A DNA stretch of 64,000 nt from an uncultured Candidatus Binatia bacterium. Its GTDB lineage: Bacteria; Desulfobacterota; Binatia; Bin18. Numbering within the stretch: position 1 is the first letter of the stretch; every line of letters begins with the position of its first letter. The stretch lies in contig CBDESS010000004.1 in NCBI GenBank assembly GCA_965242605.1, positions 5,835 to 69,834 on the forward strand. The letters run 5' to 3'. Under the pieces are notes generated by a model, which saw only the letters and a list, made by a program, of their open reading frames with translations, was not told where the DNA came from and searched no databases. Shown in pieces: positions 1 through 64,000 of the stretch. A program made the position numbers and the translations under genes.

Positions 1-2227
1 CAAGCACCTCAAAACCCTGCGACCGGTGGGCCGCGGCGAGCACGGCCGGGTCCCGCGGCCTGACGTGCAGAAAGAAGCCGGGGGCCGTGTCCGCCGGACG
101 ACACGGTGCCCGCAGGTAGGTCAACGTGGTCCCGTCAAGGTACAGAGCAAAGTGCGACCGGGCCACGGGGGCATCCGCCACCACCGCCCGGCAGGCCGTG
201 CGCACCAGGTCGATCGCGCTGGCACCGGGAGGCGACAGGGGGATAGCCACCCGCCACAGATCGGCACCCGTGGAAGGTACCATCTGGCCGGCTTCAATGG
301 CCCGGATCGGATAGGCCGGCAAGGGCAGCCGAATCAGACACCGCCCGTCCACTCGGACACCGTACCGGCCAAGCTCGAAGAACAGCCTCTCAAAGCCACG
401 CTTCCGACGACGCCGGGGTAGATCGGCCATGTCCACCGGGAAGACCCACACCGAGAAGAACCCGCGCATGTCCACCGGGCCGCAGGCTGCCTTCACCCAT
501 GTCAAGGTTGGGCCCTCCAGATACAGGTCAAAGACCGCCCGCCCGACCTGCACCCCGGCTGTCACGGCCCGATAGACGGCCCGATAGGCGGCCACGGTGG
601 CCGCGTCCACCCGGGTCAAGTTGGGGGCCGTCACCGTCAGGATGGGGTTGTGGTAAATCCGGCGGGTATAGAGGCTGGGTGCGAAGAGGGGGCCGCCGAG
701 GCCGAGCTGCAAGTAGCGCTGGTGATCGATCATCTGAAAGTCCCCCAGCAACGTCCTGGCCTCGGGGATGAAGCGGCGGCTCGCTTTGGGAAGAATGAGC
801 CGGTTGTGGCGTATATAGCTGCTATGCTGAATGCCCGTCCCCAACAAGACCGGTACGGCGGGATAGCGGTGGAGGAGATGTTCCAACCCCTCCCGGTGCG
901 CGGGTCCCCAGTGGTCCATATCATACTGGGTCCCCAGGTAGTCGGGCGTGCGCCGGTCCACCAGGGCGTTGAAATAGACCTGCTGATACGGATGAAGGGA
1001 GAGCATCTCGACGACCACCCCGACCAGGCCTGCTGCGGCCAGCGCGTGGACGCCTGCCCGCAGCCCCGGCCGGGGGCAGACCGCCGCCAGCCAGCGCAGC
1101 CCGAACACTGCCAGCAGACACACCGGTACATACAGAAAGTAGACCTGACGCCAGCCATCGTAGAGGTTGGTGTTGACGACGATGGCGGCGACGACCGGGA
1201 GCACCAGACAGGCGACGAGCAGCAACCCGAAGCGGGCGACGGGGTCGCCCAGCACGGTGCCGGGGGAGCGCAGGCCGCGATGCATCACGTATGCTGCCCC
1301 CACCAGACTCAGCAGCAGCACCCCCGGCGGGGTAGTGAGGGCGACCCAGGTCGGAATGTAGTCCGCGGGAATCCACGGCCAACGCACCGGCTCGCCCTGG
1401 AAGAGGGTCACAAGGTGAGACGGGTGCAGGGAGGAGACTGCCACAGCCTCGCCCAACGCCAAGGGGTCGCCCCACAGGTAAGGCGAAACCGCGTACAGCG
1501 TCAATGCACTGGCCACCACGAACACCGCCCCGGTGCTCAGAAGGTGCCAGCGTGCCGCCCGCCCCGCCGCCCCCACCAGGTCGCCCGCCCGCAGGACCAC
1601 CACCATAGCGAACAGCAGCACGCCTATGATACGCTGGTTGGTCGCTATCCCTACCCCCACCCCGCACAGTGCGAACGCCCCAAGACTCTCCCGCCGCCAC
1701 GCCCGGTGAATCAGGAACAGGACCAGCAGGAACATCACCAGGAAGGGGATATCCTTGGTGTTGACAAAGGAGTGGGCGTAGAGCCGGGGATGGAGCACGA
1801 ACAGCAGCAGGGCCACCAGAGCCAGCCAGCGGCTGTGGAAGAGGTGGTACACCAGCCGGGCACAGCAGTAGCCACCGGCCAGAAAGAAGAGGTGGGTCAG
1901 CAGATGACGGCTCAGGAAGACGGCTCGGCTGTCAGTGGGGTCCAGCAGCCGCTCAATGAGCGCCAGCGGCACCTCGAAGACAACGCCGTAGAACCGGTGG
2001 AAGGGAGGATAGGAGGGCAGCAGGGTTTCGGCGTCTCCCAGCATGTAGTCGACCGTCGCATGGCCGATGTAGTACTGGACTTGCTCGTCCACCCCTAAGC
2101 CGTAGTCGTCAAGGACGACCACGCCCACGACGGCCAAGCCTGCCAGGGCCAGGAGCGTGCCGCGGGCAAACACACCCGCGACTGCCCTCTGACCCCACTT
2201 CGGGAGGGACGCCGGGATACCGCTCAC
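1..2227 (-). CDS. GT-C-fold membrane glycosyltransferase paralog (PMT/ArnT-like). 3' end truncated by the window edge; whether it is intact was not verified.
   Basis: Sequence upstream of 2227 matches the N-termini of copies 2-5 (…LPKWGQRA…, GTG start overlapping the stop of the next copy). Frame relationships of its shadow ORFs (921..1700, 730..1158) match those in copies 2-4. No long ORF is listed, probably because no in-window stop exists. Confidence 0.5.
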   Translation of the reverse strand, partial: MSGIPASLPKWGQRAVAGVFARGTLLALAGLAVVGVVVLDDYGLGVDEQVQYYIGHATVDYMLGDAETLLPSYPPFHRFYGVVFEVPLALIERLLDPTDSRAVFLSRHLLTHLFFLAGGYCCARLVYHLFHSRWLALVALLLFVLHPRLYAHSFVNTKDIPFLVMFLLVLFLIHRAWRRESLGAFALCGVGVGIATNQRIIGVLLFAMVVVLRAGDLVGAAGRAARWHLLSTGAVFVVASALTLYAVSPYLWGDPLALGEAVAVSSLHPSHLVTLFQGEPVRWPWIPADYIPTWVALTTPPGVLLLSLVGAAYVMHRGLRSPGTVLGDPVARFGLLLVACLVLPVVAAIVVNTNLYDGWRQVYFLYVPVCLLAVFGLRWLAAVCPRPGLRAGVHALAAAGLVGVVVEMLSLHPYQQVYFNALVDRRTPDYLGTQYDMDHWGPAHREGLEHLLHRYPAVPVLLGTGIQHSSYIRHNRLILPKASRRFIPEARTLLGDFQMIDHQRYLQLGLGGPLFAPSLYTRRIYHNPILTVTAPNLTRVDAATVAAYRAVYRAVTAGVQVGRAVFDLYLEGPTLTWVKAACGPVDMRGFFSVWVFPVDMADLPRRRRKRGFERLFFELGRYGVRVDGRCLIRLPLPAYPIRAIEAGQMVPSTGADLWRVAIPLSPPGASAIDLVRTACRAVVADAPVARSHFALYLDGTTLTYLRAPCRPADTAPGFFLHVRPRDPAVLAAAHRSQGFEVL

Positions 2228-4665
2228 TTGGCCGCCTCCCTGCCCGCTTCGTCTGCCCGGGCCTCCACCCGGACCGCTACCTCCCAGACCCGCTCGGCCC
2301 CCCGGCCCTGCCCCGTCCGCAGCTCAGCGATGCGGTAGGCTGGCAGCCGAATGGACCCCAGACACCTGCCAGCGAAGTACGCCGCCTGCTGCATCTGCGG
2401 GGCGTGACCGGGGTGCCGCCAGAACGTGAAATCAAGGACCCGAAAGCCCTCGGATTGGCGGGCCCCGGCGAGCACGGCCGGATCCCGCGGCCTGACGTGC
2501 AGAAAGAAGCCGGGGGCCATGTCCGCCCGGCGACACGGAGCCCGCAGGTAGCTCAGCGTGGTCCCGGCCAGGTACACAGCAAAGTGCGACCGGGCTACGG
2601 GGGGACCCGCCACCGTCGCCCGGTAGGCCGTGCGCACGGCGTCGGTCGCGAGGGCCCCGGGCGGCGACACAGGGATGACCACCCGCCACAACTCGGCCCC
2701 CCCCCCCCTGCTCGCTACTTGGCTGGCTTCAATGGCCTGAATCAAATAGGCTGGCAAAGGCAGCCGGAGCAGACACCGCCCGTCCACCCGCACGCCGTAC
2801 CGCATAAGGGCGAAACGCAACTCCTCAAAGCCCCACTTCCGACGCCACTGGGACAGAGCGGCCACATCCACCGGGAAGACCCGCACCACGAAGGACCAGC
2901 CCCTGTGCAGGTCCGCTGGGCCGCAGGACATCTTCACCCCCATCAAAGTCCGGCTCTCCAGATACAGGCCAAAGTCCGCCCGCCCGACCGCCGGCCCGCC
3001 CGTCACGGCCCGGGCTACGGCCCGATAGGCGGCCGTGGTGGCCGCGTTGACCCGAGTCGGGTTGAGGGCCGTCACCGTCAGGAAGGTGTTGTGGTAAATC
3101 TTGCGGGCATAGAGGCGAGGCGCGAAGGGGGGACCGCCGAGGTCGCGCAGCAAGGAGTACAGGGAGGAACTGAGCACCTGAAAGTCCCCCGGTGGTGCCC
3201 CGCCCGCGGCGAAGGCGAGGCGGCGGCGCGCCGCTTTGGGAAGAATGAGCCGGTTTGGGGCCCCCTCAGCACTCATCTCCAGCGAGAGCGGTAGTGTGGG
3301 ATAGCGGTGGAGGAGATGTTCCAACCCCTCCCGGTACACAGTTCCCCAGCGGTCCATCTCATACTGGGTCCCCAGGTAGTCGGGCGTGCGCCGGTCCACC
3401 AGCGCATTGAAATAGACGATCTGATGGGGATGGAGGGCCACCAGTTCGACGACCACCCCGGCCAAGCCGGCTGCGGCCAGCGCGTAGACGCCGGGCCGCA
3501 GTCCCGGCCGGGGGCAGACCGCCACCAGCCAACGCAGCCCGAACACCGCCAGCAGACACAGCGGGGCGTACAGAAAGCAGACCTGACGCCAGCCGTCGTA
3601 GAGGTTGGCGTTGACGACGAGGACGGCGACGACCGGGAGGACCAGACAGGCGACGAGCAGCAGCCCGAAGCGGGCGACGGGATTGCGGAACACCTCGCCG
3701 GGGCGGCTCAGGCCGCGATGCATCACGGATACTGCTCCTGCCAGACCCAGCAGCAGCACCCCCGGCGGGGTGGTAATGGCGACCCAGGTCGGAAGGTAGT
3801 CCGCAGGAATATCAGGCCAGCGCACCGGCTCGCCCTGGAAGAGGGTCGGGGAGCGAGTCGGATGCTGGGCGAAGACTGCCACGGCCTCGCCCAACGCTAA
3901 GGGGTCGCCCCACAGGTAGGGCGAGACCGCGTACAGCGTCAATACACTGGCCACCACGAACACCCCACCAGTGCTCAAGACGTGCCAACGCGCCGCCCGC
4001 CCCGCCGCCCCCACCAGGTCGCCCGCCCGCAGGACCACCACCACGGCGAACAGCAGCACGCCCATGATGCGCTGGTTGGTCGCTACCCCCACCCCTACCC
4101 CGCACAGTGCGAACGCCCCAAGACTCCCCCGCCGCCACGCCCGGTGAATCAGGAACAGGACAACCAGGAACATCACCAGGAAGGGGATGTCCTTGGTGTT
4201 GACGAAGGAGTGGGCGTAGAGCCGGGGCTGGAGCACGAACAGCAGCAGGGCCACCAGAGCCAGCCAGCGGCTGTGGAAGAGCTGGTACACCAGCCGGGCA
4301 CAGCAGCCGCCGCCGGCCAGAAAGAAGAGGTGGGTCAGCAGATGACGGCTCAGGAAGACGGCCCGGCTGTCAGTGGGGGCCAGCAGCCGCTCAATGAGCG
4401 CCAGCGGCACCTCGAAGACAACGCCGTAGAACCGGTGGAAGGGAGCATAGGAGGGCAGCAGGGTTTCGGCGTCTCCCAGCATGTAGTCGACCGTCGCATG
4501 GCCGATGTAGCGCTGGACTTGCTCGTCCGCTCCTACGCCGTAGTCGTCAAGGACGGCCACGCCCACGCCGGCCAAGACCGCCAGGGCCAGGAGCGTGCCG
4601 CGGGCAAACACACCAGCGACTGCCCTCTGACCCCACTTCGGGAGGGACGCCGGGATACCGCTCAC
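2224..4665 (-). CDS. GT-C-fold (PMT_2/ArnT-like, GT39/GT83-type) polytopic membrane glycosyltransferase, 813 aa. N-terminal ~450 aa multi-TM domain, C-terminal ~350 aa soluble domain with an internal duplicated module.
   Basis: 813-aa ORF. Many hydrophobic helices. DDYG/DE-type loop motif after TM1 (VLDDYGVGADE) and HRFYGVVFEVPL as in PMT/ArnT. ~90% identical to copy 4662..7103. Confidence 0.8.
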   Translation of the reverse strand: MSGIPASLPKWGQRAVAGVFARGTLLALAVLAGVGVAVLDDYGVGADEQVQRYIGHATVDYMLGDAETLLPSYAPFHRFYGVVFEVPLALIERLLAPTDSRAVFLSRHLLTHLFFLAGGGCCARLVYQLFHSRWLALVALLLFVLQPRLYAHSFVNTKDIPFLVMFLVVLFLIHRAWRRGSLGAFALCGVGVGVATNQRIMGVLLFAVVVVLRAGDLVGAAGRAARWHVLSTGGVFVVASVLTLYAVSPYLWGDPLALGEAVAVFAQHPTRSPTLFQGEPVRWPDIPADYLPTWVAITTPPGVLLLGLAGAVSVMHRGLSRPGEVFRNPVARFGLLLVACLVLPVVAVLVVNANLYDGWRQVCFLYAPLCLLAVFGLRWLVAVCPRPGLRPGVYALAAAGLAGVVVELVALHPHQIVYFNALVDRRTPDYLGTQYEMDRWGTVYREGLEHLLHRYPTLPLSLEMSAEGAPNRLILPKAARRRLAFAAGGAPPGDFQVLSSSLYSLLRDLGGPPFAPRLYARKIYHNTFLTVTALNPTRVNAATTAAYRAVARAVTGGPAVGRADFGLYLESRTLMGVKMSCGPADLHRGWSFVVRVFPVDVAALSQWRRKWGFEELRFALMRYGVRVDGRCLLRLPLPAYLIQAIEASQVASRGGGAELWRVVIPVSPPGALATDAVRTAYRATVAGPPVARSHFAVYLAGTTLSYLRAPCRRADMAPGFFLHVRPRDPAVLAGARQSEGFRVLDFTFWRHPGHAPQMQQAAYFAGRCLGSIRLPAYRIAELRTGQGRGAERVWEVAVRVEARADEAGREAAK

Positions 4666-7103
4666 TCGACCGCCTCCGGGCCCCCTGAGGCGGCCCGGGC
4701 CTCCACCCGGACCGCTACCTCCCAGACCCGCTCGGCCCCCCGGCCCTGCCCCGTCCGCAGCTCAGCGATGCGGTAGGCTGGCAGCCGAATGGACCCCAGA
4801 CACCTGCCAGCGAACAACGCCGCCTGCTGCACCTGCGGGGCGTGACCGGGGTGCCGCCAGAACGTGAAATCAAGCACCCGAAAGCCCTCGGATTGGCGGA
4901 CCCCCACGAGCACGGCCGGGTCCCGCGGCCTGACGTGCAGAAAGAAGCCGGGTTCTGTGTCCGCCCGGCGACACGGAGCCCGCAGGTAGGTCAGCGTGGT
5001 CCCGGCGAGGTACACAGCGAAATGCGACCGGGCCACGGGGGGACCCGCCACCGTCGCCCGGTAGGCCGTGCGCACGGCGTCGGTCGCCGGGGCCCCGGGC
5101 GGCGACACAGGGATGGTCACCCGCCACAACTCGGCCCCCCCCTCCCTGCTCGCTACTTGGCTGGCTTCAATGGCCTGAATCAGATAGGCCGGCAAGGGCA
5201 GCCGAATCAGACACCACCCGTCCACCCGCACGCCGTACCGCCTAAGGGCGAAACGCAACTCCTCAAAGCCCCACTTCCGACGCCGCTGGGACAGAGCGGC
5301 CACATCCACCGGGAAGACCCGCACCACGAAGGGCCACCCCCTGTGCAGGTCCGCCGGGCCGCAGGACGTCTTCACCCACATCAAAGTCCGGCTCTCCAGA
5401 TACAGGGCAAAGTCCGCCCGCCCGACCGCCGGCCCGCCCGGCACGGCCCGGGCTACGGCCCGATAGGCGGCCGTGGTGGCCGCGTTGACCCGAGTCAGGT
5501 TGAGGGCCGTCACCGTCAGGAAGGTGTTGTGGTAAATCTTGCGGGCATAGAGGCGAGGCGCGAAGGGGGGACCGCCGAGGTCGCGCCGCAAGAAGTCCAG
5601 GGAGGAACTGAGCACCTGAAAGTCCCCCGGTGGTGCCCCGCCCGCGGCGAAGGCGAGGCGGTGGCGCGCCGCTTTGGGAAGAATGAGCCGGTTTGGGACC
5701 CCCAGAACATGCATCTCCAGCGAGATCGGTGAAGTGGGATAGCGATGGAGGACATGTTCCAACCCCTCCCGGTATATGGTTCCCCAGGAGTACATCTCGT
5801 ACTGGGTCCCCAGGGAGTCGGGCGTGTGCCGGTCAACCAGGGCGTTGAAATAGACCTGCTGATAGGGATGAATGGAAACCGTTGCGACGACCACCCCGGC
5901 CAAGCTCACTGCGGCCAGCGCGTAGACGCCGGGCCGCAGCCTCGGCCGGGGGCAGACCACCGCCAGCCAGCGCAGCCCGAACACCGCCAGCAGACACAGC
6001 GGGGCGTACAGAAAGTAGACCTGACGCCAGTCGTTGTAGAGATTGGCGTTGACGACAATGACGGCGACGACCGGGAGCACCAGACAGGCGACGAGCAGCA
6101 GGCCGAAGCGGGCGACGGGGTCGCCCGGCACGGCACCGGGAGAGCGCAGGCCACGATGTATCACGGACACTGCCCCCACCAGACCCAGCAGCAGCACCCC
6201 CGGCGGGGTGGTAATGGCGATCCAGGTTGGAAGGTAGTGTGCGGGAATATCCGGCCAGTGCACCAGCTCGCCCTGGAAGAGGGTCGAGGAGTGAGTCGGA
6301 TGCTGGGAGGAGACTGCCACAGCCTCGCCCAACAGCAAGGGGTCGCCCCACAGATAGGGCGAGACCGTGTACAGCGTCAATACACTGGCCACCACGAACA
6401 CCGCCCCAGTGCTCAGAACGTGCCAGCGTGCCGCCCGCCCCGCCGCCCCCGCCAGGTCGCCCGCCCGCAGGACCACCACCACGACGAACAGCAACGCGCC
6501 CATGATGCGCAGGTTGGTCGCTACCCCCACCCCCACCCCGCACAGTGCGAACGCCCCAAGGCTCTCCCGCCGCCACGCCCGGTAAATCAGGAACAGAGCG
6601 ACCAGGAACATCACCAGGAAGGGGATGTCCTTGGTGTTGACAAAGGAGTGGGCGTAAAGCCGGGGATGGAGCACGAACAGCAGCAGGGCCGCCAGGGCCA
6701 GCCACCGGCTGCGGAAGAGCTGGTACACCAGCCGGGCACAGCAGTAGCCACCGGCCAGAAAGAAGAGATGGGTCAGCAGATGGCGGCTCAGGTAGATGGC
6801 CCGGCTGTCGGTGAGGCCCAGCAGCCGCTCAACGAGTACCAGCGGCACCTCGAAGACAACGCCATAGAACCGGTGGAAGGGAGGATAGGAGGGCAGCAGG
6901 GTTTCGGCGTCTCCCAGCATGTAGTCGACCGTCGCATGGCCGATGTAGTACTGGACTGGATCGTCCGTCGTTATGCCGTAGTCGTCGAGGACGACCATGC
7001 CCATGACGGCCAAGACCGCCAGGGCCAGGAGCGTGCCGCGGGCAAACACGCCAGCGCCTGCCCTCTGACCCCACTTCGGGAGGGACGCCAGGATACCGCT
7101 CAC
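4662..7103 (-). CDS. GT-C-fold membrane glycosyltransferase paralog, 813 aa
   Basis: 813-aa ORF. GTG start at 7103 overlaps the TGA of the next copy. Same architecture as 2224..4665. Confidence 0.8.
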   Translation of the reverse strand: MSGILASLPKWGQRAGAGVFARGTLLALAVLAVMGMVVLDDYGITTDDPVQYYIGHATVDYMLGDAETLLPSYPPFHRFYGVVFEVPLVLVERLLGLTDSRAIYLSRHLLTHLFFLAGGYCCARLVYQLFRSRWLALAALLLFVLHPRLYAHSFVNTKDIPFLVMFLVALFLIYRAWRRESLGAFALCGVGVGVATNLRIMGALLFVVVVVLRAGDLAGAAGRAARWHVLSTGAVFVVASVLTLYTVSPYLWGDPLLLGEAVAVSSQHPTHSSTLFQGELVHWPDIPAHYLPTWIAITTPPGVLLLGLVGAVSVIHRGLRSPGAVPGDPVARFGLLLVACLVLPVVAVIVVNANLYNDWRQVYFLYAPLCLLAVFGLRWLAVVCPRPRLRPGVYALAAVSLAGVVVATVSIHPYQQVYFNALVDRHTPDSLGTQYEMYSWGTIYREGLEHVLHRYPTSPISLEMHVLGVPNRLILPKAARHRLAFAAGGAPPGDFQVLSSSLDFLRRDLGGPPFAPRLYARKIYHNTFLTVTALNLTRVNAATTAAYRAVARAVPGGPAVGRADFALYLESRTLMWVKTSCGPADLHRGWPFVVRVFPVDVAALSQRRRKWGFEELRFALRRYGVRVDGWCLIRLPLPAYLIQAIEASQVASREGGAELWRVTIPVSPPGAPATDAVRTAYRATVAGPPVARSHFAVYLAGTTLTYLRAPCRRADTEPGFFLHVRPRDPAVLVGVRQSEGFRVLDFTFWRHPGHAPQVQQAALFAGRCLGSIRLPAYRIAELRTGQGRGAERVWEVAVRVEARAASGGPEAVE

Positions 7104-9529
7104 CCGGCCTCCTCCGGGCCGGCTGAGGCGGCCCGGGCCTCCACCGGGACCGCCGCCGCCCAGACCCGCTCGGCCCCCCGGCCCTGCCCGGTCCGCAGCC
7201 TGGTGATGGGGTAAGCTGGCAGCCGAATGGACGCCAGACAGGTGCCGGCAAAGCGCGCCGCCTGGTCTACCTGCGGGGCATAACGGGGGTGCCGCCGGAA
7301 CGCGAAATCGAGCACCTCAAAGCCCCGGGACCGGCGGGCCGCCGCGAGCACAGCCGGGTCCCGGGGTCTGACGTGCAGAAAGAAGCCGGGGGCCGTGTCC
7401 GCTGGACGACAGGGGGCCCGCAGGTAGGTCAGCGTGGTCCCGGCGAGGTACAGGGCAAAGCGCGACCGGGCCACGGGGGCACCCGCCACCGCCACCCGGT
7501 AGGCTTCGCGCACCAGGTCGGTCCCGGTGGCACCGGGAGGCGACACAGGGATGGCCACCCGCCACAGATCGGTGCCCCCGAAAGGCAGCACTTGCCTGGC
7601 TTCAATGGCCCGGCTCGGATAGGCCGGCAAGGGCAGCCGAATCAGACACTGGCCGTCCACCAGGACACCGTACCGGCTGAAGTCGAAGTACCTCTCCTCA
7701 AATCCCCACTTCCGACGCCATCGGGGCAGGTCGGCCACATCCACCGGGAAGACCTGCACCGAGAAGGACCCGCGCAGGTCCGCCGGGCCGCAGGCCACCT
7801 TCACCCACATCAGGGTCTGGTCATCCAGATACAGGTCAAAGCCCACCCGACCGACCGGCACCCCGCCCGTCACGACCCGGACCACAGCCCGATAGGCGGC
7901 CGTGGTGGCTACATCCACCCTGGCCAAGTTGGGGGCCGTCACCGTCAGGACGGTGTTATGGTAAATCTGATGGTTATAGAGGTGAGGCGCGAAGAGAGGG
8001 CCGCTAAGGCCGCGCCGCAAGTTTGAGTGGTGATCGATCACCTGAAAGTCCCCAGACGGCACCCCGCCCTCGGCGAGGACGAGGCGGCGGCGCACCGCTT
8101 TGGGAAGAATGAGCCGATTCCGGACCCCCAGACCATGCATCTCCAGCGAGATCGGTGAAGTGGGATAGCGGCGGAGGAGATGTTCCAACCCCTCCCGGTG
8201 CGTGGTTCCCCAGCGGTCCATCTCGTACCAGGTCCCCAGGTAGTCGGGCGTGCACCGGTCCACCAGGGCATTGAAATAGGCTATCTGGTGGGGATGGAGG
8301 GCCACCAGCTCGACGACCACCCCGGCCAGGCCCGCCGCCGCCAGCCCATGCATGCCCTGCCGCAACACGGCCCAGCGACAGACCGCCGCCAGCCAGCGCA
8401 GCCCGAACACTGCCAGCAGACACACCGGGGCGTACAGAAAGTAGACCTGACGCCAGCCGTTGTAAAGGTTGGCATTGACAACGAGGACGGCGACAACCGG
8501 GAGGACCAGACAGGCGACGAGCAGCAGGCCGAAGCGGACGACGGGGGCACCCAGCACGGTGCCGGGGGAGATCAAACCGCGATGCATCACGGACACTGCC
8601 CCTACCAGACTCAGCAGCAGCACCCCCGGCGGGGTGGTGATGGCAATCCAGGTCGGAAGGTAGTCCGCAGGAAGCTCCGGCCAGCGTACCGGCTCGCCCT
8701 GGAAGAGGGTCACAGCGTGAATCGGGTGCTGGGAGAGGACTGCCACGGCCTCACCTAGCGCCAAGGGGTCACCCCACAGGTAGGGCGAGACCGCGTACAG
8801 CGTCAACACACTGACTGCCACGAACACCGCCCCCGTGCTCAGAACGTGCCAGCGTGCCGCCCGCCCTGCCGCCCCCACCAGGTCGCCCGCCCGCAGGACC
8901 ACCACCACAACGAACAGCAGCACGCCCATGATGCGCAGGTTGGTCGCTACCCCCACCCCGACCCCACACAGTGCGAACGCCCCAAGGCTCTCCCGCCGCC
9001 ATGCCCGGTGAATCAGGAACAGGGCAACCAGGAACAGCACCAGGAAGGGGATGTCCTTGGTATTAACGAAGGAGTAAGCGTAGAGCCGGGGATGGAGCAC
9101 GAACAGCAGCAGGGCGACCAGGGCCAGCCAGCGGCTGTGGAAGAGGTGGTACACCAGCCGGGCACAGCAGTACCCACCGGCCAGAAAGAAGAGGTGGGTC
9201 AGCAGATGGCGGCTCAGGTAGATGGCCCGGCTGTCGGTGAGACCCAGCAGCCGCTCAACGAGCACCAGCGGCACCTCGAAGACGACGCCATAGAACCGAT
9301 TGTGGGGAAGACCGGGGGGCAGCAGAACCTCAGCGTCCCCCAGCAGGTAGTTGACCGCCGCATGGCCGTGTCCGTACCGGAGCTCTTCGTCCCGCGAAAC
9401 GCCGTAGTCGTCAAGGACGGCCACGCCCATGACGGCCAAGACCGTCAGGGCCAGGAGTACGCTGCGGGCAAGCGCGACATCGCCTGCTCCCTGGCCCCGC
9501 TTCGGGGGGGACACCGGGATACCAGTCAC
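7100..9529 (-). CDS. GT-C-fold membrane glycosyltransferase paralog, 809 aa
   Basis: 809-aa ORF. Conserved N-terminal TM domain. C-terminal domain more diverged from copies 2/3 and closer to copy 5. Confidence 0.8.
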   Translation of the reverse strand: MTGIPVSPPKRGQGAGDVALARSVLLALTVLAVMGVAVLDDYGVSRDEELRYGHGHAAVNYLLGDAEVLLPPGLPHNRFYGVVFEVPLVLVERLLGLTDSRAIYLSRHLLTHLFFLAGGYCCARLVYHLFHSRWLALVALLLFVLHPRLYAYSFVNTKDIPFLVLFLVALFLIHRAWRRESLGAFALCGVGVGVATNLRIMGVLLFVVVVVLRAGDLVGAAGRAARWHVLSTGAVFVAVSVLTLYAVSPYLWGDPLALGEAVAVLSQHPIHAVTLFQGEPVRWPELPADYLPTWIAITTPPGVLLLSLVGAVSVMHRGLISPGTVLGAPVVRFGLLLVACLVLPVVAVLVVNANLYNGWRQVYFLYAPVCLLAVFGLRWLAAVCRWAVLRQGMHGLAAAGLAGVVVELVALHPHQIAYFNALVDRCTPDYLGTWYEMDRWGTTHREGLEHLLRRYPTSPISLEMHGLGVRNRLILPKAVRRRLVLAEGGVPSGDFQVIDHHSNLRRGLSGPLFAPHLYNHQIYHNTVLTVTAPNLARVDVATTAAYRAVVRVVTGGVPVGRVGFDLYLDDQTLMWVKVACGPADLRGSFSVQVFPVDVADLPRWRRKWGFEERYFDFSRYGVLVDGQCLIRLPLPAYPSRAIEARQVLPFGGTDLWRVAIPVSPPGATGTDLVREAYRVAVAGAPVARSRFALYLAGTTLTYLRAPCRPADTAPGFFLHVRPRDPAVLAAARRSRGFEVLDFAFRRHPRYAPQVDQAARFAGTCLASIRLPAYPITRLRTGQGRGAERVWAAAVPVEARAASAGPEEAG

Positions 9530-11997
9530 TCGGCCTCCTCCGGGCCGACTGAGGAGGCCCGGGCCTCCACCCGGGCCGCCGCCGCCCAGGCCCGCTCGGC
9601 CCCCTGGCCCTGCCCGGTCCGCAGCCCGGCGATGGGGTAAGCCGGCAGCCGAATGGCCGCCAGACAGGTACCAGCGAAGAACACCGCCTGGTCTACCTGC
9701 GGGGTGCGACGGGAGTGCCGCCGGAACGCGAAATCGAGCACCTCAAAGCCCCGGGGCCGGCGGGCCGCAGCGAGCACGGCCGGGTCCCGTGGCATGATGT
9801 GCAGAAAGAAGCCGGGGGCCGTGTCCGCCGGACGACAGGGGGCCCGCAGGTAGGTCAAGGCGGTCCCGTCAAGGTACAAGGCAAAGTGCGACCGGGCCAC
9901 GGGGGGACCCGCCACCGTCGCCCGGTAGGCCGTACGCACCAGGTCGGTCGCGGTGGCACCGGGGGGCGACACAGGAATGGCCACCCGCCACAGATCGGCA
10001 CCCGTGGAAGGAGCCACTTGACCGGCTTCGATGGCCCGGATCGGGTAGGCTGGCAAGGGCAGCCGGAGCAGACACCGGCCGTCCACCCGGACGCCGTACC
10101 GGCTGAAGTCGAAGTACCTCCCCTCAAAGCCCCACTTCCGACGCCACCGAGGCAGATCGGCCACGGCCGCCGGAAAGACCTGCACCGAGAAGGAGCGCCC
10201 GCGCGTGTCCGCTGGGCCGCAGGCCGCCTTCACCCACATCAAAGTCTGGCCATCCAGATACAGGTCAAAGCCCGACCGACCGACCGGCACCCCACCCGTC
10301 ACGACCCGGACCACGGCCCGATAGGCGGCCGTGGTGGCCGCGTCTACCCGGGCCGGGTTGAGGGCCGTCACCGTCAGGATGGTGTTGTGATAAATCTGGC
10401 GGGTATAGAGGCTGGGTGCGAAGAGGGGACCGCTAAGGCCGCGCCGCAAGTTTGAGTGGTGATCGATCACCCGAAAGTCCCCTGGCGGCGCACCGCCCTC
10501 GGCGAGGACGAGGAGGCGGCGCGCCGCTTTGGGAAGAATGAGCCAGTTTTGGCGCACCTGGCCGATATCCAGACCGCGTGTCTCCACCGAAACCGGTGAG
10601 GTGGGATAGCGGTGGAGGAGATGTTCCAACCCCTCTCGGTATGTGGTTCCCCAGCGCTCCATCTCGTACTGGGTCCCCAGGTATTCGGGCGTGCGCCGGT
10701 CCACCACGGCGTTGAAATAGGCCATCTGGTGAGGATGAAGGCCCACCAACTCGACGACCACCCCGGCCAGACCCGCTGCGGCCAGCGCGTGGACGCCCGG
10801 CCGCAGCCCCGGCCAGGGGCAGACCGCCGCCAGCCAGCGCAGCCCGAACACTGCCAGCAGACACAGCGGGGCGTACAGAAAGTAGACATGACGCCAGTCC
10901 ATGTAGAGGTTGGCATTGACGACGAGGACGGCGACAACCGGGAGCACCAGACAGGCGACGAACAGCAGCCCGAAGCGGGCGACGGGGTCGCCCAGCACGG
11001 TACCAGGGGAGCGCAGGCTGCGATGCATCACGGACACTGCCCCTGCCAGACTCAGCAGCAGCACCCCCGGCGGGGTGGTGATGGCAATCCAGGTCGGAAG
11101 GTAGTCCGCGGGGATATGCGGCCAGCGCACCGGCTCGCCCTGGAAGAGGGTCGCAAGGTGAATCGGGTGCTGGGAGAGGACTGCCACGGCCTCACCTAGC
11201 GCCAAGGGGTCACCCCACAGGTAGGGCGAGACCGCGTACAGCGTCAATACACTGGCCACCACGAACACCGCCCCCGTGCTCAGAACGTGCCAGCGCGCCG
11301 CCGCCCCCACCAGGTCGCCCGCCCGCAGGACCACCACCACAACGAACAGCAGCACGCCCATGATACGCAGGTTGGTCGCTACCCCCACCCCCACCCCGCA
11401 CAGTGCGAACGCCCCAAGGCTCTCCCGCCGCCACGCCCGGTGAATCAGGAACAGGGCACCCAGGAACATCACCAGGAAGGGGATGTCCTTGGTATTAACG
11501 AAGGAGTAAGCGTAGAGCCGGGGATGGAGCACGAACAGCAGCAGGGCGACCAGGGCCAGCCAGCGGCTGTGGAAGAGGTGGTACACCAGCCGGGCACAGC
11601 AGTAGCCACCGGCCAGAAAGAAGAGGTGGGTCAGCAGATGGCGGCTCAGGTAGATGGCCCGGCTGTCGGTGAGGCCCAGCAGCCGCTCAACGAGCACCAG
11701 CGGCACCTCGAAGACGATGCCGTAGAACCGGTTGGCGGGACCACCAGGGAGCAGCAGGACCTCGGCGTCTCCCAGCAGGTAGTTGACCGCCGCATGGCCG
11801 ATCCGGCGCTGAGGGGACTCCTCGTCCGCCCCTACGCCGTAGTCGTCAAGGACGGCCACGCCCACGACGGCAAAGACCGCCAGGGCCAGGAGCGCACTGC
11901 GGGCGAGCACGCCGGCGACTGCTCCCTGGCCCTGCTTCGGGGGGGACGGCGGGATACCATTCACTCGGCCCCCTCCTTGCCGGGGTCGGAAGACCAC
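9526..11997 (-). CDS. GT-C-fold membrane glycosyltransferase paralog, the last copy of the array. Likely true start GTG at 11964 rather than 11997.
   Basis: 823-aa ORF. The paralog-conserved N-terminus begins at …VNGIPPSPPKQGQ. GTG at 11964..11962 overlaps the TGA (11961-11963) of the upstream GT2-remnant ORF, the same GTGA junction as inside the array. Confidence 0.8.
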   Translation of the reverse strand: MVFRPRQGGGRVNGIPPSPPKQGQGAVAGVLARSALLALAVFAVVGVAVLDDYGVGADEESPQRRIGHAAVNYLLGDAEVLLLPGGPANRFYGIVFEVPLVLVERLLGLTDSRAIYLSRHLLTHLFFLAGGYCCARLVYHLFHSRWLALVALLLFVLHPRLYAYSFVNTKDIPFLVMFLGALFLIHRAWRRESLGAFALCGVGVGVATNLRIMGVLLFVVVVVLRAGDLVGAAARWHVLSTGAVFVVASVLTLYAVSPYLWGDPLALGEAVAVLSQHPIHLATLFQGEPVRWPHIPADYLPTWIAITTPPGVLLLSLAGAVSVMHRSLRSPGTVLGDPVARFGLLFVACLVLPVVAVLVVNANLYMDWRHVYFLYAPLCLLAVFGLRWLAAVCPWPGLRPGVHALAAAGLAGVVVELVGLHPHQMAYFNAVVDRRTPEYLGTQYEMERWGTTYREGLEHLLHRYPTSPVSVETRGLDIGQVRQNWLILPKAARRLLVLAEGGAPPGDFRVIDHHSNLRRGLSGPLFAPSLYTRQIYHNTILTVTALNPARVDAATTAAYRAVVRVVTGGVPVGRSGFDLYLDGQTLMWVKAACGPADTRGRSFSVQVFPAAVADLPRWRRKWGFEGRYFDFSRYGVRVDGRCLLRLPLPAYPIRAIEAGQVAPSTGADLWRVAIPVSPPGATATDLVRTAYRATVAGPPVARSHFALYLDGTALTYLRAPCRPADTAPGFFLHIMPRDPAVLAAARRPRGFEVLDFAFRRHSRRTPQVDQAVFFAGTCLAAIRLPAYPIAGLRTGQGQGAERAWAAAARVEARASSVGPEEAE

Positions 11998-12245
11998 AGG
12001 TCAAGACCGTAGCACCTGCCCGCCCGCCAACCCCTCCATCCCAGTTCGGGAAGTTGCTCAAGGGCAGCCACCAGACAGCGGTGCATCTCGGGCAGGACCG
12101 CTTCCTCATTGAAGCAGGGGACAACTACAGACAGGAGACTACAGTTTCTAACACTGAATCGGGGCGGCAGCAGGCGGTGAAGAGATCGTGCCATCAGCCC
12201 TATCAGTGCCGGGAAGTATACGTCTGGGAAATCTCTATGAGACAT
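11961..12245 (-). pseudogene. Remnant of a GT2 (Dpm1/ArnC-like polyprenyl-phosphate sugar synthase type) glycosyltransferase. Only the N-terminal ~67 aa remain, fused to a few codons resembling a GT-C 3' tail.
   Basis: 94-aa ORF contains the classic GT2 N-terminal motif LSVVVPCFNEEAVLPE…LEQLPE. It then lacks the expected (D)YEII.VDDGS motif in any frame. It terminates on the GTGA junction of the first array gene. Confidence 0.5.
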
Positions 12246-12925
12246 TCAAACAAGTGGCTGGCTTCGACCGTGGGGATAGGCTCTGGCACCGTCTGGTGTA
12301 TCAGTTCCTTGTCGAAGAACCCGTCAAGCGAACCGGCCAATCCAATGGAGCGAGCAAATGCGGTCAGGGGGGCAACAATGGTCCGATGGAACGCCTCCGG
12401 CCTCCAGTGCAGCACGGGGAACCGCAACTTTTCGTGCAAGAGAACAAGTTCGGTATTATACGCACACCACAGCCGCAGACCATCGTCCCTCTCGACCGTA
12501 AGCGAGCCGTGTCTAGCGGCGAGCGACCGGATGACCAGAGACGGGTGCCGAAATATCGCTATGGGGCGCGCACCGGGTACCAACCGCAGCCATCCCTCCA
12601 CGGTCCACATGGTGCGGGGATCCTTGAATCCCCAGGGACGTGCGGCTTCAAGATAGGGAAAAATCAGTGCCTTGCCTTGTCTTTCGCTCTTGTGATCCCA
12701 CTTGACTTGGCCACTTGGCGGGTCCCTCCAGGAGGCACCCGCCTTGGTCAACAGCGCATCGTTCAACTCCCGTATGGCTTCATTTTCCTTATTGCCCTTT
12801 TTGTTGAAAGGGGCTTGGTGATTAACATCGCCCAGATACAACCCTCCAGCCTCTAGGCTGCCGAGCAGAAGTGATGTTCCACTCCGGTGCATCCCCAAAA
12901 CGATCACACATGGAGACTGTGACAT
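12203..12925 (-). CDS. Sulfotransferase family protein (PAPS-dependent)
   Basis: 240 aa. N-terminal VIVLGMHRSGTSLL matches the 5'-phosphosulfate-binding loop of sulfotransferases. Plus-strand ORFs here are antisense shadows. Confidence 0.7.
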   Translation of the reverse strand: MSQSPCVIVLGMHRSGTSLLLGSLEAGGLYLGDVNHQAPFNKKGNKENEAIRELNDALLTKAGASWRDPPSGQVKWDHKSERQGKALIFPYLEAARPWGFKDPRTMWTVEGWLRLVPGARPIAIFRHPSLVIRSLAARHGSLTVERDDGLRLWCAYNTELVLLHEKLRFPVLHWRPEAFHRTIVAPLTAFARSIGLAGSLDGFFDKELIHQTVPEPIPTVEASHLFECLIEISQTYTSRH

Positions 12926-12966
12926 CTCACCCCCCCCTCTCCTCTCGGCGGAATCCGGGAATCGGT

Positions 12967-13857
12967 CTATTCTTCGCGCAAGAGAAACCGCCGGGCGGCA
13001 GGGTGCATATGTCCGACGAAAACGGGGTCTACGGATTCGTGAGCTTCATACGGCTTGCCGTATATTGTCTCATATTCCTCCTGGTAGAGCTCCCACGGGT
13101 GCTGACCCATGGGGACATTCGTTGCAAAACCGCCGTGGAATTGATGGAATGTTCCTTCGCCCAACAGACAGACAGGTGTCAAAGCGTCGTCCAGAACCGC
13201 ACGCTGGAAGAAATCATGAGTGGCCAAGCCGCCTGCCGGTCTCTGGAATGCTTCATTGAAACCACCCATGTAAAAAAAACGGTTACGGCCGATCGTGAGA
13301 CAACTGCTCTCCGCTATCGTCCCGAAATAGCCACCGCGGGATGAGAGGGCCAGGCAGGAGATCTTGAACAGCCGATAGCCGTCGCTTCGCCAATCAATAT
13401 CGTGAAGAAGCCTGTCCTCGGTATTCTGGTCATATCCCTTGAGCATGGAATCGTTCTGTATCTCGTCGCCCAGGTGGAATCCTGGGGTATAGATGAAAGG
13501 ATTTGTGAATCGTTCGGTACAGAAACGCATCCATCCAAGTATGCCGGGGCTGCAAATACGGGCCCCATCAATCAGGAGCATGACATAGGGGGATTTTGCC
13601 CGGCGCACGCCGTAATTCACGGCAGACACCGGGGATACCGACGAGGTCGGATAGGAGATGTACTGAAACTGCCGTCCGAAACGCTTGACCTCGGCTTTGG
13701 ACAGGGGGACCGAAGAACCGTTGTCTATGGCGATCACTTCGTAAGGAAAGCTCACCTGCTGATATTCGGCGGACAGGGAAAAGAGCGTCCTTGGCGCTTC
13801 GCGTCTCATATTGTAGAAGATCACCACGACGGAGAGCTTGGGTCTTTTGAAAATCAT
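12967..13857 (-). CDS. GT2 family glycosyltransferase. The ORF extends to 13956 but the likely start is the internal Met at 13857.
   Basis: MIFKRPKLSVVVIFYNMRREAPRTLFSL…YEVIAIDNGSS are GT2 N-terminal/DxD-type motifs. 4-nt gap to the sulfotransferase start region. Confidence 0.8.
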   Translation of the reverse strand: MIFKRPKLSVVVIFYNMRREAPRTLFSLSAEYQQVSFPYEVIAIDNGSSVPLSKAEVKRFGRQFQYISYPTSSVSPVSAVNYGVRRAKSPYVMLLIDGARICSPGILGWMRFCTERFTNPFIYTPGFHLGDEIQNDSMLKGYDQNTEDRLLHDIDWRSDGYRLFKISCLALSSRGGYFGTIAESSCLTIGRNRFFYMGGFNEAFQRPAGGLATHDFFQRAVLDDALTPVCLLGEGTFHQFHGGFATNVPMGQHPWELYQEEYETIYGKPYEAHESVDPVFVGHMHPAARRFLLREE

Positions 13858-13924
13858 GACGCACTCCCCTGTGACCGCAATAATCTGATAGCGGCGACAT
13901 CTCCCATTCCCATTTTTCTGCTCG

Positions 13925-15775
13925 TCAATCCAACTCAAACGCCTCTGCGTGTTCATGCCGGAGCGCCGGGTTCTGATCCTCTTTGCGCAAAAAACAGTTA
14001 CCGATGGCTAGACAATCAAGGTCGGTACCCATGAAACAGCGAAAGGCGTCCGCGGGGGTGCACACGATAGGCTCGCCGCGCACATTGAAGCTGGTGTTCA
14101 CGATGACCGGGCAGCCCGTTCTGGCCTTGAACGCTTCAAGCAGCGCGGAGTAGCGGGGGTTGGTCTCAGGATGGACGGTCTGCACGCGGGCGGAATAATC
14201 GACATGGGTTACCGCGGGAATGTCCGAGCGCGGGATGTGCAACAGATCAACGCCGAACAGGGCCCGCTGCGCCTCGGTCGTCGCCTTGCGTCGCTCTGGC
14301 TTCACGGCCGCGACCAGCAGCATATAGGGGCTGTCGCGGTCAAGCTCGAACCAGTCAGCCACATCGGCCCGCAGCACGCTCGGCGCAAAGGGGCGGAAGG
14401 ACTCGCGGTGTTTGACCTTGAGGTTGAGCGTCTTTTGCATGGCGGGCGAACGTGCGTCGGCCAGGATGGAACGGTTGCCCAGGGCACGCGGCCCAAACTC
14501 CATCCGCCCCTGAAACCAGCCCAGCGCTTTGCCGGCGGCCAGCGACTCGGCCGTAACGTTGATCAGCGCGTCGGTCGTCAAGGTCTCGTGGCACGCGCCG
14601 GCCGCGTCAAGCGCCGCGCAGATCTCCTTCGGGCTGAACTCGGGGCCGAGAAAAGCCCCGCGCATGGCATCGTCAGGTGCTCCGCCGCTGGTCTCGCCGC
14701 AATGGCGCGGCTCACCAAACAGACGATGGCTTGCCAACAGCGCCGCGCCCAATGCCCCTCCGGCGTCGCCCGCCGCCGGCTGCACCCAGATGTCCGCAAA
14801 CTTCCCGTCTCGCACCACCTTGCCGTTAGCCACGCAGTTGAGCGCCACGCCGCCGGCCAGACACAGATACGGGATGCCGGTCTCCGCCCGCAGCGAGCGG
14901 GTCAGCCGCAGCACCGCTTCCTCAACCACCGCCTGGGCCGAGGCCGCCAAGTCCATGTGCCGCTGCGTCACCGGCTCCTGCGGCGTCCGTGCTGGACCGC
15001 CGAACAGCGCGTCGAAGCGGCCGTTGGTCATCGTCAGCCCGGTGCAGTAGTCAAAGTAGTCAAGGTTGAGGCGGAAGGTACCGTCGGCCTTCAGGTCGAT
15101 CAGGTGGTCAAGAATAGTGCGGGCGTAGGTCGGCTCGCCATAGGGGGCCAGGCCCATCAGCTTGTATTCGCCGGAGTTGACCTTGAAGCCGGTGTACAGG
15201 GTGAAGGCCGAGTAGAGCAGCCCCAGGGAGTGCGGGAAGTGGAGCTCTCGGATGATCTCCAACTCGTTGCCGTGGCCGATGCCGACCGAGGTGGTGGCCC
15301 ATTCGCCCACCCCGTCCAGGGTCAGGACTACCGCGTCGCGGAACGGAGACGGATAGAACGCGCTCGCCGCATGCGCCTGGTGGTGCTCGGCGAACAGCAG
15401 CTTGGTGTTCCAGTCCACATCCGGGGCGAGTCCTTGCAGTTTCCGGCGCAGCAGGTTTTTCTGAAACAGCTTCTCTTTGATCCACAGCGGGGCGGCCATG
15501 CTGAAGGAGCGGAAGCCGCGCGGCGCAAAGGCCACACAGGTTTCGAGCAGCCGCTCGAACTTGAGGAAGGGTTTGTCGTAGAACGCCACCCGGTCAATGG
15601 CCGCGGGGGGAAGGCCAGCCTGAGCGAGACAGGAGGCAATGGCCTTGGCCGGATAGCCGGAATCGTGCTTCTTGCGGGTGAAGCGCTCCTCCTGGGCCGC
15701 GGCGACGATCCGCCCACCGTCCACCACAGCTGCGGCGCTGTCGTGATAGAAGGCTGAGATACCAAGAACGCGCAT
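13925..15775 (-). CDS. Carbamoyltransferase, NodU/CmcH/TobZ (HypF-like) family, 616 aa
   Basis: Full-length match to the carbamoyltransferase family: MRVLGISAFYHDSAAA…, YSARVQTVHPETNPRY, NTSFNVRGEPIV. Confidence 0.85.
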   Translation of the reverse strand: MRVLGISAFYHDSAAAVVDGGRIVAAAQEERFTRKKHDSGYPAKAIASCLAQAGLPPAAIDRVAFYDKPFLKFERLLETCVAFAPRGFRSFSMAAPLWIKEKLFQKNLLRRKLQGLAPDVDWNTKLLFAEHHQAHAASAFYPSPFRDAVVLTLDGVGEWATTSVGIGHGNELEIIRELHFPHSLGLLYSAFTLYTGFKVNSGEYKLMGLAPYGEPTYARTILDHLIDLKADGTFRLNLDYFDYCTGLTMTNGRFDALFGGPARTPQEPVTQRHMDLAASAQAVVEEAVLRLTRSLRAETGIPYLCLAGGVALNCVANGKVVRDGKFADIWVQPAAGDAGGALGAALLASHRLFGEPRHCGETSGGAPDDAMRGAFLGPEFSPKEICAALDAAGACHETLTTDALINVTAESLAAGKALGWFQGRMEFGPRALGNRSILADARSPAMQKTLNLKVKHRESFRPFAPSVLRADVADWFELDRDSPYMLLVAAVKPERRKATTEAQRALFGVDLLHIPRSDIPAVTHVDYSARVQTVHPETNPRYSALLEAFKARTGCPVIVNTSFNVRGEPIVCTPADAFRCFMGTDLDCLAIGNCFLRKEDQNPALRHEHAEAFELD

Positions 15776-15778
15776 GGT

Positions 15779-15928
15779 TCAAAAGAGCGTGTATATCATC
15801 GGCGCGACCGCGCTGGTCTGGGCCAGCACAATCAGCCAGCCCAGCACCAGCATGGTGACGATGGCCGGCAGCAGCCAGTATTTCTTGCGCACGCGCAAAA
15901 AGGTCCAGAGTTCGCACAGAAACGACAT
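15779..15928 (-). CDS. SxtK-like small membrane peptide (49 aa). Not in the supplied ORF track because it is below the length cut-off.
   Basis: Manual translation of the minus strand gives MSFLCELWTFLRVRKKYWLLPAIVTMLVLGWLIVLAQTSAVAPMIYTLF*. This matches the conserved small-peptide family found next to carbamoyltransferases (SxtK-like). ATG at 15928..15926, TGA at 15781..15779, 3 nt before the carbamoyltransferase start. Confidence 0.6.
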   Translation of the reverse strand: MSFLCELWTFLRVRKKYWLLPAIVTMLVLGWLIVLAQTSAVAPMIYTLF

Positions 15929-15936
15929 GACACACC

Positions 15937-16371
15937 TCAGAACTGGTTTTGCATGGACTCGGGTTCTGGCCCTGGCGGCTCGCGGTGGAGCCAGTAACTG
16001 GGCACGGTCGGGTCGGCGCGCAGACGCAGCGGGTCCTTGCCCAGGGCACGCATGATGAGGCCGGTCGGCGTCACCACCGCGAAGTAGATCATGGCCAGGA
16101 TGACCGGGCTGACGAGGCGGTGGAGGAGCAGGCCGAGCCTGAACCAGACCGTGTTGAACGGGGCCAGCGCCTCGGCCTTGACCAGCGTCACCGCCAGCAC
16201 CACACCGGCAACGGCCAGCGCCCAGCCGCGGGGCGGCCTGCCGCCGAGCAGCGGCAACAGACCGATCACGACAAACAGGGCGACAAGGACGGCACCAAAA
16301 CCGCGCTCTGAGCTCCTTGCAACCGCTTCTTCGTCTGTCAGTCGCTCGTGGGACTGCATCCGTTTCGGCAT
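15937..16371 (-). CDS. SxtJ-like small membrane protein (144 aa)
   Basis: 144-aa ORF with two hydrophobic segments. Size and position (directly upstream of the SxtK-like peptide and the carbamoyltransferase) match the sxtJ-sxtK-carbamoyltransferase triad. Confidence 0.55.
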   Translation of the reverse strand: MPKRMQSHERLTDEEAVARSSERGFGAVLVALFVVIGLLPLLGGRPPRGWALAVAGVVLAVTLVKAEALAPFNTVWFRLGLLLHRLVSPVILAMIYFAVVTPTGLIMRALGKDPLRLRADPTVPSYWLHREPPGPEPESMQNQF

Positions 16372-16620
16372 ATCAAAGGTCCTTCTCTTCTGGAGTCCAG
16401 CGGGTTGACATCCAGCGGTCGAACGCGCTACTCCCTGCCAGAGGCAGTAAGTCTATCAAGAACGCAGGTCTTAGCAAACCGGTCGTATGGTCATCCATGC
16501 GAACCGTCGTTTTTTTCATCTATTGACGATGGCGAACACAAGGCGAACACAAGGAAGAAGGCAGCTAAGCAGGTCATCTACCGCTACGGCGATAAGCGCA
16601 AGAACAACCCGCATGTCGGT

Positions 16621-17250
16621 ATGGTCGATACGGTCAGCGACGGGGTAGAAGGCCAGACAGCATGGGCCTGTGACCCGCACATTGACCCGACACTCAACTT
16701 TGACTCTGCCCGGGCCGGCATTGAGCGGCTGATTGATGACGCCCCGGTCATGCGTGAGGCCCTGGAGCGGATCAAACGCCTGCACGCGCCCTATCTCAAC
16801 TGGACTGGCAAGGCTGAGCGCACCAGCTTTGCGGTGGATACCGTGTCGCTGCATGTCCACGAGTGGATTGACCCGGCGACGATTCTGGCCACGATGCAGA
16901 AGCGCGATCGGAGGGCAAAGGGCAGCGGGGCTGGCGAGTTCCAACCCGACCTGTTTGCCGCCCCGTTTGAGAACCTGCCGCTACGCGAGGCGATTGACTT
17001 CTACCAGCATGAGCGCGACTGGGCCAACCGGCTGATTGCCAGCGATTCGCTGCTGGTGATGAACTCGCTCTTGCACAAAGAAAGCATGGCCGGCCAAGTG
17101 CGGATGATCTACATTGATCCGCCCTACGGCATCAGATACGGCTCGAACTTCCAGCCCTTCACCAACAAGCGGGATGTCGCGGATTCTGATCGGGACGAAG
17201 ATTTCACAAATGAACCTGAGACGACCGCGGCATCGAAAGCCTCAAAGTGA
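16621..17250 (+). pseudogene. Type III R-M Mod (beta-class N6-adenine MTase) N-terminal fragment. Contains motif IV DPPY but lacks the TRD and motif I.
   Basis: …LNWTGKAERT… and LIASDSLLVMNSLL…VRMIYIDPPYGIRYGSNFQPF align with the EcoP15I Mod N-terminus (SLNWLGKSYARLL…VKMIYIDPPYNTGKDGFVYND). The ORF stops ~20 aa after DPPY. The listed ORF start 16348 overlaps the SxtJ-like gene, so the start is probably ATG 16621. Confidence 0.6.
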
Positions 17251-17348
17251 TGGACCTCCCCGACTGAACCAGCCGCCTCTTTCCTCGTCTTTCCTCTCCA
17301 CCCGGGAGAGGGTCAAGGTGAGGGCAACACGCCAGTGGAGACACCGCC

Positions 17349-18752
17349 ATGAAATTCGTATTCAAACACCTCGGCCCTATCCACAACGCCGAACTGGAGC
17401 TCGGCGACCTGACCATCCTCGCCGGCCGCAACAACACCGGCAAGACCTATATGGCCTATACGCTGTACGGGTTTCTTAAATTATGGAGACACGGATCTGA
17501 GTTCTGGCGAATTATTCATAGCTTGACCGAAGAATCTCTCTTACCGGACTTCAGAGAGAAAAAAACGCGGCTCAAAACATTCATAGAGGAGGGACAGGTG
17601 AAATGGCGCGTAGACCGGGAGACGCTTCATTCGCAGCAGAAATCAATTATGCAAAAAGTGTCGCAGTCCTTCTCAAAAGAAGAACTGGCGAACATGTTTA
17701 GCGCTTCGGATGAGGATTTCGAGAGCGCGTCCATCGGGGTCGTGGTCAAAGACCAGTTTTCCGACCATACGTCCAAAACTCTTGAATTGTCTCATGGGGA
17801 CGAGCTCACAATCACATATAGCGGCGGTGAAATATGTATCTCCAGAAACGAACCGCTCAAGAAGCTTCCATCTAGTTCCGCTATCGGGTTCTCGCTCACA
17901 TATCTTTATCTCTCATTTCTTTTTCCAGAAATTCTTAGCCTCAGCCCCCTTATCCTCTCCGCGGAACGTTTCAGCATATCCCTTTTTTACAAGGAGCTGG
18001 ACTTCACAAAGAATCGCTTAGTAGAGATGCTTCAAGAGAACAGAAAAAAAGACTTCCCCCTTTCGCGCGTGATGATCGACAGGGTAGCGAGTCGGTACGC
18101 TCTGCCCATCAGGGACAACATTGACTACACCAGGAATATTCCTGAGCTTCAAAAGCGACGAAGTAAACTCTATGACTCGAAATTGTTTGAGGACATCAAG
18201 GATATGCTCGGAGGATACTACAGGAGCTCAGACGATGATATCCGGTTCATCTCAAAGGCTCGGAAAAAAAGACGTTTTGATATCCCCCTCCATATCGCTT
18301 CGTCTTCGGCCCGTGGCTTGTCCGACCTGTATTTCTTCCTGCGACATGTCGCCGAAAAGAATCAACTCCTCATCATTGACGAGCCGGAAAGTCATCTGGA
18401 CACGGCCAATCAGATTCAGTTCGCGCGTCTGCTGGCACGAGCCGTCCACGCCGGGCTGAAAGTCCTGATTACCACCCACAGCGACTACATCGTCAAGGAA
18501 ATCAACAACCTGCTCATGCTGAGCAGGGATTTCAAAGACAAACCCGAGGTACTCAAAAAATACGGCTACTCAGAGCACGACTTCCTGAATCCCGCTTCGG
18601 TCCGGGCCTATGTGGCGGAAAACAACAGCCTGACACGGTGTACGGTTGACCCCTTCGGCATTGACATGCCGGTCTTTGACATAACCATTGATGCGATCAA
18701 CCGTGTTACCAGGGAACTTGAGATCCGGCTGACGCACGAAGAAGAAGAGTGA
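17349..18752 (+). CDS. ABC-type/AAA_21-like (OLD/PtuA/AriA/RloA-like) ATPase, 467 aa
   Basis: Walker A GRNNTGKTY, Walker B/D-loop LLIIDEPESHLD, H-loop TTHSDY. GC drops to ~45% from ~17460. RBS GGAGA upstream of the ATG. Confidence 0.85.
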   Translation: MKFVFKHLGPIHNAELELGDLTILAGRNNTGKTYMAYTLYGFLKLWRHGSEFWRIIHSLTEESLLPDFREKKTRLKTFIEEGQVKWRVDRETLHSQQKSIMQKVSQSFSKEELANMFSASDEDFESASIGVVVKDQFSDHTSKTLELSHGDELTITYSGGEICISRNEPLKKLPSSSAIGFSLTYLYLSFLFPEILSLSPLILSAERFSISLFYKELDFTKNRLVEMLQENRKKDFPLSRVMIDRVASRYALPIRDNIDYTRNIPELQKRRSKLYDSKLFEDIKDMLGGYYRSSDDDIRFISKARKKRRFDIPLHIASSSARGLSDLYFFLRHVAEKNQLLIIDEPESHLDTANQIQFARLLARAVHAGLKVLITTHSDYIVKEINNLLMLSRDFKDKPEVLKKYGYSEHDFLNPASVRAYVAENNSLTRCTVDPFGIDMPVFDITIDAINRVTRELEIRLTHEEEE

Positions 18753-18753
18753 A

Positions 18754-19230
18754 GTGGAGTTGATCTCTCAATTGAAGGCCATCCTGAAGCCAGAATTAAT
18801 TCAAGAAGCAGAGTCAGATGATCCCTTCATCCTTGAGGAGTCTCCTAAAAACCAAGAAGGCACAAGGGTTGAGCTTCACGGTGTTTCAGCGCCTTTCCTG
18901 GCTGTGTGCGTGAAGAAGCTCAATCACCTGTCAGCTTTGCAGCAAGGCGCGTGGCGACAAATCTGTGACTATCTACTGATTGGGCAATCAGATGGCAACG
19001 ATTATGCTGTTTTTGTCGAGTTGAAGAAGACGCTGCGAGAAGACGAAAAGCCCCGGGAGCAGCTCAGACGCTCGCTGCCGCTTTTGGAATACCTGCTTTC
19101 TGTATGCGCGGTTGAGTACAGCAGCGGAAAATCCAACCTGACAATACGCTATGTCCATATTGCCGAACGATTGAACACCAGGTTTGCCAAGCAGGGAGGG
19201 AAAATTGAAATGACGCTATTGAAGCCGGGC
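18754..19230 (+). CDS. Small PD-(D/E)xK- or Toprim-like putative nuclease partner of the ATPase (RloB/AriB-like role). The 3' end is uncertain: the ORF reads on to 19491 into high-GC sequence.
   Basis: GTG start 1 nt after the ATPase TGA. Motifs ILEESPKNQEG … GQSDGNDYAVFVELKK (D…ExK / DxxD). Low GC continues to ~19215. No in-frame stop at the GC transition, so the gene may be 3'-disrupted. Confidence 0.5.
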
Positions 19231-20640
19231 TGGTCAAAACGCTTCGCGTGGTCGTGCGGGACGACGCCCTGGCCAACGCCCAGAGCTACACAAGCAAGCT
19301 CTACCACCTCTACAATGAAGCCGAGGTCAAAGAGGTCCTCAACCGCAGGGCCGAGCCGCACGAACCCCTGCCGGACCTGGTTCAGAAAGCCTATGCCCTG
19401 CTGGCCTACGACTGGCGGGAGACCGCCCGGCAATGGACCATTGAAAGCGCGGCCCGGGTGGAGCGCTTTTTTACAGCCGGAGACTGCTTGATCCCCGAAA
19501 CCCGCCAGCCCGACCGTACCCTGCAGGTAGACTCCCGGGTGCTGGAGAAAGCCGAACGGGGCGAATCTGCCGCAGCCAACAAGGACTACGCCCAACGCCG
19601 GCGCGCCGTTCTCATGGCCGCCGGTCCGGAGACGACAAGCGCGAAGCGCTGCTCAGGGCCAGCTAGGAAGAGCAACTGCGCAGCCTGGTCGATACAGTCG
19701 GCAAACGCGGTCAGGCCGGCCAGCGCCTCCAGAATGTGATCTCGGTCGCCATGCTGTCAGAGGGCTGGGACGCGGCCAATGTGACCCACATCATGGGCCG
19801 GCGGGCCTTTACCAGCCAGTTGTTATGCGAGCAGGTCATTGGCCGAGGGCTGCGCCGGGTGTCCTGTGAGGTGGACAAGGAAGGCCGCTTCCTGCCCGAA
19901 TATGTCAATATCTTTGGCATACCGCTGTCCATCTTCCAGGAGCTCGGCCAAGGTGGGGACGCCCCGCCACCACCCAAGCCCAGCGTACAGGGCGAGGTCG
20001 TGCCGGGCCGCAATCAGTTCAAGATCCGCTGGCCAAATGTGGCCCGAGTCGAAACAGCGCCGCGGCCAAGCCTGCTCCAAGCCTGCTTATGGACTGGGAG
20101 ACGGTAGAGCCGCTGACCCTGGACCCCATGCAGACGCCTATCTCGGCTGAACTCGTCCCGGCGCTGGCCGGCCAGACCGACCTGTCTGAAGTCAGCGCCA
20201 TTGAGTTGGAACGCGAGGTCGGGGAGCTTCAACTGAAAATCTGCTCTTCCGGGCCGCCGGCAAGCTGTATGTGCAGAGCGCCGACGCCTGCTCGGGCAAC
20301 TGCCAATACTTGGCAGTACAGATGTTGTCTTTGCCTCGGCACATATCCGGGATGTGGTCATGGGGCATGCGTCATTGCGGATCAGACAGAGAGATGCTCC
20401 ATGAACACGGCTCAACAAAAGATGCCGCTGAGCTTGCAGAACTTCCCGGCCTCAGTCCCGCCGACGGGGCTGAAGTCCAACTCCGTAGCGACCCGAACGA
20501 CGTAATCATTGAGGCCGGACACAAATCACCCATCAGCAGATCGCAAAACTGGCCCGCACCTCCCGACCACGGGTCACGGCGATTCTCAGCCGCAACACAA
20601 AGGACGCATCCACCGACCTGATGATCCGCGCATCATGGCC
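19209..20640 (+). pseudogene. Type III R-M Res (SF2 helicase-nuclease) C-terminal remnant, multiply frameshifted
   Basis: Helicase motif V …AMLSEGWDAANVT and motif VI QVIGRGLRRV. Coding continuity requires switching between the ORF frames 19248..19739, 19736..20107 and 20089..20505. No N-terminal helicase motifs I-III are present. Confidence 0.55.
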
Positions 20641-20648
20641 ACTTGAGG

Positions 20649-21545
20649 CTATCGGGCCACGCTGACGTTCTCAGCCGCAGCCTCTTCCTGAATGTCAAGC
20701 GTTGTCACCCGGCGCAGTTCGCGGGGGTATGTGGTGTCCTCAAAGGGCCGGGCGCGGTGCATGGTGGCCCGGTTGTCGTAGACGACCAGGTCGCCGACCC
20801 GCCACCTGTGCCGATAGACAAAGGCCGGCTGGGTGGCGTGCTCAATCAGCTCCAGCAGCAGCAGCCGGCCTTCGGGCAGCGGCCAGTCCATGATCTGCGA
20901 GGCGTGGGCGGCAATGTAGAGCGACTTGCGCCCTGAGCCTGGCAGGGTCCGAACCAGGGGGTGGACCGCGCCCCTCAGCATCTCCTGCTCTTGTGGCGAG
21001 AACGCAAAGCCCAGGACTTGGCGCGAGTGGGCGATTGAATGGTGGGCCCGCAGGCCCTCCAGCCGGGCTTTCAGCTCGGGTGAGAGGGCGTCGTAGGCCG
21101 CCCGCATATCGGCATATTCGGTATCGGCCCCGACCGGCGGGATGACCCGGGCGAACAGCATGGAATAGCGCCCGGGCGGGTCCTGGAAGGAGGCGTCGGT
21201 GTGCCACAGCCGGTTGCCCAGACCGTACATGCGCCGGCGGTCGTCGGCCGGCTGAATCTGACCGTCGTCGGTCAGGTTTGAGACATCGGCCAGAGCCTCG
21301 TTGCCGAAGCGGTTCTTTTTGAGGGCGCTGATGCCGGTCTTAGTGTGCAGCTCGCCGTCCAGCCGACGGGCAAAGGCCAGGTGCTCCTCATCGCTGAAGC
21401 GCTGGCCCCGGAAGACCAGCAGCGCGTATGCGTCCATGCCGGCCCGGAGTTCGGCCAGAGTTTGCCGGTCGTGAACCCGGCGGAGATCAAGCCCGGCCAC
21501 CTCAGCGGCAAAATGGGGGTGCAGTTTCCGAAATGTTACAGCCAT
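20649..21545 (-). CDS. TauD/TfdA family Fe(II)/2-oxoglutarate-dependent dioxygenase
   Basis: 298 aa. WHTDASF…HR motifs typical of TauD/TfdA. Confidence 0.85.
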   Translation of the reverse strand: MAVTFRKLHPHFAAEVAGLDLRRVHDRQTLAELRAGMDAYALLVFRGQRFSDEEHLAFARRLDGELHTKTGISALKKNRFGNEALADVSNLTDDGQIQPADDRRRMYGLGNRLWHTDASFQDPPGRYSMLFARVIPPVGADTEYADMRAAYDALSPELKARLEGLRAHHSIAHSRQVLGFAFSPQEQEMLRGAVHPLVRTLPGSGRKSLYIAAHASQIMDWPLPEGRLLLLELIEHATQPAFVYRHRWRVGDLVVYDNRATMHRARPFEDTTYPRELRRVTTLDIQEEAAAENVSVAR

Positions 21546-21703
21546 GCCGGCCCCTCCTTGTCATGCGGCCCGCTCAGGATGACAGAAACCTACGGTTTTC
21601 CAGGCCCGGGGTCAACGAAGACGGCTGCCGATTCTGACGGGCATAGCCCCGCCCGGCCTGAACCGCTATGCTCTGCTGTCAAAAGACTATACAGGAGGTC
21701 GGT

Positions 21704-22579
21704 ATGGATATCGGAAAAGTTGGCATCTGGTTTTTTCTGGACAGCATGAGCGCACCGGACAGCGCGGCCTTTGCCCAATCGGTCGAAAAAGCCGGCTATA
21801 AGACGCTGTGGATTCCTGAGGCGGTCGGGCGTGAGCCGTTTGCCCACACCGCCTATCTGCTGAGCAACACGGAAACCCTCAACCTGGCCACTGGGATTGC
21901 CAATATCTGGGCGCGGGACGCCTATACGATGGCCACGGCCACCAACACCGTCGCCGAGCTGTCGGGCGGCCGCTTTGTGCTGGGCATTGGCGTCAGCCAT
22001 AAACCGCTGGTCTCCAACCTGCGCGGCCACAGCTACGACAAGCCCTACAGCTATATGAAGGACTACCTGCCCAAACTCAAGGATGTCTTCTATCAGGCCC
22101 CCAAGCCGCCTGAGCCGGCCCCGATCCTCATCGCCGCCCTGCACCCCAAGATGCTGGCCCTGTCCGCGGAGCAGGCCCAGGGCACGCATACCTATTTTGT
22201 GCCGCCCGAGCATACGGCCAAGGTCCGGGCCCAGATTGGTCCCGAGCCGTGGATCTGCGCCGCCCAGGCCGTTATTCTGGAAACAGACGCGACCAAGGCA
22301 CGGGCTGCCGCCCGGCACTACATGAAGACCTATGTCCCCCGGCTGCCCAATTACACCAGGAACCTGAAAAATCTGGGCTGGCCGGACGAAGCCTTTGAAG
22401 ACGGCTGTAGCGACGCCCTCGTCGATGCCATTGTCGCCTGGGGGAGCGAGGAAAAAGTCCAGGATCGCATTGACGCCCATCTCAAAGCCGGCGCGACCCA
22501 TGTGTGCCTGCTGCCGATTCGAGCTAACGACGAAGCCCTGCCCGACCCGCGCGTTGTTGAAGCCTTCGCCCAGCGCTAA
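21704..22579 (+). CDS. LLM-class (luciferase-like) F420/flavin-dependent oxidoreductase
   Basis: MDIGKVGIWF… LLM fold. AGGAGG RBS 7 nt upstream of ATG 21704. The ORF track start 21668 is an upstream in-frame extension. Confidence 0.8.
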   Translation: MDIGKVGIWFFLDSMSAPDSAAFAQSVEKAGYKTLWIPEAVGREPFAHTAYLLSNTETLNLATGIANIWARDAYTMATATNTVAELSGGRFVLGIGVSHKPLVSNLRGHSYDKPYSYMKDYLPKLKDVFYQAPKPPEPAPILIAALHPKMLALSAEQAQGTHTYFVPPEHTAKVRAQIGPEPWICAAQAVILETDATKARAAARHYMKTYVPRLPNYTRNLKNLGWPDEAFEDGCSDALVDAIVAWGSEEKVQDRIDAHLKAGATHVCLLPIRANDEALPDPRVVEAFAQR

Positions 22580-22913
22580 ACGCGGCCAGATGGACCAGGA
22601 ACAGAGAAAGTTTACGCCAGGAGGTGTTTAGGATTCAGCCACAGACACAGGGGGGCAAGCAAGGCTGTCATACGACCTGCTGATCGGCAATGGGGTGGAG
22701 CCGCAGAACGGCTCGGCGTAGATATCGACCGGGCCGGGATGCTGCCATATCTCTGGCGAACTTATAGAAAACCGGGAAATTAATTGTCATGTTTTCCGGG
22801 GAAAGCCAGCGACAACCCTCCGCACAATCACCCCAACTCCAAACAGCCCAGCCCGTCATGAGTCCGGGCCAGACGTGTTTTTCCGGGACTGACAGGCCGC
22901 CGGCCGCCGAACC

Positions 22914-24026
22914 TCAGTCCAAGCCGTAGACGCTGGCCGCGGTGTCACGGACGATCTTGCGCAGATCGTCTGCCGGCAGACTGCCCAGCCGCTTGGTAAC
23001 AATCTCGTGCGAACGGGGAAAGGTGGCCGCGGTGTGGGGATAGTCTGATGACCACATGGTGTTGTCCGGCCCATAGCGGTGCAGCGAATCAACGAACACC
23101 GGGTCGGCAATAAAGGTGGCGTAGACCTGACGCTTGATATACTCGCTGGCCCGCATGGGTAGCTTCATATTGCCCAGCGAACCCAGGCGATGCTGGACCG
23201 TATCGAGCCGGTACATGAAATACGGCATCCAGCCGACATCATTCTCAGCCGAGACAATTTTCAGCTTGGGGAACTTCTCCAGCACCCCGCCGTATACCAG
23301 TACCGAAATTGAGCGCTCAATCTGGTGGTGCAGAGTCGCCAGCGACAGCAGAAAGGCGTTGCCGCCGGCCGGGTTCGCCCCGGTCCCGCTCCGGGCGGTC
23401 AGAATATGCAGCGACAGCGGCATGTTCAGGTCCTGGGCGGCGGCCCAGAATGGCTCATAATCGGGGTGGCTGTAGGGACGGTCATCGGGCGGCTCGGCCC
23501 AGACCATCGCCCCCCGCATGCCCAGCTTGGCGATACGCTGGAGTTCGGCCACCGCCGAAGGAATATCCTCAAGGGTGATCAGCCCCAGCGGAATCAGCCG
23601 CTTCAGGTCATAGCTGCAATACTCAGTGGCCCAGTCGTTAAACGCCTTGAAGCACGAGAGGCGCAGCTCGGCATCGTCTAGCCCGAACAGCGGCATGCCC
23701 ATTGAGGTGTAGATCACCTCGGCGTCCACGCCGTCGCGGTCCTGGTCAGCAATCCGGTAGGCCGGGTCCCAGACGCTCTTGGGGGCTTGGTCAAAGCCCT
23801 TCTTGTTGTGCTCCTTGAGTTCACCCGAGGGTACGCCGGCACCAAAGAAGCCGGCCACCGACATAGGGGTGATGTTCTCACACACAAACCACTCGCCCTG
23901 ACGGCCGCCTAACCCGACGACCGTCTTGGGAGCACGGTCACGAAACTTCTGGTCTATGCGCTCGGCCCACATGGTGGGCGGCTCAACAAAATGCGAATCT
24001 GCCGAGATCAGCTTATAGTCTGCCAT
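22914..24026 (-). CDS. Amidohydrolase family 2 (PF04909, ACMSD-like metal-dependent hydrolase), ~370 aa
   Basis: MADYKLISADSHFVEPP… The rest of the listed 885-aa ORF is an antisense shadow of the MlrC-like gene. Confidence 0.8.
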   Translation of the reverse strand: MADYKLISADSHFVEPPTMWAERIDQKFRDRAPKTVVGLGGRQGEWFVCENITPMSVAGFFGAGVPSGELKEHNKKGFDQAPKSVWDPAYRIADQDRDGVDAEVIYTSMGMPLFGLDDAELRLSCFKAFNDWATEYCSYDLKRLIPLGLITLEDIPSAVAELQRIAKLGMRGAMVWAEPPDDRPYSHPDYEPFWAAAQDLNMPLSLHILTARSGTGANPAGGNAFLLSLATLHHQIERSISVLVYGGVLEKFPKLKIVSAENDVGWMPYFMYRLDTVQHRLGSLGNMKLPMRASEYIKRQVYATFIADPVFVDSLHRYGPDNTMWSSDYPHTAATFPRSHEIVTKRLGSLPADDLRKIVRDTAASVYGLD

Positions 24027-24170
24027 ACTGCATTCCTCCTCAAAGTGTGTGTGCTGCTCCCTCTTGTACGCCACCTCAGCACGGTTTTCCAGGGCGGGCG
24101 CGTCTTCCCCGGCGCGCTTGGCGTGTGGTATAGCACACCAGAGGAACACGACACAGAGGAGGATAGGGTC

Positions 24171-25634
24171 ATGCGTGTTGCGGTCGGCGGCTACCTGCTT
24201 GCGGTCAATACCTTTGTTGAGCAGCGAATGGGTCTGGAGTTGTTTCAAAAATCGGTCGTGAGCGGGGATGCCTTGCTCAGTGCGGGGAGCGGGGACAGCG
24301 CCATCTATGGCTTTCTGGAAGGTGCCCGGGCTCGGCAGTGGGAGGCTGTGCCGCTCCAGTTCATGTTTCCGGGCATTGGTGGCAAAGCCACCCGGGACGC
24401 CCACGAATGGACCAAAGACGCTTTTGTGCGCCAGCTGCGCCAGGCCGGCCCGGTTGACGGCGTCTTTATCCAACTCCACGGCACCGGAGCGGCCGAGCAT
24501 GTGGACGACTGTGAGGGCGACCTGCTTGCCGCCATACGCGAAACGGTCGGCGACAAGGTCGTGGTCATAGCTTCCTTGGACGGCCACGCCAATGTCACCC
24601 CGCTGATGGTTGAACAGACCGACATGCTGCTCGGCGTCAAGACCAACCCGCACTACGACTTTGTGCCGCTTGGCCGTAAGGCGGCCCAGGTGATGTCCGG
24701 GATGTTTGACGGCAGTCTGTCGCCGACCGCGGTCTGCGCCCAACCGGCCATGGCCCCGGCCCTGCAAAAGCTCTATATTGCGCCCGGCTGGCCGATGGAA
24801 CATCTGATGCGCCAGGCCCAAAATCTGGCCGCCAGCGACCCGCGCGTGCTTGACGTGTCGCTGCTGGAAGGCTTTTTCTGCTCGGAGATTCCGCACACCG
24901 GCATGAGCGTGGTGGTCACCACAGACGAGGAGCCAGACCTGGCCCGGGATATTGCCGAGCAGGTCAAAGAGGCGTGTTGGGCCAAACGGCAGTCCTTTCA
25001 CACCGACATGGTATCGGTGGAAGAGGCCGTCCGCGAGGCGATAGCGACCGAGGGCGGTCCGGCCATCCTGGGTGACCTGGCCGACAGCGGTGGGGCGGGT
25101 ACGCCAGGAGACGGCACAGCCATTCTGGCCGAGTTCATCAAGCAGGGCGCGACAGGCGCGGTGGTCGGCAATATCGCCGACGCCGAGGCCGTCCAAGCCG
25201 CTATACAGGCCGGTATTGGCAAGACCGTCAGCCTCAGCGTCGGCGGCAAGGCGGATCGGTTTCACGGCGACCCGGTCGAGATTAGCGGCCGGGTGCGCTC
25301 CATCCATGAAGGCATCTTTACCACCGGGACGGCCTTCATCTCCATGACCTTTCGCCGCGGCCCGACGGTGGTGGTTGATTGTGGCGGGATTGAGGTCATT
25401 CTGACCTCGCGGCCGGTGCTGGTGTTTGAACCCAACCACTTTCGTAGCCTGGGAATTGAGCCAACCGAGCGCAAAATTCTGGCCTGTAAAGCCGAGATGC
25501 AGCACCGGGCCGGCTTTGCCGACATCGCCGCCAAAATTATCGACGTGGATACGCCCGGTCTGGCCACACAAATCCTCTCACGCCTGCCGTATGCAAAGAT
25601 TCGGCGGCCGGTGTTCCCCCTTGACGATATCTAG
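24171..25634 (+). CDS. MlrC-like (M81 family, DUF1485/DUF1446) protein
   Basis: MRVAVGGYLLAVNTF… full-length MlrC-type sequence. GAGGAGGA RBS before ATG 24171. Confidence 0.8.
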   Translation: MRVAVGGYLLAVNTFVEQRMGLELFQKSVVSGDALLSAGSGDSAIYGFLEGARARQWEAVPLQFMFPGIGGKATRDAHEWTKDAFVRQLRQAGPVDGVFIQLHGTGAAEHVDDCEGDLLAAIRETVGDKVVVIASLDGHANVTPLMVEQTDMLLGVKTNPHYDFVPLGRKAAQVMSGMFDGSLSPTAVCAQPAMAPALQKLYIAPGWPMEHLMRQAQNLAASDPRVLDVSLLEGFFCSEIPHTGMSVVVTTDEEPDLARDIAEQVKEACWAKRQSFHTDMVSVEEAVREAIATEGGPAILGDLADSGGAGTPGDGTAILAEFIKQGATGAVVGNIADAEAVQAAIQAGIGKTVSLSVGGKADRFHGDPVEISGRVRSIHEGIFTTGTAFISMTFRRGPTVVVDCGGIEVILTSRPVLVFEPNHFRSLGIEPTERKILACKAEMQHRAGFADIAAKIIDVDTPGLATQILSRLPYAKIRRPVFPLDDI

Positions 25635-25640
25635 GCGGGG

Positions 25641-26192
25641 CTAAAAGCCTTTGACCCCCGTATCGAGCTGGACACCAAACGTGTTGAGGGCCATTGACAC
25701 CAGATTGTACTGCCCGACGGTGAACACCACATCCATCAACTGCTGGGTGTTATAGCGCTCGCTCAGGGCCGCCCAGGTGGTATCGCTGATCAGTGCCTCA
25801 GCGTGCAGTTCGTCCGCGGCACGCAGCAGGCTGGCGTCAAACGGGGCCCAGGCCGGGTCGTCGGGGCCGTGTTTGATCCGAGCGATCTCTTCATCGCTGA
25901 GGCCCGCTTGGCGGCCGAACCGCACATGCTGGCCCCACTCATACTCGGCCTGACACAGCCAGCCGATCCGCAGAATCAGCAGTTCCCGTTCGCGGGGCGC
26001 GAGGGTCTGGGTATCACCCATGACGTGAAAAGCCCACACATTGAACTTCTTGGCCGCCTCCCAGTGCCGGGCCAGGGTACCGATCACATTGTAGACAATC
26101 CCCTCTGTGTAGCGGGGCTCCAAGGTCTCTCGCTGCTCATCGGTCCACTCCGCTTCGGCTAAGGGATCGATACGGGGGTGTGACAGTTTCAT
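25641..26192 (-). CDS. Carboxymuconolactone decarboxylase (CMD/AhpD-like) family protein
   Basis: CMD-like helical protein. Probable start MKLSHPRIDPL at 26192 rather than 26264. Confidence 0.7.
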   Translation of the reverse strand: MKLSHPRIDPLAEAEWTDEQRETLEPRYTEGIVYNVIGTLARHWEAAKKFNVWAFHVMGDTQTLAPRERELLILRIGWLCQAEYEWGQHVRFGRQAGLSDEEIARIKHGPDDPAWAPFDASLLRAADELHAEALISDTTWAALSERYNTQQLMDVVFTVGQYNLVSMALNTFGVQLDTGVKGF

Positions 26193-26498
26193 ATGTCTCT
26201 CTCCTGTTCTCTGTCTCGGCCAACCGGGCCGAGACGGTCTTTGCCAATCCCGCCTCTTCGACATCGGCTGTCATAAAGAATGAACACATCGGCTGTGGTA
26301 CCGGTCCATGCCCTATTGTGGCGTGTTCCCGTATGTATTTGTCAATCCGGTCACACTCAAGACCGCACAGAGTCACAGGTGAAGCAATCGCTGGCCGAGC
26401 CAAGCGCGTGCTCCCGCCTCAGCCCTCTTTGGCTTGACAAGGCCCAAAGGCATACACTAGCCTTGCGTCAGACGAACGCCACCACAGGAGGGACTGCT

Positions 26499-27209
26499 AT
26501 GGGCTTACCAAACGGAGTGCATCATCTGGCTATTTGTACCAGGGACATGAAGTCCCAGATCGAATTTTTTACCCAAGTGCTCGGGATGGAGTTGGTCGCT
26601 CTGTACTGGATGCACGGTGTCAAAAATACCTGCCACGGCTTTGTGAAAATGAACGACAGCTCGTCCATCGCCTTTGTCCAGGGACCGGAGAGTGGCGAGA
26701 TTCAGCCCCAGGCGGGCGTCTCTCACCCCAGTTGGACTGCGGGTCTAGTCGCCCCAGGCGTCATGCAACACTTGGCCCTCAACGTTGACACCGAGGAAGA
26801 ACTGCTGGCCATGCGCGACCGGCTGCGCACCCACGCCTGTTGGGTGATGGGGCCGCTCAATCATGGTTTTTGCATGTCAATTTACTTTGCCGGACCCGAG
26901 GGTCTGATGCTAGAGGTCTCAACCTCAGAGGGTCAGGCGATTGACCAGGAAGCCTGGATTGATCCTGAAGTCGTCAGGCTGAACGACATCAGCACACAAG
27001 AGTTGGAACGCTACAAACATCCCCCGGCGTTCGAGTCACGCCGCGGCACGGTCCAAAATCCGGCGGTTGATCCCGACAACCCGCCCATGCGTTTCCCGTC
27101 GGGCCAGGAAGTCATCTACCGCATGTCTGATGAGGATGTCACCGCAAAGCTGAGCGAGACGACACCACCGGTTCAGCCCACGGCGGACCCGCAGGGTAAG
27201 GCTGCGTAG
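26499..27209 (+). CDS. VOC (glyoxalase/bleomycin-resistance/extradiol dioxygenase) family protein
   Basis: MGLPNGVHHLAICTRD… VOC fold. RBS CAGGAGGGA before ATG 26499. Confidence 0.7.
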   Translation: MGLPNGVHHLAICTRDMKSQIEFFTQVLGMELVALYWMHGVKNTCHGFVKMNDSSSIAFVQGPESGEIQPQAGVSHPSWTAGLVAPGVMQHLALNVDTEEELLAMRDRLRTHACWVMGPLNHGFCMSIYFAGPEGLMLEVSTSEGQAIDQEAWIDPEVVRLNDISTQELERYKHPPAFESRRGTVQNPAVDPDNPPMRFPSGQEVIYRMSDEDVTAKLSETTPPVQPTADPQGKAA

Positions 27210-27311
27210 CGCCATCTCCGAATCACTTGTCAATCACATTCTGGGACGAGCCTCGGGGGAAAAGCGAGCCGGGCGCGTGGAACCCCCTGCCTGTGCCCAG
27301 GAGAAAACGGC

Positions 27312-28187
27312 ATGAAGCTCATCACATTTACCCAGGCCGGCTCAACCCGTATCGGCGTCCTTGACCAGGCTGGTGTTGTGGACCTCTCCCGCGCAGCGCC
27401 AGACCTGCCGACCGATATGTGCGCCTTTTTGGAGGCGGGCAAGGCGGCCCTGAAGACGGCCGAGCGGGCCGCCGCCCAGACCACGGCCAGACTGGCACTC
27501 AGCGAGGTCACACTTGCCGCGCCGATTCTCCGACCGCCTAAGATTCTGGCCGTCGGTCTCAACTACAAGGACCACATCGCCGAAACCGACCGGGATATGC
27601 CCCAGTTTCCGCTGATCTTCAACAAACAGTCAACCGCGGTGACCGGCCCGACCAACGCGGTCCACCTGCCTCGCGTTTCGGACAAACTGGACTACGAGGG
27701 AGAGTTGGCGGTGGTCATCGGGCGGCGCTGTCGCCATGTGCCAAAACAGCGGGCGGCTGAGGTCATCGTCGGCTACACCATCGCCAGCGACGTGAGTGTC
27801 CGGGACTGGCAGCGGCGTGTGCCAACCTTCACTATGGGCAAGTCGTTTGATACCCACTGTCCGCTCGGACCGTGTATTGTCAGCGCGGACGAAATCGGCG
27901 ACCCCCACGGCCTGGAGCTTCGGACCTGGGTCAACGGCGAGTCGCGCCAACACTCAAACACGCGTGAGTTGCTGTTCAACTGCTTCGATCTAGTCAAGCA
28001 TCTTTCCACCGCGTTTACGCTCGAGCCGGGCGATATTATTTCGACCGGAACGCCGGGTGGCGTGGGTGCGGCCATGAAGCCCCCCCGGTTTTTACAAGCC
28101 GGGGATGTGGTCACGATCTCGATTGCCAAAATCGGCAGGCTTGAGAATCGGGTCATTGTCGAGCCGGAAGGCACACCGAGAATATAA
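27312..28187 (+). CDS. Fumarylacetoacetate hydrolase (FAH) family protein
   Basis: 291 aa. FAH-family motifs (…DYEGELAVVIG…, GTPGGVG). Confidence 0.85.
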   Translation: MKLITFTQAGSTRIGVLDQAGVVDLSRAAPDLPTDMCAFLEAGKAALKTAERAAAQTTARLALSEVTLAAPILRPPKILAVGLNYKDHIAETDRDMPQFPLIFNKQSTAVTGPTNAVHLPRVSDKLDYEGELAVVIGRRCRHVPKQRAAEVIVGYTIASDVSVRDWQRRVPTFTMGKSFDTHCPLGPCIVSADEIGDPHGLELRTWVNGESRQHSNTRELLFNCFDLVKHLSTAFTLEPGDIISTGTPGGVGAAMKPPRFLQAGDVVTISIAKIGRLENRVIVEPEGTPRI

Positions 28188-28290
28188 CGTCAATAAGACG
28201 AGCGCGTTTCAGCAGCCGCTCAGCTCCGCGACCTCCAGACCGGGGCGTCCCGACAATCATCACTCTTGTCACCTCTCTTTGGGATTCAAG

Positions 28291-28404
28291 CCTCTCCCGC
28301 CAGGGGAGAGGGAACTTGGGCGCTCCCTGTAGCGCGCAGGTCGGACTAGCGGAGCGTAATCCGACAGGCCGATGTGTCGGCTTACGCCTGACGGCTAAGC
28401 CGAC
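28291..28404. other. Cluster of three GC-rich hairpins in a convergent intergenic region. Candidate bidirectional terminators or a REP-like element.
   Basis: cctctcc-cgccagg-ggagagg (28291-28311), gtcgga…tccgac (28340-28366), 9-bp perfect stem gtcggctta/taagccgac (28376-28404). A near-identical cctctcc…ggagag palindrome occurs at 17292-17310. Confidence 0.4.
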
Positions 28405-28542
28405 CTACCGCTGAGAGTATTTCCCGATGAAGGAATCGTAGCCCAAATCATCGGCCCGGACCGCAACTTCATGCGCCGCCCGTCGGGTGGCGAAGCTGGT
28501 GAGCCGGGGCATGTTGAAGCCAATTTTCATGTCCGTCTCCTC

Positions 28543-29001
28543 CTACGGCTGGACGGTTTCAACCAGTTCCAGTATCGTCCCGTCCGGGTCCTTGAAACAC
28601 ACGAAGCGCGCCGGTGGAGCATCGGGTGGACTGAGCAAAACGGGTTCAGACAGAAACTCCACCCCGCGCGCTTTGAGCGCTGCGACATCGGCGTCCATAT
28701 CAGACGTGAGCAGCGCGATCCGGGCAATCCCGAGGTGGTACAAGTGCGGATACGGCGCGGCACTGTCACGCGGCTCTTTCCACTCCAGCAGGTCTATCAA
28801 CGGGGTGGCGTGCGAGCCTTCCAACTGGAGCAGTGCCCCCCGGACATGATAGGGCGGCATACCCACCGAGGCCGCTACTTCGGGGGTGTTGCGCTCGGGC
28901 ACTTCCCACATCACCTTGAAGCCCAGAAACTCATAAAACTCGCGCGAGCGCTCATAATCGCTACAGTTCACATTGACGTGCATCATCCCGGTGACGTGCA
29001 T
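28543..29001 (-). CDS. VOC/glyoxalase family protein
   Basis: MHVNVNCSDYERSREFYEFLGFKV… typical glyoxalase-like N-terminus. Confidence 0.75.
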   Translation of the reverse strand: MHVTGMMHVNVNCSDYERSREFYEFLGFKVMWEVPERNTPEVAASVGMPPYHVRGALLQLEGSHATPLIDLLEWKEPRDSAAPYPHLYHLGIARIALLTSDMDADVAALKARGVEFLSEPVLLSPPDAPPARFVCFKDPDGTILELVETVQP

Positions 29002-29303
29002 CCCTTCCCCTCCTCACGACAGCTCTGGCCGCGTGTCGCTATGGTGTCGGTGTGGCCCCATGCGCGAAGTCGGTCCGCCTCCTCCTGCGCCTCACAACGC
29101 TCCCGCGACTGACGCCGGACACACCTGAGTTCCGGCCCACAGGCAAACAGGGCGACTGTGGTGGTAAAGGTCCGGGCGGCCCGGTACAGGGGGAAGAGAG
29201 GCGTCGCTTGTAGTTTTGTAGTGAAGCGCGTATATGACATGGTCGTTCTCCTGCCCGCGGCTAAGAAAATAGCATCCAACACCGACAATACAAGGAAACA
29301 CTT

Positions 29304-30242
29304 GTGGAAACCTCGCCTCCTCTGTACATCCCTTGCCTTCCGCTTCCCAGCCGCGGGTATATCCGCACCTTTGAAGCTGAGATTGACTATCTTGAAGACA
29401 CGACCCTGCGTATCCGGGGCGTCCAGGCCGATTATCAGCACACGCTTGAATATGACTGGCTGGTCCGCTTTCCCGACTACACAATCTTACGCGCCGCGGC
29501 GCGCCAGCCGGCCGGCGAGGTCGTATCGCCCCACCTGCTGAGCCGCTGCGCGGCTTTTCAGGGCGTGCAGACCGGCCAGGGCTTCACCAGAGCTGCGCGC
29601 GCAGCCCTCGGCGAGCTGCCGGGCCATCGGCACCACTTGGCACTGGCGGTTGATATGGCCCGGGTCAGCCTCCAGGCCCTCCCCGTCCCCAAGGACGACC
29701 ACGAGCGCTTTGTCGCGGCAGCCGCCGGGCTGCCCCCGGGCCCAAGCCAGGTGGCCCGCATGGCCTGGGAGCGGGACCGGGTTGACTGGTCTGGGCTCTG
29801 CAATTCGTGCTATGCCTACCGCGATGAGTCTGTAGCCCTGTTCGCGCAACGCCCGGTCAGGTGCTTCAACCTCGACCTGGCTTCCCCTAACCCCGGCCAA
29901 CAACGGTTTTTCTGGCGCACAAAGCGTCTGCGCATCGCCGAGCGTGAGGACGGCTCAGGCTTTTCGTGTCGCAACGACATGAACGACACCTTCCACCAGC
30001 TCGGGGTATCGTTTGACATTGAGGCCGACGGCACGATTGGCACCGCCACAAGCCACTGGCAACGGCTCGCCTATGAGGGTATCTGCGAGGATGCCCAGGC
30101 CCGGGTGCCGGGGCTGATCGGCAAGAAACTTGACAAAGGCTACGCCCGGCTGCTGGCCGACCATGTTGGCGGGCGGTCCGGCTGTAGCCATCTGTTTGAT
30201 CTGTCGGTCGATTGTGTGCGCTTCTTTGAGTGGCCGGACTGA
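29304..30242 (+). CDS. Hypothetical protein, DUF2889-like (conserved G..GC.HL..L motif)
   Basis: 312 aa. C-terminal GGRSGCSHLFDLS motif. Start codon choice uncertain. Confidence 0.45.
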   Translation: METSPPLYIPCLPLPSRGYIRTFEAEIDYLEDTTLRIRGVQADYQHTLEYDWLVRFPDYTILRAAARQPAGEVVSPHLLSRCAAFQGVQTGQGFTRAARAALGELPGHRHHLALAVDMARVSLQALPVPKDDHERFVAAAAGLPPGPSQVARMAWERDRVDWSGLCNSCYAYRDESVALFAQRPVRCFNLDLASPNPGQQRFFWRTKRLRIAEREDGSGFSCRNDMNDTFHQLGVSFDIEADGTIGTATSHWQRLAYEGICEDAQARVPGLIGKKLDKGYARLLADHVGGRSGCSHLFDLSVDCVRFFEWPD

Positions 30243-30398
30243 CAGGCCTCAGTCATGTATAGCAGATTGTTGCCCGGCATCAATCCGATGTCAGATGTGT
30301 CTCGCAGACGCCAGCGCTGTCTCGTTGCCGCTCCGCCGCCTCTTTCACCAACTCCCCCACAGTGCTAGAGTATCGCCCGACAAGGAAGGAGGGAGCGT

Positions 30399-31886
30399 AT
30401 GCCAATCCAGCGATTCGCCCCAATGACCAAGGACTTTCCCACCTTTGACTGTGATGCCCATGTCACCGAGCCGCCCTGGCTCTGGGAGCGGGCCAAGGAC
30501 TGGCTGAGCAAGGACGAACTCGAAGCCCTCAAGACCACCATGTGGTTTGACGCCGAGTCCAGACAGCTCATTGTCAACGGCACGGCCGGGGCCGGGCTGG
30601 GCTCCCAGAAGGTCGGGGGGACGCCCGGCATCGTCAACGTGCTCTCCCTGGCCGGCCCCGGGATCAAGCACGATATCCAGCGCGCCTTCAATGTCCGCAA
30701 CCTCAATCCCACGACCGCCCTGACCGCCGAGCAGGCCGACTACCTTGACCACAAAGGCTCCTACAGACCTGCCGAGCGGCTGCGCGATATGGACCTCCAG
30801 GGCATTGACCAGGTTATGATTATTCCCACCGATATCGACACCTACCCCTGGCTGCAAAGCGCCCTGGGGGCCAAGGCCATGTGTAAAGCCTATAACGAAT
30901 GGGCCTATGACTACTGCCAAGCCAACCCCCAGCGCCTCTTCTTTGCCGCCCTGCTGCCCATGCAAGACCCCAAGTTTGCCGCCGAGGAGGTCTACCGGAT
31001 AGCGGCCAAGGGCTGTCGTGTGGGCTTGGTCCGGCCGGTAGACGCACAGGGCAACTATCCCTTGCAACCCAAGTACGAGCCGGTGTGGCGCGCGATGGAA
31101 GAGACCGGCATGGTCTACGGCATGCACCCCTTCCCGGCCTTTGGCGCGCTCAAGCCGCCGGGCTATACCGAGCAGTATTCCGGGGCCGAACTCATCGCCA
31201 AGACGATCCTCTCCTCTGGGCTGCCGCATTTTTTTCTGACCAACGTCCAGAACTTCCAGGCCGAAGCCGCCCTGTGGGTGACCCTGGTGCTGCTATCAGG
31301 CTTCTTTGATCGCCATCCCAAGCTGCGCGCCGCGGTTTTTGAAGCCTCCTCCACCTGGCTCAGCTTCCTGCTTGACGAGTGCGACAAGTTCTACACCCTG
31401 TACCGCAACGAGCGGGCCTTACCGCCGCTCAGCCGCCTGCCCAGCCAGACCTTTTTTGAGCACTGTGTGACCGGCTTTGAGGGCGACGAGGCCCCGCCGT
31501 CCCGCCTGCCCGAGTTCTACCAGGACATCCTGGCTTGGTCCTCTGACGTGTATCATCACGACGGGGACGACGCTTGGCGAGCGCTTGAGACCATGCACGG
31601 GTGTGGCTTGCCGGTGTCGTATCAGGTCCAGTTTCTGGGGGCCAACGCCCGCAAGCTGTACAACATTGAGGCCCCGCGCGAGTTCATCCGGGAGCGGGTG
31701 ACGGAGTTGGAGCGGCCCGAGTGGTGGCCGACCGAGGCCGAGGTCACCCAAGCCCTGGAGCCCGAAGCCGCCCTGCTCCGGCCCTGCGGAGAGCGGGGCC
31801 GGTCGGCCACCAGCACAAACGGCCCCGCTCGGGCCACGGCCCGGCCCGAGCCGCCCCAAAGAGACCGGGAAGGAGCCCGGGCATGA
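30399..31886 (+). CDS. Amidohydrolase family 2 (PF04909) protein
   Basis: FDCDAHVTEPPWLW… GGAGGGA RBS. Stop overlaps the next gene start (ATGA). Confidence 0.8.
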   Translation: MPIQRFAPMTKDFPTFDCDAHVTEPPWLWERAKDWLSKDELEALKTTMWFDAESRQLIVNGTAGAGLGSQKVGGTPGIVNVLSLAGPGIKHDIQRAFNVRNLNPTTALTAEQADYLDHKGSYRPAERLRDMDLQGIDQVMIIPTDIDTYPWLQSALGAKAMCKAYNEWAYDYCQANPQRLFFAALLPMQDPKFAAEEVYRIAAKGCRVGLVRPVDAQGNYPLQPKYEPVWRAMEETGMVYGMHPFPAFGALKPPGYTEQYSGAELIAKTILSSGLPHFFLTNVQNFQAEAALWVTLVLLSGFFDRHPKLRAAVFEASSTWLSFLLDECDKFYTLYRNERALPPLSRLPSQTFFEHCVTGFEGDEAPPSRLPEFYQDILAWSSDVYHHDGDDAWRALETMHGCGLPVSYQVQFLGANARKLYNIEAPREFIRERVTELERPEWWPTEAEVTQALEPEAALLRPCGERGRSATSTNGPARATARPEPPQRDREGARA

Positions 31887-33154
31887 GCGCCGGCAAGCCC
31901 TTCCCGGTCTTTGACGCCACCTCGCACATCGTTGAGCCGCCGGCGGTGTGGGACACCTACCTGGAGGCCGAATACCGGGCGCTGGGCAAATCGGCCCTGT
32001 GGCGTGAGGAAGGCCGCTACGGCTCCTACCTCAAGGTCAACGGCAAGACATACCGTGACCCGATGAACCCCAACATCCCTCGGCACGCCATCTGGCGGCC
32101 GGGCCTGAGTTGGGAACAGATCGGCCAGCTTGACCCCCACACTCGCCACGCCATGACCGAGGGCGCGGCTGACCCCAAGGCCCGCCTGCGGGATATGGAC
32201 GCGATGGGCGTAGACCAGGCCCTCCTCTACCCCACCTGGTTTGCCGAGGGCTTTCCCCTGGTTGAAGACCCGGACATAGCCTATGCCCTGGCCCGGGCCT
32301 ACAACACCTGGATCGCCGACTTCTGTCAGGCCGCGCCCGAGCGGCTGTATGCGGCGGCCATGATTCCCCTGCAAAACATGGATTTTGCCTGTGAGGAGCT
32401 GCGGCAGGTCGCCGGCCTGGCCTGCTTCCGGGCGGTCTTTCTGCGGCCCATGTTCATTGAGGGGCGCTATTATACCCATCCCTACTATGACCCCTTGTGG
32501 GCCGAGGTAGAGCAGCTCGGGCTGACCCTGGCCGTCCATCCCACGGCCGGCCTGTGGAATCCAGAGTGGACCTCACACGGTCCATTTACGGAAAAGGTCA
32601 ACGGCCGTCTCAACCAGGTGTCGTTTGTCCGGGAATCCGGCGGTGGACCGTCCGCCGGCGGCGGCAACGGGACCAATTTTGCCTTCGTCGCCCAGCAGCC
32701 GATTGCCCAGATTCTGTCACCGTGGCTCGATAACCATATGTTCGTGGCCGCCACCCTGATCGGCTTTACCGTCATGCAGCGCTACCCGACCCTGAAAATT
32801 GTAATGGCCGGCGGCAAAGCCTCGTGGATGGAGGAAGTCCTGGAGAAAATGGAAGCCTCAACCCGGACCGTTCCCCTGCTGCACACCTACCCGGTGCGGA
32901 CCGATGTCGAAGCGATGTGGGAGGAAGGCCGGGTGTTGCTCGGCTTTGACGCCGAGGAGCGCCTGATCCAGAAGCTGCCCCACACCTTTGCCCATAAAAT
33001 TGTCTGGGGCTCCCGCTATCCCCAGCAGGACACGACCAGCGCCTATGAGGCGATTGCCCAGCTCAGCCGGGCGTCTGTTGACGAGGCGAGCATGGCGCGT
33101 ATGTTCGGTCGTAATGCCGCCGAGTTGTTCGGTGTGCAACTCCAAGCCGTATGA
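31883..33154 (+). CDS. Amidohydrolase family 2 (PF04909) protein. True start is the internal Met of ORF 31721..33154.
   Basis: MSAGKPFPVFDATSHIVEPPAVW… ATGA overlap with the upstream gene. Confidence 0.8.
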   Translation: MSAGKPFPVFDATSHIVEPPAVWDTYLEAEYRALGKSALWREEGRYGSYLKVNGKTYRDPMNPNIPRHAIWRPGLSWEQIGQLDPHTRHAMTEGAADPKARLRDMDAMGVDQALLYPTWFAEGFPLVEDPDIAYALARAYNTWIADFCQAAPERLYAAAMIPLQNMDFACEELRQVAGLACFRAVFLRPMFIEGRYYTHPYYDPLWAEVEQLGLTLAVHPTAGLWNPEWTSHGPFTEKVNGRLNQVSFVRESGGGPSAGGGNGTNFAFVAQQPIAQILSPWLDNHMFVAATLIGFTVMQRYPTLKIVMAGGKASWMEEVLEKMEASTRTVPLLHTYPVRTDVEAMWEEGRVLLGFDAEERLIQKLPHTFAHKIVWGSRYPQQDTTSAYEAIAQLSRASVDEASMARMFGRNAAELFGVQLQAV

Positions 33155-35133
33155 GCCACGGCAGACAGGCGGCCGCGGTCCGGCTGCGTCTGCCGGAAAA
33201 AGCCCTGCTACACGGCATCTGGACCGGCCTCGTCCTGCTCCTCCTGACCCCCTTCGTCATCACTCCCCAGACGATCTTCCCCTTTGTCGTTGGGAAGGCC
33301 CTGTATGCACGGGTCATTATTGAGCTCATCTTCGGTCTCTGGGTGCTGCTGGCCGTCTCACGCCCTGCCTACCGCCCCCCGCGCTCGCGTCTTCTCATCC
33401 TGTTTGGCCTTGTCCTCGGCGTATCGGCGATAGCGGCCTGCTCTGGCGTCAGCGTCCAGCGGAGTTTCTGGTCAACCTACGAACGGATGCAGGGCGTCGT
33501 TGACCTGGCCCACTGGTTGGCCTTCGCCATTGTTCTGACATCCGTGGTCCGCACCACCAAGGCTTGGGACATTCTTCTGAACCTCAATCTGGGCCTCAGC
33601 CTGATGATGGCCCTGCTGGCCGTCGCTCAGTCGTACTATTTCCCGGACGCGCGCCTGCTCAGTTGGGACCCCCCGACAACGCGGGTCGCTGCCACGCTCG
33701 GCAATCCGATCTATCTCTGCGCGTACTTGATGGTGAACATCGTCATCGCGTTGGGGTTCCTGGCCCGGTCGTTCGTCCCCGTCGCCGCCCCGAGCCCTTC
33801 CCCGGCCTCCGGGAGAAAACGGGCGAGACGCCGCCGGCGAAAACAGCCGCCAGCGCCGGTGATGAAGAGCCACCGCCGGCTGCTGTGGGCCCAGCGACTC
33901 TTCTGGGGGGGCGCGGTGGTGATCGAACTATGGGCGCTCGGCCTGGCCGGCAGCCGAGGGGTGTGGGCAGGACTCGTCGCCGCGCTCGGCTGCCTGGCCG
34001 TGATGGGCCTGTTTCTCGGACGCACTCAAACGGTCCGCTTTGCCGCGGTTGGACTGATGGGTCTGTGCGGGACAGCGCTCGTGCTGCTGTTGGCCGTGTT
34101 TTTCAGGCCGGGTATCCTCATGCCCGACCCATCGCTCTCAAATCCCTTCTTGCGCCACCTGACATCTTCCGGGACCATGCGAACGCGCCTGGCGGCTTGG
34201 GAGGCAGGGCTCAGAGGCTTCGCCGACAGGCCGATCCTCGGCTGGGGGCCAGAGAACTACATCGTGGTCTTCGGCCGGCAGGTCTCTGGAGTCGGGGGCC
34301 ACTCCAAGGTCCACGACAGTGCGCATAACAGGCTCGTTGAAGAGATGGCGACAAAGGGCCTGCTCGGTCTGTTGAGCTATCTCTCGGTGTGGGGGTTGAC
34401 CTTCTCGGCCGTGCTCCGGGCCGCCAGAGGGATGGACCCCAGGGAGCGAATGCTGACGCTGTGTGTTGGCGCTGCCCTGGCAGGGCATTTCGTTCAGAGC
34501 CAATTTGCGCCCGACGGCTCCTCGACCGGCTTCCTCCAGTATGTCCTGCTGTTTGCTTTTGTCGCCAGGCTTGAAGGGGGAGCCGGCGGGCGGCTGGCAG
34601 GGGGGCTCGGCCAACGGGTTTCCGCCGCCTTTGGGCGACTCGAGCGCCCGGCCTTCCTCGGCCGCAAGCTGACCAGCACTGCCGTGACCGCGGGCGTAAT
34701 AGCGTTGGTAGGGGCGAATCTCCTGGCCAACCAGGCGATCTACTCGGCGGCCAGCGCCACCCTCAGAACATCCGCGCCCCATAACACTCCCGCTCAACTC
34801 AGAGGCACTTTCCAGCAGGCCATTGGCGACTTCAGACCACTCGCAAACTATCCCCGACTCCTCCTGTTTGAGACAATGGTGGAACTCTGGGAGTTCCTCC
34901 GGGCCCAGTCCAGGCTTGAGACCGAACGCATGCTGGCGCTAGTCAATGCGGAGGCGGTCGCCGCCCTTGAAAACAACCCGTATGACTGGCGAATCTGCGT
35001 AGCGCTGGCAAAGCTGTATCGGGTGATACACGCCTCTGAGCCGGCCTACGAGGACAGGGCGAGACGCTACCTTGAGAGAGCCCTGGAGCTGGCCCCCCGG
35101 AGAAAAGAGGTCCTGGAGTTGGCCCCTTCGTAG
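33151..35133 (+). CDS. O-antigen ligase/Wzy_C-like polytopic membrane protein with C-terminal TPR-like region
   Basis: 660 aa with multiple TM segments. Wzy_C-like core, Pro/Arg-rich loop, helical repeat C-terminus. ATGA-coupled to the upstream amidohydrolase. Confidence 0.7.
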   Translation: MSHGRQAAAVRLRLPEKALLHGIWTGLVLLLLTPFVITPQTIFPFVVGKALYARVIIELIFGLWVLLAVSRPAYRPPRSRLLILFGLVLGVSAIAACSGVSVQRSFWSTYERMQGVVDLAHWLAFAIVLTSVVRTTKAWDILLNLNLGLSLMMALLAVAQSYYFPDARLLSWDPPTTRVAATLGNPIYLCAYLMVNIVIALGFLARSFVPVAAPSPSPASGRKRARRRRRKQPPAPVMKSHRRLLWAQRLFWGGAVVIELWALGLAGSRGVWAGLVAALGCLAVMGLFLGRTQTVRFAAVGLMGLCGTALVLLLAVFFRPGILMPDPSLSNPFLRHLTSSGTMRTRLAAWEAGLRGFADRPILGWGPENYIVVFGRQVSGVGGHSKVHDSAHNRLVEEMATKGLLGLLSYLSVWGLTFSAVLRAARGMDPRERMLTLCVGAALAGHFVQSQFAPDGSSTGFLQYVLLFAFVARLEGGAGGRLAGGLGQRVSAAFGRLERPAFLGRKLTSTAVTAGVIALVGANLLANQAIYSAASATLRTSAPHNTPAQLRGTFQQAIGDFRPLANYPRLLLFETMVELWEFLRAQSRLETERMLALVNAEAVAALENNPYDWRICVALAKLYRVIHASEPAYEDRARRYLERALELAPRRKEVLELAPS

Positions 35134-35192
35134 CAACACGACGGTCCGGCCAGCGGAGGCTGGGCCGCCTGCTGCACACGGCGCGGTAGACC

Positions 35193-36386
35193 TCAGGCCG
35201 CCAGGGCCAGCCCGCGCTTGGCCTCGTCCTGCGCGGTCGGCTCCTCAACCTTGTAGAGTTTCTGGCCGTTGTCCCACAGAATCTTGCGTCGCACCGCCTC
35301 TTCACAGTCGGACAGGCCGCCTTTGATGCGGCTGTGGACCTCGTCGCCGTACAGCGAGGTTGGGTGTGGAAAGTCGGTCTCAAACAGAATGTTGTCCGCC
35401 CCGACCTTGTCGATCAGCCGCCGGGGGGCGAGCTGCTCAAACCAGTAGCAGGCATAGACGTTGCGGGCGAAATACTCCGAAGGCAGCAGGTCAAACTCGG
35501 GGTGCTCGTCGGCCACATCGTTGCCGGAGAACTGATAGTCGAGGGCTTCAAGCGCAAACGGAATCCAGCCGATGCCGCTCTCGACCGAGATGAACTTGAT
35601 GTCCGGGTAGCGGGCCAACACCCCGGACATGATCAGGTCATTCAGCTGCATGGCGTTTTTCAGAAAGATATCGACCGACAGCTCGGTAAAGGCCGCCATC
35701 TTGCCGTAGGCGCGAATCCGGTCTTCAAGCAGGCCGAGTTCCATATTGCCTGAGCCGATGTGGAAGCTGATCGGCAGGTCAAGCTCGACCGCGACCTCCC
35801 ACAGCGGGTTCCAGTGGGTATCGCCCAGGAGCGGCTGGTCAAAAGCCTGCGGCTCGCCGGTGAACAGAATGCCCCGGTGGCCCAGGGCGGCACAGCGGCG
35901 GACCTCCTTGACCGCGGCCTCCACATCCCAGAAGGGCAGCGAGGTGATGGGCAGCAGCCGGCGCGAGTCAGCAGACGCCCACTCGGTCTGCCAGTCGTTG
36001 TATATCTGGACGCAGGTGAGCATCAGTTCGGAGTCGTTCAGCTTCAGGAACTCTTGGGCACCAAAGCCGCCGACATTGGGGTACATGACCATCGCCCAGA
36101 TGCCCATCTTGTCCATGTACTTCAGGCGTTCCTTGGCGTCGTAGGCCCCGGGGTGCATCTCGTCGTAGGTCTTGGGCGGGTTCTTGAAGTTGCCGACCCC
36201 GGCGGTGGCCGTCAGGCCCGGGCTGGCCAGCATCGGCTTGCCGCCCACAATCCAGGACAGGCCGCCGTCTGTGTTGGTCTCGATACGCGGCACGCGGTCG
36301 CGCAGCGAGTCCTGGGCTCGGCTCGTCCACAGGTCAGGCGTTTCGGTGACGTGGGTGTCAACGTCGATAATCGTATACGCGCTCAT
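35193..36386 (-). CDS. Amidohydrolase family 2 (PF04909) protein
   Basis: MSAYTIIDVDTHVTETPDLW… Start at 36386. Confidence 0.8.
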   Translation of the reverse strand: MSAYTIIDVDTHVTETPDLWTSRAQDSLRDRVPRIETNTDGGLSWIVGGKPMLASPGLTATAGVGNFKNPPKTYDEMHPGAYDAKERLKYMDKMGIWAMVMYPNVGGFGAQEFLKLNDSELMLTCVQIYNDWQTEWASADSRRLLPITSLPFWDVEAAVKEVRRCAALGHRGILFTGEPQAFDQPLLGDTHWNPLWEVAVELDLPISFHIGSGNMELGLLEDRIRAYGKMAAFTELSVDIFLKNAMQLNDLIMSGVLARYPDIKFISVESGIGWIPFALEALDYQFSGNDVADEHPEFDLLPSEYFARNVYACYWFEQLAPRRLIDKVGADNILFETDFPHPTSLYGDEVHSRIKGGLSDCEEAVRRKILWDNGQKLYKVEEPTAQDEAKRGLALAA

Positions 36387-36413
36387 ACTTCCCTCCTTCA
36401 CATAGTGACAGTC

Positions 36414-37175
36414 CTAGTGGGCAACATAGCCGCCATCGACCGCCATCGGGTGGCCGGTCACAAAAGAGGCCGCCTCAGAGCACAGCCAGACTACGGCTTC
36501 ACCAATCTCGGCCGGCTGGGCCAGACGCCCGACCGGCTCGGCGGCGACCGCAGCCTCCGCGGCCTGCGTGTTGTCGGCAAAGACCCGTTGGAGCATCGGC
36601 GTATCCACGCCGCCAGGACACACCGCGTTGACCCGGATGCCGGCCTTGGCGTATTCCAGGGCGGCAGTCTTGGTCAGGCCGACGACGCCGTGTTTGGACG
36701 CCACATAGGCCGACAGGTCGGGCACGGCGACGAGGCCGGCGGCAGAGGCGGTATTCACAATCGCCCCGCCGCCGTGGCCGAGCATGTGCCCGATTTCGGC
36801 CTTCATGCTCAGCCACACGCCCTTGAGGTTAATGGCCATGACCCGCTCCCAGGTCGCCTCGGCATAGTCCCGGGTGGACTGAAGTTCGCCTCCAATGCCG
36901 GCGTTGTTGAACGCGCAGTCCAGCCGGCCATAGGTCTGGGCCGCCTGCCTGACCATTGCCTCGGCGTCCGCGGCCTGCGACACATCGGCCCGGATGCAGA
37001 GCGCTTCGCCGCCGGCGTCGCGTATCAGGCGGACCGTCTCCTCAGCGCCCTCGACATTCACATCGGCCACCACCACCTGTGCCCCTTCCCGGGCAAAAAT
37101 CCGGGCGCTGGCCCGGCCAATCCCGGTGCTGCCGCCGGTAATCAGGGCGACTTTTCCTGCTACTAATCCTGCCAT
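36414..37175 (-). CDS. SDR family NAD(P)-dependent oxidoreductase
   Basis: TGGSTGIG (Rossmann motif), NNAGI, YxxxK. Confidence 0.85.
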   Translation of the reverse strand: MAGLVAGKVALITGGSTGIGRASARIFAREGAQVVVADVNVEGAEETVRLIRDAGGEALCIRADVSQAADAEAMVRQAAQTYGRLDCAFNNAGIGGELQSTRDYAEATWERVMAINLKGVWLSMKAEIGHMLGHGGGAIVNTASAAGLVAVPDLSAYVASKHGVVGLTKTAALEYAKAGIRVNAVCPGGVDTPMLQRVFADNTQAAEAAVAAEPVGRLAQPAEIGEAVVWLCSEAASFVTGHPMAVDGGYVAH

Positions 37176-37199
37176 ACCGCTTCTCCTTTCCGGGCCAGC

Positions 37200-38423
37200 C
37201 TAGCAGACCCGAGACAGACCAGAAAGACCGGACCGAGGCGAGGCACCGGCCGCAAACCGGAGCGGCAGGGTCTGCGGCCCGCGCACAATGATTGACACGA
37301 TCTGCTCAATGTCCGGTGTCGCACAGGCGAACGGTGGGCAGTCAAACAACAGCGCCTCCAGGGCCAGCCGCCCTTCGAGACGGCCGAGCGGTGCGCCTAA
37401 GCAATAGTGGATACCGTAGCCAAAGGCCAGATGGTCCGGGGGGTTACGGGCGATATCAAAACGGTCCGGCTCGGGGAAGTGGCGCTCGTCACGGTTGGCC
37501 GAGCCGAGTAGCAGAAACACATTCTGGCCGGCCGCCAGCGTGCCGCCTTCCAACTCCACATCCTGCGCGGTCCGGCGAAAAATCACCTGAACCGGGGACT
37601 CATAGCGCAGCACTTCTTCGACCAGGGCGGGGACAAGGGAGGGGTCGGCCCGGACCTTGGCCAGTTCCTCTGTATGCTTGAGCAGGGTCAGCACCGCATT
37701 GCCGATCAGGTTCGTCGTTGTCTCGTTGCCGGCCAGGAGCAGCAGGACAGCCAGGGCCAGAATCTCCTGCGAGGACAGTATGTCGCGCTCTTCTTCGGCT
37801 TTGACCAGGGCGGTAATCACGTCGTCGCCAGGTTCGGTCCGTCGCCGCTCAATGCTGTGCTCAAAGTAGGCCCTGAGCTCGGCTTGGCTCGTTCGGATCT
37901 GCGCCCGTTCGGCCTCATCGGCTGGCCGGCCGGTCGCCCTCACCACATCGTCAGACCAGACCTTGAAATCATCCCGCCGCTCAGGCTCAACCCCGAGCAT
38001 CTCGGCAATCACAGTCGTTGGCAGCGGGCCGGACAAGCTTGAAACCAGGTCACCCTCTGGTTGACTGCGCAGGACGCTGACCAAGTCTTGGGTAATGGCC
38101 CGGATCCGCGGCTCCAGGCCACGGATCAACCGCGGGGTAAAGCCCTTGTTGGCCAGCTTGCGCAGACGCGTATGCTCGGGCGGATTCATGTCAAGAATCC
38201 ACGGCGTCTCGGGCACGGGATTGAGGTCGCCCAGGGCTTCGGCGGTAAACACCGAGGACGAGAAGATGTGCGGATTGCGCAAGGCAAAATCCACGTCGGC
38301 ATAGCGGCTCAGCGCCCAGCACTGAAACGGGTCCAGCCACAGCACCGGGGCTGTGTCCCTGAGCTCGGCATAGTACGGGTAGGGGTTGGCATTCACTTCC
38401 GGGGAGAGCGGGTTGAAATCCAT
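37200..38423 (-). CDS. Cytochrome P450
   Basis: Heme-binding FGYGIHYCLGAPLG, EXXR (ETLRL), AGxET helix-I motif. Start MDFNPLSPEV at 38423 with AGGAGG RBS. Confidence 0.85.
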   Translation of the reverse strand: MDFNPLSPEVNANPYPYYAELRDTAPVLWLDPFQCWALSRYADVDFALRNPHIFSSSVFTAEALGDLNPVPETPWILDMNPPEHTRLRKLANKGFTPRLIRGLEPRIRAITQDLVSVLRSQPEGDLVSSLSGPLPTTVIAEMLGVEPERRDDFKVWSDDVVRATGRPADEAERAQIRTSQAELRAYFEHSIERRRTEPGDDVITALVKAEEERDILSSQEILALAVLLLLAGNETTTNLIGNAVLTLLKHTEELAKVRADPSLVPALVEEVLRYESPVQVIFRRTAQDVELEGGTLAAGQNVFLLLGSANRDERHFPEPDRFDIARNPPDHLAFGYGIHYCLGAPLGRLEGRLALEALLFDCPPFACATPDIEQIVSIIVRGPQTLPLRFAAGASPRSGLSGLSRVC

Positions 38424-38641
38424 CGGAACATCCTCCTTTGTCAAGAGTCTACCGCATGAAAACTTGCACAGTGCAAGTGTACAGTAAAGAGCGCCGCAGG
38501 AGTGAAGCGCCCGATTCGGGCCGTGAGAAGCGGGATGTCCTTGAGCAGGAGTAAGGCCGGGCGGTGCGTTTCAGCTTGTCAAAAGTAGACTACTGTGCAA
38601 GACTCTGCCCCAATCCAGACCATCGAGAAGGAGGGTGGACC

Positions 38642-40471
<1,830 letters not shown>

Positions 40472-40487
40472 GCATCCCGGCGGCGGT

Positions 40488-40513
40488 CCGGGCAGCCCCC
40501 TGTGGCTGCCCGG
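40488..40513. terminator. Perfect 10-bp GC hairpin between convergent BVMO genes. Candidate bidirectional terminator.
   Basis: ccgggcagcc-ccctgt-ggctgcccgg. Confidence 0.4.
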
Positions 40514-40532
40514 CCACATGGCCGGCGGCCGT

Positions 40533-42149
40533 CTATTGGAAGGTGAAGCCTTCGTAGCCCTTGGCCGCCACCTCCCGGCACTTCTGCCGATAGGCGGTCG
40601 CAGAGTTGGCATACAGGAGCAGGGCGCGTTTCTTGCCCGGGATGTTCGAGCCCATAAACCACGAGTCCCCATCACTCATGAGCGTCCGGGAGGCCAACTC
40701 GTTGGCGTGCTCCACCCAGGCTTGCTCGGCCTCCGGGCTCGGCACAACGCAGCGCAGCTTGTGCTCACGCATATGGCCGATACAGTCGGCGATCCACTCG
40801 ACAATCATCTCGGCACACACCGTGTAGTTGCAGAACGCCGAGTTGGTGGCAATAAAGAAATTGGGGAAACCGGCCGTCTGAAGCCCCAGGTAGCTGCGCG
40901 GCCCGTCGGCCCACTTATCCCGAAAGGTCTGCCCGCCCTCACCGCGGATATCGATACGGGTCAGCGGCCCGGACACTGCGTCGAAACCGGTCGCATAGAT
41001 GATGACGTCGAGTTCGTACTCGGCCTGCCGGGTCTGCACGCCCTTGGCAGTGATGCGCTCAATCGGGGCTTCGCGGACATCAACCAGCGAAACATTGTCC
41101 CGGTTGTAGGTCTCGTAATAGCCGCTCTCCAGGGGAATGCGCTTGGCCCCAAACGGGTGATCCTTGGGCACCAGCTTTTCTGCCACCACCGGGTCGTGGA
41201 CCCGCTCGCGAATCTTGCTGCGGACGAACTCAGCAAACGTCTCGTTGGCCTCCCGATTGGTCATAATGTCGTGGAAGTTGCCCAGCCATTTCTTGAAGCC
41301 GGGCAGCGCCCACAGCTCCTCGTAGAGCGCGGTGCGCTCTTCTGCTGAGACCTCAAGGGCCGAGCGCGGGTCAAAGTTATGCACAAAGCCGGCCGGGGTT
41401 TCACGACACCGCTTGTGGATTTCCGGGTAGTTGGCCTTCCACTCGTTCTGGGTCTGCGGGGCGACTGCCGAGTTTCGCAGCGGGGCGCAGTAGTTCGGGG
41501 TACGCTGAAAAACGGTCAGATGACCCGCCTCCTCGGCCACGATTGGAATGAGTTGCACCGCGGTGGCACCTGTGCCGATACAGCCCACCCGCTTGCCGCG
41601 AAAGTCCACCTTCTCCTTGGGCCAGCGCGAGGTGTGAAACGACTCGCCCCTGAAGCGGTCAATGCCCTCAAAGGGAGGCGTATATTGTGCCGACAGGATG
41701 CCGACCGCTCCAACCAGAAACTGCGCCCGCGCCCGCTCGCCGCTCTCAAGCCGCACCTCCCAGCGCTTCTCGGCCTCGTCATAGACCGCGGCGGCCACGC
41801 GGGAATTGAACTGAATGTCGGGCCGCAGCTTGAACTTGTCGGCCACATAATTGAGGTAGCGCTCGTTCTCCGGCTGGCCGGAAAAATGCTCTTTCCAGTC
41901 CCACTCTTGCAGGAGTTCCTCGGAGAATGAGTAGCCGTAGGTTTCACTCTCGGAATCAAAGCGACAGCCCGGGTAGCGGTTCCAATACCAGGTGCCGCCC
42001 ACCCCGGTGCCATCCTCGTAGACCCGCACCGACAGGCCCATCTTCCGCAGCCGGTACAGTTGATAGAGCCCCATCACCCCGGCACCGATGACGATCGCGT
42101 CAAATTCCCTGAGCTGCTCCGCGGCGAGTGTCTGCTGAGCGTTTGCCAT
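40533..42149 (-). CDS. Baeyer-Villiger monooxygenase (second, convergent paralog)
   Basis: FDAIVIGAGVMG…, FRGESFHTSRWP. Start MANAQQTL at 42149. Confidence 0.85.
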   Translation of the reverse strand: MANAQQTLAAEQLREFDAIVIGAGVMGLYQLYRLRKMGLSVRVYEDGTGVGGTWYWNRYPGCRFDSESETYGYSFSEELLQEWDWKEHFSGQPENERYLNYVADKFKLRPDIQFNSRVAAAVYDEAEKRWEVRLESGERARAQFLVGAVGILSAQYTPPFEGIDRFRGESFHTSRWPKEKVDFRGKRVGCIGTGATAVQLIPIVAEEAGHLTVFQRTPNYCAPLRNSAVAPQTQNEWKANYPEIHKRCRETPAGFVHNFDPRSALEVSAEERTALYEELWALPGFKKWLGNFHDIMTNREANETFAEFVRSKIRERVHDPVVAEKLVPKDHPFGAKRIPLESGYYETYNRDNVSLVDVREAPIERITAKGVQTRQAEYELDVIIYATGFDAVSGPLTRIDIRGEGGQTFRDKWADGPRSYLGLQTAGFPNFFIATNSAFCNYTVCAEMIVEWIADCIGHMREHKLRCVVPSPEAEQAWVEHANELASRTLMSDGDSWFMGSNIPGKKRALLLYANSATAYRQKCREVAAKGYEGFTFQ

Positions 42150-42201
42150 AGTCTTCCTCCTTGACAGGCGTGGTGTTCGCTGTATGCCGGCCGATGGGTC
42201 G

Positions 42202-42633
42202 TTATTCGGGCAGCACAACCCCGGAACCGCCCATGTCGGCCGGCACGTCCTGCTGTTTGGCAATGCCGTCATGGATACGCAGCACGGTTTCTGCGTAGAA
42301 GACATGGACTGCCGGCTCAAACGGCAGCTCGGGGATGACCGCGGCGTAGACATCGGTCAGGCCCATGCCGGGATGCTCGGTAAACACATGCCCGCCGCAG
42401 ACCGTACACCACTTGCGGTGGCTGTTGTCGGTCTTGGCGTAGCTGCCCAGTTTGTCGGCCCCCTCGGTGACAACAACCGCCTTCGGGTCCCACAGGGTGA
42501 AGGCGTTGACCGGGCCGGCCGACCAGTGGCGGCACGACTCGCAGGGGCAATAGCCCATCGCTACCGGCGCGCCGCTCACACTCGGCTTTACCGCTCCGCA
42601 AAAACAACTGCCGGTATATGTCTTGTCGCTCAT
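42202..42633 (-). CDS. GFA (glutathione-dependent formaldehyde-activating / CENP-V) family protein
   Basis: GSCFCGAV…CPCESC…CTVCGGH Cys-ligand pattern. Confidence 0.75.
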   Translation of the reverse strand: MSDKTYTGSCFCGAVKPSVSGAPVAMGYCPCESCRHWSAGPVNAFTLWDPKAVVVTEGADKLGSYAKTDNSHRKWCTVCGGHVFTEHPGMGLTDVYAAVIPELPFEPAVHVFYAETVLRIHDGIAKQQDVPADMGGSGVVLPE

Positions 42634-42679
42634 AGTCGCTGTCCTCCTGTCCCTCTTATGATCAAAATGTCGGGGGGGC

Positions 42680-43290
42680 GCAAGTCCGCGGAAGCTCAGA
42701 AGTCCCTCAGCCGCGCCGTTGTGTGGGGGTTGAGCACGCGCTTCATGGCTCGAGCCGCCAGCGCCGGCAGTGCGCTCAGTTTCTCGGCTACGCTTTGCGC
42801 CTCTGCCAACAGGCTCTCATCGGGCACAACCCGCTACGCCACCCCAAGCTCAAGGAGGGTTGGGGCGTCGTACTGCTCGCCGAAAAACAGCATTTCGCGG
42901 GCCTTGTTGAGCCCGACCAGGGCCGGTAACAGCGCGCTCACCCCGACGGTGACAAACGCGCCTGGCGACATCGGGGAAAAACCCCCTGGCGCTGGCCGCC
43001 CAGATGGGAAAATCGCAGTTGATCGCCAGCTCAAACCCGCCCTCAACCGCCCAGCCGTTGATCGCGCCAACCACCGGCACGTCACCAAAAACGATCTCTT
43101 GGGTGGCGCACTGTATGGCGTTGACAAACTCCCGCGCCTGGCTTGGCTCGTCCGGGTGGACAGGCTCCCTGCGGTCGTCGCCGGCGCAAAAAGCGCGGCC
43201 GGCACCGGTAAAAATGACCGCCCGGGTGGCGGGGTCGGCGTTGGCCTCGGCAAAGGCGTGGGCGAGGTCGTCCATCAGGCTGCGGTTCAT
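42680..43290 (-). pseudogene. Enoyl-CoA hydratase/isomerase (crotonase) family gene with at least two frameshifts
   Basis: N-terminal part in the frame of ORF 42850..43290 (AVIFTGAGRAFCAGDD…GAINGWAVEGGFELAINCD). The downstream part continues in the frame of 42834..43253 (…LVGLNKAREMLFFGEQYDAPTLLELGVA). The C-terminal part is in a third frame (RVVPDESLLAEAQSVAEKLSALPALAARAMKRVLN). Confidence 0.5.
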
Positions 43291-43400
43291 AGCGTTGAGA
43301 CACTCGGGCCGGTTGCAGGGCTATGGTCAGACCCCTGTATCGCCCAGCGTGCTCAGAACGGTTGAGTACGGCATCACACTGCCCTCCTCGGCTCGGGCGC

Positions 43401-44417
43401 TCAGGCCCGGATATCCGCAATCATGCGCTTCAGCCCGGCGTCGTTCTGGCCGGGACGGTAGGGGAAATACAGACTGACCCGGTCCAGCAGCCCGTCGTAG
43501 CGTGCCCGCAGCTTTGTGCCGATCTCGTCCAGCGGGCCGCTGATGCAGAACGCGTCCACCATCTCGTCGGTCACTTCCCGGGCCATGCCGTCCCAGTCGC
43601 CGGCCGCGGCCTTGGCGTTCAGCCGGCCGCTCAGCTCGGCCCAGCCGTGGGTGTCTAACACCGGCGCATAGGTGCGGGTCGAGGCGTAGAAGCCGATCTG
43701 ACGCCGAATCTCCTCACGCTGCTCGGCGATAGCCCGCGCACTGTCGCCGGTAGCGACCAAGGCTTGGGTTGACAGCGTGAGGTCTCGGCGCGAGCGGCCG
43801 GCACGGCGCGCCCCGACCTCAAGGGCCGGGATGAGTGATGCGCGCAGAAAGCGGGGCGAGTTGAGCGGGTGGACATGAAAGCCGTCGCACATCTCGCCGG
43901 CCATCTCGGCAATCCGGCGGTTGACCCCGGCAACATAGATGGGGATGTGGGGCTGGGCGATTTTTGACGGGCTGAAAAACGGCGTCATCATGCTCAGGCG
44001 GTAAAACTCACCCTCAAACCGCAGCCGGTCGCCGGTCTGCCAGCAGTCCCAGACCGCCCGCATGGCCAGAATCATCTCCCGCAGCTTCTTGACCGGGGAG
44101 ACAAACGGGACGCCAAAGCGGCGCTCGTTGTGGCCCTTGACCTGGGTGCCCAGCCCCAGGATAAAGCGGCCCGTGGAGTTGGCTTGCAGGTCCCAGCAGG
44201 TGTGGGCCAGCACGGTCGGGTTGCGCGGAAAGGCCACGGCAATGGCCGTACCCAGACTGAGCTTGCGGGTGACCGTGCTGGCAATCGCCAGCGGCATAAA
44301 CGGCTCGTGGGCAGTCTCAATAGACCACAGGCCGTCATGGCCGAGCTCCTCGGCCCAGCCGGCAAAGTCACGAATGCCGGAAAAATCGCTGGCCGCAATG
44401 ACGGTATCAAACTGCAT
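43401..44417 (-). CDS. LLM-class flavin/F420-dependent oxidoreductase
   Basis: 338 aa luciferase-like fold. Confidence 0.8.
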   Translation of the reverse strand: MQFDTVIAASDFSGIRDFAGWAEELGHDGLWSIETAHEPFMPLAIASTVTRKLSLGTAIAVAFPRNPTVLAHTCWDLQANSTGRFILGLGTQVKGHNERRFGVPFVSPVKKLREMILAMRAVWDCWQTGDRLRFEGEFYRLSMMTPFFSPSKIAQPHIPIYVAGVNRRIAEMAGEMCDGFHVHPLNSPRFLRASLIPALEVGARRAGRSRRDLTLSTQALVATGDSARAIAEQREEIRRQIGFYASTRTYAPVLDTHGWAELSGRLNAKAAAGDWDGMAREVTDEMVDAFCISGPLDEIGTKLRARYDGLLDRVSLYFPYRPGQNDAGLKRMIADIRA

Positions 44418-44447
44418 GGGTCGCCTCCCTCCGTATTCTCTGCCGGT

Positions 44448-45113
44448 CTAGGTCCTGGAGAACGGCGTTCCCCACGCATCGGCAAACGCCAACTCCTCAA
44501 CCGGGCGGCGCGAGATCGGGCCGTGGCCACGCAGCACCGGGTAGCCGACCGGCACCACCGCGGCCGTTCCCCACGGCTCGGGGATAGCCAGCAGGTGGCG
44601 CACCTCGGGCTCCTCCCTGCACAGCAGGGTGGTCAGCACGCAGCCCAGCCCCTCGGCCCGGCAGGCCAGCAGCAGGTTCTCGACCGCGGGGTAGATTGAG
44701 CCGCCGCCGACTACCGACACACGGTCCAGCTTGGCGTCCGTCACCGCCAGCCCGTCTGGATTAAAACAGAAGACCAGCAGGACCGGCGATTCCCCAAAAT
44801 GTTCGGCCAGATAGGTACTGGCGCGCATCACCCGTTCCGCCTTGGCCCGATCCTCCTCAGAGCGGTCGGCGAACTGTTTCAGGTAGGATTGGGTGTAGGG
44901 GATGGTGATTTTTTTGTACAGCTCGCCCAGGCGCTGTTTGCGGGCCGCGTCCTTGACCACAATAATCCGCCAGGCCTGGCGGTTGCCGCCGGTCGGTGCC
45001 CAGGTGGCAGCTTGCAGCACCCGGTAGAGCACGTCATCAGGAATGGGGTCGGGGCGCAGCCGCCGCACCGCCCGCAGGGTTCGCATCGCGTCGTACAGGT
45101 CAAGCGTCACCAT
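44448..45113 (-). CDS. Nitroreductase family protein
   Basis: 221 aa. Nitroreductase fold motifs (RRLRPDPIPDDVLYRVLQAA…PTGGNRQ). Confidence 0.8.
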   Translation of the reverse strand: MVTLDLYDAMRTLRAVRRLRPDPIPDDVLYRVLQAATWAPTGGNRQAWRIIVVKDAARKQRLGELYKKITIPYTQSYLKQFADRSEEDRAKAERVMRASTYLAEHFGESPVLLVFCFNPDGLAVTDAKLDRVSVVGGGSIYPAVENLLLACRAEGLGCVLTTLLCREEPEVRHLLAIPEPWGTAAVVPVGYPVLRGHGPISRRPVEELAFADAWGTPFSRT

Positions 45114-45301
45114 AGCATCCTCCTGCCTATGGCATAACGGTGTCCCGACGAGCCGTCAATCATGTGCCTCCTGTCCGGCGTCGTGCCGCTCAGCTCTCCT
45201 CCGGGCGTCTGCGCTGTTGCCGCCATTTGACAAAGCCGGAGCGACACAGGACAATCGCGGCGTACCATGAGGGAACAGCATCATTCAGGAGGAGCAAGCA
45301 C

Positions 45302-46210
45302 ATGAGTAGGTTTGAGAGCATTGAGTACGAAGTCGAGCGAGGCCGGGCGCGTATCACCCTCAACCGCCCGGAAAAGCTCAACGCCCTGTCCCTGAAGCTT
45401 CAGGCCGAGCTGAACGAAGCGCTGTGGGAGGCCGATAACAATACGGAGGTGCACTGCGTCATCCTGCGCGGGGCCGGGCGTGCCTTCTCAGCCGGCTATG
45501 ATCTATCCGGGGCCGATAGCAAGCTGGCGGTGTCGCGGCTGGAGTCCGACCAAAACCGCTATCGTGGCTCCCGCAGCATCGACGACGACGCCTGGCAGCT
45601 TGAGCGCGCCCAGCGCTACCGCATGGCCCTGTTTGACATGCACAAGCCGACCATCGCCCAGGTCCACGGCTATTGTCTGGCCGGCGGCACCGATGTCGCC
45701 CTGCTGTGCGATATGATTATTGCCGCCGAAGACGCGACCTTTGCCTTTCCGCCGGCCCGCGACCTTGGCGCTCTGCCGACCAACTTCTGGCTTTATCACG
45801 TCGGGCCGCAGTGGGCCAAACGGCTGATGCTGACCGGCGACTCGATCACCGGCACCGAGGCGCAGGACATTGGTCTGGTTCTGAAGGCCGTGCCGGCCGA
45901 GCGGTTGGCCGCCGAGGTTGAGCAGCTGGCCGACCGCCTGTGCCAGATTGACCCCGACCTGCTCAGCACCAACAAGCGCATCATCAACCTCGGCCTCGAA
46001 CTGATGGGTGCCCGCACCCTCCAGCGTCTGGCCGCGGAGAACGATGTACGCGGTCACAACACCCGGGCGGCACGAGACTATGTGCAGTCGGTCAAAGACA
46101 AGGGTCTGCGCGAAACGCTGCGCGCCCGGGACGCCAAGTTCGGCGACGGCCGGGCGCGTGTTCACGGTCCCGAAACTCGAGATGAGAAAGGCCGTCTGGT
46201 TGACCCCTAG
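45302..46210 (+). CDS. Enoyl-CoA hydratase/isomerase family protein
   Basis: MSRFESIEYEVERGRARITLNRPEKLNAL…GAGRAFSAGYDL. AGGAGG RBS before ATG 45302. Confidence 0.8.
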   Translation: MSRFESIEYEVERGRARITLNRPEKLNALSLKLQAELNEALWEADNNTEVHCVILRGAGRAFSAGYDLSGADSKLAVSRLESDQNRYRGSRSIDDDAWQLERAQRYRMALFDMHKPTIAQVHGYCLAGGTDVALLCDMIIAAEDATFAFPPARDLGALPTNFWLYHVGPQWAKRLMLTGDSITGTEAQDIGLVLKAVPAERLAAEVEQLADRLCQIDPDLLSTNKRIINLGLELMGARTLQRLAAENDVRGHNTRAARDYVQSVKDKGLRETLRARDAKFGDGRARVHGPETRDEKGRLVDP

Positions 46211-46216
46211 ACTACT

Positions 46217-46257
46217 CGGGCGGGCCTGGTACGTCCTGGCCCGCCCGGAAATTTTCG
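46217..46257 (+). terminator. Rho-independent terminator downstream of the crotonase gene
   Basis: 10-bp perfect stem cgggcgggcc/ggcccgcccg with a 10-nt loop, followed by T-rich gaaattttcgtccttt. Confidence 0.5.
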
Positions 46258-46330
46258 TCCTTTCGGCATCGCAGAAGGTTTTGAGTTGCTGGCGGAATCG
46301 GCGGGGTACCATCCAAGGGGAGGAAAGCAT

Positions 46331-46531
46331 ATGTCGAGGTTTGTCACGGGCTTGATCGTGGGCCTGTTCCTGGGCGCGGCCGTTCCGGTGCTCGCTTACT
46401 ACACCAGTTATACAAACGTATCAGAACTGACGGCTGGCGACCTGGAAAGAATCATGGAGAGCGCCATAGAAGACGCGCTAGGCTCCTGTTCCATACGGCT
46501 GTCTGGAGACCGGGGGCGCTTCTCCTGCTGA
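46331..46531 (+). CDS. Hypothetical small single-TM protein
   Basis: MSRFVTGLIVGLFLGAAVPVLAYY… Weak call. Confidence 0.25.
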   Translation: MSRFVTGLIVGLFLGAAVPVLAYYTSYTNVSELTAGDLERIMESAIEDALGSCSIRLSGDRGRFSC

Positions 46532-46633
46532 CGAGTCCGAAACAGGAACGAGCGAGAGAAGGCCGGTCTGTTCGCTCAGATTCCCGCACGGTTCTACACT
46601 CCGGCCGGCACCCCCCATGAACAGGAGGACCGT

Positions 46634-47062
46634 ATGACTGAGGCAAGCGCAATCGTTCAGGAAATTGAGGCCGCCTATCGCCACTATATTGCGGTCTTCA
46701 ACCGCGAGGATGCGGGCGCCTTGGTCGGCTGCTACGCCCACCCACACGTCATGCTCAGCGGCGGGCAGGGTCTGACCGGCGTCCAGACCGAGGCCGAGCA
46801 CCATACGGTCTATCACAACATTATGGCGGGTCTGCGTGCCAGCGAGTGGGGACGCAGCGATGTTGACGCGCTCCAGGTCTTTCCCTATTCCGAGTCGCTG
46901 GCCCAGATAGTGGCCGATGTGACCCGCTACAAACGGGACGGTTCGGTTCTGGAGAAACTGCGGGCCACATATATGTACCGTCGGGATGCGGAGAGCTGGA
47001 AGATTGTGTCGCTGGCCCTCATTGAAGCGCCGTTCTCAGGGCCGGGAGGAAAACCGCGATGA
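46634..47062 (+). CDS. NTF2-like/SnoaL-like (DUF4440-type) protein
   Basis: 142 aa. AYRHYIAVFNREDAGAL… AGGAGGA RBS. Confidence 0.6.
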   Translation: MTEASAIVQEIEAAYRHYIAVFNREDAGALVGCYAHPHVMLSGGQGLTGVQTEAEHHTVYHNIMAGLRASEWGRSDVDALQVFPYSESLAQIVADVTRYKRDGSVLEKLRATYMYRRDAESWKIVSLALIEAPFSGPGGKPR

Positions 47063-48279
47063 CTCAACCGAAGCATGTGCTGGAGGGCTATAAGGTCTTG
47101 GACTTCTCGCAGATTGTGGCAGGGCCGACCTGCACCTTGATGATGGCCGAAATGGGGGCCGAGGTCATCAAGGTTGAGCTGGCCCCAGCCGGCGACGGCG
47201 CGCGCCTCGGCCCGGTCGTGGTTAACGGCCGCAGCGGGTATTTTGTCCAGCATAACCGCGGCAAGAAGGACTTGTGCCTGGACGCCAAAACGCCCGAGGG
47301 GCTCCATATCCTCAAAGGGCTGGTCAAGAAGGTTGATGTCCTGGTGGAGAACTATGCCCCGGGCGTGATCGGCCGTCTGGGCCTCGCCTATGAGGTGGTC
47401 AGCGCGCTCAATCCGGGCCTGGTGATGTGTTCGATCTCGGCCTTTGGCCAGACCGGACCGCTTGCCCATGAACCGGGCTTTGACTGGGTAGGAGCGGCCT
47501 ACTCGGGCATTACCTCAATGGGGGGCGAACAAGACGGCTCGCCCATGTTCCCGATGGTGGCTATGGGCGACGTGTCAACCGGCGCACACGCCATGGGCGC
47601 AATCTGCTCCGCCCTGCTCTACCGGGAGCGCACAGGCCGCGGGCAGCACCTCGACCTGTCGCTGCTTGACACCTACGCCCATTACCACGAGGCCAGCTTC
47701 CAGATGTACAGTCTGAGCAAGGGCGCGATCAGTCCGACCCGCTCCGGGGCGCACTCGTGGTACGCCAGCCCGGCGGGGGTCTTCAGGGGCCGCGAGCGCT
47801 ACCTGATCCTCATTGCCCCCCTGGAGCAGCACTGGTCGAAGTTGTGCGAGGCAATGGGCCGAGCGGACTTGGCCCGCGACCCACGCTTTACCGATAACGC
47901 GGCCCGGATGAACAATCTGGAGGCCCTGGTGGAGATCATTGAGGGCTGGATTCGCTCCCAGCCAAGCGACGACGCGGCGATTGAGATACTGAAGGCGCAT
48001 CATGTACCGGTCGCGCCGATTCTGTCCGTGCCCGAGGCACTCCAGCATCCCCACCTGCGTCAGCGCGGAACCGTGCGGACGGTACATGACCGGCTGCTCG
48101 GCGGCCTCGAAGTGCCGGGATTTGCCCTGCGCTTTTCGGACTTTCCGACGCCTCTGGAGCTCCAAGCCCCGCTGCTGGGCGAGCATAACGCCGAACTCCT
48201 GACCGAGTGGCTCGGCTATACCCCGGATGAGGTCCGGGCCCTGGAGCGCAGAGGCATTCTGCACAGCGGCCCGGCCTGA
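47059..48279 (+). CDS. CoA-transferase family III (CaiB/BaiF) protein
   Basis: VLDFSQIVAGPTCTLMMAEMGAEVIKVE. Confidence 0.85.
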   Translation: MTQPKHVLEGYKVLDFSQIVAGPTCTLMMAEMGAEVIKVELAPAGDGARLGPVVVNGRSGYFVQHNRGKKDLCLDAKTPEGLHILKGLVKKVDVLVENYAPGVIGRLGLAYEVVSALNPGLVMCSISAFGQTGPLAHEPGFDWVGAAYSGITSMGGEQDGSPMFPMVAMGDVSTGAHAMGAICSALLYRERTGRGQHLDLSLLDTYAHYHEASFQMYSLSKGAISPTRSGAHSWYASPAGVFRGRERYLILIAPLEQHWSKLCEAMGRADLARDPRFTDNAARMNNLEALVEIIEGWIRSQPSDDAAIEILKAHHVPVAPILSVPEALQHPHLRQRGTVRTVHDRLLGGLEVPGFALRFSDFPTPLELQAPLLGEHNAELLTEWLGYTPDEVRALERRGILHSGPA

Positions 48280-48499
48280 GCCTGGGAAGACCAGCCCAGG
48301 CCCGAAGGTCTCGCGCTGTCTCCCAGCTTGTCTGCCAGTCGCACGCCGCGGCTTCGGCCTGGAAATCTTTGAAGCGGCCTGCACTCTCTCCTTTGCGGCT
48401 CGCCGCCACGGCAGCTCTTGTCCACCAGACACCGAGCCGGAGGCGCTTGCCTGACAGCAGCTTTCAGTGTAGCCAGAGAAGAGGCCAGAGCGAGCCAGC

Positions 48500-48928
48500 A
48501 TGGAGGGAGAGATGTCGGAACTGAACAAGTATAATCAGCAGGTGATTGCAGAGTTTCGGGCCAACCAGGGCAAGGTCGGCGGCCAGATGGAGAATATGCC
48601 GGTGGTGCTGCTGACCATGACCGGGGCCAAGAGCGGCAGAACGATCACCAAGCCGCTGGTGTATACGACCGACAGGGAGCGCATTGTCGTCATCGCCTCC
48701 TTCGCCGGAGCGCCCCATCACCCTGCCTGGTATCATAACCTGGTCGCTAACCCCGAGGTCACGCTTGAGATCGGCAGCGAGCGCTTTCGGGCCAGGGCAG
48801 AGGTGACGATCGGCGAAGAGCGCCAGCGGCTGTTTGACCGCCAAGCCGAGCACATGCCGATTTTTCACGACTACCAGAAAAAAACCACCCGCCAGATTCC
48901 GGTCGTGGTGTTCAAGCGGCTTGACTGA
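48500..48928 (+). CDS. Deazaflavin (F420)-dependent nitroreductase-family protein (DUF385/PNPOx-like)
   Basis: 142 aa, typical DUF385 length and motifs (…VLLTMTGAKSGR…). Confidence 0.7.
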   Translation: MEGEMSELNKYNQQVIAEFRANQGKVGGQMENMPVVLLTMTGAKSGRTITKPLVYTTDRERIVVIASFAGAPHHPAWYHNLVANPEVTLEIGSERFRARAEVTIGEERQRLFDRQAEHMPIFHDYQKKTTRQIPVVVFKRLD

Positions 48929-48957
48929 CCCGAGCCGTGCGTTGGGACTGCTGAGGC

Positions 48958-50706
48958 TCAGTCGAAGAGGGGCCGCTGCCGGCTTCGCTTCGCACCGCTC
49001 CGGTCTGCGGTCCGGTTCTCGGTCATGCCGGTTGTGCGGGCGGCGGCGCACACCTCTCCCCAGCCGATGAAATAGTCATCAAAGTAGTGGATCGGATAGC
49101 GGCTGAGGCGTTTGACCTCGGCCCGGGTTGGAAGCCGGCCCAAGTGCCGGGCAATGTTCCTGACCTCTAATTGCAAGACTTTCTTTGAGACCTGGTAATC
49201 AATAGCGCCGATCCGACGGACCCGGCTGTTCTTCGCCTGAAGGTTTCGGGTCGCCTTGGCAAAAGGGTCTTCCCCTTGTCGCAAGGTTTCGTGTCGGCTC
49301 AGGGCGAGTTGGTGATAATTCTCCGATACCTCAATGCCGATAAACTTCCGTCCCAACTGCTCAGCGCACAGCGAGGTCGTACCAGCCCCGTTAAACGGGT
49401 CCAGCACGCTTTCCCCCTCAAAGGTGAGCAGGGCTATGAGGCGGCGCATCAGAGCAGGTGGGAGCTGGCAGGGATGGTCAACCCGGCGGGCATTATGCTT
49501 AAGCCGGTGAATATCCCACCACAGGTCGCTTATGTTCTCCCGGTCGGCGAGGCGGAGCCGGCGGCGATCCTTCACACAGTTGGCGCGCAGGCAGTACCAT
49601 TCCTTAAGAGAGCTCAGCGCCGTCTGGGTCTTCTGCTCATTGTTTTGCAGTCCAGGCAGAGGTCGGGGCGGTCCCTTTGAGCAGCACAGGATGGCGTAGT
49701 GAGCCGGCATGATCTTACGCACCGGCAGGCTGAGCCCCTCCCAGGCGATCCAATTCTGAAAGGCGAGACGATTCTTGAGATACAGAAAATGCCGAACCGC
49801 CCACTGGGGGATATTCAGGATGGCACAAGTCCTTCCCGGCTTCAGCACCCGCGCCAATTCGGCCAGCCAGCGGTCGCACCAGGCAAAATACTCCCGCGCA
49901 TCGTCCCAGGTATCGTACCGCTTGGCGATATTGTAGGGAGGATCAGCAAAGCAGAAATCAATGCTGTTCGACGCTATGGACGCCAAGAGGTCTAGGCTGT
50001 CTCCGTTGATCAGGCTTGACGACTGGAGCGAGGGGCCGGCACCGTCGTCGCTGAGCAATTGAACGGCTGATCTTGTGGAGCGGAGGCTTTGGACCGCTGT
50101 GAGGTCAAGGACATGCAGGCTTGTGTAGGGGGCAAGCCCAAAGACATCGCTCAGTCGGCCTGCAATCTGGTCCGCCTCAGCGTCGGGAGCCCAGTCAATA
50201 TCCCGCCAGACATCCGACATGAGCGTCCCGTACTCGTGGTAGGTGTGCTTTTTCCCGCCATAGTCCTTTGTCGTCTTGTCACACGCCGGGTAGTAGGTGT
50301 AGGCGATGCGCGTCTTGGTGTGCCGCAGGGGTGTGGGGTACTTCGTCAGGACGAGCAGGGCTGCGTGATGCTCTGGGAGCCGGCCGGGGTTGGCGACAGG
50401 CTCTCCGAGCTTTATGGCGACCCATAACTGAAAATGCAGCACATCCGTCACCTGCATCAGAGTGGTGGCGGCATCCACTGGTGTCGTGAGGAGACACAGC
50501 ACGGAATCATCGGGCAGCAGGCCGGCAAACCTGTGGAGATGCTTGAACCAAGCCCTGTCAGTTTCGCTGTCGGCCAGCGAGCGTCCATACGGCAGGATGA
50601 ATAGCCATACAGCGGGGTGTCTGTCGGGGGCGGGGAGTTGGCCGAGGTCCTGCAAGGACAGCCTGACGACGCACAGCGGCCTCACTCCTTCGGACTGGTG
50701 GGCCAT
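48958..50706 (-). CDS. DNA N4/N6 methyltransferase (beta-class, N6_N4_Mtase) with a ~235-aa N-terminal domain of unknown function and a C-terminal DNA-binding-like tail
   Basis: Motif IV FADPPYNI, motif I LDPFNGAGTT. N-terminal 235 aa lack recognisable motifs. C-terminal GRLPTRAEV…YFIGWGEV module. GC ~58%, lower than the surroundings. Start MAHQSEG at 50706, 1 nt after the stop of the upstream gene. Confidence 0.8.
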   Translation of the reverse strand: MAHQSEGVRPLCVVRLSLQDLGQLPAPDRHPAVWLFILPYGRSLADSETDRAWFKHLHRFAGLLPDDSVLCLLTTPVDAATTLMQVTDVLHFQLWVAIKLGEPVANPGRLPEHHAALLVLTKYPTPLRHTKTRIAYTYYPACDKTTKDYGGKKHTYHEYGTLMSDVWRDIDWAPDAEADQIAGRLSDVFGLAPYTSLHVLDLTAVQSLRSTRSAVQLLSDDGAGPSLQSSSLINGDSLDLLASIASNSIDFCFADPPYNIAKRYDTWDDAREYFAWCDRWLAELARVLKPGRTCAILNIPQWAVRHFLYLKNRLAFQNWIAWEGLSLPVRKIMPAHYAILCCSKGPPRPLPGLQNNEQKTQTALSSLKEWYCLRANCVKDRRRLRLADRENISDLWWDIHRLKHNARRVDHPCQLPPALMRRLIALLTFEGESVLDPFNGAGTTSLCAEQLGRKFIGIEVSENYHQLALSRHETLRQGEDPFAKATRNLQAKNSRVRRIGAIDYQVSKKVLQLEVRNIARHLGRLPTRAEVKRLSRYPIHYFDDYFIGWGEVCAAARTTGMTENRTADRSGAKRSRQRPLFD

Positions 50707-50707
50707 G

Positions 50708-51559
50708 TCAGTGCCCCGCTCCAAACTCTCGCAGATATTCGGCCAGAGCGTCAAGTTCGGTGTCACGGAATGTCACCACGTTCTGGCTGATACCAGAAAT
50801 CCTTGTCCGGGAGAAATCCCACCCGTGAAGACAGCACTTGAGACATTCGCGCACATAAGACTGGGCCAATTGATCCATAGTGTTGGCAGTGGCCCCGCCG
50901 GTAATCTCGGTGTCTGCCTGGCGTATCCGCCGGGCCAATTGGCCCATAGTGTTGGCAGTGGCCCCGCCGGTAATCCTGCTCACATGAATATAGCGTTGCC
51001 GCACAAAGGTGTCTAACTCGCTCTTATTCCCAAGCATCGTACCAATGCAGCACCTCTGGAATACGTCGTCTGGTCTGTCGAGATTTGTCGCAGCACCCCC
51101 GTGCAGAAGGACCATAGCCACATCCTGCATTTCCCGTGTGAGTTGTTCAGCGTTTACGAGCCTCGTCCCATCAACTGCCAGATTACGATTTGTCCATTTC
51201 ATATCCGTACTGAGCGACTGGAACCGATAGGAACATCTGCTGCCGCGCCAGATGAAACTCATGACTCGCTCAGGAAAAAAATTCTCAATTTCCCTCCCTA
51301 TACACTGTAAGAGTTCGCCTCCAATGTCTGTGAGCACCATGAGATGCTTGAGAAAAAGATTCCCCGCCATCCCCGATGTAGCGTCTAGTACCGATATCCA
51401 CGAAGTAGGCGACGAATCGGCTACATACAGGATGCCTATGAATTTCTCCTGGCTGTCAATGAGGCGTGGTATGACGCTGCTCTGCTGAGACCGATCTGTA
51501 AGGCTGTCAGGCCAGAATTTGACGGCCCTTGCCTCAAGATCACCCAAAGAGCGCGACAT
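50708..51559 (-). CDS. Hypothetical 283-aa protein translationally coupled to the MTase (candidate restriction/effector component). Contains an in-frame 23-aa tandem duplication.
   Basis: Lower-GC ORF with plausible protein composition. Internal repeat ITGGATANTMGQLARRIRQADTE / ITGGATANTMDQLAQSYVRECLK. Confidence 0.5.
   Translation of the reverse strand: MSRSLGDLEARAVKFWPDSLTDRSQQSSVIPRLIDSQEKFIGILYVADSSPTSWISVLDATSGMAGNLFLKHLMVLTDIGGELLQCIGREIENFFPERVMSFIWRGSRCSYRFQSLSTDMKWTNRNLAVDGTRLVNAEQLTREMQDVAMVLLHGGAATNLDRPDDVFQRCCIGTMLGNKSELDTFVRQRYIHVSRITGGATANTMGQLARRIRQADTEITGGATANTMDQLAQSYVRECLKCCLHGWDFSRTRISGISQNVVTFRDTELDALAEYLREFGAGH
50862..50976. repeat. 46-bp near-perfect direct repeat x2 with a 23-bp spacer (69-bp period, in-frame) inside the 283-aa gene
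   Basis: gggccaattgatccatagtgttggcagtggccccgccggtaatctc … gggccaattggcccatagtgttggcagtggccccgccggtaatcct. Confidence 0.8.
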
Positions 51560-51610
51560 GGATATTCAGCCTGGCAAAACCCCACGCTCCTGTGGAGCGT
51601 GGTCATGTGC

Positions 51611-52393
51611 CTATCTGCGATCGATAAACACCCGCTCTTTGGCGACCCACATGGCCGAGCGCGGAAAGTCGATGAAGTGGGACTCGTCCTCAACCGCAAC
51701 TTGCATGGCCTGCCGACCCTCCGGCGTGGTCCCGACCGCGGTCAGGTCAACCCGGTCAAACCAGGCCTCGGCATGGCCGGTGTAGGGCGCAACCGTCGTC
51801 CCCCGGCTGACCCGGAGTTGATCTTCAATCTCATCCTCGAAGCGGTGGACTTGCAGGTAGCGTTTCATCCGCATCCCCGATGCCACGCCCCGAATCAGCG
51901 GACCGTGGTTGGTGCGCCAGTAGAGCTGGGCTTCGTCAAGACTGAGGGTGTCCTGGTGACGCAGACAGAAGAACAGCTTTAGCAAACCGCTGTTTTCCCG
52001 CGCGACTACCTCTTCTGGAATCGGGTTGACCTGGGGATATTCATAGGCCAGCCACAGCGGGGATTGGGCCAAGTCGATGAACCGCGCCTCGTCCTTGACC
52101 AACTCCTGAGCCGCGGCGCGGCCCGCCTCGGTCCTGGAGGCGTTGACCAGGGTCTCACGGTTAGTCCACCACACTTCCGCCACTCCGTCATAGACCGGCT
52201 CCATACCGCCCCGCGCTTCTGCCAGCTGGTCGTTTATCGGATCGTTGAGCGTGTGGACCTGTACATAGCGGTGTATGGCCAAGTCGGTGGCGCGCCTGGC
52301 TACCAAGGGACCATGCACCTCACGCCAGTAGCGTTGAAATTCGGCGCGCGACATGTTGGGTTTGCGATGGAGGACAAACGTTAAACGAATCAT
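51611..52393 (-). CDS. Tandem EthD-domain protein
   Basis: MIRLTFVLHRKPNMSRAEFQRYWREVHGPL and a second repeat LLKLFFCLRHQDTLSLDEAQLYWRTNHGPL. GGAGG RBS. Confidence 0.7.
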   Translation of the reverse strand: MIRLTFVLHRKPNMSRAEFQRYWREVHGPLVARRATDLAIHRYVQVHTLNDPINDQLAEARGGMEPVYDGVAEVWWTNRETLVNASRTEAGRAAAQELVKDEARFIDLAQSPLWLAYEYPQVNPIPEEVVARENSGLLKLFFCLRHQDTLSLDEAQLYWRTNHGPLIRGVASGMRMKRYLQVHRFEDEIEDQLRVSRGTTVAPYTGHAEAWFDRVDLTAVGTTPEGRQAMQVAVEDESHFIDFPRSAMWVAKERVFIDRR

Positions 52394-52550
52394 GCTAAGC
52401 CTCCTTCTCCTGGGCGATCTTGCTGGGCACAATCAGGTCGATGCCGTATGGCTTGCCATCAAGTGTGATTGTCAATCCGGCGCAACGCTTCTTCCACACG
52501 GTCGAGCCACCGCGCCAAAGACCCCCATGCCGCGGATGTCTCTCCGTATC

Positions 52551-53402
52551 TTAGACAAACCTGCGCGACCTGCGGGGCCGACGGCCGAGCGCAAATTCCG
52601 GCGGTCGCAGACCAATCTCTTGGTCGGCCGCAACCGGTGGTGTGAAGTAGCCCAGGGCATAATTCATCATCGTATAGCCGAGCAGCTCTTGGAGTTCCGG
52701 GGAGAAATCTTTGGCCAGTTCCGGCGGACAAGACAGGTACTGGTTTTCTTCTTGCCGCAGCCAGCCCAGAGAATAGGTGATGTTCAGCCCCACCCGGTCG
52801 GCGGGGCTGGTATTTGCGCCGCCAGCGTGAATGACCGTCCCGGAATACACCAGGACTGAGCCTGGTGACATTTCGGCATAGGTAATTTCAGCGGGGGTCG
52901 CCTCGCGCTCCTTGGGCCAGCCGGCGCTGCCCGGCACAAGCTGGGTCGCTCCGTTCTCTCGGGTGAACTCGGTCAGCGCCCACAGGGTGTTGAGCTGTGG
53001 CTCAAGGCCCTGCAAATACTCGCCCCACACCAGCCGGTCGCGGTGTAACAACTGTTTGGGCTGGCCCGGCATGAGGCGGATGACCTGGGCCAGATGGAGC
53101 TGATAGCGATTGCAGTTGGGCAACAGAAACTCATCACACACGCCCAGAATCGTGTCCTGGGTGACGAGCGCACGACACGCCGCGGAGCGGGCAATCAGCG
53201 CCCCGGTCCGCGTGGTCTGGTGGCCGGAGAATTCGTCCCGACCAACCGGAGTGCCCGCGATAAAGGGCATCAGTTCATCAAGTGTGGCTTGGGCCTGCTG
53301 GCGACCGATCGCACTTTCAACGATCACCGCGCCGTCACGGACTAGCGACGCAGTGATATCCTGGGGGGAAGCCGCGGCGGGTAAGCGAGTCAGGGCTTGC
53401 AT
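52551..53402 (-). CDS. Phytanoyl-CoA dioxygenase (PhyH) family Fe(II)/2OG oxygenase
   Basis: ~284 aa. PhyH-family HxD…H pattern. Alternative upstream start at 53450. Confidence 0.7.
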   Translation of the reverse strand: MQALTRLPAAASPQDITASLVRDGAVIVESAIGRQQAQATLDELMPFIAGTPVGRDEFSGHQTTRTGALIARSAACRALVTQDTILGVCDEFLLPNCNRYQLHLAQVIRLMPGQPKQLLHRDRLVWGEYLQGLEPQLNTLWALTEFTRENGATQLVPGSAGWPKEREATPAEITYAEMSPGSVLVYSGTVIHAGGANTSPADRVGLNITYSLGWLRQEENQYLSCPPELAKDFSPELQELLGYTMMNYALGYFTPPVAADQEIGLRPPEFALGRRPRRSRRFV

Positions 53403-53831
53403 GGCAATGTTCTCCTCTTCTGCGATCCTTCCACTTTGTGCCGTTTGCAACTCCGAGGTTCCTCGCGGCGTCTGGAGTCAAGATATAGGCCGGTGCCAGC
53501 ACCAAAAGGGCGAGGGTGACGACGTTGCCCATTTTGCCGAGCAGGGCTGGGGGACAGGTCAAGGTAGTACATATCAGACTTGAGTTCGTCGCGTTTGTCG
53601 TCTACAAGGATAGCAAAGTTCGCTAGGTGCAGACATACAGTCCACACGCAGAGGAGGCAATAGGCTGCGACTCGGACTCGTCAGCGGCTACTCAGGCCCA
53701 AAGATGTACGAAACCCTGGGAGGTTATCCTCAGGGGCCGAACGGCTGGGCTTTGACTCGGGCTGGACTGGCGAGGTGTGGAGGAAAGCCGCATGAAGCAT
53801 CCACGGGTCAACCATCCCCCGCTGCCCACCT

Positions 53832-56004
53832 ATGTCGGAGGACGGCGTGAAACTGAAACGCGAAGGCGGAAAGATATGGAGCCGCGTTCGCCGAAAATGG
53901 CTTGTCGAAACGCCGGAAGAGTCTGTCCGTCAGCAATACCTCCTCGTCCTGCTCTACGAATACGGCTACGGTCTGGAGCAGATTGCCGAAGAAGGAGCAG
54001 CTTGCGGACAATCCGCTTGAAGACTTATTTCGAAGGACAAAGGAGCACTACCGGGAAGATCGTATCTTCGCTGAAAACGAATGTCTGAACCTGAAGCCCA
54101 CGACCGGCATTGAGATCGTGCGACTTCTCGAACGCTATAACCTCTCCGACACGAGCGAGGACATCAAGGGTATTGCCTTCGAGCGCTTCCTGGGCAGGAC
54201 CTTCCGGGGTGAGATTGGTCAGTTCTTTACGCCACGTCCGATTGTCGAGTTCATGGTTCGTATGCTGGCCCCGAAGGAAGGCGAGGTCATTTGCGACCCG
54301 GCCAGCGGCTCCGGCGGCTTCTTGATCCGCTTTTTTGAGATCGTCCGGGAGCGAATTCTTGCTGACGTGGACCGGCAATACCAGGAGTTCCGCAGCGAAG
54401 TCAAAAGCAATAAGCAGCAGACTCAGGAGGAAAAAGCCGAAGCGCTCCGCACCAAGTACGCCGAATTGCAAAAGACTCTCGATAACGGCACCTGTGGCTC
54501 CCGGCTCTGGAACTTGGCGAACCGCTGCATCTATGGCACGGACGCGAACGACCGCATGGCCCGCACCAGCAAGATGAACATGATTATGCACGGCGATGGC
54601 CATGGCGGTGTGCATCACCATGACGGCTTTCTGAACGTAAACGGCATCTTTGAAGGCCGTTTCGACATCATCCTGACCAACCCGCCCTTTGGTTCGAGCG
54701 TTGAACCTTCGGACACGGTTCTTGAAGAACAAGTCACACTCCCCGACGAACTCGAACACCACTATGCCAACATCTACGGCGACCATTACCGCGCCGCGCT
54801 CAGCCGTCTCCGTGCCGCCACGGGTAAGCCTATCGCCAGCCTGTTCGCGTTGCCGACTATAAAGAGAAATCGCAGGGGCGGCAAGGTCAAGACCGGGCTT
54901 CTTTTTCAGGAAACCCGAGAGAAATACGCCCCTGAGATTGCCGAGCGAACCGGAACATTCGAAGCGTCCATTGCCGAGGCCAAGAAAGATAAGGCTACTG
55001 ACCGACGCAAGGCTCTGCAAGCCGCACTCAAGCAATATCAACGCGAGACTGAAGCGAAAATCCGAGCCGAAACCCGCGCCCTGCTCAAGTCCCGCTTCCC
55101 CTATCCTGTCTTTCTCTACGAAGCCAAGCATGTCGGCATCACCGCCACCGGTGAAACTGACCGCGTACCGAATGAGCTTGTGCCCGGTGATTCCACGCCA
55201 GCGGGAATAGAAAAGACTACTCTCGAATTCTACCAAGAGTTTAGGACAAGCCCGGAAGCCTTGTCATTGTGGCGGTCGCGAGTAATAGGCGTTAGCCCTT
55301 TCCCTGCCTGCTTTCGCATATCATTCTCCGACACGCATCGCTGGGACCCCGGCAGTTTTTGCCTTTTGGACTGGCACTGGGAGCCGAGCGTACTAAATCC
55401 AATTGGCAGTGTTTTGAAGCCGCGTAGAGAAAAAGTTGACAGAAACCGCCATAGTTTTACGAGTCTGCAACCCATTACGATCCATTTCGACGGTTCACTA
55501 GACAAGCGAAGTGTCAAGCCTGATAAAGAATACTCAATGGATCTCTTTTTTGCTCGTTCCGGTGATTTGGTCGTTGCGAAGATAGACCTCAAGAATGGAG
55601 CGGTTGGCGTCGTTCCAGAAGGCTGGGAGAACGTAGCTGTTACCGGACATTTTGCTGTTTATGAAGTTGATTCAGAGAAAGTCCTTGTTCAGTGGTTACA
55701 TCGTATTATTCAGCAACCAGATTTTAAGGAGTATCTGTGGCGCAATAAAGTTGGTGCCGAAGGTCGGAAAGAGGTCAAGTTGGATTTCTTCGAGTCAATT
55801 CCAATTCCGCTTCCGGACATCGCCACACAAGAGGCTATCCTAATGGAGCGTGACCTAATCCGATCGGAAATTGATCGCTTGACTCAACTTCTAACAGAAT
55901 CCGAATTCCATCTGACTGAGATGGTTCATGGACGCATTCCTCCTCGTCGAAAACAGAATATTTTGCGGCCGATAAAGAACGCTATCCGCGAGGAAGAACC
56001 TTGA
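53832..56004 (+). pseudogene. Single-chain N6-adenine DNA methyltransferase (gamma-class, HsdM-like) fused to a C-terminal HsdS-type TRD. The N-terminal HSDR_N-like segment lies in a different frame (frameshift near 53993-54005).
   Basis: Motif X FTPRPIVEFMVRML, motif I GEVICDPASGSGGFL, motif IV ILTNPPFG. C-terminal TRD plus the conserved HsdS helix IPIPLPDIATQEAILMERDLIRSEIDRLTQLL. Upstream ORF 53832..54020 encodes PEESVRQQYLLVLLYEYGYGLEQIAEE (HSDR_N_2-like) and joins the main frame only via a 1-nt shift in gccgaagaaggagcag. Confidence 0.65.
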
Positions 56005-56041
56005 TTGGTCCAATATTCTTCGGCCGCCGAGCCACGGGCTG

Positions 56042-56068
56042 AAAAAAGGGCGGCCTGACAGGCCGCCC
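56042..56068 (-). terminator. Rho-independent terminator for the minus-strand hydrolase gene
   Basis: gggcggcct-gac-aggccgccc 9-bp stem. On the minus strand it is followed by TTTTTT (plus-strand aaaaaa at 56042-56047). Confidence 0.55.
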
Positions 56069-56080
56069 CATCTGAGACCA

Positions 56081-56965
56081 CTAGGCGGTGTGGGTCTTGA
56101 AGAAGGTACCGATCTGGTCAATCGCCCGCTGCCCTTCGGGCAGAATCGGGGCGAACATATGCCAGACATGGGGCATTTCGTCCCATACCTTGAGGGTCAC
56201 GTCCACATCGGACTTACGCGCCCGCTCGGCAAACCGGGTAGAATCGTCCAGCAGGGTCTCGGCGTCGCCGACCTGGAGCAGCAGCGGCGGCAGGCCGGCC
56301 AGATTGGCGTGCAGCGGCGCGGCCAGCGGGTCCTTAGGGTCAGCCCCGCCCAGATACAGCTTGGCCATGCCCAGCAGCCCTTCTTTCTGGACAACCGGGT
56401 CTGCCGCGGCCCGGGTGGTCATCGACTCGCCGGTCCCCTCCATATCGACCCACGGGGAAATCCCAACGCCGGCCGCGGGCAGAGGCTTCCCCGCATCCCG
56501 AATGGCTAACAGGCTGGCCAAGGCCAGCCCGCCACCGGCCGAATCGCCGGCAATCGCAATGTTTGCAGGGCTGATGCTTTGGTCAAGCAACCAGCCATAG
56601 GCTGCCACGGCATCATTAACCGGGGCCGGAAACGGATGCTCGGGAGCCAGGCGATAGTTGAGCGACAGCACCCGCGCACCGGCTGCCTTTGACAAACGCC
56701 CGGTCATATCGCGGTGGGAGCCGGCCGAGCCCATGACATAGCCGCCGCCGTGGACGTACAGAATGACCTTGTTCCCGTCCACGCCCTCGGCGACATGCCA
56801 TTCGGCCGACACCCCGCCGGCCTCAACCGGGCTGCACGACACGCCGCTGGGAATCGGCGTGTCGATCATAATCGCCCGCATGGCGTTGATATCCTTTGCC
56901 GCGCCCATCTTCTCGCCCATCTCTTTGAACATGCCTAGGACCTGTTGCAGTTGTACGCTGGCCAT
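56081..56965 (-). CDS. Alpha/beta hydrolase (HSL-type esterase/lipase)
   Basis: HGGGY oxyanion motif, GDSAGG nucleophile elbow. Start MASVQLQQV at 56965 with AGGAGG RBS. Confidence 0.8.
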   Translation of the reverse strand: MASVQLQQVLGMFKEMGEKMGAAKDINAMRAIMIDTPIPSGVSCSPVEAGGVSAEWHVAEGVDGNKVILYVHGGGYVMGSAGSHRDMTGRLSKAAGARVLSLNYRLAPEHPFPAPVNDAVAAYGWLLDQSISPANIAIAGDSAGGGLALASLLAIRDAGKPLPAAGVGISPWVDMEGTGESMTTRAAADPVVQKEGLLGMAKLYLGGADPKDPLAAPLHANLAGLPPLLLQVGDAETLLDDSTRFAERARKSDVDVTLKVWDEMPHVWHMFAPILPEGQRAIDQIGTFFKTHTA

Positions 56966-57141
56966 ACCGAGCCTCCTTTGTGGTATTGAACTGTACTGTG
57001 TCTCTCCCGTATTACTCAGATGCACCCTTGTCAACTCAAGACACCGGATTTTAAGCCGGCATCGCACCGCCCGGGCCGCGAGCTGACGTGCTGGAACGGC
57101 CTGGGGCCAGATGCGCTGAGGCCGAGCGGTCCTGCGGTCTC

Positions 57142-57915
57142 TCAGGCCAGGGGCTCGGGCGCGTGTGGAATCTCCTTCCACTGGTCGGGGTCGTGGCCAT
57201 AGATAATGGTTGCCCCCTCTCTGTCCCGCAGCGCGCGCAGCCGGCTGAGAGACTGGTACATCTCTGACTCATCCACCGCTACCGACGGCAAGAGGTCGTA
57301 ATCCATATTGCCCCGGGCATAGCACGCATCCCCGGTCAGCACGAGTTCTGTGCCCTTGCTGACCTTGACCCGCAGCGACTGATGGCCGGGGGTGTGGCCG
57401 TGGGTGGGAATGATCACCAGGCTGCCATCGCCAAAAATATCGTGTTCGCCGTCCACCGCCTGGTAGTTGAGCGGATGGTCATAGTCCTGGGGGTCAAACA
57501 GAGCTTTGGCCCGCAGCTCGGGGTCCTTGGCAGCGTCGAGTTCCTTTTTCTGGACCAGGAAGGTCGAAGTGGGAAAAAACTCGTTGCCGCCGGCGTGGTC
57601 AAAATGAAAGTGGGAGTTGACGACATGGCTGATATCGTCCGGGGTAAGTTTGAACTTGGATAGTTGGGTGACAATCTCCTGGCCCGGTTTGGTCCGCGAC
57701 ACGATCAGCTTGGACACCTCCGGGCCGAGCCGGCCAACCGGGTCGTCCATCACCGTGCAGTGGACGCCGGTGTCAAACAGGACATTGCCCTGGGGATGGG
57801 TGAGCAGATAACACGGCACCGGCACGACGAGCAGAACGCCGGTTTCCTGGTCGGGGAAGAACAGCTTGCTGTCGAGTTCAAGAAATCCGCACGGTATGGA
57901 AAAGACTTGCAGCAT
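57142..57915 (-). CDS. MBL-fold metallo-hydrolase, N-acyl-homoserine-lactonase (AiiA)-like
   Basis: HFHFDHAGG (HxHxDH) zinc-binding motif. Start MLQVFSIPCG at 57915 with GGAGGG RBS. Confidence 0.75.
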   Translation of the reverse strand: MLQVFSIPCGFLELDSKLFFPDQETGVLLVVPVPCYLLTHPQGNVLFDTGVHCTVMDDPVGRLGPEVSKLIVSRTKPGQEIVTQLSKFKLTPDDISHVVNSHFHFDHAGGNEFFPTSTFLVQKKELDAAKDPELRAKALFDPQDYDHPLNYQAVDGEHDIFGDGSLVIIPTHGHTPGHQSLRVKVSKGTELVLTGDACYARGNMDYDLLPSVAVDESEMYQSLSRLRALRDREGATIIYGHDPDQWKEIPHAPEPLA

Positions 57916-58039
57916 CAGGATACCCTCCTTGCCCTCCATCACGGCACGAATCGCCGGCAAGGTCCAGGCACGCCAGCCCGTATTGAACTCGCGGGGCATC
58001 TGGCATAGGATAGCTGCTCTTCAGACCTGGAGGTGACAG

Positions 58040-59656
58040 ATGCGCCATTGGAAGTACTGCAACAGAGTGGCCGATTTTCTTCGCTGTTCAGCCCGGACAG
58101 GAGTGCTGGGGCGGATACTGCCGTGTGTCATCGGCCTCCTGCTCGCCGCCCAACCCCTCCAGGCCAGCCAGCTCGGCGTGCCGGCCAGCAGCCCGAGCGA
58201 CGGAGGGCTGGGTGGCAATACGGTCGCGATGCCGATAAACGCCAGCACCGCCCTGTTCAATAACCCGGCCCAACTCATCCTGCTGCCCCCCTCTTTCTCG
58301 AATGGCCTGATGGCCCTGCGTTTTCACCCCAGCTATACAAGCCCGTCCGGCTATGACAGTACCAGCCGAGAACTGCCGTTGGCACCCAATTTTGGCTATG
58401 TGACAGACGCCTTTGGGCCGTTTCGGTTCGCCATCGGTGCCTACGGTTCGCTGGGCTTTATGTTCAACCATCGGGCCGACCCGGCCCGCGGCGTGCTGAA
58501 TAACTTCTTTACCGAGCTGGCCTCTGCGTCCCTGGCTCCGTCAATCGCCTACTCGGTAGGGCCGAATCTGCACCTCGGCGTATCCCTCAACCCGACCTAT
58601 GGCCGGCTGAAATTCAAGACCCCCAGCCCGGTCGGCCGCCTGGACGTCGACGCCCGTGGACCCGGGGTCTTTGGCACGCTCGGCCTGCTCTACCAGCCGA
58701 CCGATACACTGAATCTGGGCCTCACCTATAAGACGCCGGGCAATATCTGGATGTTTGGCAACGCCCGCGTCGCCGGCAGGGGCGATGACAGCACGGTGTC
58801 GTTCAAAATCCCCCAGAATGTGAAGCTCGGCTTTACCTATCGGCTGACCGACCGGGTAACGTTGACCGGCCAGGGGAGTTGGACCCAGTACTCGGTGTTT
58901 GAAGACAGCAACCTGCGTTTTCGCAAGCGCTCGTTTCTGAACAGCCCCGCGGTCAGGGACGCCAAAGACCGCTGGCGGCTCGGGGCCGGTGTGCAGGTCG
59001 AAATCATGCGCGGGGTCAAATTCCGGGTCGGCTTCTCATATGAACCCTGGGCGATCAAGGACGCTGCCCTGACCCCGACCCTGGCCGATACGACCGACTA
59101 TCTGTTTCCTATGGGCCTGGCGATTGAGCGGGGCGGCTGGCAGATTGATCTCGGCGGCGGCCTTTCACATACCGAGCCACGCAGGGCGGACCAGAAGGAG
59201 AATCCGTTTTTTGCCGGCCGCTATTCGCTGGACCTAGTGGTCTTTGGTATTCAGGTGACCCGCCTCTTTGACGGCCCGCCGATTATTCCAGGGACGGAGA
59301 GCCGGCGGGCTGCCCCGGCACGCTACGCCGGCGTCCCGGACATCTACGCCACGATTTCTGAGGGCCGGGCCGAGACGGTGCTAGGCACGCTCATCGGCCG
59401 CCTGTCGGCAGACCAGTGTCACGATCTCAGCCCACTCTACCGGGCTGTGCCGGGCTGTACCTTCGGCATTGAAGTCGTCGGTTTTGTCGGAAACCACCCG
59501 CCGCAATACGCGGCACTGGATGACGGCTTGACACACAACGGGCAACTCCCACCTGCCGCCAGCGAGGCGACTCTCGACAGCCTGCTCAAACGCCTGACCG
59601 CCATACAGTGCCGTAATCGGGCCACCGGCCAGCCGCCTCTTCCCGGCTGCGGCTAA
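58040..59656 (+). CDS. FadL/OmpP1/TodX-family outer-membrane transporter with a ~110-aa Cys-containing C-terminal extension
   Basis: Signal peptide, beta-strand-rich sequence with alternating aromatic residues. Extension carries C…C pairs (DQCHD…PGCTFG…IQCRN…PGCG). Confidence 0.7.
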   Translation: MRHWKYCNRVADFLRCSARTGVLGRILPCVIGLLLAAQPLQASQLGVPASSPSDGGLGGNTVAMPINASTALFNNPAQLILLPPSFSNGLMALRFHPSYTSPSGYDSTSRELPLAPNFGYVTDAFGPFRFAIGAYGSLGFMFNHRADPARGVLNNFFTELASASLAPSIAYSVGPNLHLGVSLNPTYGRLKFKTPSPVGRLDVDARGPGVFGTLGLLYQPTDTLNLGLTYKTPGNIWMFGNARVAGRGDDSTVSFKIPQNVKLGFTYRLTDRVTLTGQGSWTQYSVFEDSNLRFRKRSFLNSPAVRDAKDRWRLGAGVQVEIMRGVKFRVGFSYEPWAIKDAALTPTLADTTDYLFPMGLAIERGGWQIDLGGGLSHTEPRRADQKENPFFAGRYSLDLVVFGIQVTRLFDGPPIIPGTESRRAAPARYAGVPDIYATISEGRAETVLGTLIGRLSADQCHDLSPLYRAVPGCTFGIEVVGFVGNHPPQYAALDDGLTHNGQLPPAASEATLDSLLKRLTAIQCRNRATGQPPLPGCG

Positions 59657-59736
59657 TTCCACCTGCGGCTCCGTATCCTGTCAAACAGGGGTTCATAAAG
59701 AGGGAGACTTGAAGTCACCCGATACCAATCAACACA

Positions 59737-60276
59737 ATGAACACCCAAGAAATCCTACAGTCTGCAACGAAATACCTCGTCGCCCTCCCCGGTCACGTCT
59801 TTGATCTCTTAACAATATCCAAGCCCATTTCACCGGAAGCTGCTATCAATCTCGCTAAAGTCATCTCTAAATTATCTCCGCTTCTTGGCAATCTTATTGA
59901 ATTCCATACTGTAGAATTTCTCAACGATCGGGATGAATACCGAGGCCTAGGAAAATGGAAGAGACAAGACCCTGGATTTCCAGATGCAGTATTTGTCAGT
60001 TCAGTCTCTCCATCGCCAGGTTTTGAGATCAAGGCATGGTTTCCGCTGGCCACGGAGATTACCGCTCGTTTCAAGGATAGCCAAAACCGTTTCGCGGACG
60101 ATCAAACATACATCTGTTTGCTGGCTTGGCTACCCCAAAGGCTCATTTATGGAAAACCCCATATCTTTGCTTCTGAGGGCAGGACGATCCCAAACATTGG
60201 TAAAGCCGTGCGGGCAATTGAATTTAGAGCGCAGCCGTCCCCACTCCGCTGTTGTAGCAGGCAGCTTCCCGTCTAA
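59737..60276 (+). CDS. PD-(D/E)xK nuclease-like protein (candidate Type II restriction endonuclease) in a low-GC (~45%) island. 3' end overlaps a convergent ORF, so the true stop is uncertain.
   Basis: E…FPD…(14 aa)…EIK spacing (IEFHTVEF, GFPDAVFVSSVSPSPGFEIKAW). Confidence 0.4.
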   Translation: MNTQEILQSATKYLVALPGHVFDLLTISKPISPEAAINLAKVISKLSPLLGNLIEFHTVEFLNDRDEYRGLGKWKRQDPGFPDAVFVSSVSPSPGFEIKAWFPLATEITARFKDSQNRFADDQTYICLLAWLPQRLIYGKPHIFASEGRTIPNIGKAVRAIEFRAQPSPLRCCSRQLPV

Positions 60277-60751
60277 CGAAAAATACGGCCTCCCCTCTGG
60301 ATTCCCCTGAACGTTTGCATACTCCTGAAGATGTTCAAACATTTTGGGAGGCGGGTAATACCAAAGGTGACCCTGATCAAAATATTTGCGGGTGACGGCA
60401 TCCTTCACGCCACAGGCTTCATTTTTCGGAATTCCAGAACCATAATGTGGTCTCAGGGGTCGCCTTTCTGGCCCACGAGGCAATATGGGCCTCAGACCAT
60501 TTCGGTAGACCTAAATGGTCTGATGTATCTCCTTCGAAGCCAAGCACTCCATAGCCGCCATCCGAGATAATCACTGTAGGAGGTGACCAATCTTTATAAC
60601 AAGACAGGCTATCGCCCAAGCGAATGTCAACAAATTCGTCTTTCCAGTGCGTCGTAGGGGGAATTTTGACTTCCTTGACCGCTCGGCCCCGCCCAACCGT
60701 GCTGGTCGGTGGCAATTTTTTAGCAGAGGGAATTGAGGAAGAGGAAGTCAA
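60130..60751 (-). pseudogene. DNA methyltransferase-like remnant, frameshifted and 3'-truncated
   Basis: Two minus-strand ORFs (60419..60751 and 60130..60483) in different frames. The second contains FTNVWDRPALRSK, resembling the conserved xVWxx region of N6_N4 MTases. No motif I is present. Low GC. Confidence 0.3.
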
Positions 60752-60866
60752 ACGTGTTTACCCGTATGAATTTGTTTACTGCCTCGCCAAACCATTATTG
60801 GGATATTTGTCAAGTACCAAGAAGGCTTAGAGACTCTTCCTCTTCGGACGCTGGCCTGCTTCCCAA

Positions 60867-60990
60867 TCAGGTCTGATAGCCGAAGGCGGTCCAGCCGCCA
60901 TTGCTGACCAGCACTTCTCCGGTCATGAAACCGGCGTCTTGGCCGACTACAAAACGCACCGCCTTGCCTCGATGGGACACTCCCGACCAA
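60867..60990 (-). pseudogene. SDR-family gene C-terminal remnant at the island edge
   Basis: …AVRFVVGQDAGFMTGEVLVSNGGWTAFGYQT* matches the SDR C-terminal motif (…ASDeAsfiTGq.l.VdGG…). No upstream Rossmann/YxxxK region is present. Confidence 0.35.
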
Positions 60991-61166
60991 CCTTGGGAAT
61001 CACTCCGAGCAAAGTTTGAGCGGACTATATCAAAACCGTTCCGGGGCGGCCAGGGACGGACCAAAAGATTATTGAAGCGCCCGGCATGGACGCCGCCTGT
61101 GCTTCCGATTATACTGACTGGGGTGACCGACCGCGAGCCTGACCGCCACACAACAAGGGGGACGCT

Positions 61167-61813
61167 ATGTTGAAGATACTCGCTACGGTAATCCGCCGCG
61201 CCACCGTCTCGCACGACGAACTGGTCAAGGTGTGGGAAACGGTCCACGCCCCACATGTGGTCAAGATCGCCAAGCCGGAACGCTATCGGATCACCTTTTT
61301 CGATCAACGCGAGGCCGACAATCATGGTCTGGACGGCATGGCCGAGTTGTGGTTCCGCGATACCCGGCACTACGATACGGCCATAGGCCGCAACGCTCCG
61401 CCCGAAATTATGGACGACCGTTTTAGCGACTACGCCGATATCACCAAAGGGAGCTGGCTGACGGCGACCGAACACCTCAACGTCGATGGTCCGACCAGCC
61501 GGGCAACGACCAAGTTCAGTTTTTTGTCAAGCGTCGGGCCGGGGTTGAGCGCGCCACCCTGGACCAGTACTGGCTTGAGACCCATGCGCCCAAGGTGGCG
61601 GCCGCGGTTCGGCGCACGCCAAACGCCAGGCGCTACACCGTCAACCTGGTCGATCCGGCCAAAGAGCGGGAGTATGACGGTATCGCCCAAATCTGGCTGG
61701 ACGCCGACAGTCCGAGCGCGGTCGAGCTGCTTGACCTTGAGCCGGACAACTTTACCGAGCTGGTGCAAGTGCCAGTCATGGCCCGGGGCCACGAGATTCG
61801 GATTGTGGACTGA
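61167..61813 (+). pseudogene. Tandem EthD-domain gene with one frameshift (~61520-61545). Paralog of 51611..52393.
   Basis: First domain MLKILATVIRRATVSHDELVKVWETVHAPHV… in the frame of 61167. Second domain …VQFFVKRRAGVERATLDQYWLETHAPKVAAAV…HEIRIVD* in the frame of 61595..61813. The remainder of the listed 426-aa ORF is read-through. Confidence 0.55.
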
Positions 61814-61836
61814 AACTCAGAAAGGAAGGTGCTGCT

Positions 61837-62601
61837 ATGGATTACAAAACTGTTACCGAGGCCAAAGACCTGCCCGGCCTGCGGCTGGCGCTGACCATTG
61901 GCGGGCCGGCCCCGTGGAGCCAAGCGGCCAAGAGCATACTGGAGGTCAAAAACATCCCTTATGTCCCGGTTGCCCAACACGGAGGCGAGGCCAACGCAGA
62001 TCTGGTGGCCTGGACCGGACACCGCAACGCCCCGGTCGCCGTGTACGACGACGAGCCACCCCGGACCGGCTGGTACGAAATCCTCCTCCTGGCCGAGCGG
62101 CTCGCCCCTGCCCCGTCGCTCATTCCGTCCGAGGTCAAAGACCGGGCCCTGATGATCGGCCTGTCCAACGAGCTGTGCGGCGAGCTAGGTTTTACCTGGC
62201 AGGCGCGCCATATCATGTTCGATGCCGTCCTGAAAACTCAGGGCGAGACGTTCAAGAAGTCGCCGATGTTTTCGGCCTACGGCTACTCGGCCGACAACGC
62301 GACCGCCGCGCCGGCAAAAATCACGCCCATCCTCTACGCTCTGTCGGACCGGCTGCATGCCCAAAATCGGGCCGGCAGCCGCTATTTTATCGGTACGCGG
62401 CTGACCGCGCTCGATCTCTACTGGGCCAATATGTCGCAGGTCATTGACCCCTACCCGCCCGACACGAACCCCATGCCGGATTTTTTTCGGACCCTGTGGG
62501 CACCGGTCCGTGCCGCGGTCGAGTCGGCGATTGATCCAGTTCTCATTGAGCACCGAGACTTCATCTTTGAGCAGCACCTCAGCCTGCCACTCGACTTCTG
62601 A
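61837..62601 (+). CDS. GST-like (glutathione S-transferase fold) protein, divergent
   Basis: 254 aa. C-terminal helical LTALDLYWANM… pattern. Weak family assignment. Confidence 0.45.
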   Translation: MDYKTVTEAKDLPGLRLALTIGGPAPWSQAAKSILEVKNIPYVPVAQHGGEANADLVAWTGHRNAPVAVYDDEPPRTGWYEILLLAERLAPAPSLIPSEVKDRALMIGLSNELCGELGFTWQARHIMFDAVLKTQGETFKKSPMFSAYGYSADNATAAPAKITPILYALSDRLHAQNRAGSRYFIGTRLTALDLYWANMSQVIDPYPPDTNPMPDFFRTLWAPVRAAVESAIDPVLIEHRDFIFEQHLSLPLDF

Positions 62602-62628
62602 CCCAGCCTGCTACAGAAAGGACACCGC

Positions 62629-63627
62629 ATGGCCGACCAGTATCGTATCTTTGGTGCCGAACTCTCGCCCTACTCGGTCAAGGTCCGTTCGTACTGCCGC
62701 TATAAAGATATCCCCCACCAATGGATTATCCGCAGTGCAGCGGTACAGGACGAGTACAACACCTACGCCAAGCTCCCGATCATTCCGCTGCTTGTCACCC
62801 CCCAGGACACGGGCATTCAGGACTCAACCCCGATCATCGAACAGATCGAAGCCCTCTACCCCCAGCCTGCCATCCACCCCCCCGACCCCGTCACCAGCTT
62901 TCTCTCGGTCCTGATTGAAGAGTTTGGCGACGAATGGGGCAACAAATGGATGTTTCACTACCGCTGGGCGCGTGAGGTCGATCAGCTCAGCTCGGCCGGT
63001 CGGATCGCCCGCATGATGCTGCCTACGGCAGACGCTACACAGCACGCCCAGATGGTCGCCCAAGTCCGAGACCGCATGGTCAAGCGGGTCTGGTTTGTGG
63101 GCTCGAACGCGCAGACAGCACCCCAGATTGAGGAGTCCTTTTGCGAGGCGATTGAGCAACTTGAAGCCCATCTCAGCCGACGCTCCTACCTGTTCGGGGG
63201 CCGGCCGTCGTTCGGCGACCTCGGCCTGTGGGGGCAGCTCTATAACGCCTGGACCGATCCGACCCCGGGCGCGTTTGTGGAGGGCCGCGCCCCGCATGTC
63301 CTGACCTGGGTGCAGCGCATGCTGTGGCCGCGGGCCGAGGGCGACTTTGAGCCCTGGTCAAGCCTGGAGCCAACGCTGCTGCCGTTTCTGGAACGGCAGG
63401 TCGGTGCCCGATTTCTGCCCTGGACCCTGGCCAACGCCCGGGCGCTCGCCACCGGCCAGGAGGAGTTCAGCGTCGAGCTGAACGGTCGCACCTGGACCCA
63501 GAAGCCCCAGAAATATCACGCCAAATCCTTCCAAGCGCTGCGTGACAAATACGCTGCGGTAGCCGACACAAGCGAGCTGAACCCGATCCTGAAGCGGGCC
63601 GGCTGCCTGACCGGCCTGCAAGGCTAA
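62629..63627 (+). CDS. Glutathione S-transferase family protein
   Basis: [18 protein letters not shown]… thioredoxin-fold N-terminus. [21 protein letters not shown]-terminal motif. Confidence 0.7.
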
Positions 63628-63643
63628 TGAGGAGAAGCCGGCC

Positions 63644-64000
63644 ATGATAGACCTCTACACCGCCCCCACCCCCAACGGCCATAAAGCCTCGGTCACGCTG
63701 GAAGAACTCAGCTTGGCCTACACCGTCCACCCGGTCAATCTGGGCGACAACGAGCAGAAGCAGAAGTGGTTCCTGAAGCTGAACCCCAACGGTCGGATTC
63801 CGGTCATCGTCGATCACGCCGCGGCCGGCGGGGCCGACCTCACCGTCTTTGAGACCGGGGCGATCATGATCTACTTGGCCGAAAAAACCGGCCGCCTACT
63901 GCCCACCGAGCCCAAAGCCCGGGCCGAGGTGCTCCAGTGGATCATGTTCCAGATGGGCGGCATCGGTCCGATGATGGGCCAGGCCAATGTCTTTTTCCGC
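63644..64000 (+). CDS. Glutathione S-transferase (YfcG/YghU-like), 3' partial at the window end
   Basis: [22 protein letters not shown]…[13 protein letters not shown]…. Confidence 0.7.

What the first reader, a model, noticed from the sequence alone, without database searches (positions are those of the whole stretch)
48958..51559. Lower-GC island: a 283-aa protein translationally coupled to a DNA methyltransferase carrying an unexplained ~235-aa N-terminal domain
The MTase (DPPY, FNGAGTT) has large unassigned N-terminal and C-terminal extensions. Its ATG lies 1 nt after the stop of a 283-aa lower-GC ORF with no recognisable motifs. The pair resembles a Type II R-M (REase then MTase), but the accessory domains and the novel partner could indicate a different modification-dependent system. 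GC (~50-58%) is clearly below the flanking ~67% genes.
Basis: partly seen in the sequence, partly recalled or inferred. Interest (0 to 1): 0.6.

Follow-up and report, generated by a model that had tools for sequence, protein, structure and literature searches.

The report
Broken BanI-type restriction enzyme, intact methylase
This is an ordinary BanI-type restriction-modification gene pair in which the DNA-cutting enzyme has lost its conserved core while the protective methylase is intact, and the methylase's "unexplained" front domain is a dead copy of a methylase domain found throughout this enzyme family.

Summary
The two ORFs, the DPPY and FNGAGTT motifs and the stop-C-ATG junction are real. 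The 283-aa protein is not novel. It is a BanI-family Type II restriction endonuclease (Pfam RE_BanI, E=9.5e-75), and it is damaged. Against 337-340-aa homologues it has an in-frame 240-nt deletion that removes the most conserved C-terminal core. It also has a 69-nt insertion inside an invariant motif and an R86C change at an invariant residue. A relative with the same gene order carries the intact 340-aa gene at the same locus.

The 582-aa beta-class N6/N4 methyltransferase looks intact, so it now probably acts alone. Its Pfam-blank N-terminal ~205 aa is a degenerate copy of the methyltransferase domain. It lacks the catalytic and SAM-binding motifs but keeps a very conserved CPxC...HxxH loop. 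The C-terminus is a small HNH_repeat-like helical module.

This REase-then-long-MTase layout recurs in 79 of 81 related loci across many phyla. DNA around those loci is depleted in GGYRCC, which fits BanI specificity and implies N4-cytosine methylation. Nothing supports a different, modification-dependent system. The moderately new point is the suspected single-chain pseudo-dimer design of the methylase.

The parts
50708..51559 (-). Remnant of a BanI-family Type II restriction endonuclease gene (283-aa open frame; intact homologues are 337-340 aa)
   Evidence: Pfam RE_BanI E=9.5e-75, but only profile positions 3-211 of 338 are matched. The alignment to P0002 (80% identical), P0003 and others shows one insertion and one deletion. 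tblastn of P0002 covers only residues 1-237.
50874..50942 (-). 69-nt in-frame insertion (23 aa) inside the invariant SRITGGxTANxMGQL motif. It is a 44-nt direct duplication plus about 25 nt of filler of unknown origin
   Evidence: DNA alignment to the syntenic locus L001. The direct repeat is at 50863-50906 and 50932-50975, 95% identical, spaced 69 nt.
50779..50780 (-). Junction of a 240-nt (80-aa) in-frame deletion. The missing segment holds invariant residues D246, C257-A-I-E260, S262-F-Q264, T266-T-N-S269, I271-E-R-K274 and D297-G-A-G-N-F302 (P0002 numbering)
   Evidence: The collection scan used CAIE[VI]SFQ and TTNS[TV]IERK as the family's most conserved peptides, and both lie in the deleted segment. 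Six of 15 family members give weak DpnII-nuclease hits in this region.
51302..51304 (-). Codon 86 of the REase stub: Cys where the family has an invariant Arg (R86C)
   Evidence: Invariant column R86 in A5. The change is specific to the window lineage. Codon checked.
50704..50710 (-). Stop/start junction TGA-C-ATG (REase stop, one base, MTase start), the layout expected for translational coupling
   Evidence: The MAHQSE N-terminus is conserved in 34 homologues, which fixes the ATG at 50706 as the start and rules out the upstream GTG at 50766.
48958..50706 (-). 582-aa beta-class N6/N4 DNA methyltransferase, apparently intact
   Evidence: Pfam N6_N4_Mtase E=5.3e-42 at residues 249-468. Foldseek of the AF2 model gives M.BceJIV 5e-16, CcrM 8e-16, TTHA0409, M.MboIIA and N4CMT. 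Only one deviation occurs at near-invariant columns. dN/dS is 0.29 overall and 0.18 in the catalytic domain.
50092..50706 (-). N-terminal domain (aa 1-205): a degenerate, catalytically dead methyltransferase-like domain. ILPYG replaces DPPY, and LHVLDLTAVQS replaces VLDPFNGAGTT
   Evidence: hhalign of the N-terminal against the catalytic sub-alignment gives prob 83.6%, E=8e-6 and 184 collinear columns; none of 20 column shuffles reached it. phmmer hits include true PF01555 proteins. The AF2 model has pLDDT 76.9. Foldseek gives CcrM 1.4e-7, M.MboIIA, M.BceJIV and METTL3/METTL14.
50200..50328 (-). TRD-equivalent loop of the dead domain (aa 127-169, LRHTKTRIAYTY[C>Y]PACDKTTKDYGGKKHTYHEYGTLMSDVWRD), with a candidate CPxC...HxxH zinc knuckle. 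It is the most conserved segment of the whole protein. The window copy has C139Y (codon 50290-50292)
   Evidence: Mean column identity is 0.91, against 0.77-0.80 for the catalytic motifs. Invariant residues are listed. C139Y is the only near-invariant deviation. pLDDT is low (<50) here.
49279..50022 (-). Catalytic methyltransferase domain (aa 229-476) with motif IV DPPY (49933-49944) before motif I FNGAGTT (49375-49395), the beta-class order. A window-specific 3-aa deletion follows ...WDDA
49039..49188 (-). C-terminal four-helix module matching HNH_repeat (homing-endonuclease-associated repeat), probably DNA binding
   Evidence: PF18780 E=1.3e-5, 25.9 bits against a cut-off of 26. Helices 508-557 in the model. 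Conserved in the family.
51573..51611 (-). Hairpin followed by GGTTTTG between the EthD stop and the REase start. It looks like the terminator of the upstream gene, so the R-M operon would need its own promoter
   Evidence: Inverted repeat I1 with 18-nt arms; sequence. Function is inferred.

Best explanation
The locus is a BanI-family Type IIP restriction-modification operon (REase then MTase, stop and start one base apart). It was inherited vertically in a Binatia-like lineage and is now decaying.

REase. In this genome the REase gene has three lesions:
- an in-frame 240-nt deletion of the family's most conserved C-terminal core, the presumed PD-(D/E)XK-type catalytic region;
- a 69-nt duplication-type insertion that splits an invariant motif;
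- an R86C change at an invariant arginine.
The 283-aa product therefore very probably cannot cut DNA.

MTase. The downstream 582-aa beta-class amino-methyltransferase keeps all its catalytic motifs and shows no excess of damaging changes. It probably still methylates the family's site and now acts as a solitary methylase. The site is most likely GGYRCC. Some GGYRCC variants contain no adenine, so the modified base would be N4-methylcytosine.

N-terminal domain. It is not an add-on from another system. It is an internally duplicated methyltransferase domain that has lost motif IV (DPPY) and motif I (FxGxG). It keeps, under very strong conservation, the loop that corresponds to a target-recognition region, a candidate CPxC...HxxH zinc knuckle. 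My inference is that it plays the part of the second, non-catalytic subunit of the dimers formed by related enzymes such as CcrM, M.BceJIV and M.MboIIA. It would help hold or read the DNA while the C-terminal domain methylates, and the C-terminal HNH_repeat-like helices would add DNA binding.

What is shown: family assignments, the lesions, synteny, domain homology and fold, the conserved operon layout, and site depletion. What is inferred: loss of cleavage, retained methylation, the site and base, and the pseudo-dimer role.
For: REase identity and damage:
- RE_BanI E=9.5e-75, covering only profile positions 3-211 of 338.
- Homologues are 337-340 aa. The alignment shows a 23-aa insertion and an 80-aa deletion. 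DNA-level confirmation against L001 is and the direct repeat.
- The deleted segment contains the family's most conserved peptides and gives weak DpnII/Mrr-type nuclease hits.
- R86C lies at an invariant site.
- The same allele is 100% identical over 1665 nt in a separate ENA scaffold.

Vertical inheritance:
- L001 has the same flanking genes and an intact 340-aa REase.
- dS is about 0.2 for the R-M genes and the flanks alike.

MTase intact:
- Motifs are present.
- There is one near-invariant deviation; the other 33 family sequences show 0-8.
- Lineage-specific substitutions number 10 in the window and 17 in the sister.
- The fold matches beta-class MTases at E~1e-15.

N-terminal domain:
- hhalign prob 83.6%, E=8e-6, above all 20 shuffles.
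- phmmer reaches true PF01555 proteins.
- The Foldseek top hits are CcrM, M.MboIIA, M.BceJIV and METTL14.
- Its TRD-like loop is the most conserved segment, at 0.91 column identity.

Family layout: 79 of 81 loci have the long MTase, including the N-terminal domain, directly downstream of the REase.

Specificity:
- In 79 loci from other phyla GGCACC/GGTGCC is the most depleted of 2016 non-palindromic hexamers (246 observed against 419 expected).
- GGCGCC is 298 against 467.
- Observed is below expected in 69 of 78, 60 of 76 and 55 of 74 loci for the three GGYRCC classes.
Against: - The claim that the deleted 80 aa hold the catalytic centre rests on conservation and on weak Pfam hits (E 0.015-0.04).
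- The stub's frame is still open. Both indels are in frame, and its dN/dS against L001 (0.30) is no higher than the MTase's. The loss is therefore recent, or the stub is still under some constraint.
- The MTase copy carries C139Y in the putative zinc knuckle and a 3-aa deletion after motif IV, so it may be impaired.
- In the Binatia sequences (window, L001, L002) GGCACC/GGTGCC and GGTACC are not depleted (90 observed against 96 expected, and 13 against 19). Only GGCGCC is depleted (1 against 52). The site of this particular clade is therefore uncertain.
- The hexamer depletion has no control set of genomes that lack the system.
- The inter-domain geometry could not be inspected and no DNA complex was modelled. 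The pseudo-dimer role is an analogy.
- Foldseek TM-scores for the N-terminal model are only 0.43-0.50.
Confidence: 0.75

Rival explanations
1. The pair is a fully working Type II R-M system and the 283-aa protein is simply a shorter active REase variant.
For: The frame is open and the stop/start junction fits coupling. The N-terminal 211 aa are well conserved, 80% identical to P0002. dN/dS is not raised.
Against: All full-length homologues among the 120 best hits are about 335-350 aa. The missing 80 aa carry more than 30 invariant residues. A 23-aa insertion splits the invariant SRITGGxTANxMG motif and R86 is lost. The syntenic sister genome has the full 340-aa gene.
Confidence: 0.05
2. One reading: the extra domains and the partner form a different, modification-dependent or otherwise non-classical defence system.
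For: Pfam has no model for the N-terminal 248 aa. The locus lies near a second methylase-like gene.
Against: Both proteins fall in classical R-M families. The N-terminal domain is itself methyltransferase-like and always accompanies an intact BanI-like REase elsewhere. Host DNA around such loci avoids GGYRCC, as expected when unmethylated sites are cut. No PADLOC model other than R-M matched.
Confidence: 0.03
3. The REase stub has been kept on purpose. It may serve as a translated leader that delivers ribosomes to the coupled MTase start, or as a DNA-binding or dimerising remnant that regulates or assists the MTase.
For: Two independent indels are both in frame, with a chance of about 1 in 9, and there is no stop codon. 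The TGA-C-ATG junction is retained. Window-specific substitutions in the stub (4) are no more than in the sister's intact gene (3). A terminator-like hairpin lies upstream, so the operon relies on its own signals.
Against: Only one genome, seen in two assemblies from the same sequence data source, shows this allele. An invariant Arg is lost and an invariant motif is split. The same pattern is expected from a very recent inactivation. A promoter-like site inside the stub (51015-50987) could drive the MTase independently, but its count is no better than chance.
Confidence: 0.2
4. The N-terminal domain is a regulatory or partner-binding module and not a pseudo-subunit for DNA handling. It might control R/M expression, as the M.SsoII N-terminus does, or dock the REase.
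For: Its most conserved part is a basic, Cys/His-containing loop that could bind an operator or a protein. It always occurs with this one REase family.
Against: The fold and collinear homology are those of the methyltransferase core, not of an HTH regulator. Related beta-class enzymes work as dimers in the solved structures that were the best matches (the dimer mechanism is from my knowledge of the CcrM and M.BceJIV structures).
Confidence: 0.2
5. The deletion and insertion are assembly or binning artefacts of a metagenome-assembled genome.
For: The source is a metagenome. The insertion contains a 44-nt direct repeat.
Against: A separate ENA scaffold is 100% identical over 1665 nt spanning both lesions. 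Both lesions are in frame. No long repeat flanks the deletion in L001 that could cause a collapse.
Confidence: 0.04

Closest known systems
BanI / HgiCI Type IIP restriction-modification systems (GGYRCC; Pfam PF24447 RE_BanI plus PF26568 RE_BanI_C)
   Same: The REase is homologous (E=9.5e-75 for the stub; 5.6e-120 for the intact sister P0002). Gene order is head to tail. Host DNA is depleted in all GGYRCC classes in family loci.
   Different: From my knowledge, not tested here, the characterised BanI and HgiCI systems use C5-cytosine methyltransferases. This family pairs the REase with a 580-600-aa beta-class N6/N4 amino-methyltransferase. In the window the REase lacks the RE_BanI_C core.
Beta-class amino-methyltransferases that act as dimers: CcrM (6pbd), M.BceJIV (8urk), M.MboIIA (1g60), TTHA0409 (2zif), M.RsrI, M.PvuII
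   Same: The catalytic domain matches them at Foldseek E 5e-16 to 4e-12. It has DPPY before FxGxGTT. Like CcrM it has an extra C-terminal DNA-binding-type module.
   Different: Here a second, degenerate methyltransferase-like domain is fused in the same chain. It has no DPPY and no glycine loop but a highly conserved Cys/His loop. The known enzymes use two identical chains.
METTL3-METTL14 (active plus catalytically dead MTase-fold partner)
   Same: An active amino-MTase domain is combined with a dead MTase-fold domain. METTL14 chains are among the best Foldseek matches of the N-terminal model (E 4e-6).
   Different: METTL3-METTL14 is an RNA m6A writer made of two separate proteins in eukaryotes. 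There is no evidence here of the same interface. The similarity is of fold and logic only.
Solitary (orphan) methyltransferases that arise by decay of R-M systems
   Same: An intact MTase sits beside an inactivated REase gene at a vertically inherited locus.
   Different: The REase remnant is still an open, possibly translated frame. No evidence yet shows that the MTase has been kept for a new role, and only one genome was examined.

Membership tests
BanI-family Type II restriction endonuclease (PF24447/PF26568) | Significant full-length match to the family profile | tested here: not met
   The match is highly significant (E=9.5e-75) but covers only profile positions 3-211 of 338. The sister P0002 matches 3-336.
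BanI-family Type II restriction endonuclease (PF24447/PF26568) | Presence of the conserved C-terminal core (D246, CAIEVSFQ, TTNSTIERK, DGAGNF) | tested here: not met
   An 80-aa in-frame deletion removes all of these residues.
BanI-family Type II restriction endonuclease (PF24447/PF26568) | Cleavage of unmethylated GGYRCC | not testable with these tools
   Only indirect evidence exists: GGYRCC depletion around intact family members. The window itself shows no depletion of GGCACC or GGTACC.
Type II R-M operon | Adjacent same-strand REase and cognate MTase genes | tested here: met
   The junction is TGA-C-ATG. The same layout occurs in 79 of 81 related loci.
Beta-class N6/N4 DNA amino-methyltransferase (PF01555) | Motif IV (D/S)PP(Y/F) placed before motif I FxGxG, with the Rossmann-type fold | tested here: met
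   PF01555 E=5.3e-42. DPPY is at aa 255-258 and FNGAGTT at aa 438-444. Foldseek gives E~1e-15 to M.BceJIV, CcrM and M.MboIIA.
Beta-class N6/N4 DNA amino-methyltransferase (PF01555) | Target base (N4-C or N6-A) and target site | not testable with these tools
   N4-C is inferred because GGCGCC, one GGYRCC variant, contains no adenine. DPPY does not discriminate between the two bases.
N-terminal domain as a member of the PF01555 methyltransferase family | Detectable sequence and fold homology to the MTase core | tested here: met
   hhalign prob 83.6%, E=8e-6, above 20 of 20 shuffles. phmmer hits to PF01555 proteins. Foldseek CcrM 1.4e-7 with TM 0.43-0.50. Pfam itself gives no hit.
N-terminal domain as a member of the PF01555 methyltransferase family | Catalytic motif IV and SAM-binding motif I | tested here: not met
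   The family consensus is xLPxGR in place of DPPY, and LxVVDLxxxxL in place of VLDPFNGAGTT. The domain is therefore homologous but not an active enzyme.
Solitary/orphan DNA methyltransferase | No functional cognate REase | tested here: inconclusive
   The adjacent REase is very probably dead. No second copy lies in the 64-kb window. The rest of the genome was not available.
Pseudo-dimeric (active plus dead domain) methyltransferase, of the METTL3-METTL14 type | The dead domain packs on the active one and contributes to substrate binding | not testable with these tools
   The full-length model has pTM 0.75, but coordinates, PAE and DNA complexes could not be examined.

The most novel reading that the evidence does not exclude
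The whole family is an undescribed class of Type II modification enzyme built as a single-chain pseudo-heterodimer. The family comprises more than 1600 proteins. A scan found 376 stretches encoding the partner REase in a one-genome-per-species collection, from many bacterial phyla and one Methanoperedens MAG. In this reading the dead methyltransferase domain uses a zinc-knuckle loop, the most conserved part of the protein, to read or hold one half of the GGYRCC site. The active domain makes m4C. This would parallel the METTL3-METTL14 logic inside a bacterial R-M enzyme. The window would then show the system part-way to becoming a solitary methylase, with the REase stub kept in frame to feed the coupled MTase start.
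Probability: 0.3. Interest if true: 0.5.

Novelty: new variant of a known kind. Interest (0 to 1): 0.3.

Why it matters
For genome annotation, the 283-aa ORF should be labelled a BanI-family REase remnant and not a hypothetical protein or an active nuclease. The MTase should be treated as probably solitary.

For enzymology, the result gives a testable account of a large methylase family whose first ~230 residues have no Pfam model. The account is a fused, dead methyltransferase domain with a candidate zinc-knuckle recognition loop. If correct, it would extend the 'one subunit reads, one subunit methylates' mechanism seen in CcrM-type dimers to a single chain. It would also add an m4C partner to BanI-type nucleases.

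The k-mer result shows that the recognition site of an uncharacterised R-M family can be recovered from about 1 Mb of flanking DNA. None of this is a new kind of defence system.

Tried and rejected
- Tandem Repeats Finder found nothing in 48500-52000. The 69-nt duplication was found only by alignment and the repeat finder.
- Pfam and NCBIfam on the isolated N-terminal 248 aa gave no hit, even at E<=10.
- PDB sequence searches with the intact REase P0002 and with profile A5 gave nothing usable. The only hits were a spurious BurrH repeat match and a sortase. The nuclease fold is therefore unverified.
- Literature searches for GGYRCC, for BanI/HgiCI, and for inactive methyltransferase domains in R-M systems found no description of this architecture. 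This is absence of evidence in an open-access library only.
- The promoter and terminator scan was no better than shuffles.
- I considered and set aside the idea that GGCGCC avoidance in the window (1 observed against 31 expected) shows a GGCGCC-specific enzyme. Two low-GC contigs from the same REase subclade (L082, L083) were uninformative. GGCGCC avoidance may come from another system.
- I considered that the MTase is also decaying, given C139Y, the 3-aa deletion and an N-terminal dN/dS of 0.58. The counts are within the family range, so this stays a caveat.
Full report
**Observation.** On the minus strand there is a 283-aa ORF (50708-51559) followed by a methyltransferase ORF. The sequence at the junction is ...CAC TGA C ATG GCC..., so the MTase ATG (50706) lies one base after the REase stop. 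An upstream GTG (50766) gives a longer ORF. However, 34 homologues all begin MAHQSE, which fixes the ATG as the start. DPPY (49933-49944) and FNGAGTT (49375-49395) are present. The GC claim is only partly right. The REase ORF is 52.9% GC and the MTase 60.3%. The window is 62.4% and the flanks 61-64%, not 67%.

**The 283-aa protein is a damaged BanI-family restriction enzyme.**
- It matches Pfam RE_BanI at E=9.5e-75, but only over profile positions 3-211 of 338. PADLOC calls it REase_II.
- A search of 5.8 billion proteins found 453 relatives. Full-length ones are 337-340 aa, and the closest is 80% identical.
- Alignment shows two in-frame lesions in the window copy.
  - A 23-aa insertion sits inside the invariant SRITGGxTANxMGQL motif.
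  - An 80-aa deletion follows ...ISGISQN.
- At the DNA level the insertion is 69 nt. It consists of a 44-nt direct duplication (50863-50906 and 50932-50975, 95% identical) plus about 25 nt of filler. The deletion is 240 nt, with its junction at 50780|50779.
- The lost segment holds more than 30 invariant residues: D246, CAIE260VSFQ, TTNSTIE272RK274 and DGAGNF. The collection scanner chose CAIE[VI]SFQ and TTNS[TV]IERK as the family's most conserved peptides.
- Six of 15 family members give weak DpnII-nuclease hits in this region, and single members hit Mrr_cat_2 and MTES_1575. This suggests, without proving, that the region is the PD-(D/E)XK core.
- A third lesion is R86C at an invariant arginine.
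- A separate ENA scaffold (L084) is 100% identical over 1665 nt across both indels, so an artefact of one assembly is unlikely.

**History of the locus.**
- A 25-kb contig (L001) carries the same neighbours in the same order: PhyH, EthD, F420H2 quinone reductase, CoA-transferase, DUF6841, enoyl-CoA hydratase and nitroreductase. It has an intact 340-aa REase and a 583-aa MTase.
- A Candidatus Binatia chromosome (L002) has a REase 98% identical to L001's, so the window is probably from Binatia.
- dS between the window and L001 is about 0.17-0.29 for the R-M genes and the flanks alike. The system was therefore inherited vertically and the REase was damaged in the window lineage.
- The stub's dN/dS (0.30) and its lineage-specific changes (4 against 3 in the sister) are not raised. 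The loss is either recent or the stub is still constrained. Both indels being in frame has a chance of about 1 in 9. That is weak support for keeping the frame open, perhaps to feed the coupled MTase start.

**The methyltransferase.**
- Residues 249-468 match PF01555 (E=5.3e-42) and residues 507-556 match HNH_repeat (E=1.3e-5, 25.9 bits against a cut-off of 26).
- The AF2 model has pLDDT 76.6 and pTM 0.75. It matches M.BceJIV, CcrM, TTHA0409, M.MboIIA, the rotifer N4CMT, M.RsrI and M.PvuII at E 5e-16 to 4e-12.
- The copy looks functional.
  - Only one deviation occurs at near-invariant columns (C139Y). The other 33 family sequences show 0-8 such deviations.
  - Lineage-specific substitutions number 10 against 17 in the sister.
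  - Catalytic-domain dN/dS is 0.18.
- The caveats are C139Y and a 3-aa deletion in a low-confidence loop after motif IV.

**The 'unexplained' N-terminal domain.** Pfam and NCBIfam give nothing for it. Four lines of evidence show that it is a degenerate methyltransferase domain.
1. Profile-profile comparison of the N-terminal against the catalytic sub-alignment is collinear over 184 columns (prob 83.6%, E=8e-6). The best of 20 column-shuffled controls reached only E=0.004.
2. An exhaustive phmmer search with the domain reaches ordinary 230-260-aa PF01555 proteins, and the match lies inside their MTase domain.
3. The domain modelled alone has pLDDT 76.9. Its best PDB matches are CcrM (1.4e-7), M.MboIIA, M.BceJIV and METTL3/METTL14, with TM-scores of 0.43-0.50.
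4. Its secondary-structure order parallels that of the catalytic domain.

The domain has lost motif IV, with xLPxGR in place of DPPY. It has also lost motif I, with LxVVDL in place of VLDPFNGAGTT. It is therefore catalytically dead. Its TRD-equivalent loop (aa 127-169...YCPACDKTTKDYGGKKHTYHEYGTLxSDVWRD) is nevertheless the most conserved part of the whole protein. Its mean column identity is 0.91, against 0.77-0.80 for the catalytic blocks. The loop has a CPxC...HxxH pattern that suggests zinc binding.

I infer that the domain acts as the non-catalytic 'second subunit' of a built-in pseudo-dimer. This rests on analogy with the dimeric beta-class enzymes that are its closest structural matches. 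A regulatory or REase-docking role is a rival.

**Family context and site.**
- The genome scan found 376 stretches encoding a relative of the REase in a collection with one genome per species. The loci kept came from Planctomycetota, Bacteroidota, Verrucomicrobiota, Acidobacteriota, Chloroflexota, Armatimonadota and a Methanoperedens MAG, among others.
- In 79 of 81 loci the long MTase, including the N-terminal domain, lies directly downstream on the same strand. In most loci the tblastn match to the MTase begins 3-50 nt after the REase match ends.
- Other contexts are defence islands, one of them next to an IS1595 transposase.
- In 1.1 Mb of DNA around 79 such loci, GGCACC/GGTGCC is the most depleted of 2016 non-palindromic hexamers (246 observed against 419 expected, z=-8.4). 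GGCGCC is 298 against 467, and GGTACC is also low.
- Observed counts are below expected in 69 of 78, 60 of 76 and 55 of 74 loci for the three classes.
- This fits the BanI site GGYRCC. The MTase must protect GGCGCC, which has no adenine, so it should make N4-methylcytosine. This step is an inference.
- The Binatia sequences behave differently. GGCGCC is almost absent (1 observed against 52 expected over the window, L001 and L002). The other GGYRCC variants are not depleted. The site of this clade, or the cause of its GGCGCC avoidance, is unresolved.

**Comparison and verdict.**
- By mechanism and origin this is a classical Type IIP R-M system of the BanI REase family. It differs from the characterised BanI and HgiCI systems in using a beta-class amino-methyltransferase where they use a C5 enzyme. 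That point is from my own knowledge and was not tested here.
- The window copy fails the membership test for an active BanI-type REase. It is best described as an R-M system decaying toward a solitary methylase.
- The one point of moderate novelty is the family-wide fusion of an active domain with a dead methyltransferase domain. I found no description of it in the searchable literature.

Noticed in passing
window 53832-56004 (+): A second low-GC islet (53.1% GC) that looks like another R-M scar. A 62-aa ORF (53832-54020) holds only the first ~55 codons of an HSDR_N_2 gene, which is intact (195 aa) in L001. Homology to L001 stops at about 54010. From there, in another frame, runs a 700-aa ORF. 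It is a 5'-truncated type-I-like N6-adenine MTase (PADLOC MTase_I E=1.6e-110, matching profile positions 240-523 of 749; NPPF motif) fused to an HsdS-like recognition domain (aa 488-665). No R subunit lies nearby.
   Followed up: partly
whole window; L001; L002: GGCGCC is almost absent from the Binatia sequences: 1 observed against 31 expected in the window, 0 against 8.2 in L001 and 0 against 12.9 in L002. It is the most avoided 6-bp palindrome in the window. CTGCAG (1 against 15.4), CCATGG (4 against 20.5), CAGCTG (6 against 24.2) and GGGCCC (18 against 43) are also strongly avoided. The cause is unknown; it may be other R-M systems, past or present.
   Followed up: partly
window 1-12700: A tandem repeat of about 2.43 kb in at least five copies (spacings 2426-2441 nt, 65-97% identical). 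It was first seen as a periodic pattern of GGYRCC sites. The unit length is not a multiple of three, so these may be tandemly duplicated genes and not in-frame modules.
   Followed up: no
window 51573-51611: An 18-nt-arm inverted repeat followed by GGTTTTG lies in the 51-nt gap between the EthD stop and the REase start. It is probably the EthD terminator, which would leave the R-M operon dependent on its own promoter.
   Followed up: no
L082:4170-9791 and L083:1456-3095: In other hosts the same R-M module sits in defence islands. In L082 it lies next to an IS1595 transposase, a BglII-like endonuclease with an MT-A70 methylase, and a C5 methylase. In L083 it lies near GmrSD and HEPN genes. The module is therefore mobile, even though it is vertically inherited in Binatia.
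   Followed up: no
L081 (Victivallaceae MAG), 10001-11005: This is the only complete locus of the 81 with a BanI-like REase but no long MTase detected within 10 kb. It may use a different methylase partner.
   Followed up: no
MTase catalytic domain, aa 372-404 (window ~49495-49593): The active domain also carries invariant Cys/His residues (C372, C377, H400, H404) at the position equivalent to the CPxC...HxxH loop of the dead domain. Both halves may therefore bind metal.
   Followed up: no

Follow-up and report, generated by a model that had tools for sequence, protein, structure and literature searches.

The interrupted R-M gene that begins at position 53792 of the window (the whole 64,000-nucleotide stretch of DNA that was analysed, from an uncultured Candidatus Binatia bacterium) is very probably a recently inactivated pseudogene of a single-chain, ATP-independent enzyme of the BcgI/BsaXI kind (Type IIB-like), destroyed by three independent lesions. 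We propose that the ancestral protein carried an N-terminal PD-(D/E)xK nuclease domain (HSDR_N_2), a multi-helical connector, a gamma methyltransferase with a helical insertion, and a single TRD with a conserved helix. A 2-nt deletion 14 codons past the start broke the reading frame, a 515-nt out-of-frame deletion removed the nuclease catalytic core and the connector, and a 255-nt in-frame deletion removed the C-terminal part of the methyltransferase fold. The lesions themselves, synteny, the architecture of the family, and the conservation of catalytic residues in its intact members were observed directly.

Three lesions relative to an intact orthologue

The locus contains two ORFs in different frames, 53832-54020 (62 aa) and 53902-56004 (700 aa from TTG). 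The initial annotation listed both, and both are present in the ORF list; it attributed the change of frame to a 1-nt shift at "gaagaagga." A homology search returned two intact relatives, P0002 (979 aa, 81% identical) and P0003 (993 aa, 69% identical). The P0002 gene is found on contigs L001 and L002, where, as in the window, it follows PhyH and precedes Abhydrolase_3 and Lactamase_B. This synteny (88-93% nt identity) places an intact gene in the same neighbourhood, and that gene shares ~92% nt identity with the window copy. In a global DNA alignment with L001, the gaps in the window are exactly 2 nt, 515 nt, and 255 nt, and BLASTP of P0002 against the window ORF gave the same two protein gaps. 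No second copy (paralogue) of the gene was found within the window. The features of the locus are as follows.

48958-51559, minus strand: adjacent Type II R-M system, ORFs compared with L001
53792..53835, plus strand: native start and first 14 codons (MKHPRVNHPPLPTY), matching the start of P0002 (MKHPRVNHPPRPAYV)
53835..53836, plus strand: lesion 1, a 2-nt deletion (CTATGTCGCGGAG in L001, CTATGTCGGAGG in the window), from pairwise DNA alignment with L001
53836..53992, plus strand: N-terminal remnant, P0002 residues ~16-68, ending in the first HSDR_N_2 helix (TPEESVRQQYLLVLLYEYGYGLEQIAEE); 91% nt identity to L001 8047-8203
53992..53993, plus strand: lesion 2, junction of the 515-nt deletion (L001 8204-8718, ~P0002 residues 69-239), from DNA alignment
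53993..54906, plus strand: end of the connector and N-terminal half of the gamma N6-adenine methyltransferase; 93% nt identity to L001 8719-9632
54223-54237, plus strand: FFTPR motif
54295-54321, plus strand: motif I, DPASGSGGF
54679-54690, plus strand: motif IV, NPPF
54906..54907, plus strand: lesion 3, junction of the 255-nt in-frame deletion (L001 9633-9887, P0002 545-629: IERCLDLLKPGGRLGIVLPEGVFNNPSL...VKASLLFMQKF...), from DNA alignment and BLASTP
54907..55250, plus strand: rest of the long helical hairpin and the linker that follow the methyltransferase core, including YPVFLYEAKHVGITATGE at 55102-55155, from alignment with P0002 630-750
55251..56004, plus strand: single HsdS-type TRD, one long conserved helix (55819-55926), and stop codon; PADLOC Specificity_I, E 3e-11
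56047..56069, no strand assigned: terminator-like hairpin, rich in GC and with T runs, separating the gene from the convergent hydrolase gene

The ATG at 53832, from which the shorter ORF had been read, is not the native start. The native ATG lies at 53792 (MKHPRVNHPP...), in a third frame and with GGAGGA just 5' of it, and its frame is parted from that of the N-terminal piece by the 2-nt deletion at 53835/53836. This first lesion shifts the frame 14 codons past the native ATG, such that KIW falls 79 nt after the ATG in the window versus 81 nt in L001. Translation from 53792 yields 98 residues, most of them out of frame, before a stop at 54088. The deposited annotation (P0001, the window's own product) is a 673-aa protein that begins at TTG 53983, with GGAG 4 nt upstream.

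The N-terminal remnant, in the frame of ORF 53832-54020, keeps only E67/E68 of the nuclease residues. Its suggested HSDR_N-like character was borne out: Pfam HSDR_N_2, a model of 110 positions, matches the short ORF over positions 1-27 only (E 4.9e-4; 20.6 bits against a curated cut-off of 25), and PADLOC PDLC03018 matches it over positions 3-50 (E 3.7e-12).

DNA alignment, junction sequences, and profile coordinates all identify the "gaagaagga" site as the junction of the 515-nt deletion, which changes the frame because 515 equals 3 x 171 + 2. In PDLC03018 the short ORF covers positions 3-50 and the long ORF starts from 240, with ~190 profile positions absent between them; in the NCBIfam MAD2 model, the short ORF aligns to positions 7-44 and the long ORF begins at 246, leaving ~200 residues unaccounted for. 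P0002 scores 742 bits with PDLC03018, the window copy 368. A simple 1-nt frameshift is ruled out by the DNA alignment with L001 and by this jump in profile coordinates.

Two ORFs lying one frame step apart are also what a slippage-prone, phase-variable switch at "gaagaagga" would present, toggling a complete enzyme. No tandem or homopolymer tract is present, however; a search for tandem repeats in 53500-56200 (minimum score 30) returned none, and the junction sequence, GCCGAAGAAGGAGCAG, is a deletion scar, not the repeat tract of a phase-variable gene. The change of frame is a by-product of the 515-nt deletion, and repairing it would bring back neither the nuclease core and connector nor the missing part of the methyltransferase fold, while the 2-nt deletion would still cut off the start codon. 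Given the missing repeat tract and the scar, we rejected the switch, to which we assign a negligible probability. Among the options first raised for the locus (a pseudogene, a sequencing error, or a slippage switch), the pseudogene is the best supported; it is an ordinary one of a known kind, and not a switch.

Lesion 3 removes 85 codons after NPPF, a segment that reads IERCLDLLKPGGRLGIVLPEG...VKASLLFMQKF in the orthologue. Microhomology amounts to 2-5 nt at the 515-nt junction (L001 flanks), and there is essentially none at the 255-nt junction. The window further differs from L001 by a 3-nt indel at 54997 and by a 1-nt difference at 55966 (L001 10950). At the latter position the window agrees with P0003, so the L001 state is derived. 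The C-terminus of P0002 is shortened by this 1-nt difference (ending ...TPPRQK), and the window and P0003 run ~16 residues further; since they share this longer reading past 55966, the window keeps the ancestral C-terminal tail.

To describe what was lost, we used an alignment of 47 full-length relatives containing 204 invariant columns, 82 of which are missing from the window. The 515-nt deletion strips the PD-(D/E)xK core of D82, E103, and K105 and also removes most of the connector; 26 invariant residues fall within the 255-nt deletion. The latter segment, P0002 545-629, aligns to BsaXI 547-~630, EcoR124 HsdM 332-433, and M.TaqI 145-181. In an AlphaFold model of P0002 it forms strands 552-563, 583-590, and 605-612, and it is predicted to supply the remaining strands and helices of the methyltransferase fold. 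Helices are predicted at P0002 615-656 and 661-693 in the same model.

What remains of the modification half is recognizable. The long ORF matches Pfam N6_Mtase (E 9e-24), with a weak match to Methylase_S, and motif I precedes motif IV as the gamma-class assignment requires; the domain is not complete, because the 85 codons after NPPF are gone. The TRD part carries no lesion when compared with the orthologues and shares 93% nt identity with L001. The HsdS-type TRD and long C-terminal helix were confirmed by the Specificity_I match, which covers window residues 461-638; one TRD-helix unit only is present, and the C-terminal part of the P0002 model matches HsdS (3okg, 5ybb_D) and the BsaXI S chain. 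The initial annotation was thus right about the domains, in that one polypeptide combined an HsdS-type TRD with a gamma N6-methyltransferase and an HSDR_N_2-like nuclease start.

Measured against a working Type IIB enzyme, the window copy has no PD-(D/E)xK nuclease, only E67/E68 being left, and no full gamma N6-adenine methyltransferase, since residues 545-629 are deleted despite the presence of motifs I and IV. With both activities structurally destroyed, a one-base repair cannot restore the protein. The long ORF, deposited as a 673-aa product, has neither catalytic capacity left, and the remnant is, we infer, without function.

Family architecture and class of the ancestral enzyme

In P0002, the order of parts is HSDR_N_2 (E 4e-22), a helical region, N6_Mtase (with motif I before NPPF), a helical insertion, an HsdS-type TRD, and a long C-terminal helix. 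The helical connector between nuclease and methyltransferase spans ~150 residues in the intact orthologues. The best solved relative is RM.BsaXI, both by sequence profile (E 2e-36) and by fold (Foldseek E 6e-19 over ~900 columns); the TM-score of the fold match is low owing to the multi-domain model (pLDDT 73.8, pTM 0.46). In BsaXI, residues E73, D90, E105, and K107 are needed for cleavage, as demonstrated by mutagenesis, and are described as conserved across Type IIB enzymes (PMC11997821). By profile alignment, these residues correspond to E67/E68, D82, E103, and K105, which are invariant in the 47 sequences. The N-terminal nuclease, left tentative before, can therefore be assigned for the intact family through the residues aligned to BsaXI (PMC11997821); in the window its core is deleted.

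Downstream of relatives of ~750 aa lies an S gene of 448-450 aa that overlaps the RM gene, with no helicase. At all other loci with the same TRD type (66/66), the TRD is located in a separate S ORF (mostly 450-500 aa) beside a ~750-aa RM gene, likewise with no helicase. The family resembles the BcgI/BsaXI "RM + S" design, in which a nuclease-connector-gamma-methylase RM protein is usually followed by a separate two-TRD S gene. The lineage in which RM and TRD are fused comprises P0002, P0003, P0006, and a few others (964-1009 aa), with a single TRD-helix unit. A helicase or ATPase domain was found neither in the protein nor in the adjacent genes of the window, L001, L034, and L037; like Type IIB systems, these loci have no ATP-dependent translocase. 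The absence of an ATPase or translocase makes Type IIB (BcgI/BsaXI-like) the closest class and sets aside the earlier suggestion of a Type ISP-like protein.

The intact relatives share with BsaXI and BcgI a PD-(D/E)xK nuclease, a multi-helical connector, a gamma methyltransferase with helical additions, an HsdS-type module, and the lack of an ATPase, although the intact family is only ~20% identical to BsaXI. In the window lineage, the S part is fused to RM and has one TRD-helix unit, versus TRD1-CR1-TRD2-CR2 in BsaXI and BcgI. The window copy itself, without its nuclease core, its connector, and part of its methyltransferase, cannot work like BsaXI.

In AloI, TstI, and HaeIV, nuclease, methyltransferase, and DNA recognition are combined in one polypeptide, and HaeIV was reported to be a homodimer (PMC4027205). 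Our fused proteins are likened to these enzymes as single polypeptides, by architecture and not by sequence, and homodimerization such as that of HaeIV is what a single-TRD fusion would need. They differ in that characterized single-chain Type IIB enzymes and modelled RMS fusions have two TRDs (PMC11997821), whereas P0002 and P0003 carry one. We predict that the intact single-TRD fusion homodimerizes, reads a symmetric bipartite site, and cuts on both sides of it. An RM protein fused to a single TRD is an uncharacterized and mildly novel sub-architecture of Type IIB. A literature search for HSDR_N_2 combined with a methyltransferase found only a general PD-(D/E)xK survey.

Relatives of the TRD (L007-L033 and L042-L098; 50-64% aa identity) occur in many phyla, including Bacteroidota, Nitrospira, NC10, Acidobacteriota, and Cyanobacteria, and in these loci the TRD is always in a separate S ORF just 3' of a ~750-aa RM gene. 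Specificity domains are seldom conserved this widely, which suggests that these loci share a recognition half-site that has spread by horizontal transfer.

Other families were considered. The methyltransferase core and TRD are homologous to those of Type I HsdM and HsdS; PADLOC places P0002 under "MTase_I" (PDLC03018, 742 bits), and HsdM structures are the next-best matches. In contrast to Type I systems, the nuclease is fused to the N-terminus of the methylase and no HsdR helicase gene lies nearby, HsdR being absent from every neighbourhood examined. Membership in HsdM was rejected because TIGR00497, whose cut-off is 242.75 bits, scores the window ORF at 12.7 and P0002 at 24.5. The MADS protein MAD2 (NF047738), the best NCBIfam match, has the same HSDR_N_2 plus N6_Mtase layout; with 146.7 bits for the window ORF and 282.4 for P0002 against an equivalog cut-off of 720, it was rejected as well, and no other MADS genes were found in the neighbourhoods seen. 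Scores for the BREX PglX and Alw26I families fell far below their cut-offs. Type ISP enzymes (LlaGI/LlaBIII-like) were excluded because the RecA-like ATPase is absent between nuclease and methyltransferase, where a helical connector lies instead; LlaBIII was a weak, partial fold match at rank 24.

Neighbouring genes and sister strains

The 90% cluster of P0002 contains two more damaged alleles, from independent assemblies (L040 and L041). Across the gene, L040 (6001-8514) differs from L001 by a single additional G, at codon 153, by which the nuclease domain is split off, and 2.1 kb of its neighbouring BanI-like R-M system are also gone. L041 (6001-6588) has a 2,968-bp deletion that leaves the first 195 codons. 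L040 and L041 are near-identical sister strains with independent lesions, which also differ from those of the window.

Damage is evident in the adjacent Type II R-M system of the window too. Its N6_N4 methylase ORF (48958-50766, 602 aa) is intact. The BanI-like nuclease ORF (50708-51559) encodes 283 aa versus 340 aa in L001, with a 240-nt in-frame deletion near 50780 that removes EGRTDMAFDIVAE...CAIEVSFQVTT..., probably the catalytic core, and a 69-nt duplication (ITGGATANTMGQLA repeated) near 50905-50973. The system looks as if its nuclease is dead and its methylase has been kept. Restriction functions near the gene are lost repeatedly among close strains.

Larger differences from L001 are scattered around the gene. 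At window positions 56018-56053, between the gene and the Abhydrolase_3 gene, 2.9 kb are absent relative to L001 11002-13881, which in L001 hold a 144-aa ORF, a GMC-type oxidoreductase, and a 166-aa ORF. At 52409-52548, the SnoaL_4 gene (L001 6303-6854) is absent, with ~139 nt in its place. Several large indels thus separate the window from L001 within 14 kb at just ~8% divergence. The intact P0003 gene is adjoined in L003 11162-15160 (a Candidatus Entotheonella MAG) by an AAA_15/AAA_21 ATPase gene, a 199-aa ORF, and IS fragments (DDE_Tnp_1), a defence-island-like context unlike the metabolic neighbourhood in the window.

These comparisons bear on whether the lesions could be assembly or sequencing artefacts that conceal an intact gene. 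The retained sequence does resemble that of a functional gene, lesion 1 is a CGCG-to-CG contraction that a sequencing error could produce, and the sole difference of L040 from L001 is a G run longer by one G. Neither k-mer collapse nor homopolymer error, on the other hand, typically produces deletions of 515 and 255 nt with ≤5 nt of microhomology. Comparable clean deletions occur nearby (the BanI-like nuclease gene has lost 240 nt, and 2.9 kb are missing downstream), and a clean deletion is also present in L041, an independent short-read assembly. Six flanking genes (PhyH, Abhydrolase_3, Lactamase_B, CoA_transf_3, EthD, and the N6_N4 methylase) are full length, equal in length to those of L001 and free of frameshifts, with omega values of 0.085-0.29, which indicates that the assembly is not generally frameshifted or error-ridden. 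An exact search of JGI metagenomes for the 515-nt deletion junction found none. We consider an artefact quite improbable.

Age of the inactivation and constraint on the remnant

The pseudogene is young. Read in the ancestral frame, the 717 retained codons contain no in-frame stops, and their omega versus L001 is 0.22. Of the 122 retained invariant residues, 121 are unchanged, and the sole change, E541G, is at a deletion junction. Because the retained codons still look selected by these two measures, the inactivation is recent; the gene died recently relative to the 8% divergence from L001. With P0003 as the outgroup, lineage-specific N:S is 32:32 in the window versus 31:36 in L001 (Fisher p 0.73), and the window ratio is far from the neutral expectation of ~3.4:1 (binomial p 2e-6). 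Relaxed selection was therefore not detected as a lineage-specific N:S difference from the intact sister lineage, a result that fits a young pseudogene and a constrained remnant alike. The closest relatives of the window lineage are 78% identical in genome_contigs (a Candidatus Entotheonella MAG) and 64% in metagenome_contigs.

The same data supply the evidence against a pseudogene. Retained codons that have not decayed would also fit ongoing constraint or an assembly artefact, and three lesions alongside so little substitutional drift are somewhat unexpected. An alternative hypothesis is that the remnant ORF (TTG 53983-56004, 673 aa) is still expressed and selected as a catalytically dead, TRD-bearing DNA-binding protein, such as a regulator, a decoy, or a partner of another enzyme. 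Its omega lies inside the range of the neighbouring functional genes (0.085-0.29), its TRD and C-terminal helix are free of lesions, 121 of its 122 invariant residues are unchanged, and TTG 53983, with its upstream GGAG, was chosen by the depositors' gene caller for P0001. A very young pseudogene would give the same signal, however, and the methyltransferase core that would serve as scaffold for the TRD is without three predicted strands and 26 invariant residues. The sister strains, moreover, lose the gene in other ways (a near-complete deletion in L041), so the lineage does not need it, and no truncated relatives were found in the homology search, genome_contigs, or metagenome_contigs. We regard a selected remnant as unlikely. 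A freshly exapted form of it, in which the 673-aa protein keeps the TRD and C-terminal helix for specific DNA binding as a regulator or decoy for a related enzyme, is an equally long shot; if true, it would explain the low omega and the 121 unchanged invariant residues despite three lesions.

With a recently inactivated pseudogene as the preferred reading, the database entry for the 673-aa protein needs a flag marking it as a fragment of a pseudogene, and neither a Type IIB/IIG enzyme nor the m6A motif that would result from one should be attributed to the strain. The importance of the locus beyond annotation is little. It does illustrate that an apparent 1-nt slip may be the scar of a large deletion, visible only against an intact orthologue, and it shows on a small scale how closely related strains have lost restriction functions repeatedly and independently. 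As an uncharacterized single-TRD fusion variant of BsaXI-like enzymes, the intact orthologues lend themselves to biochemical testing.
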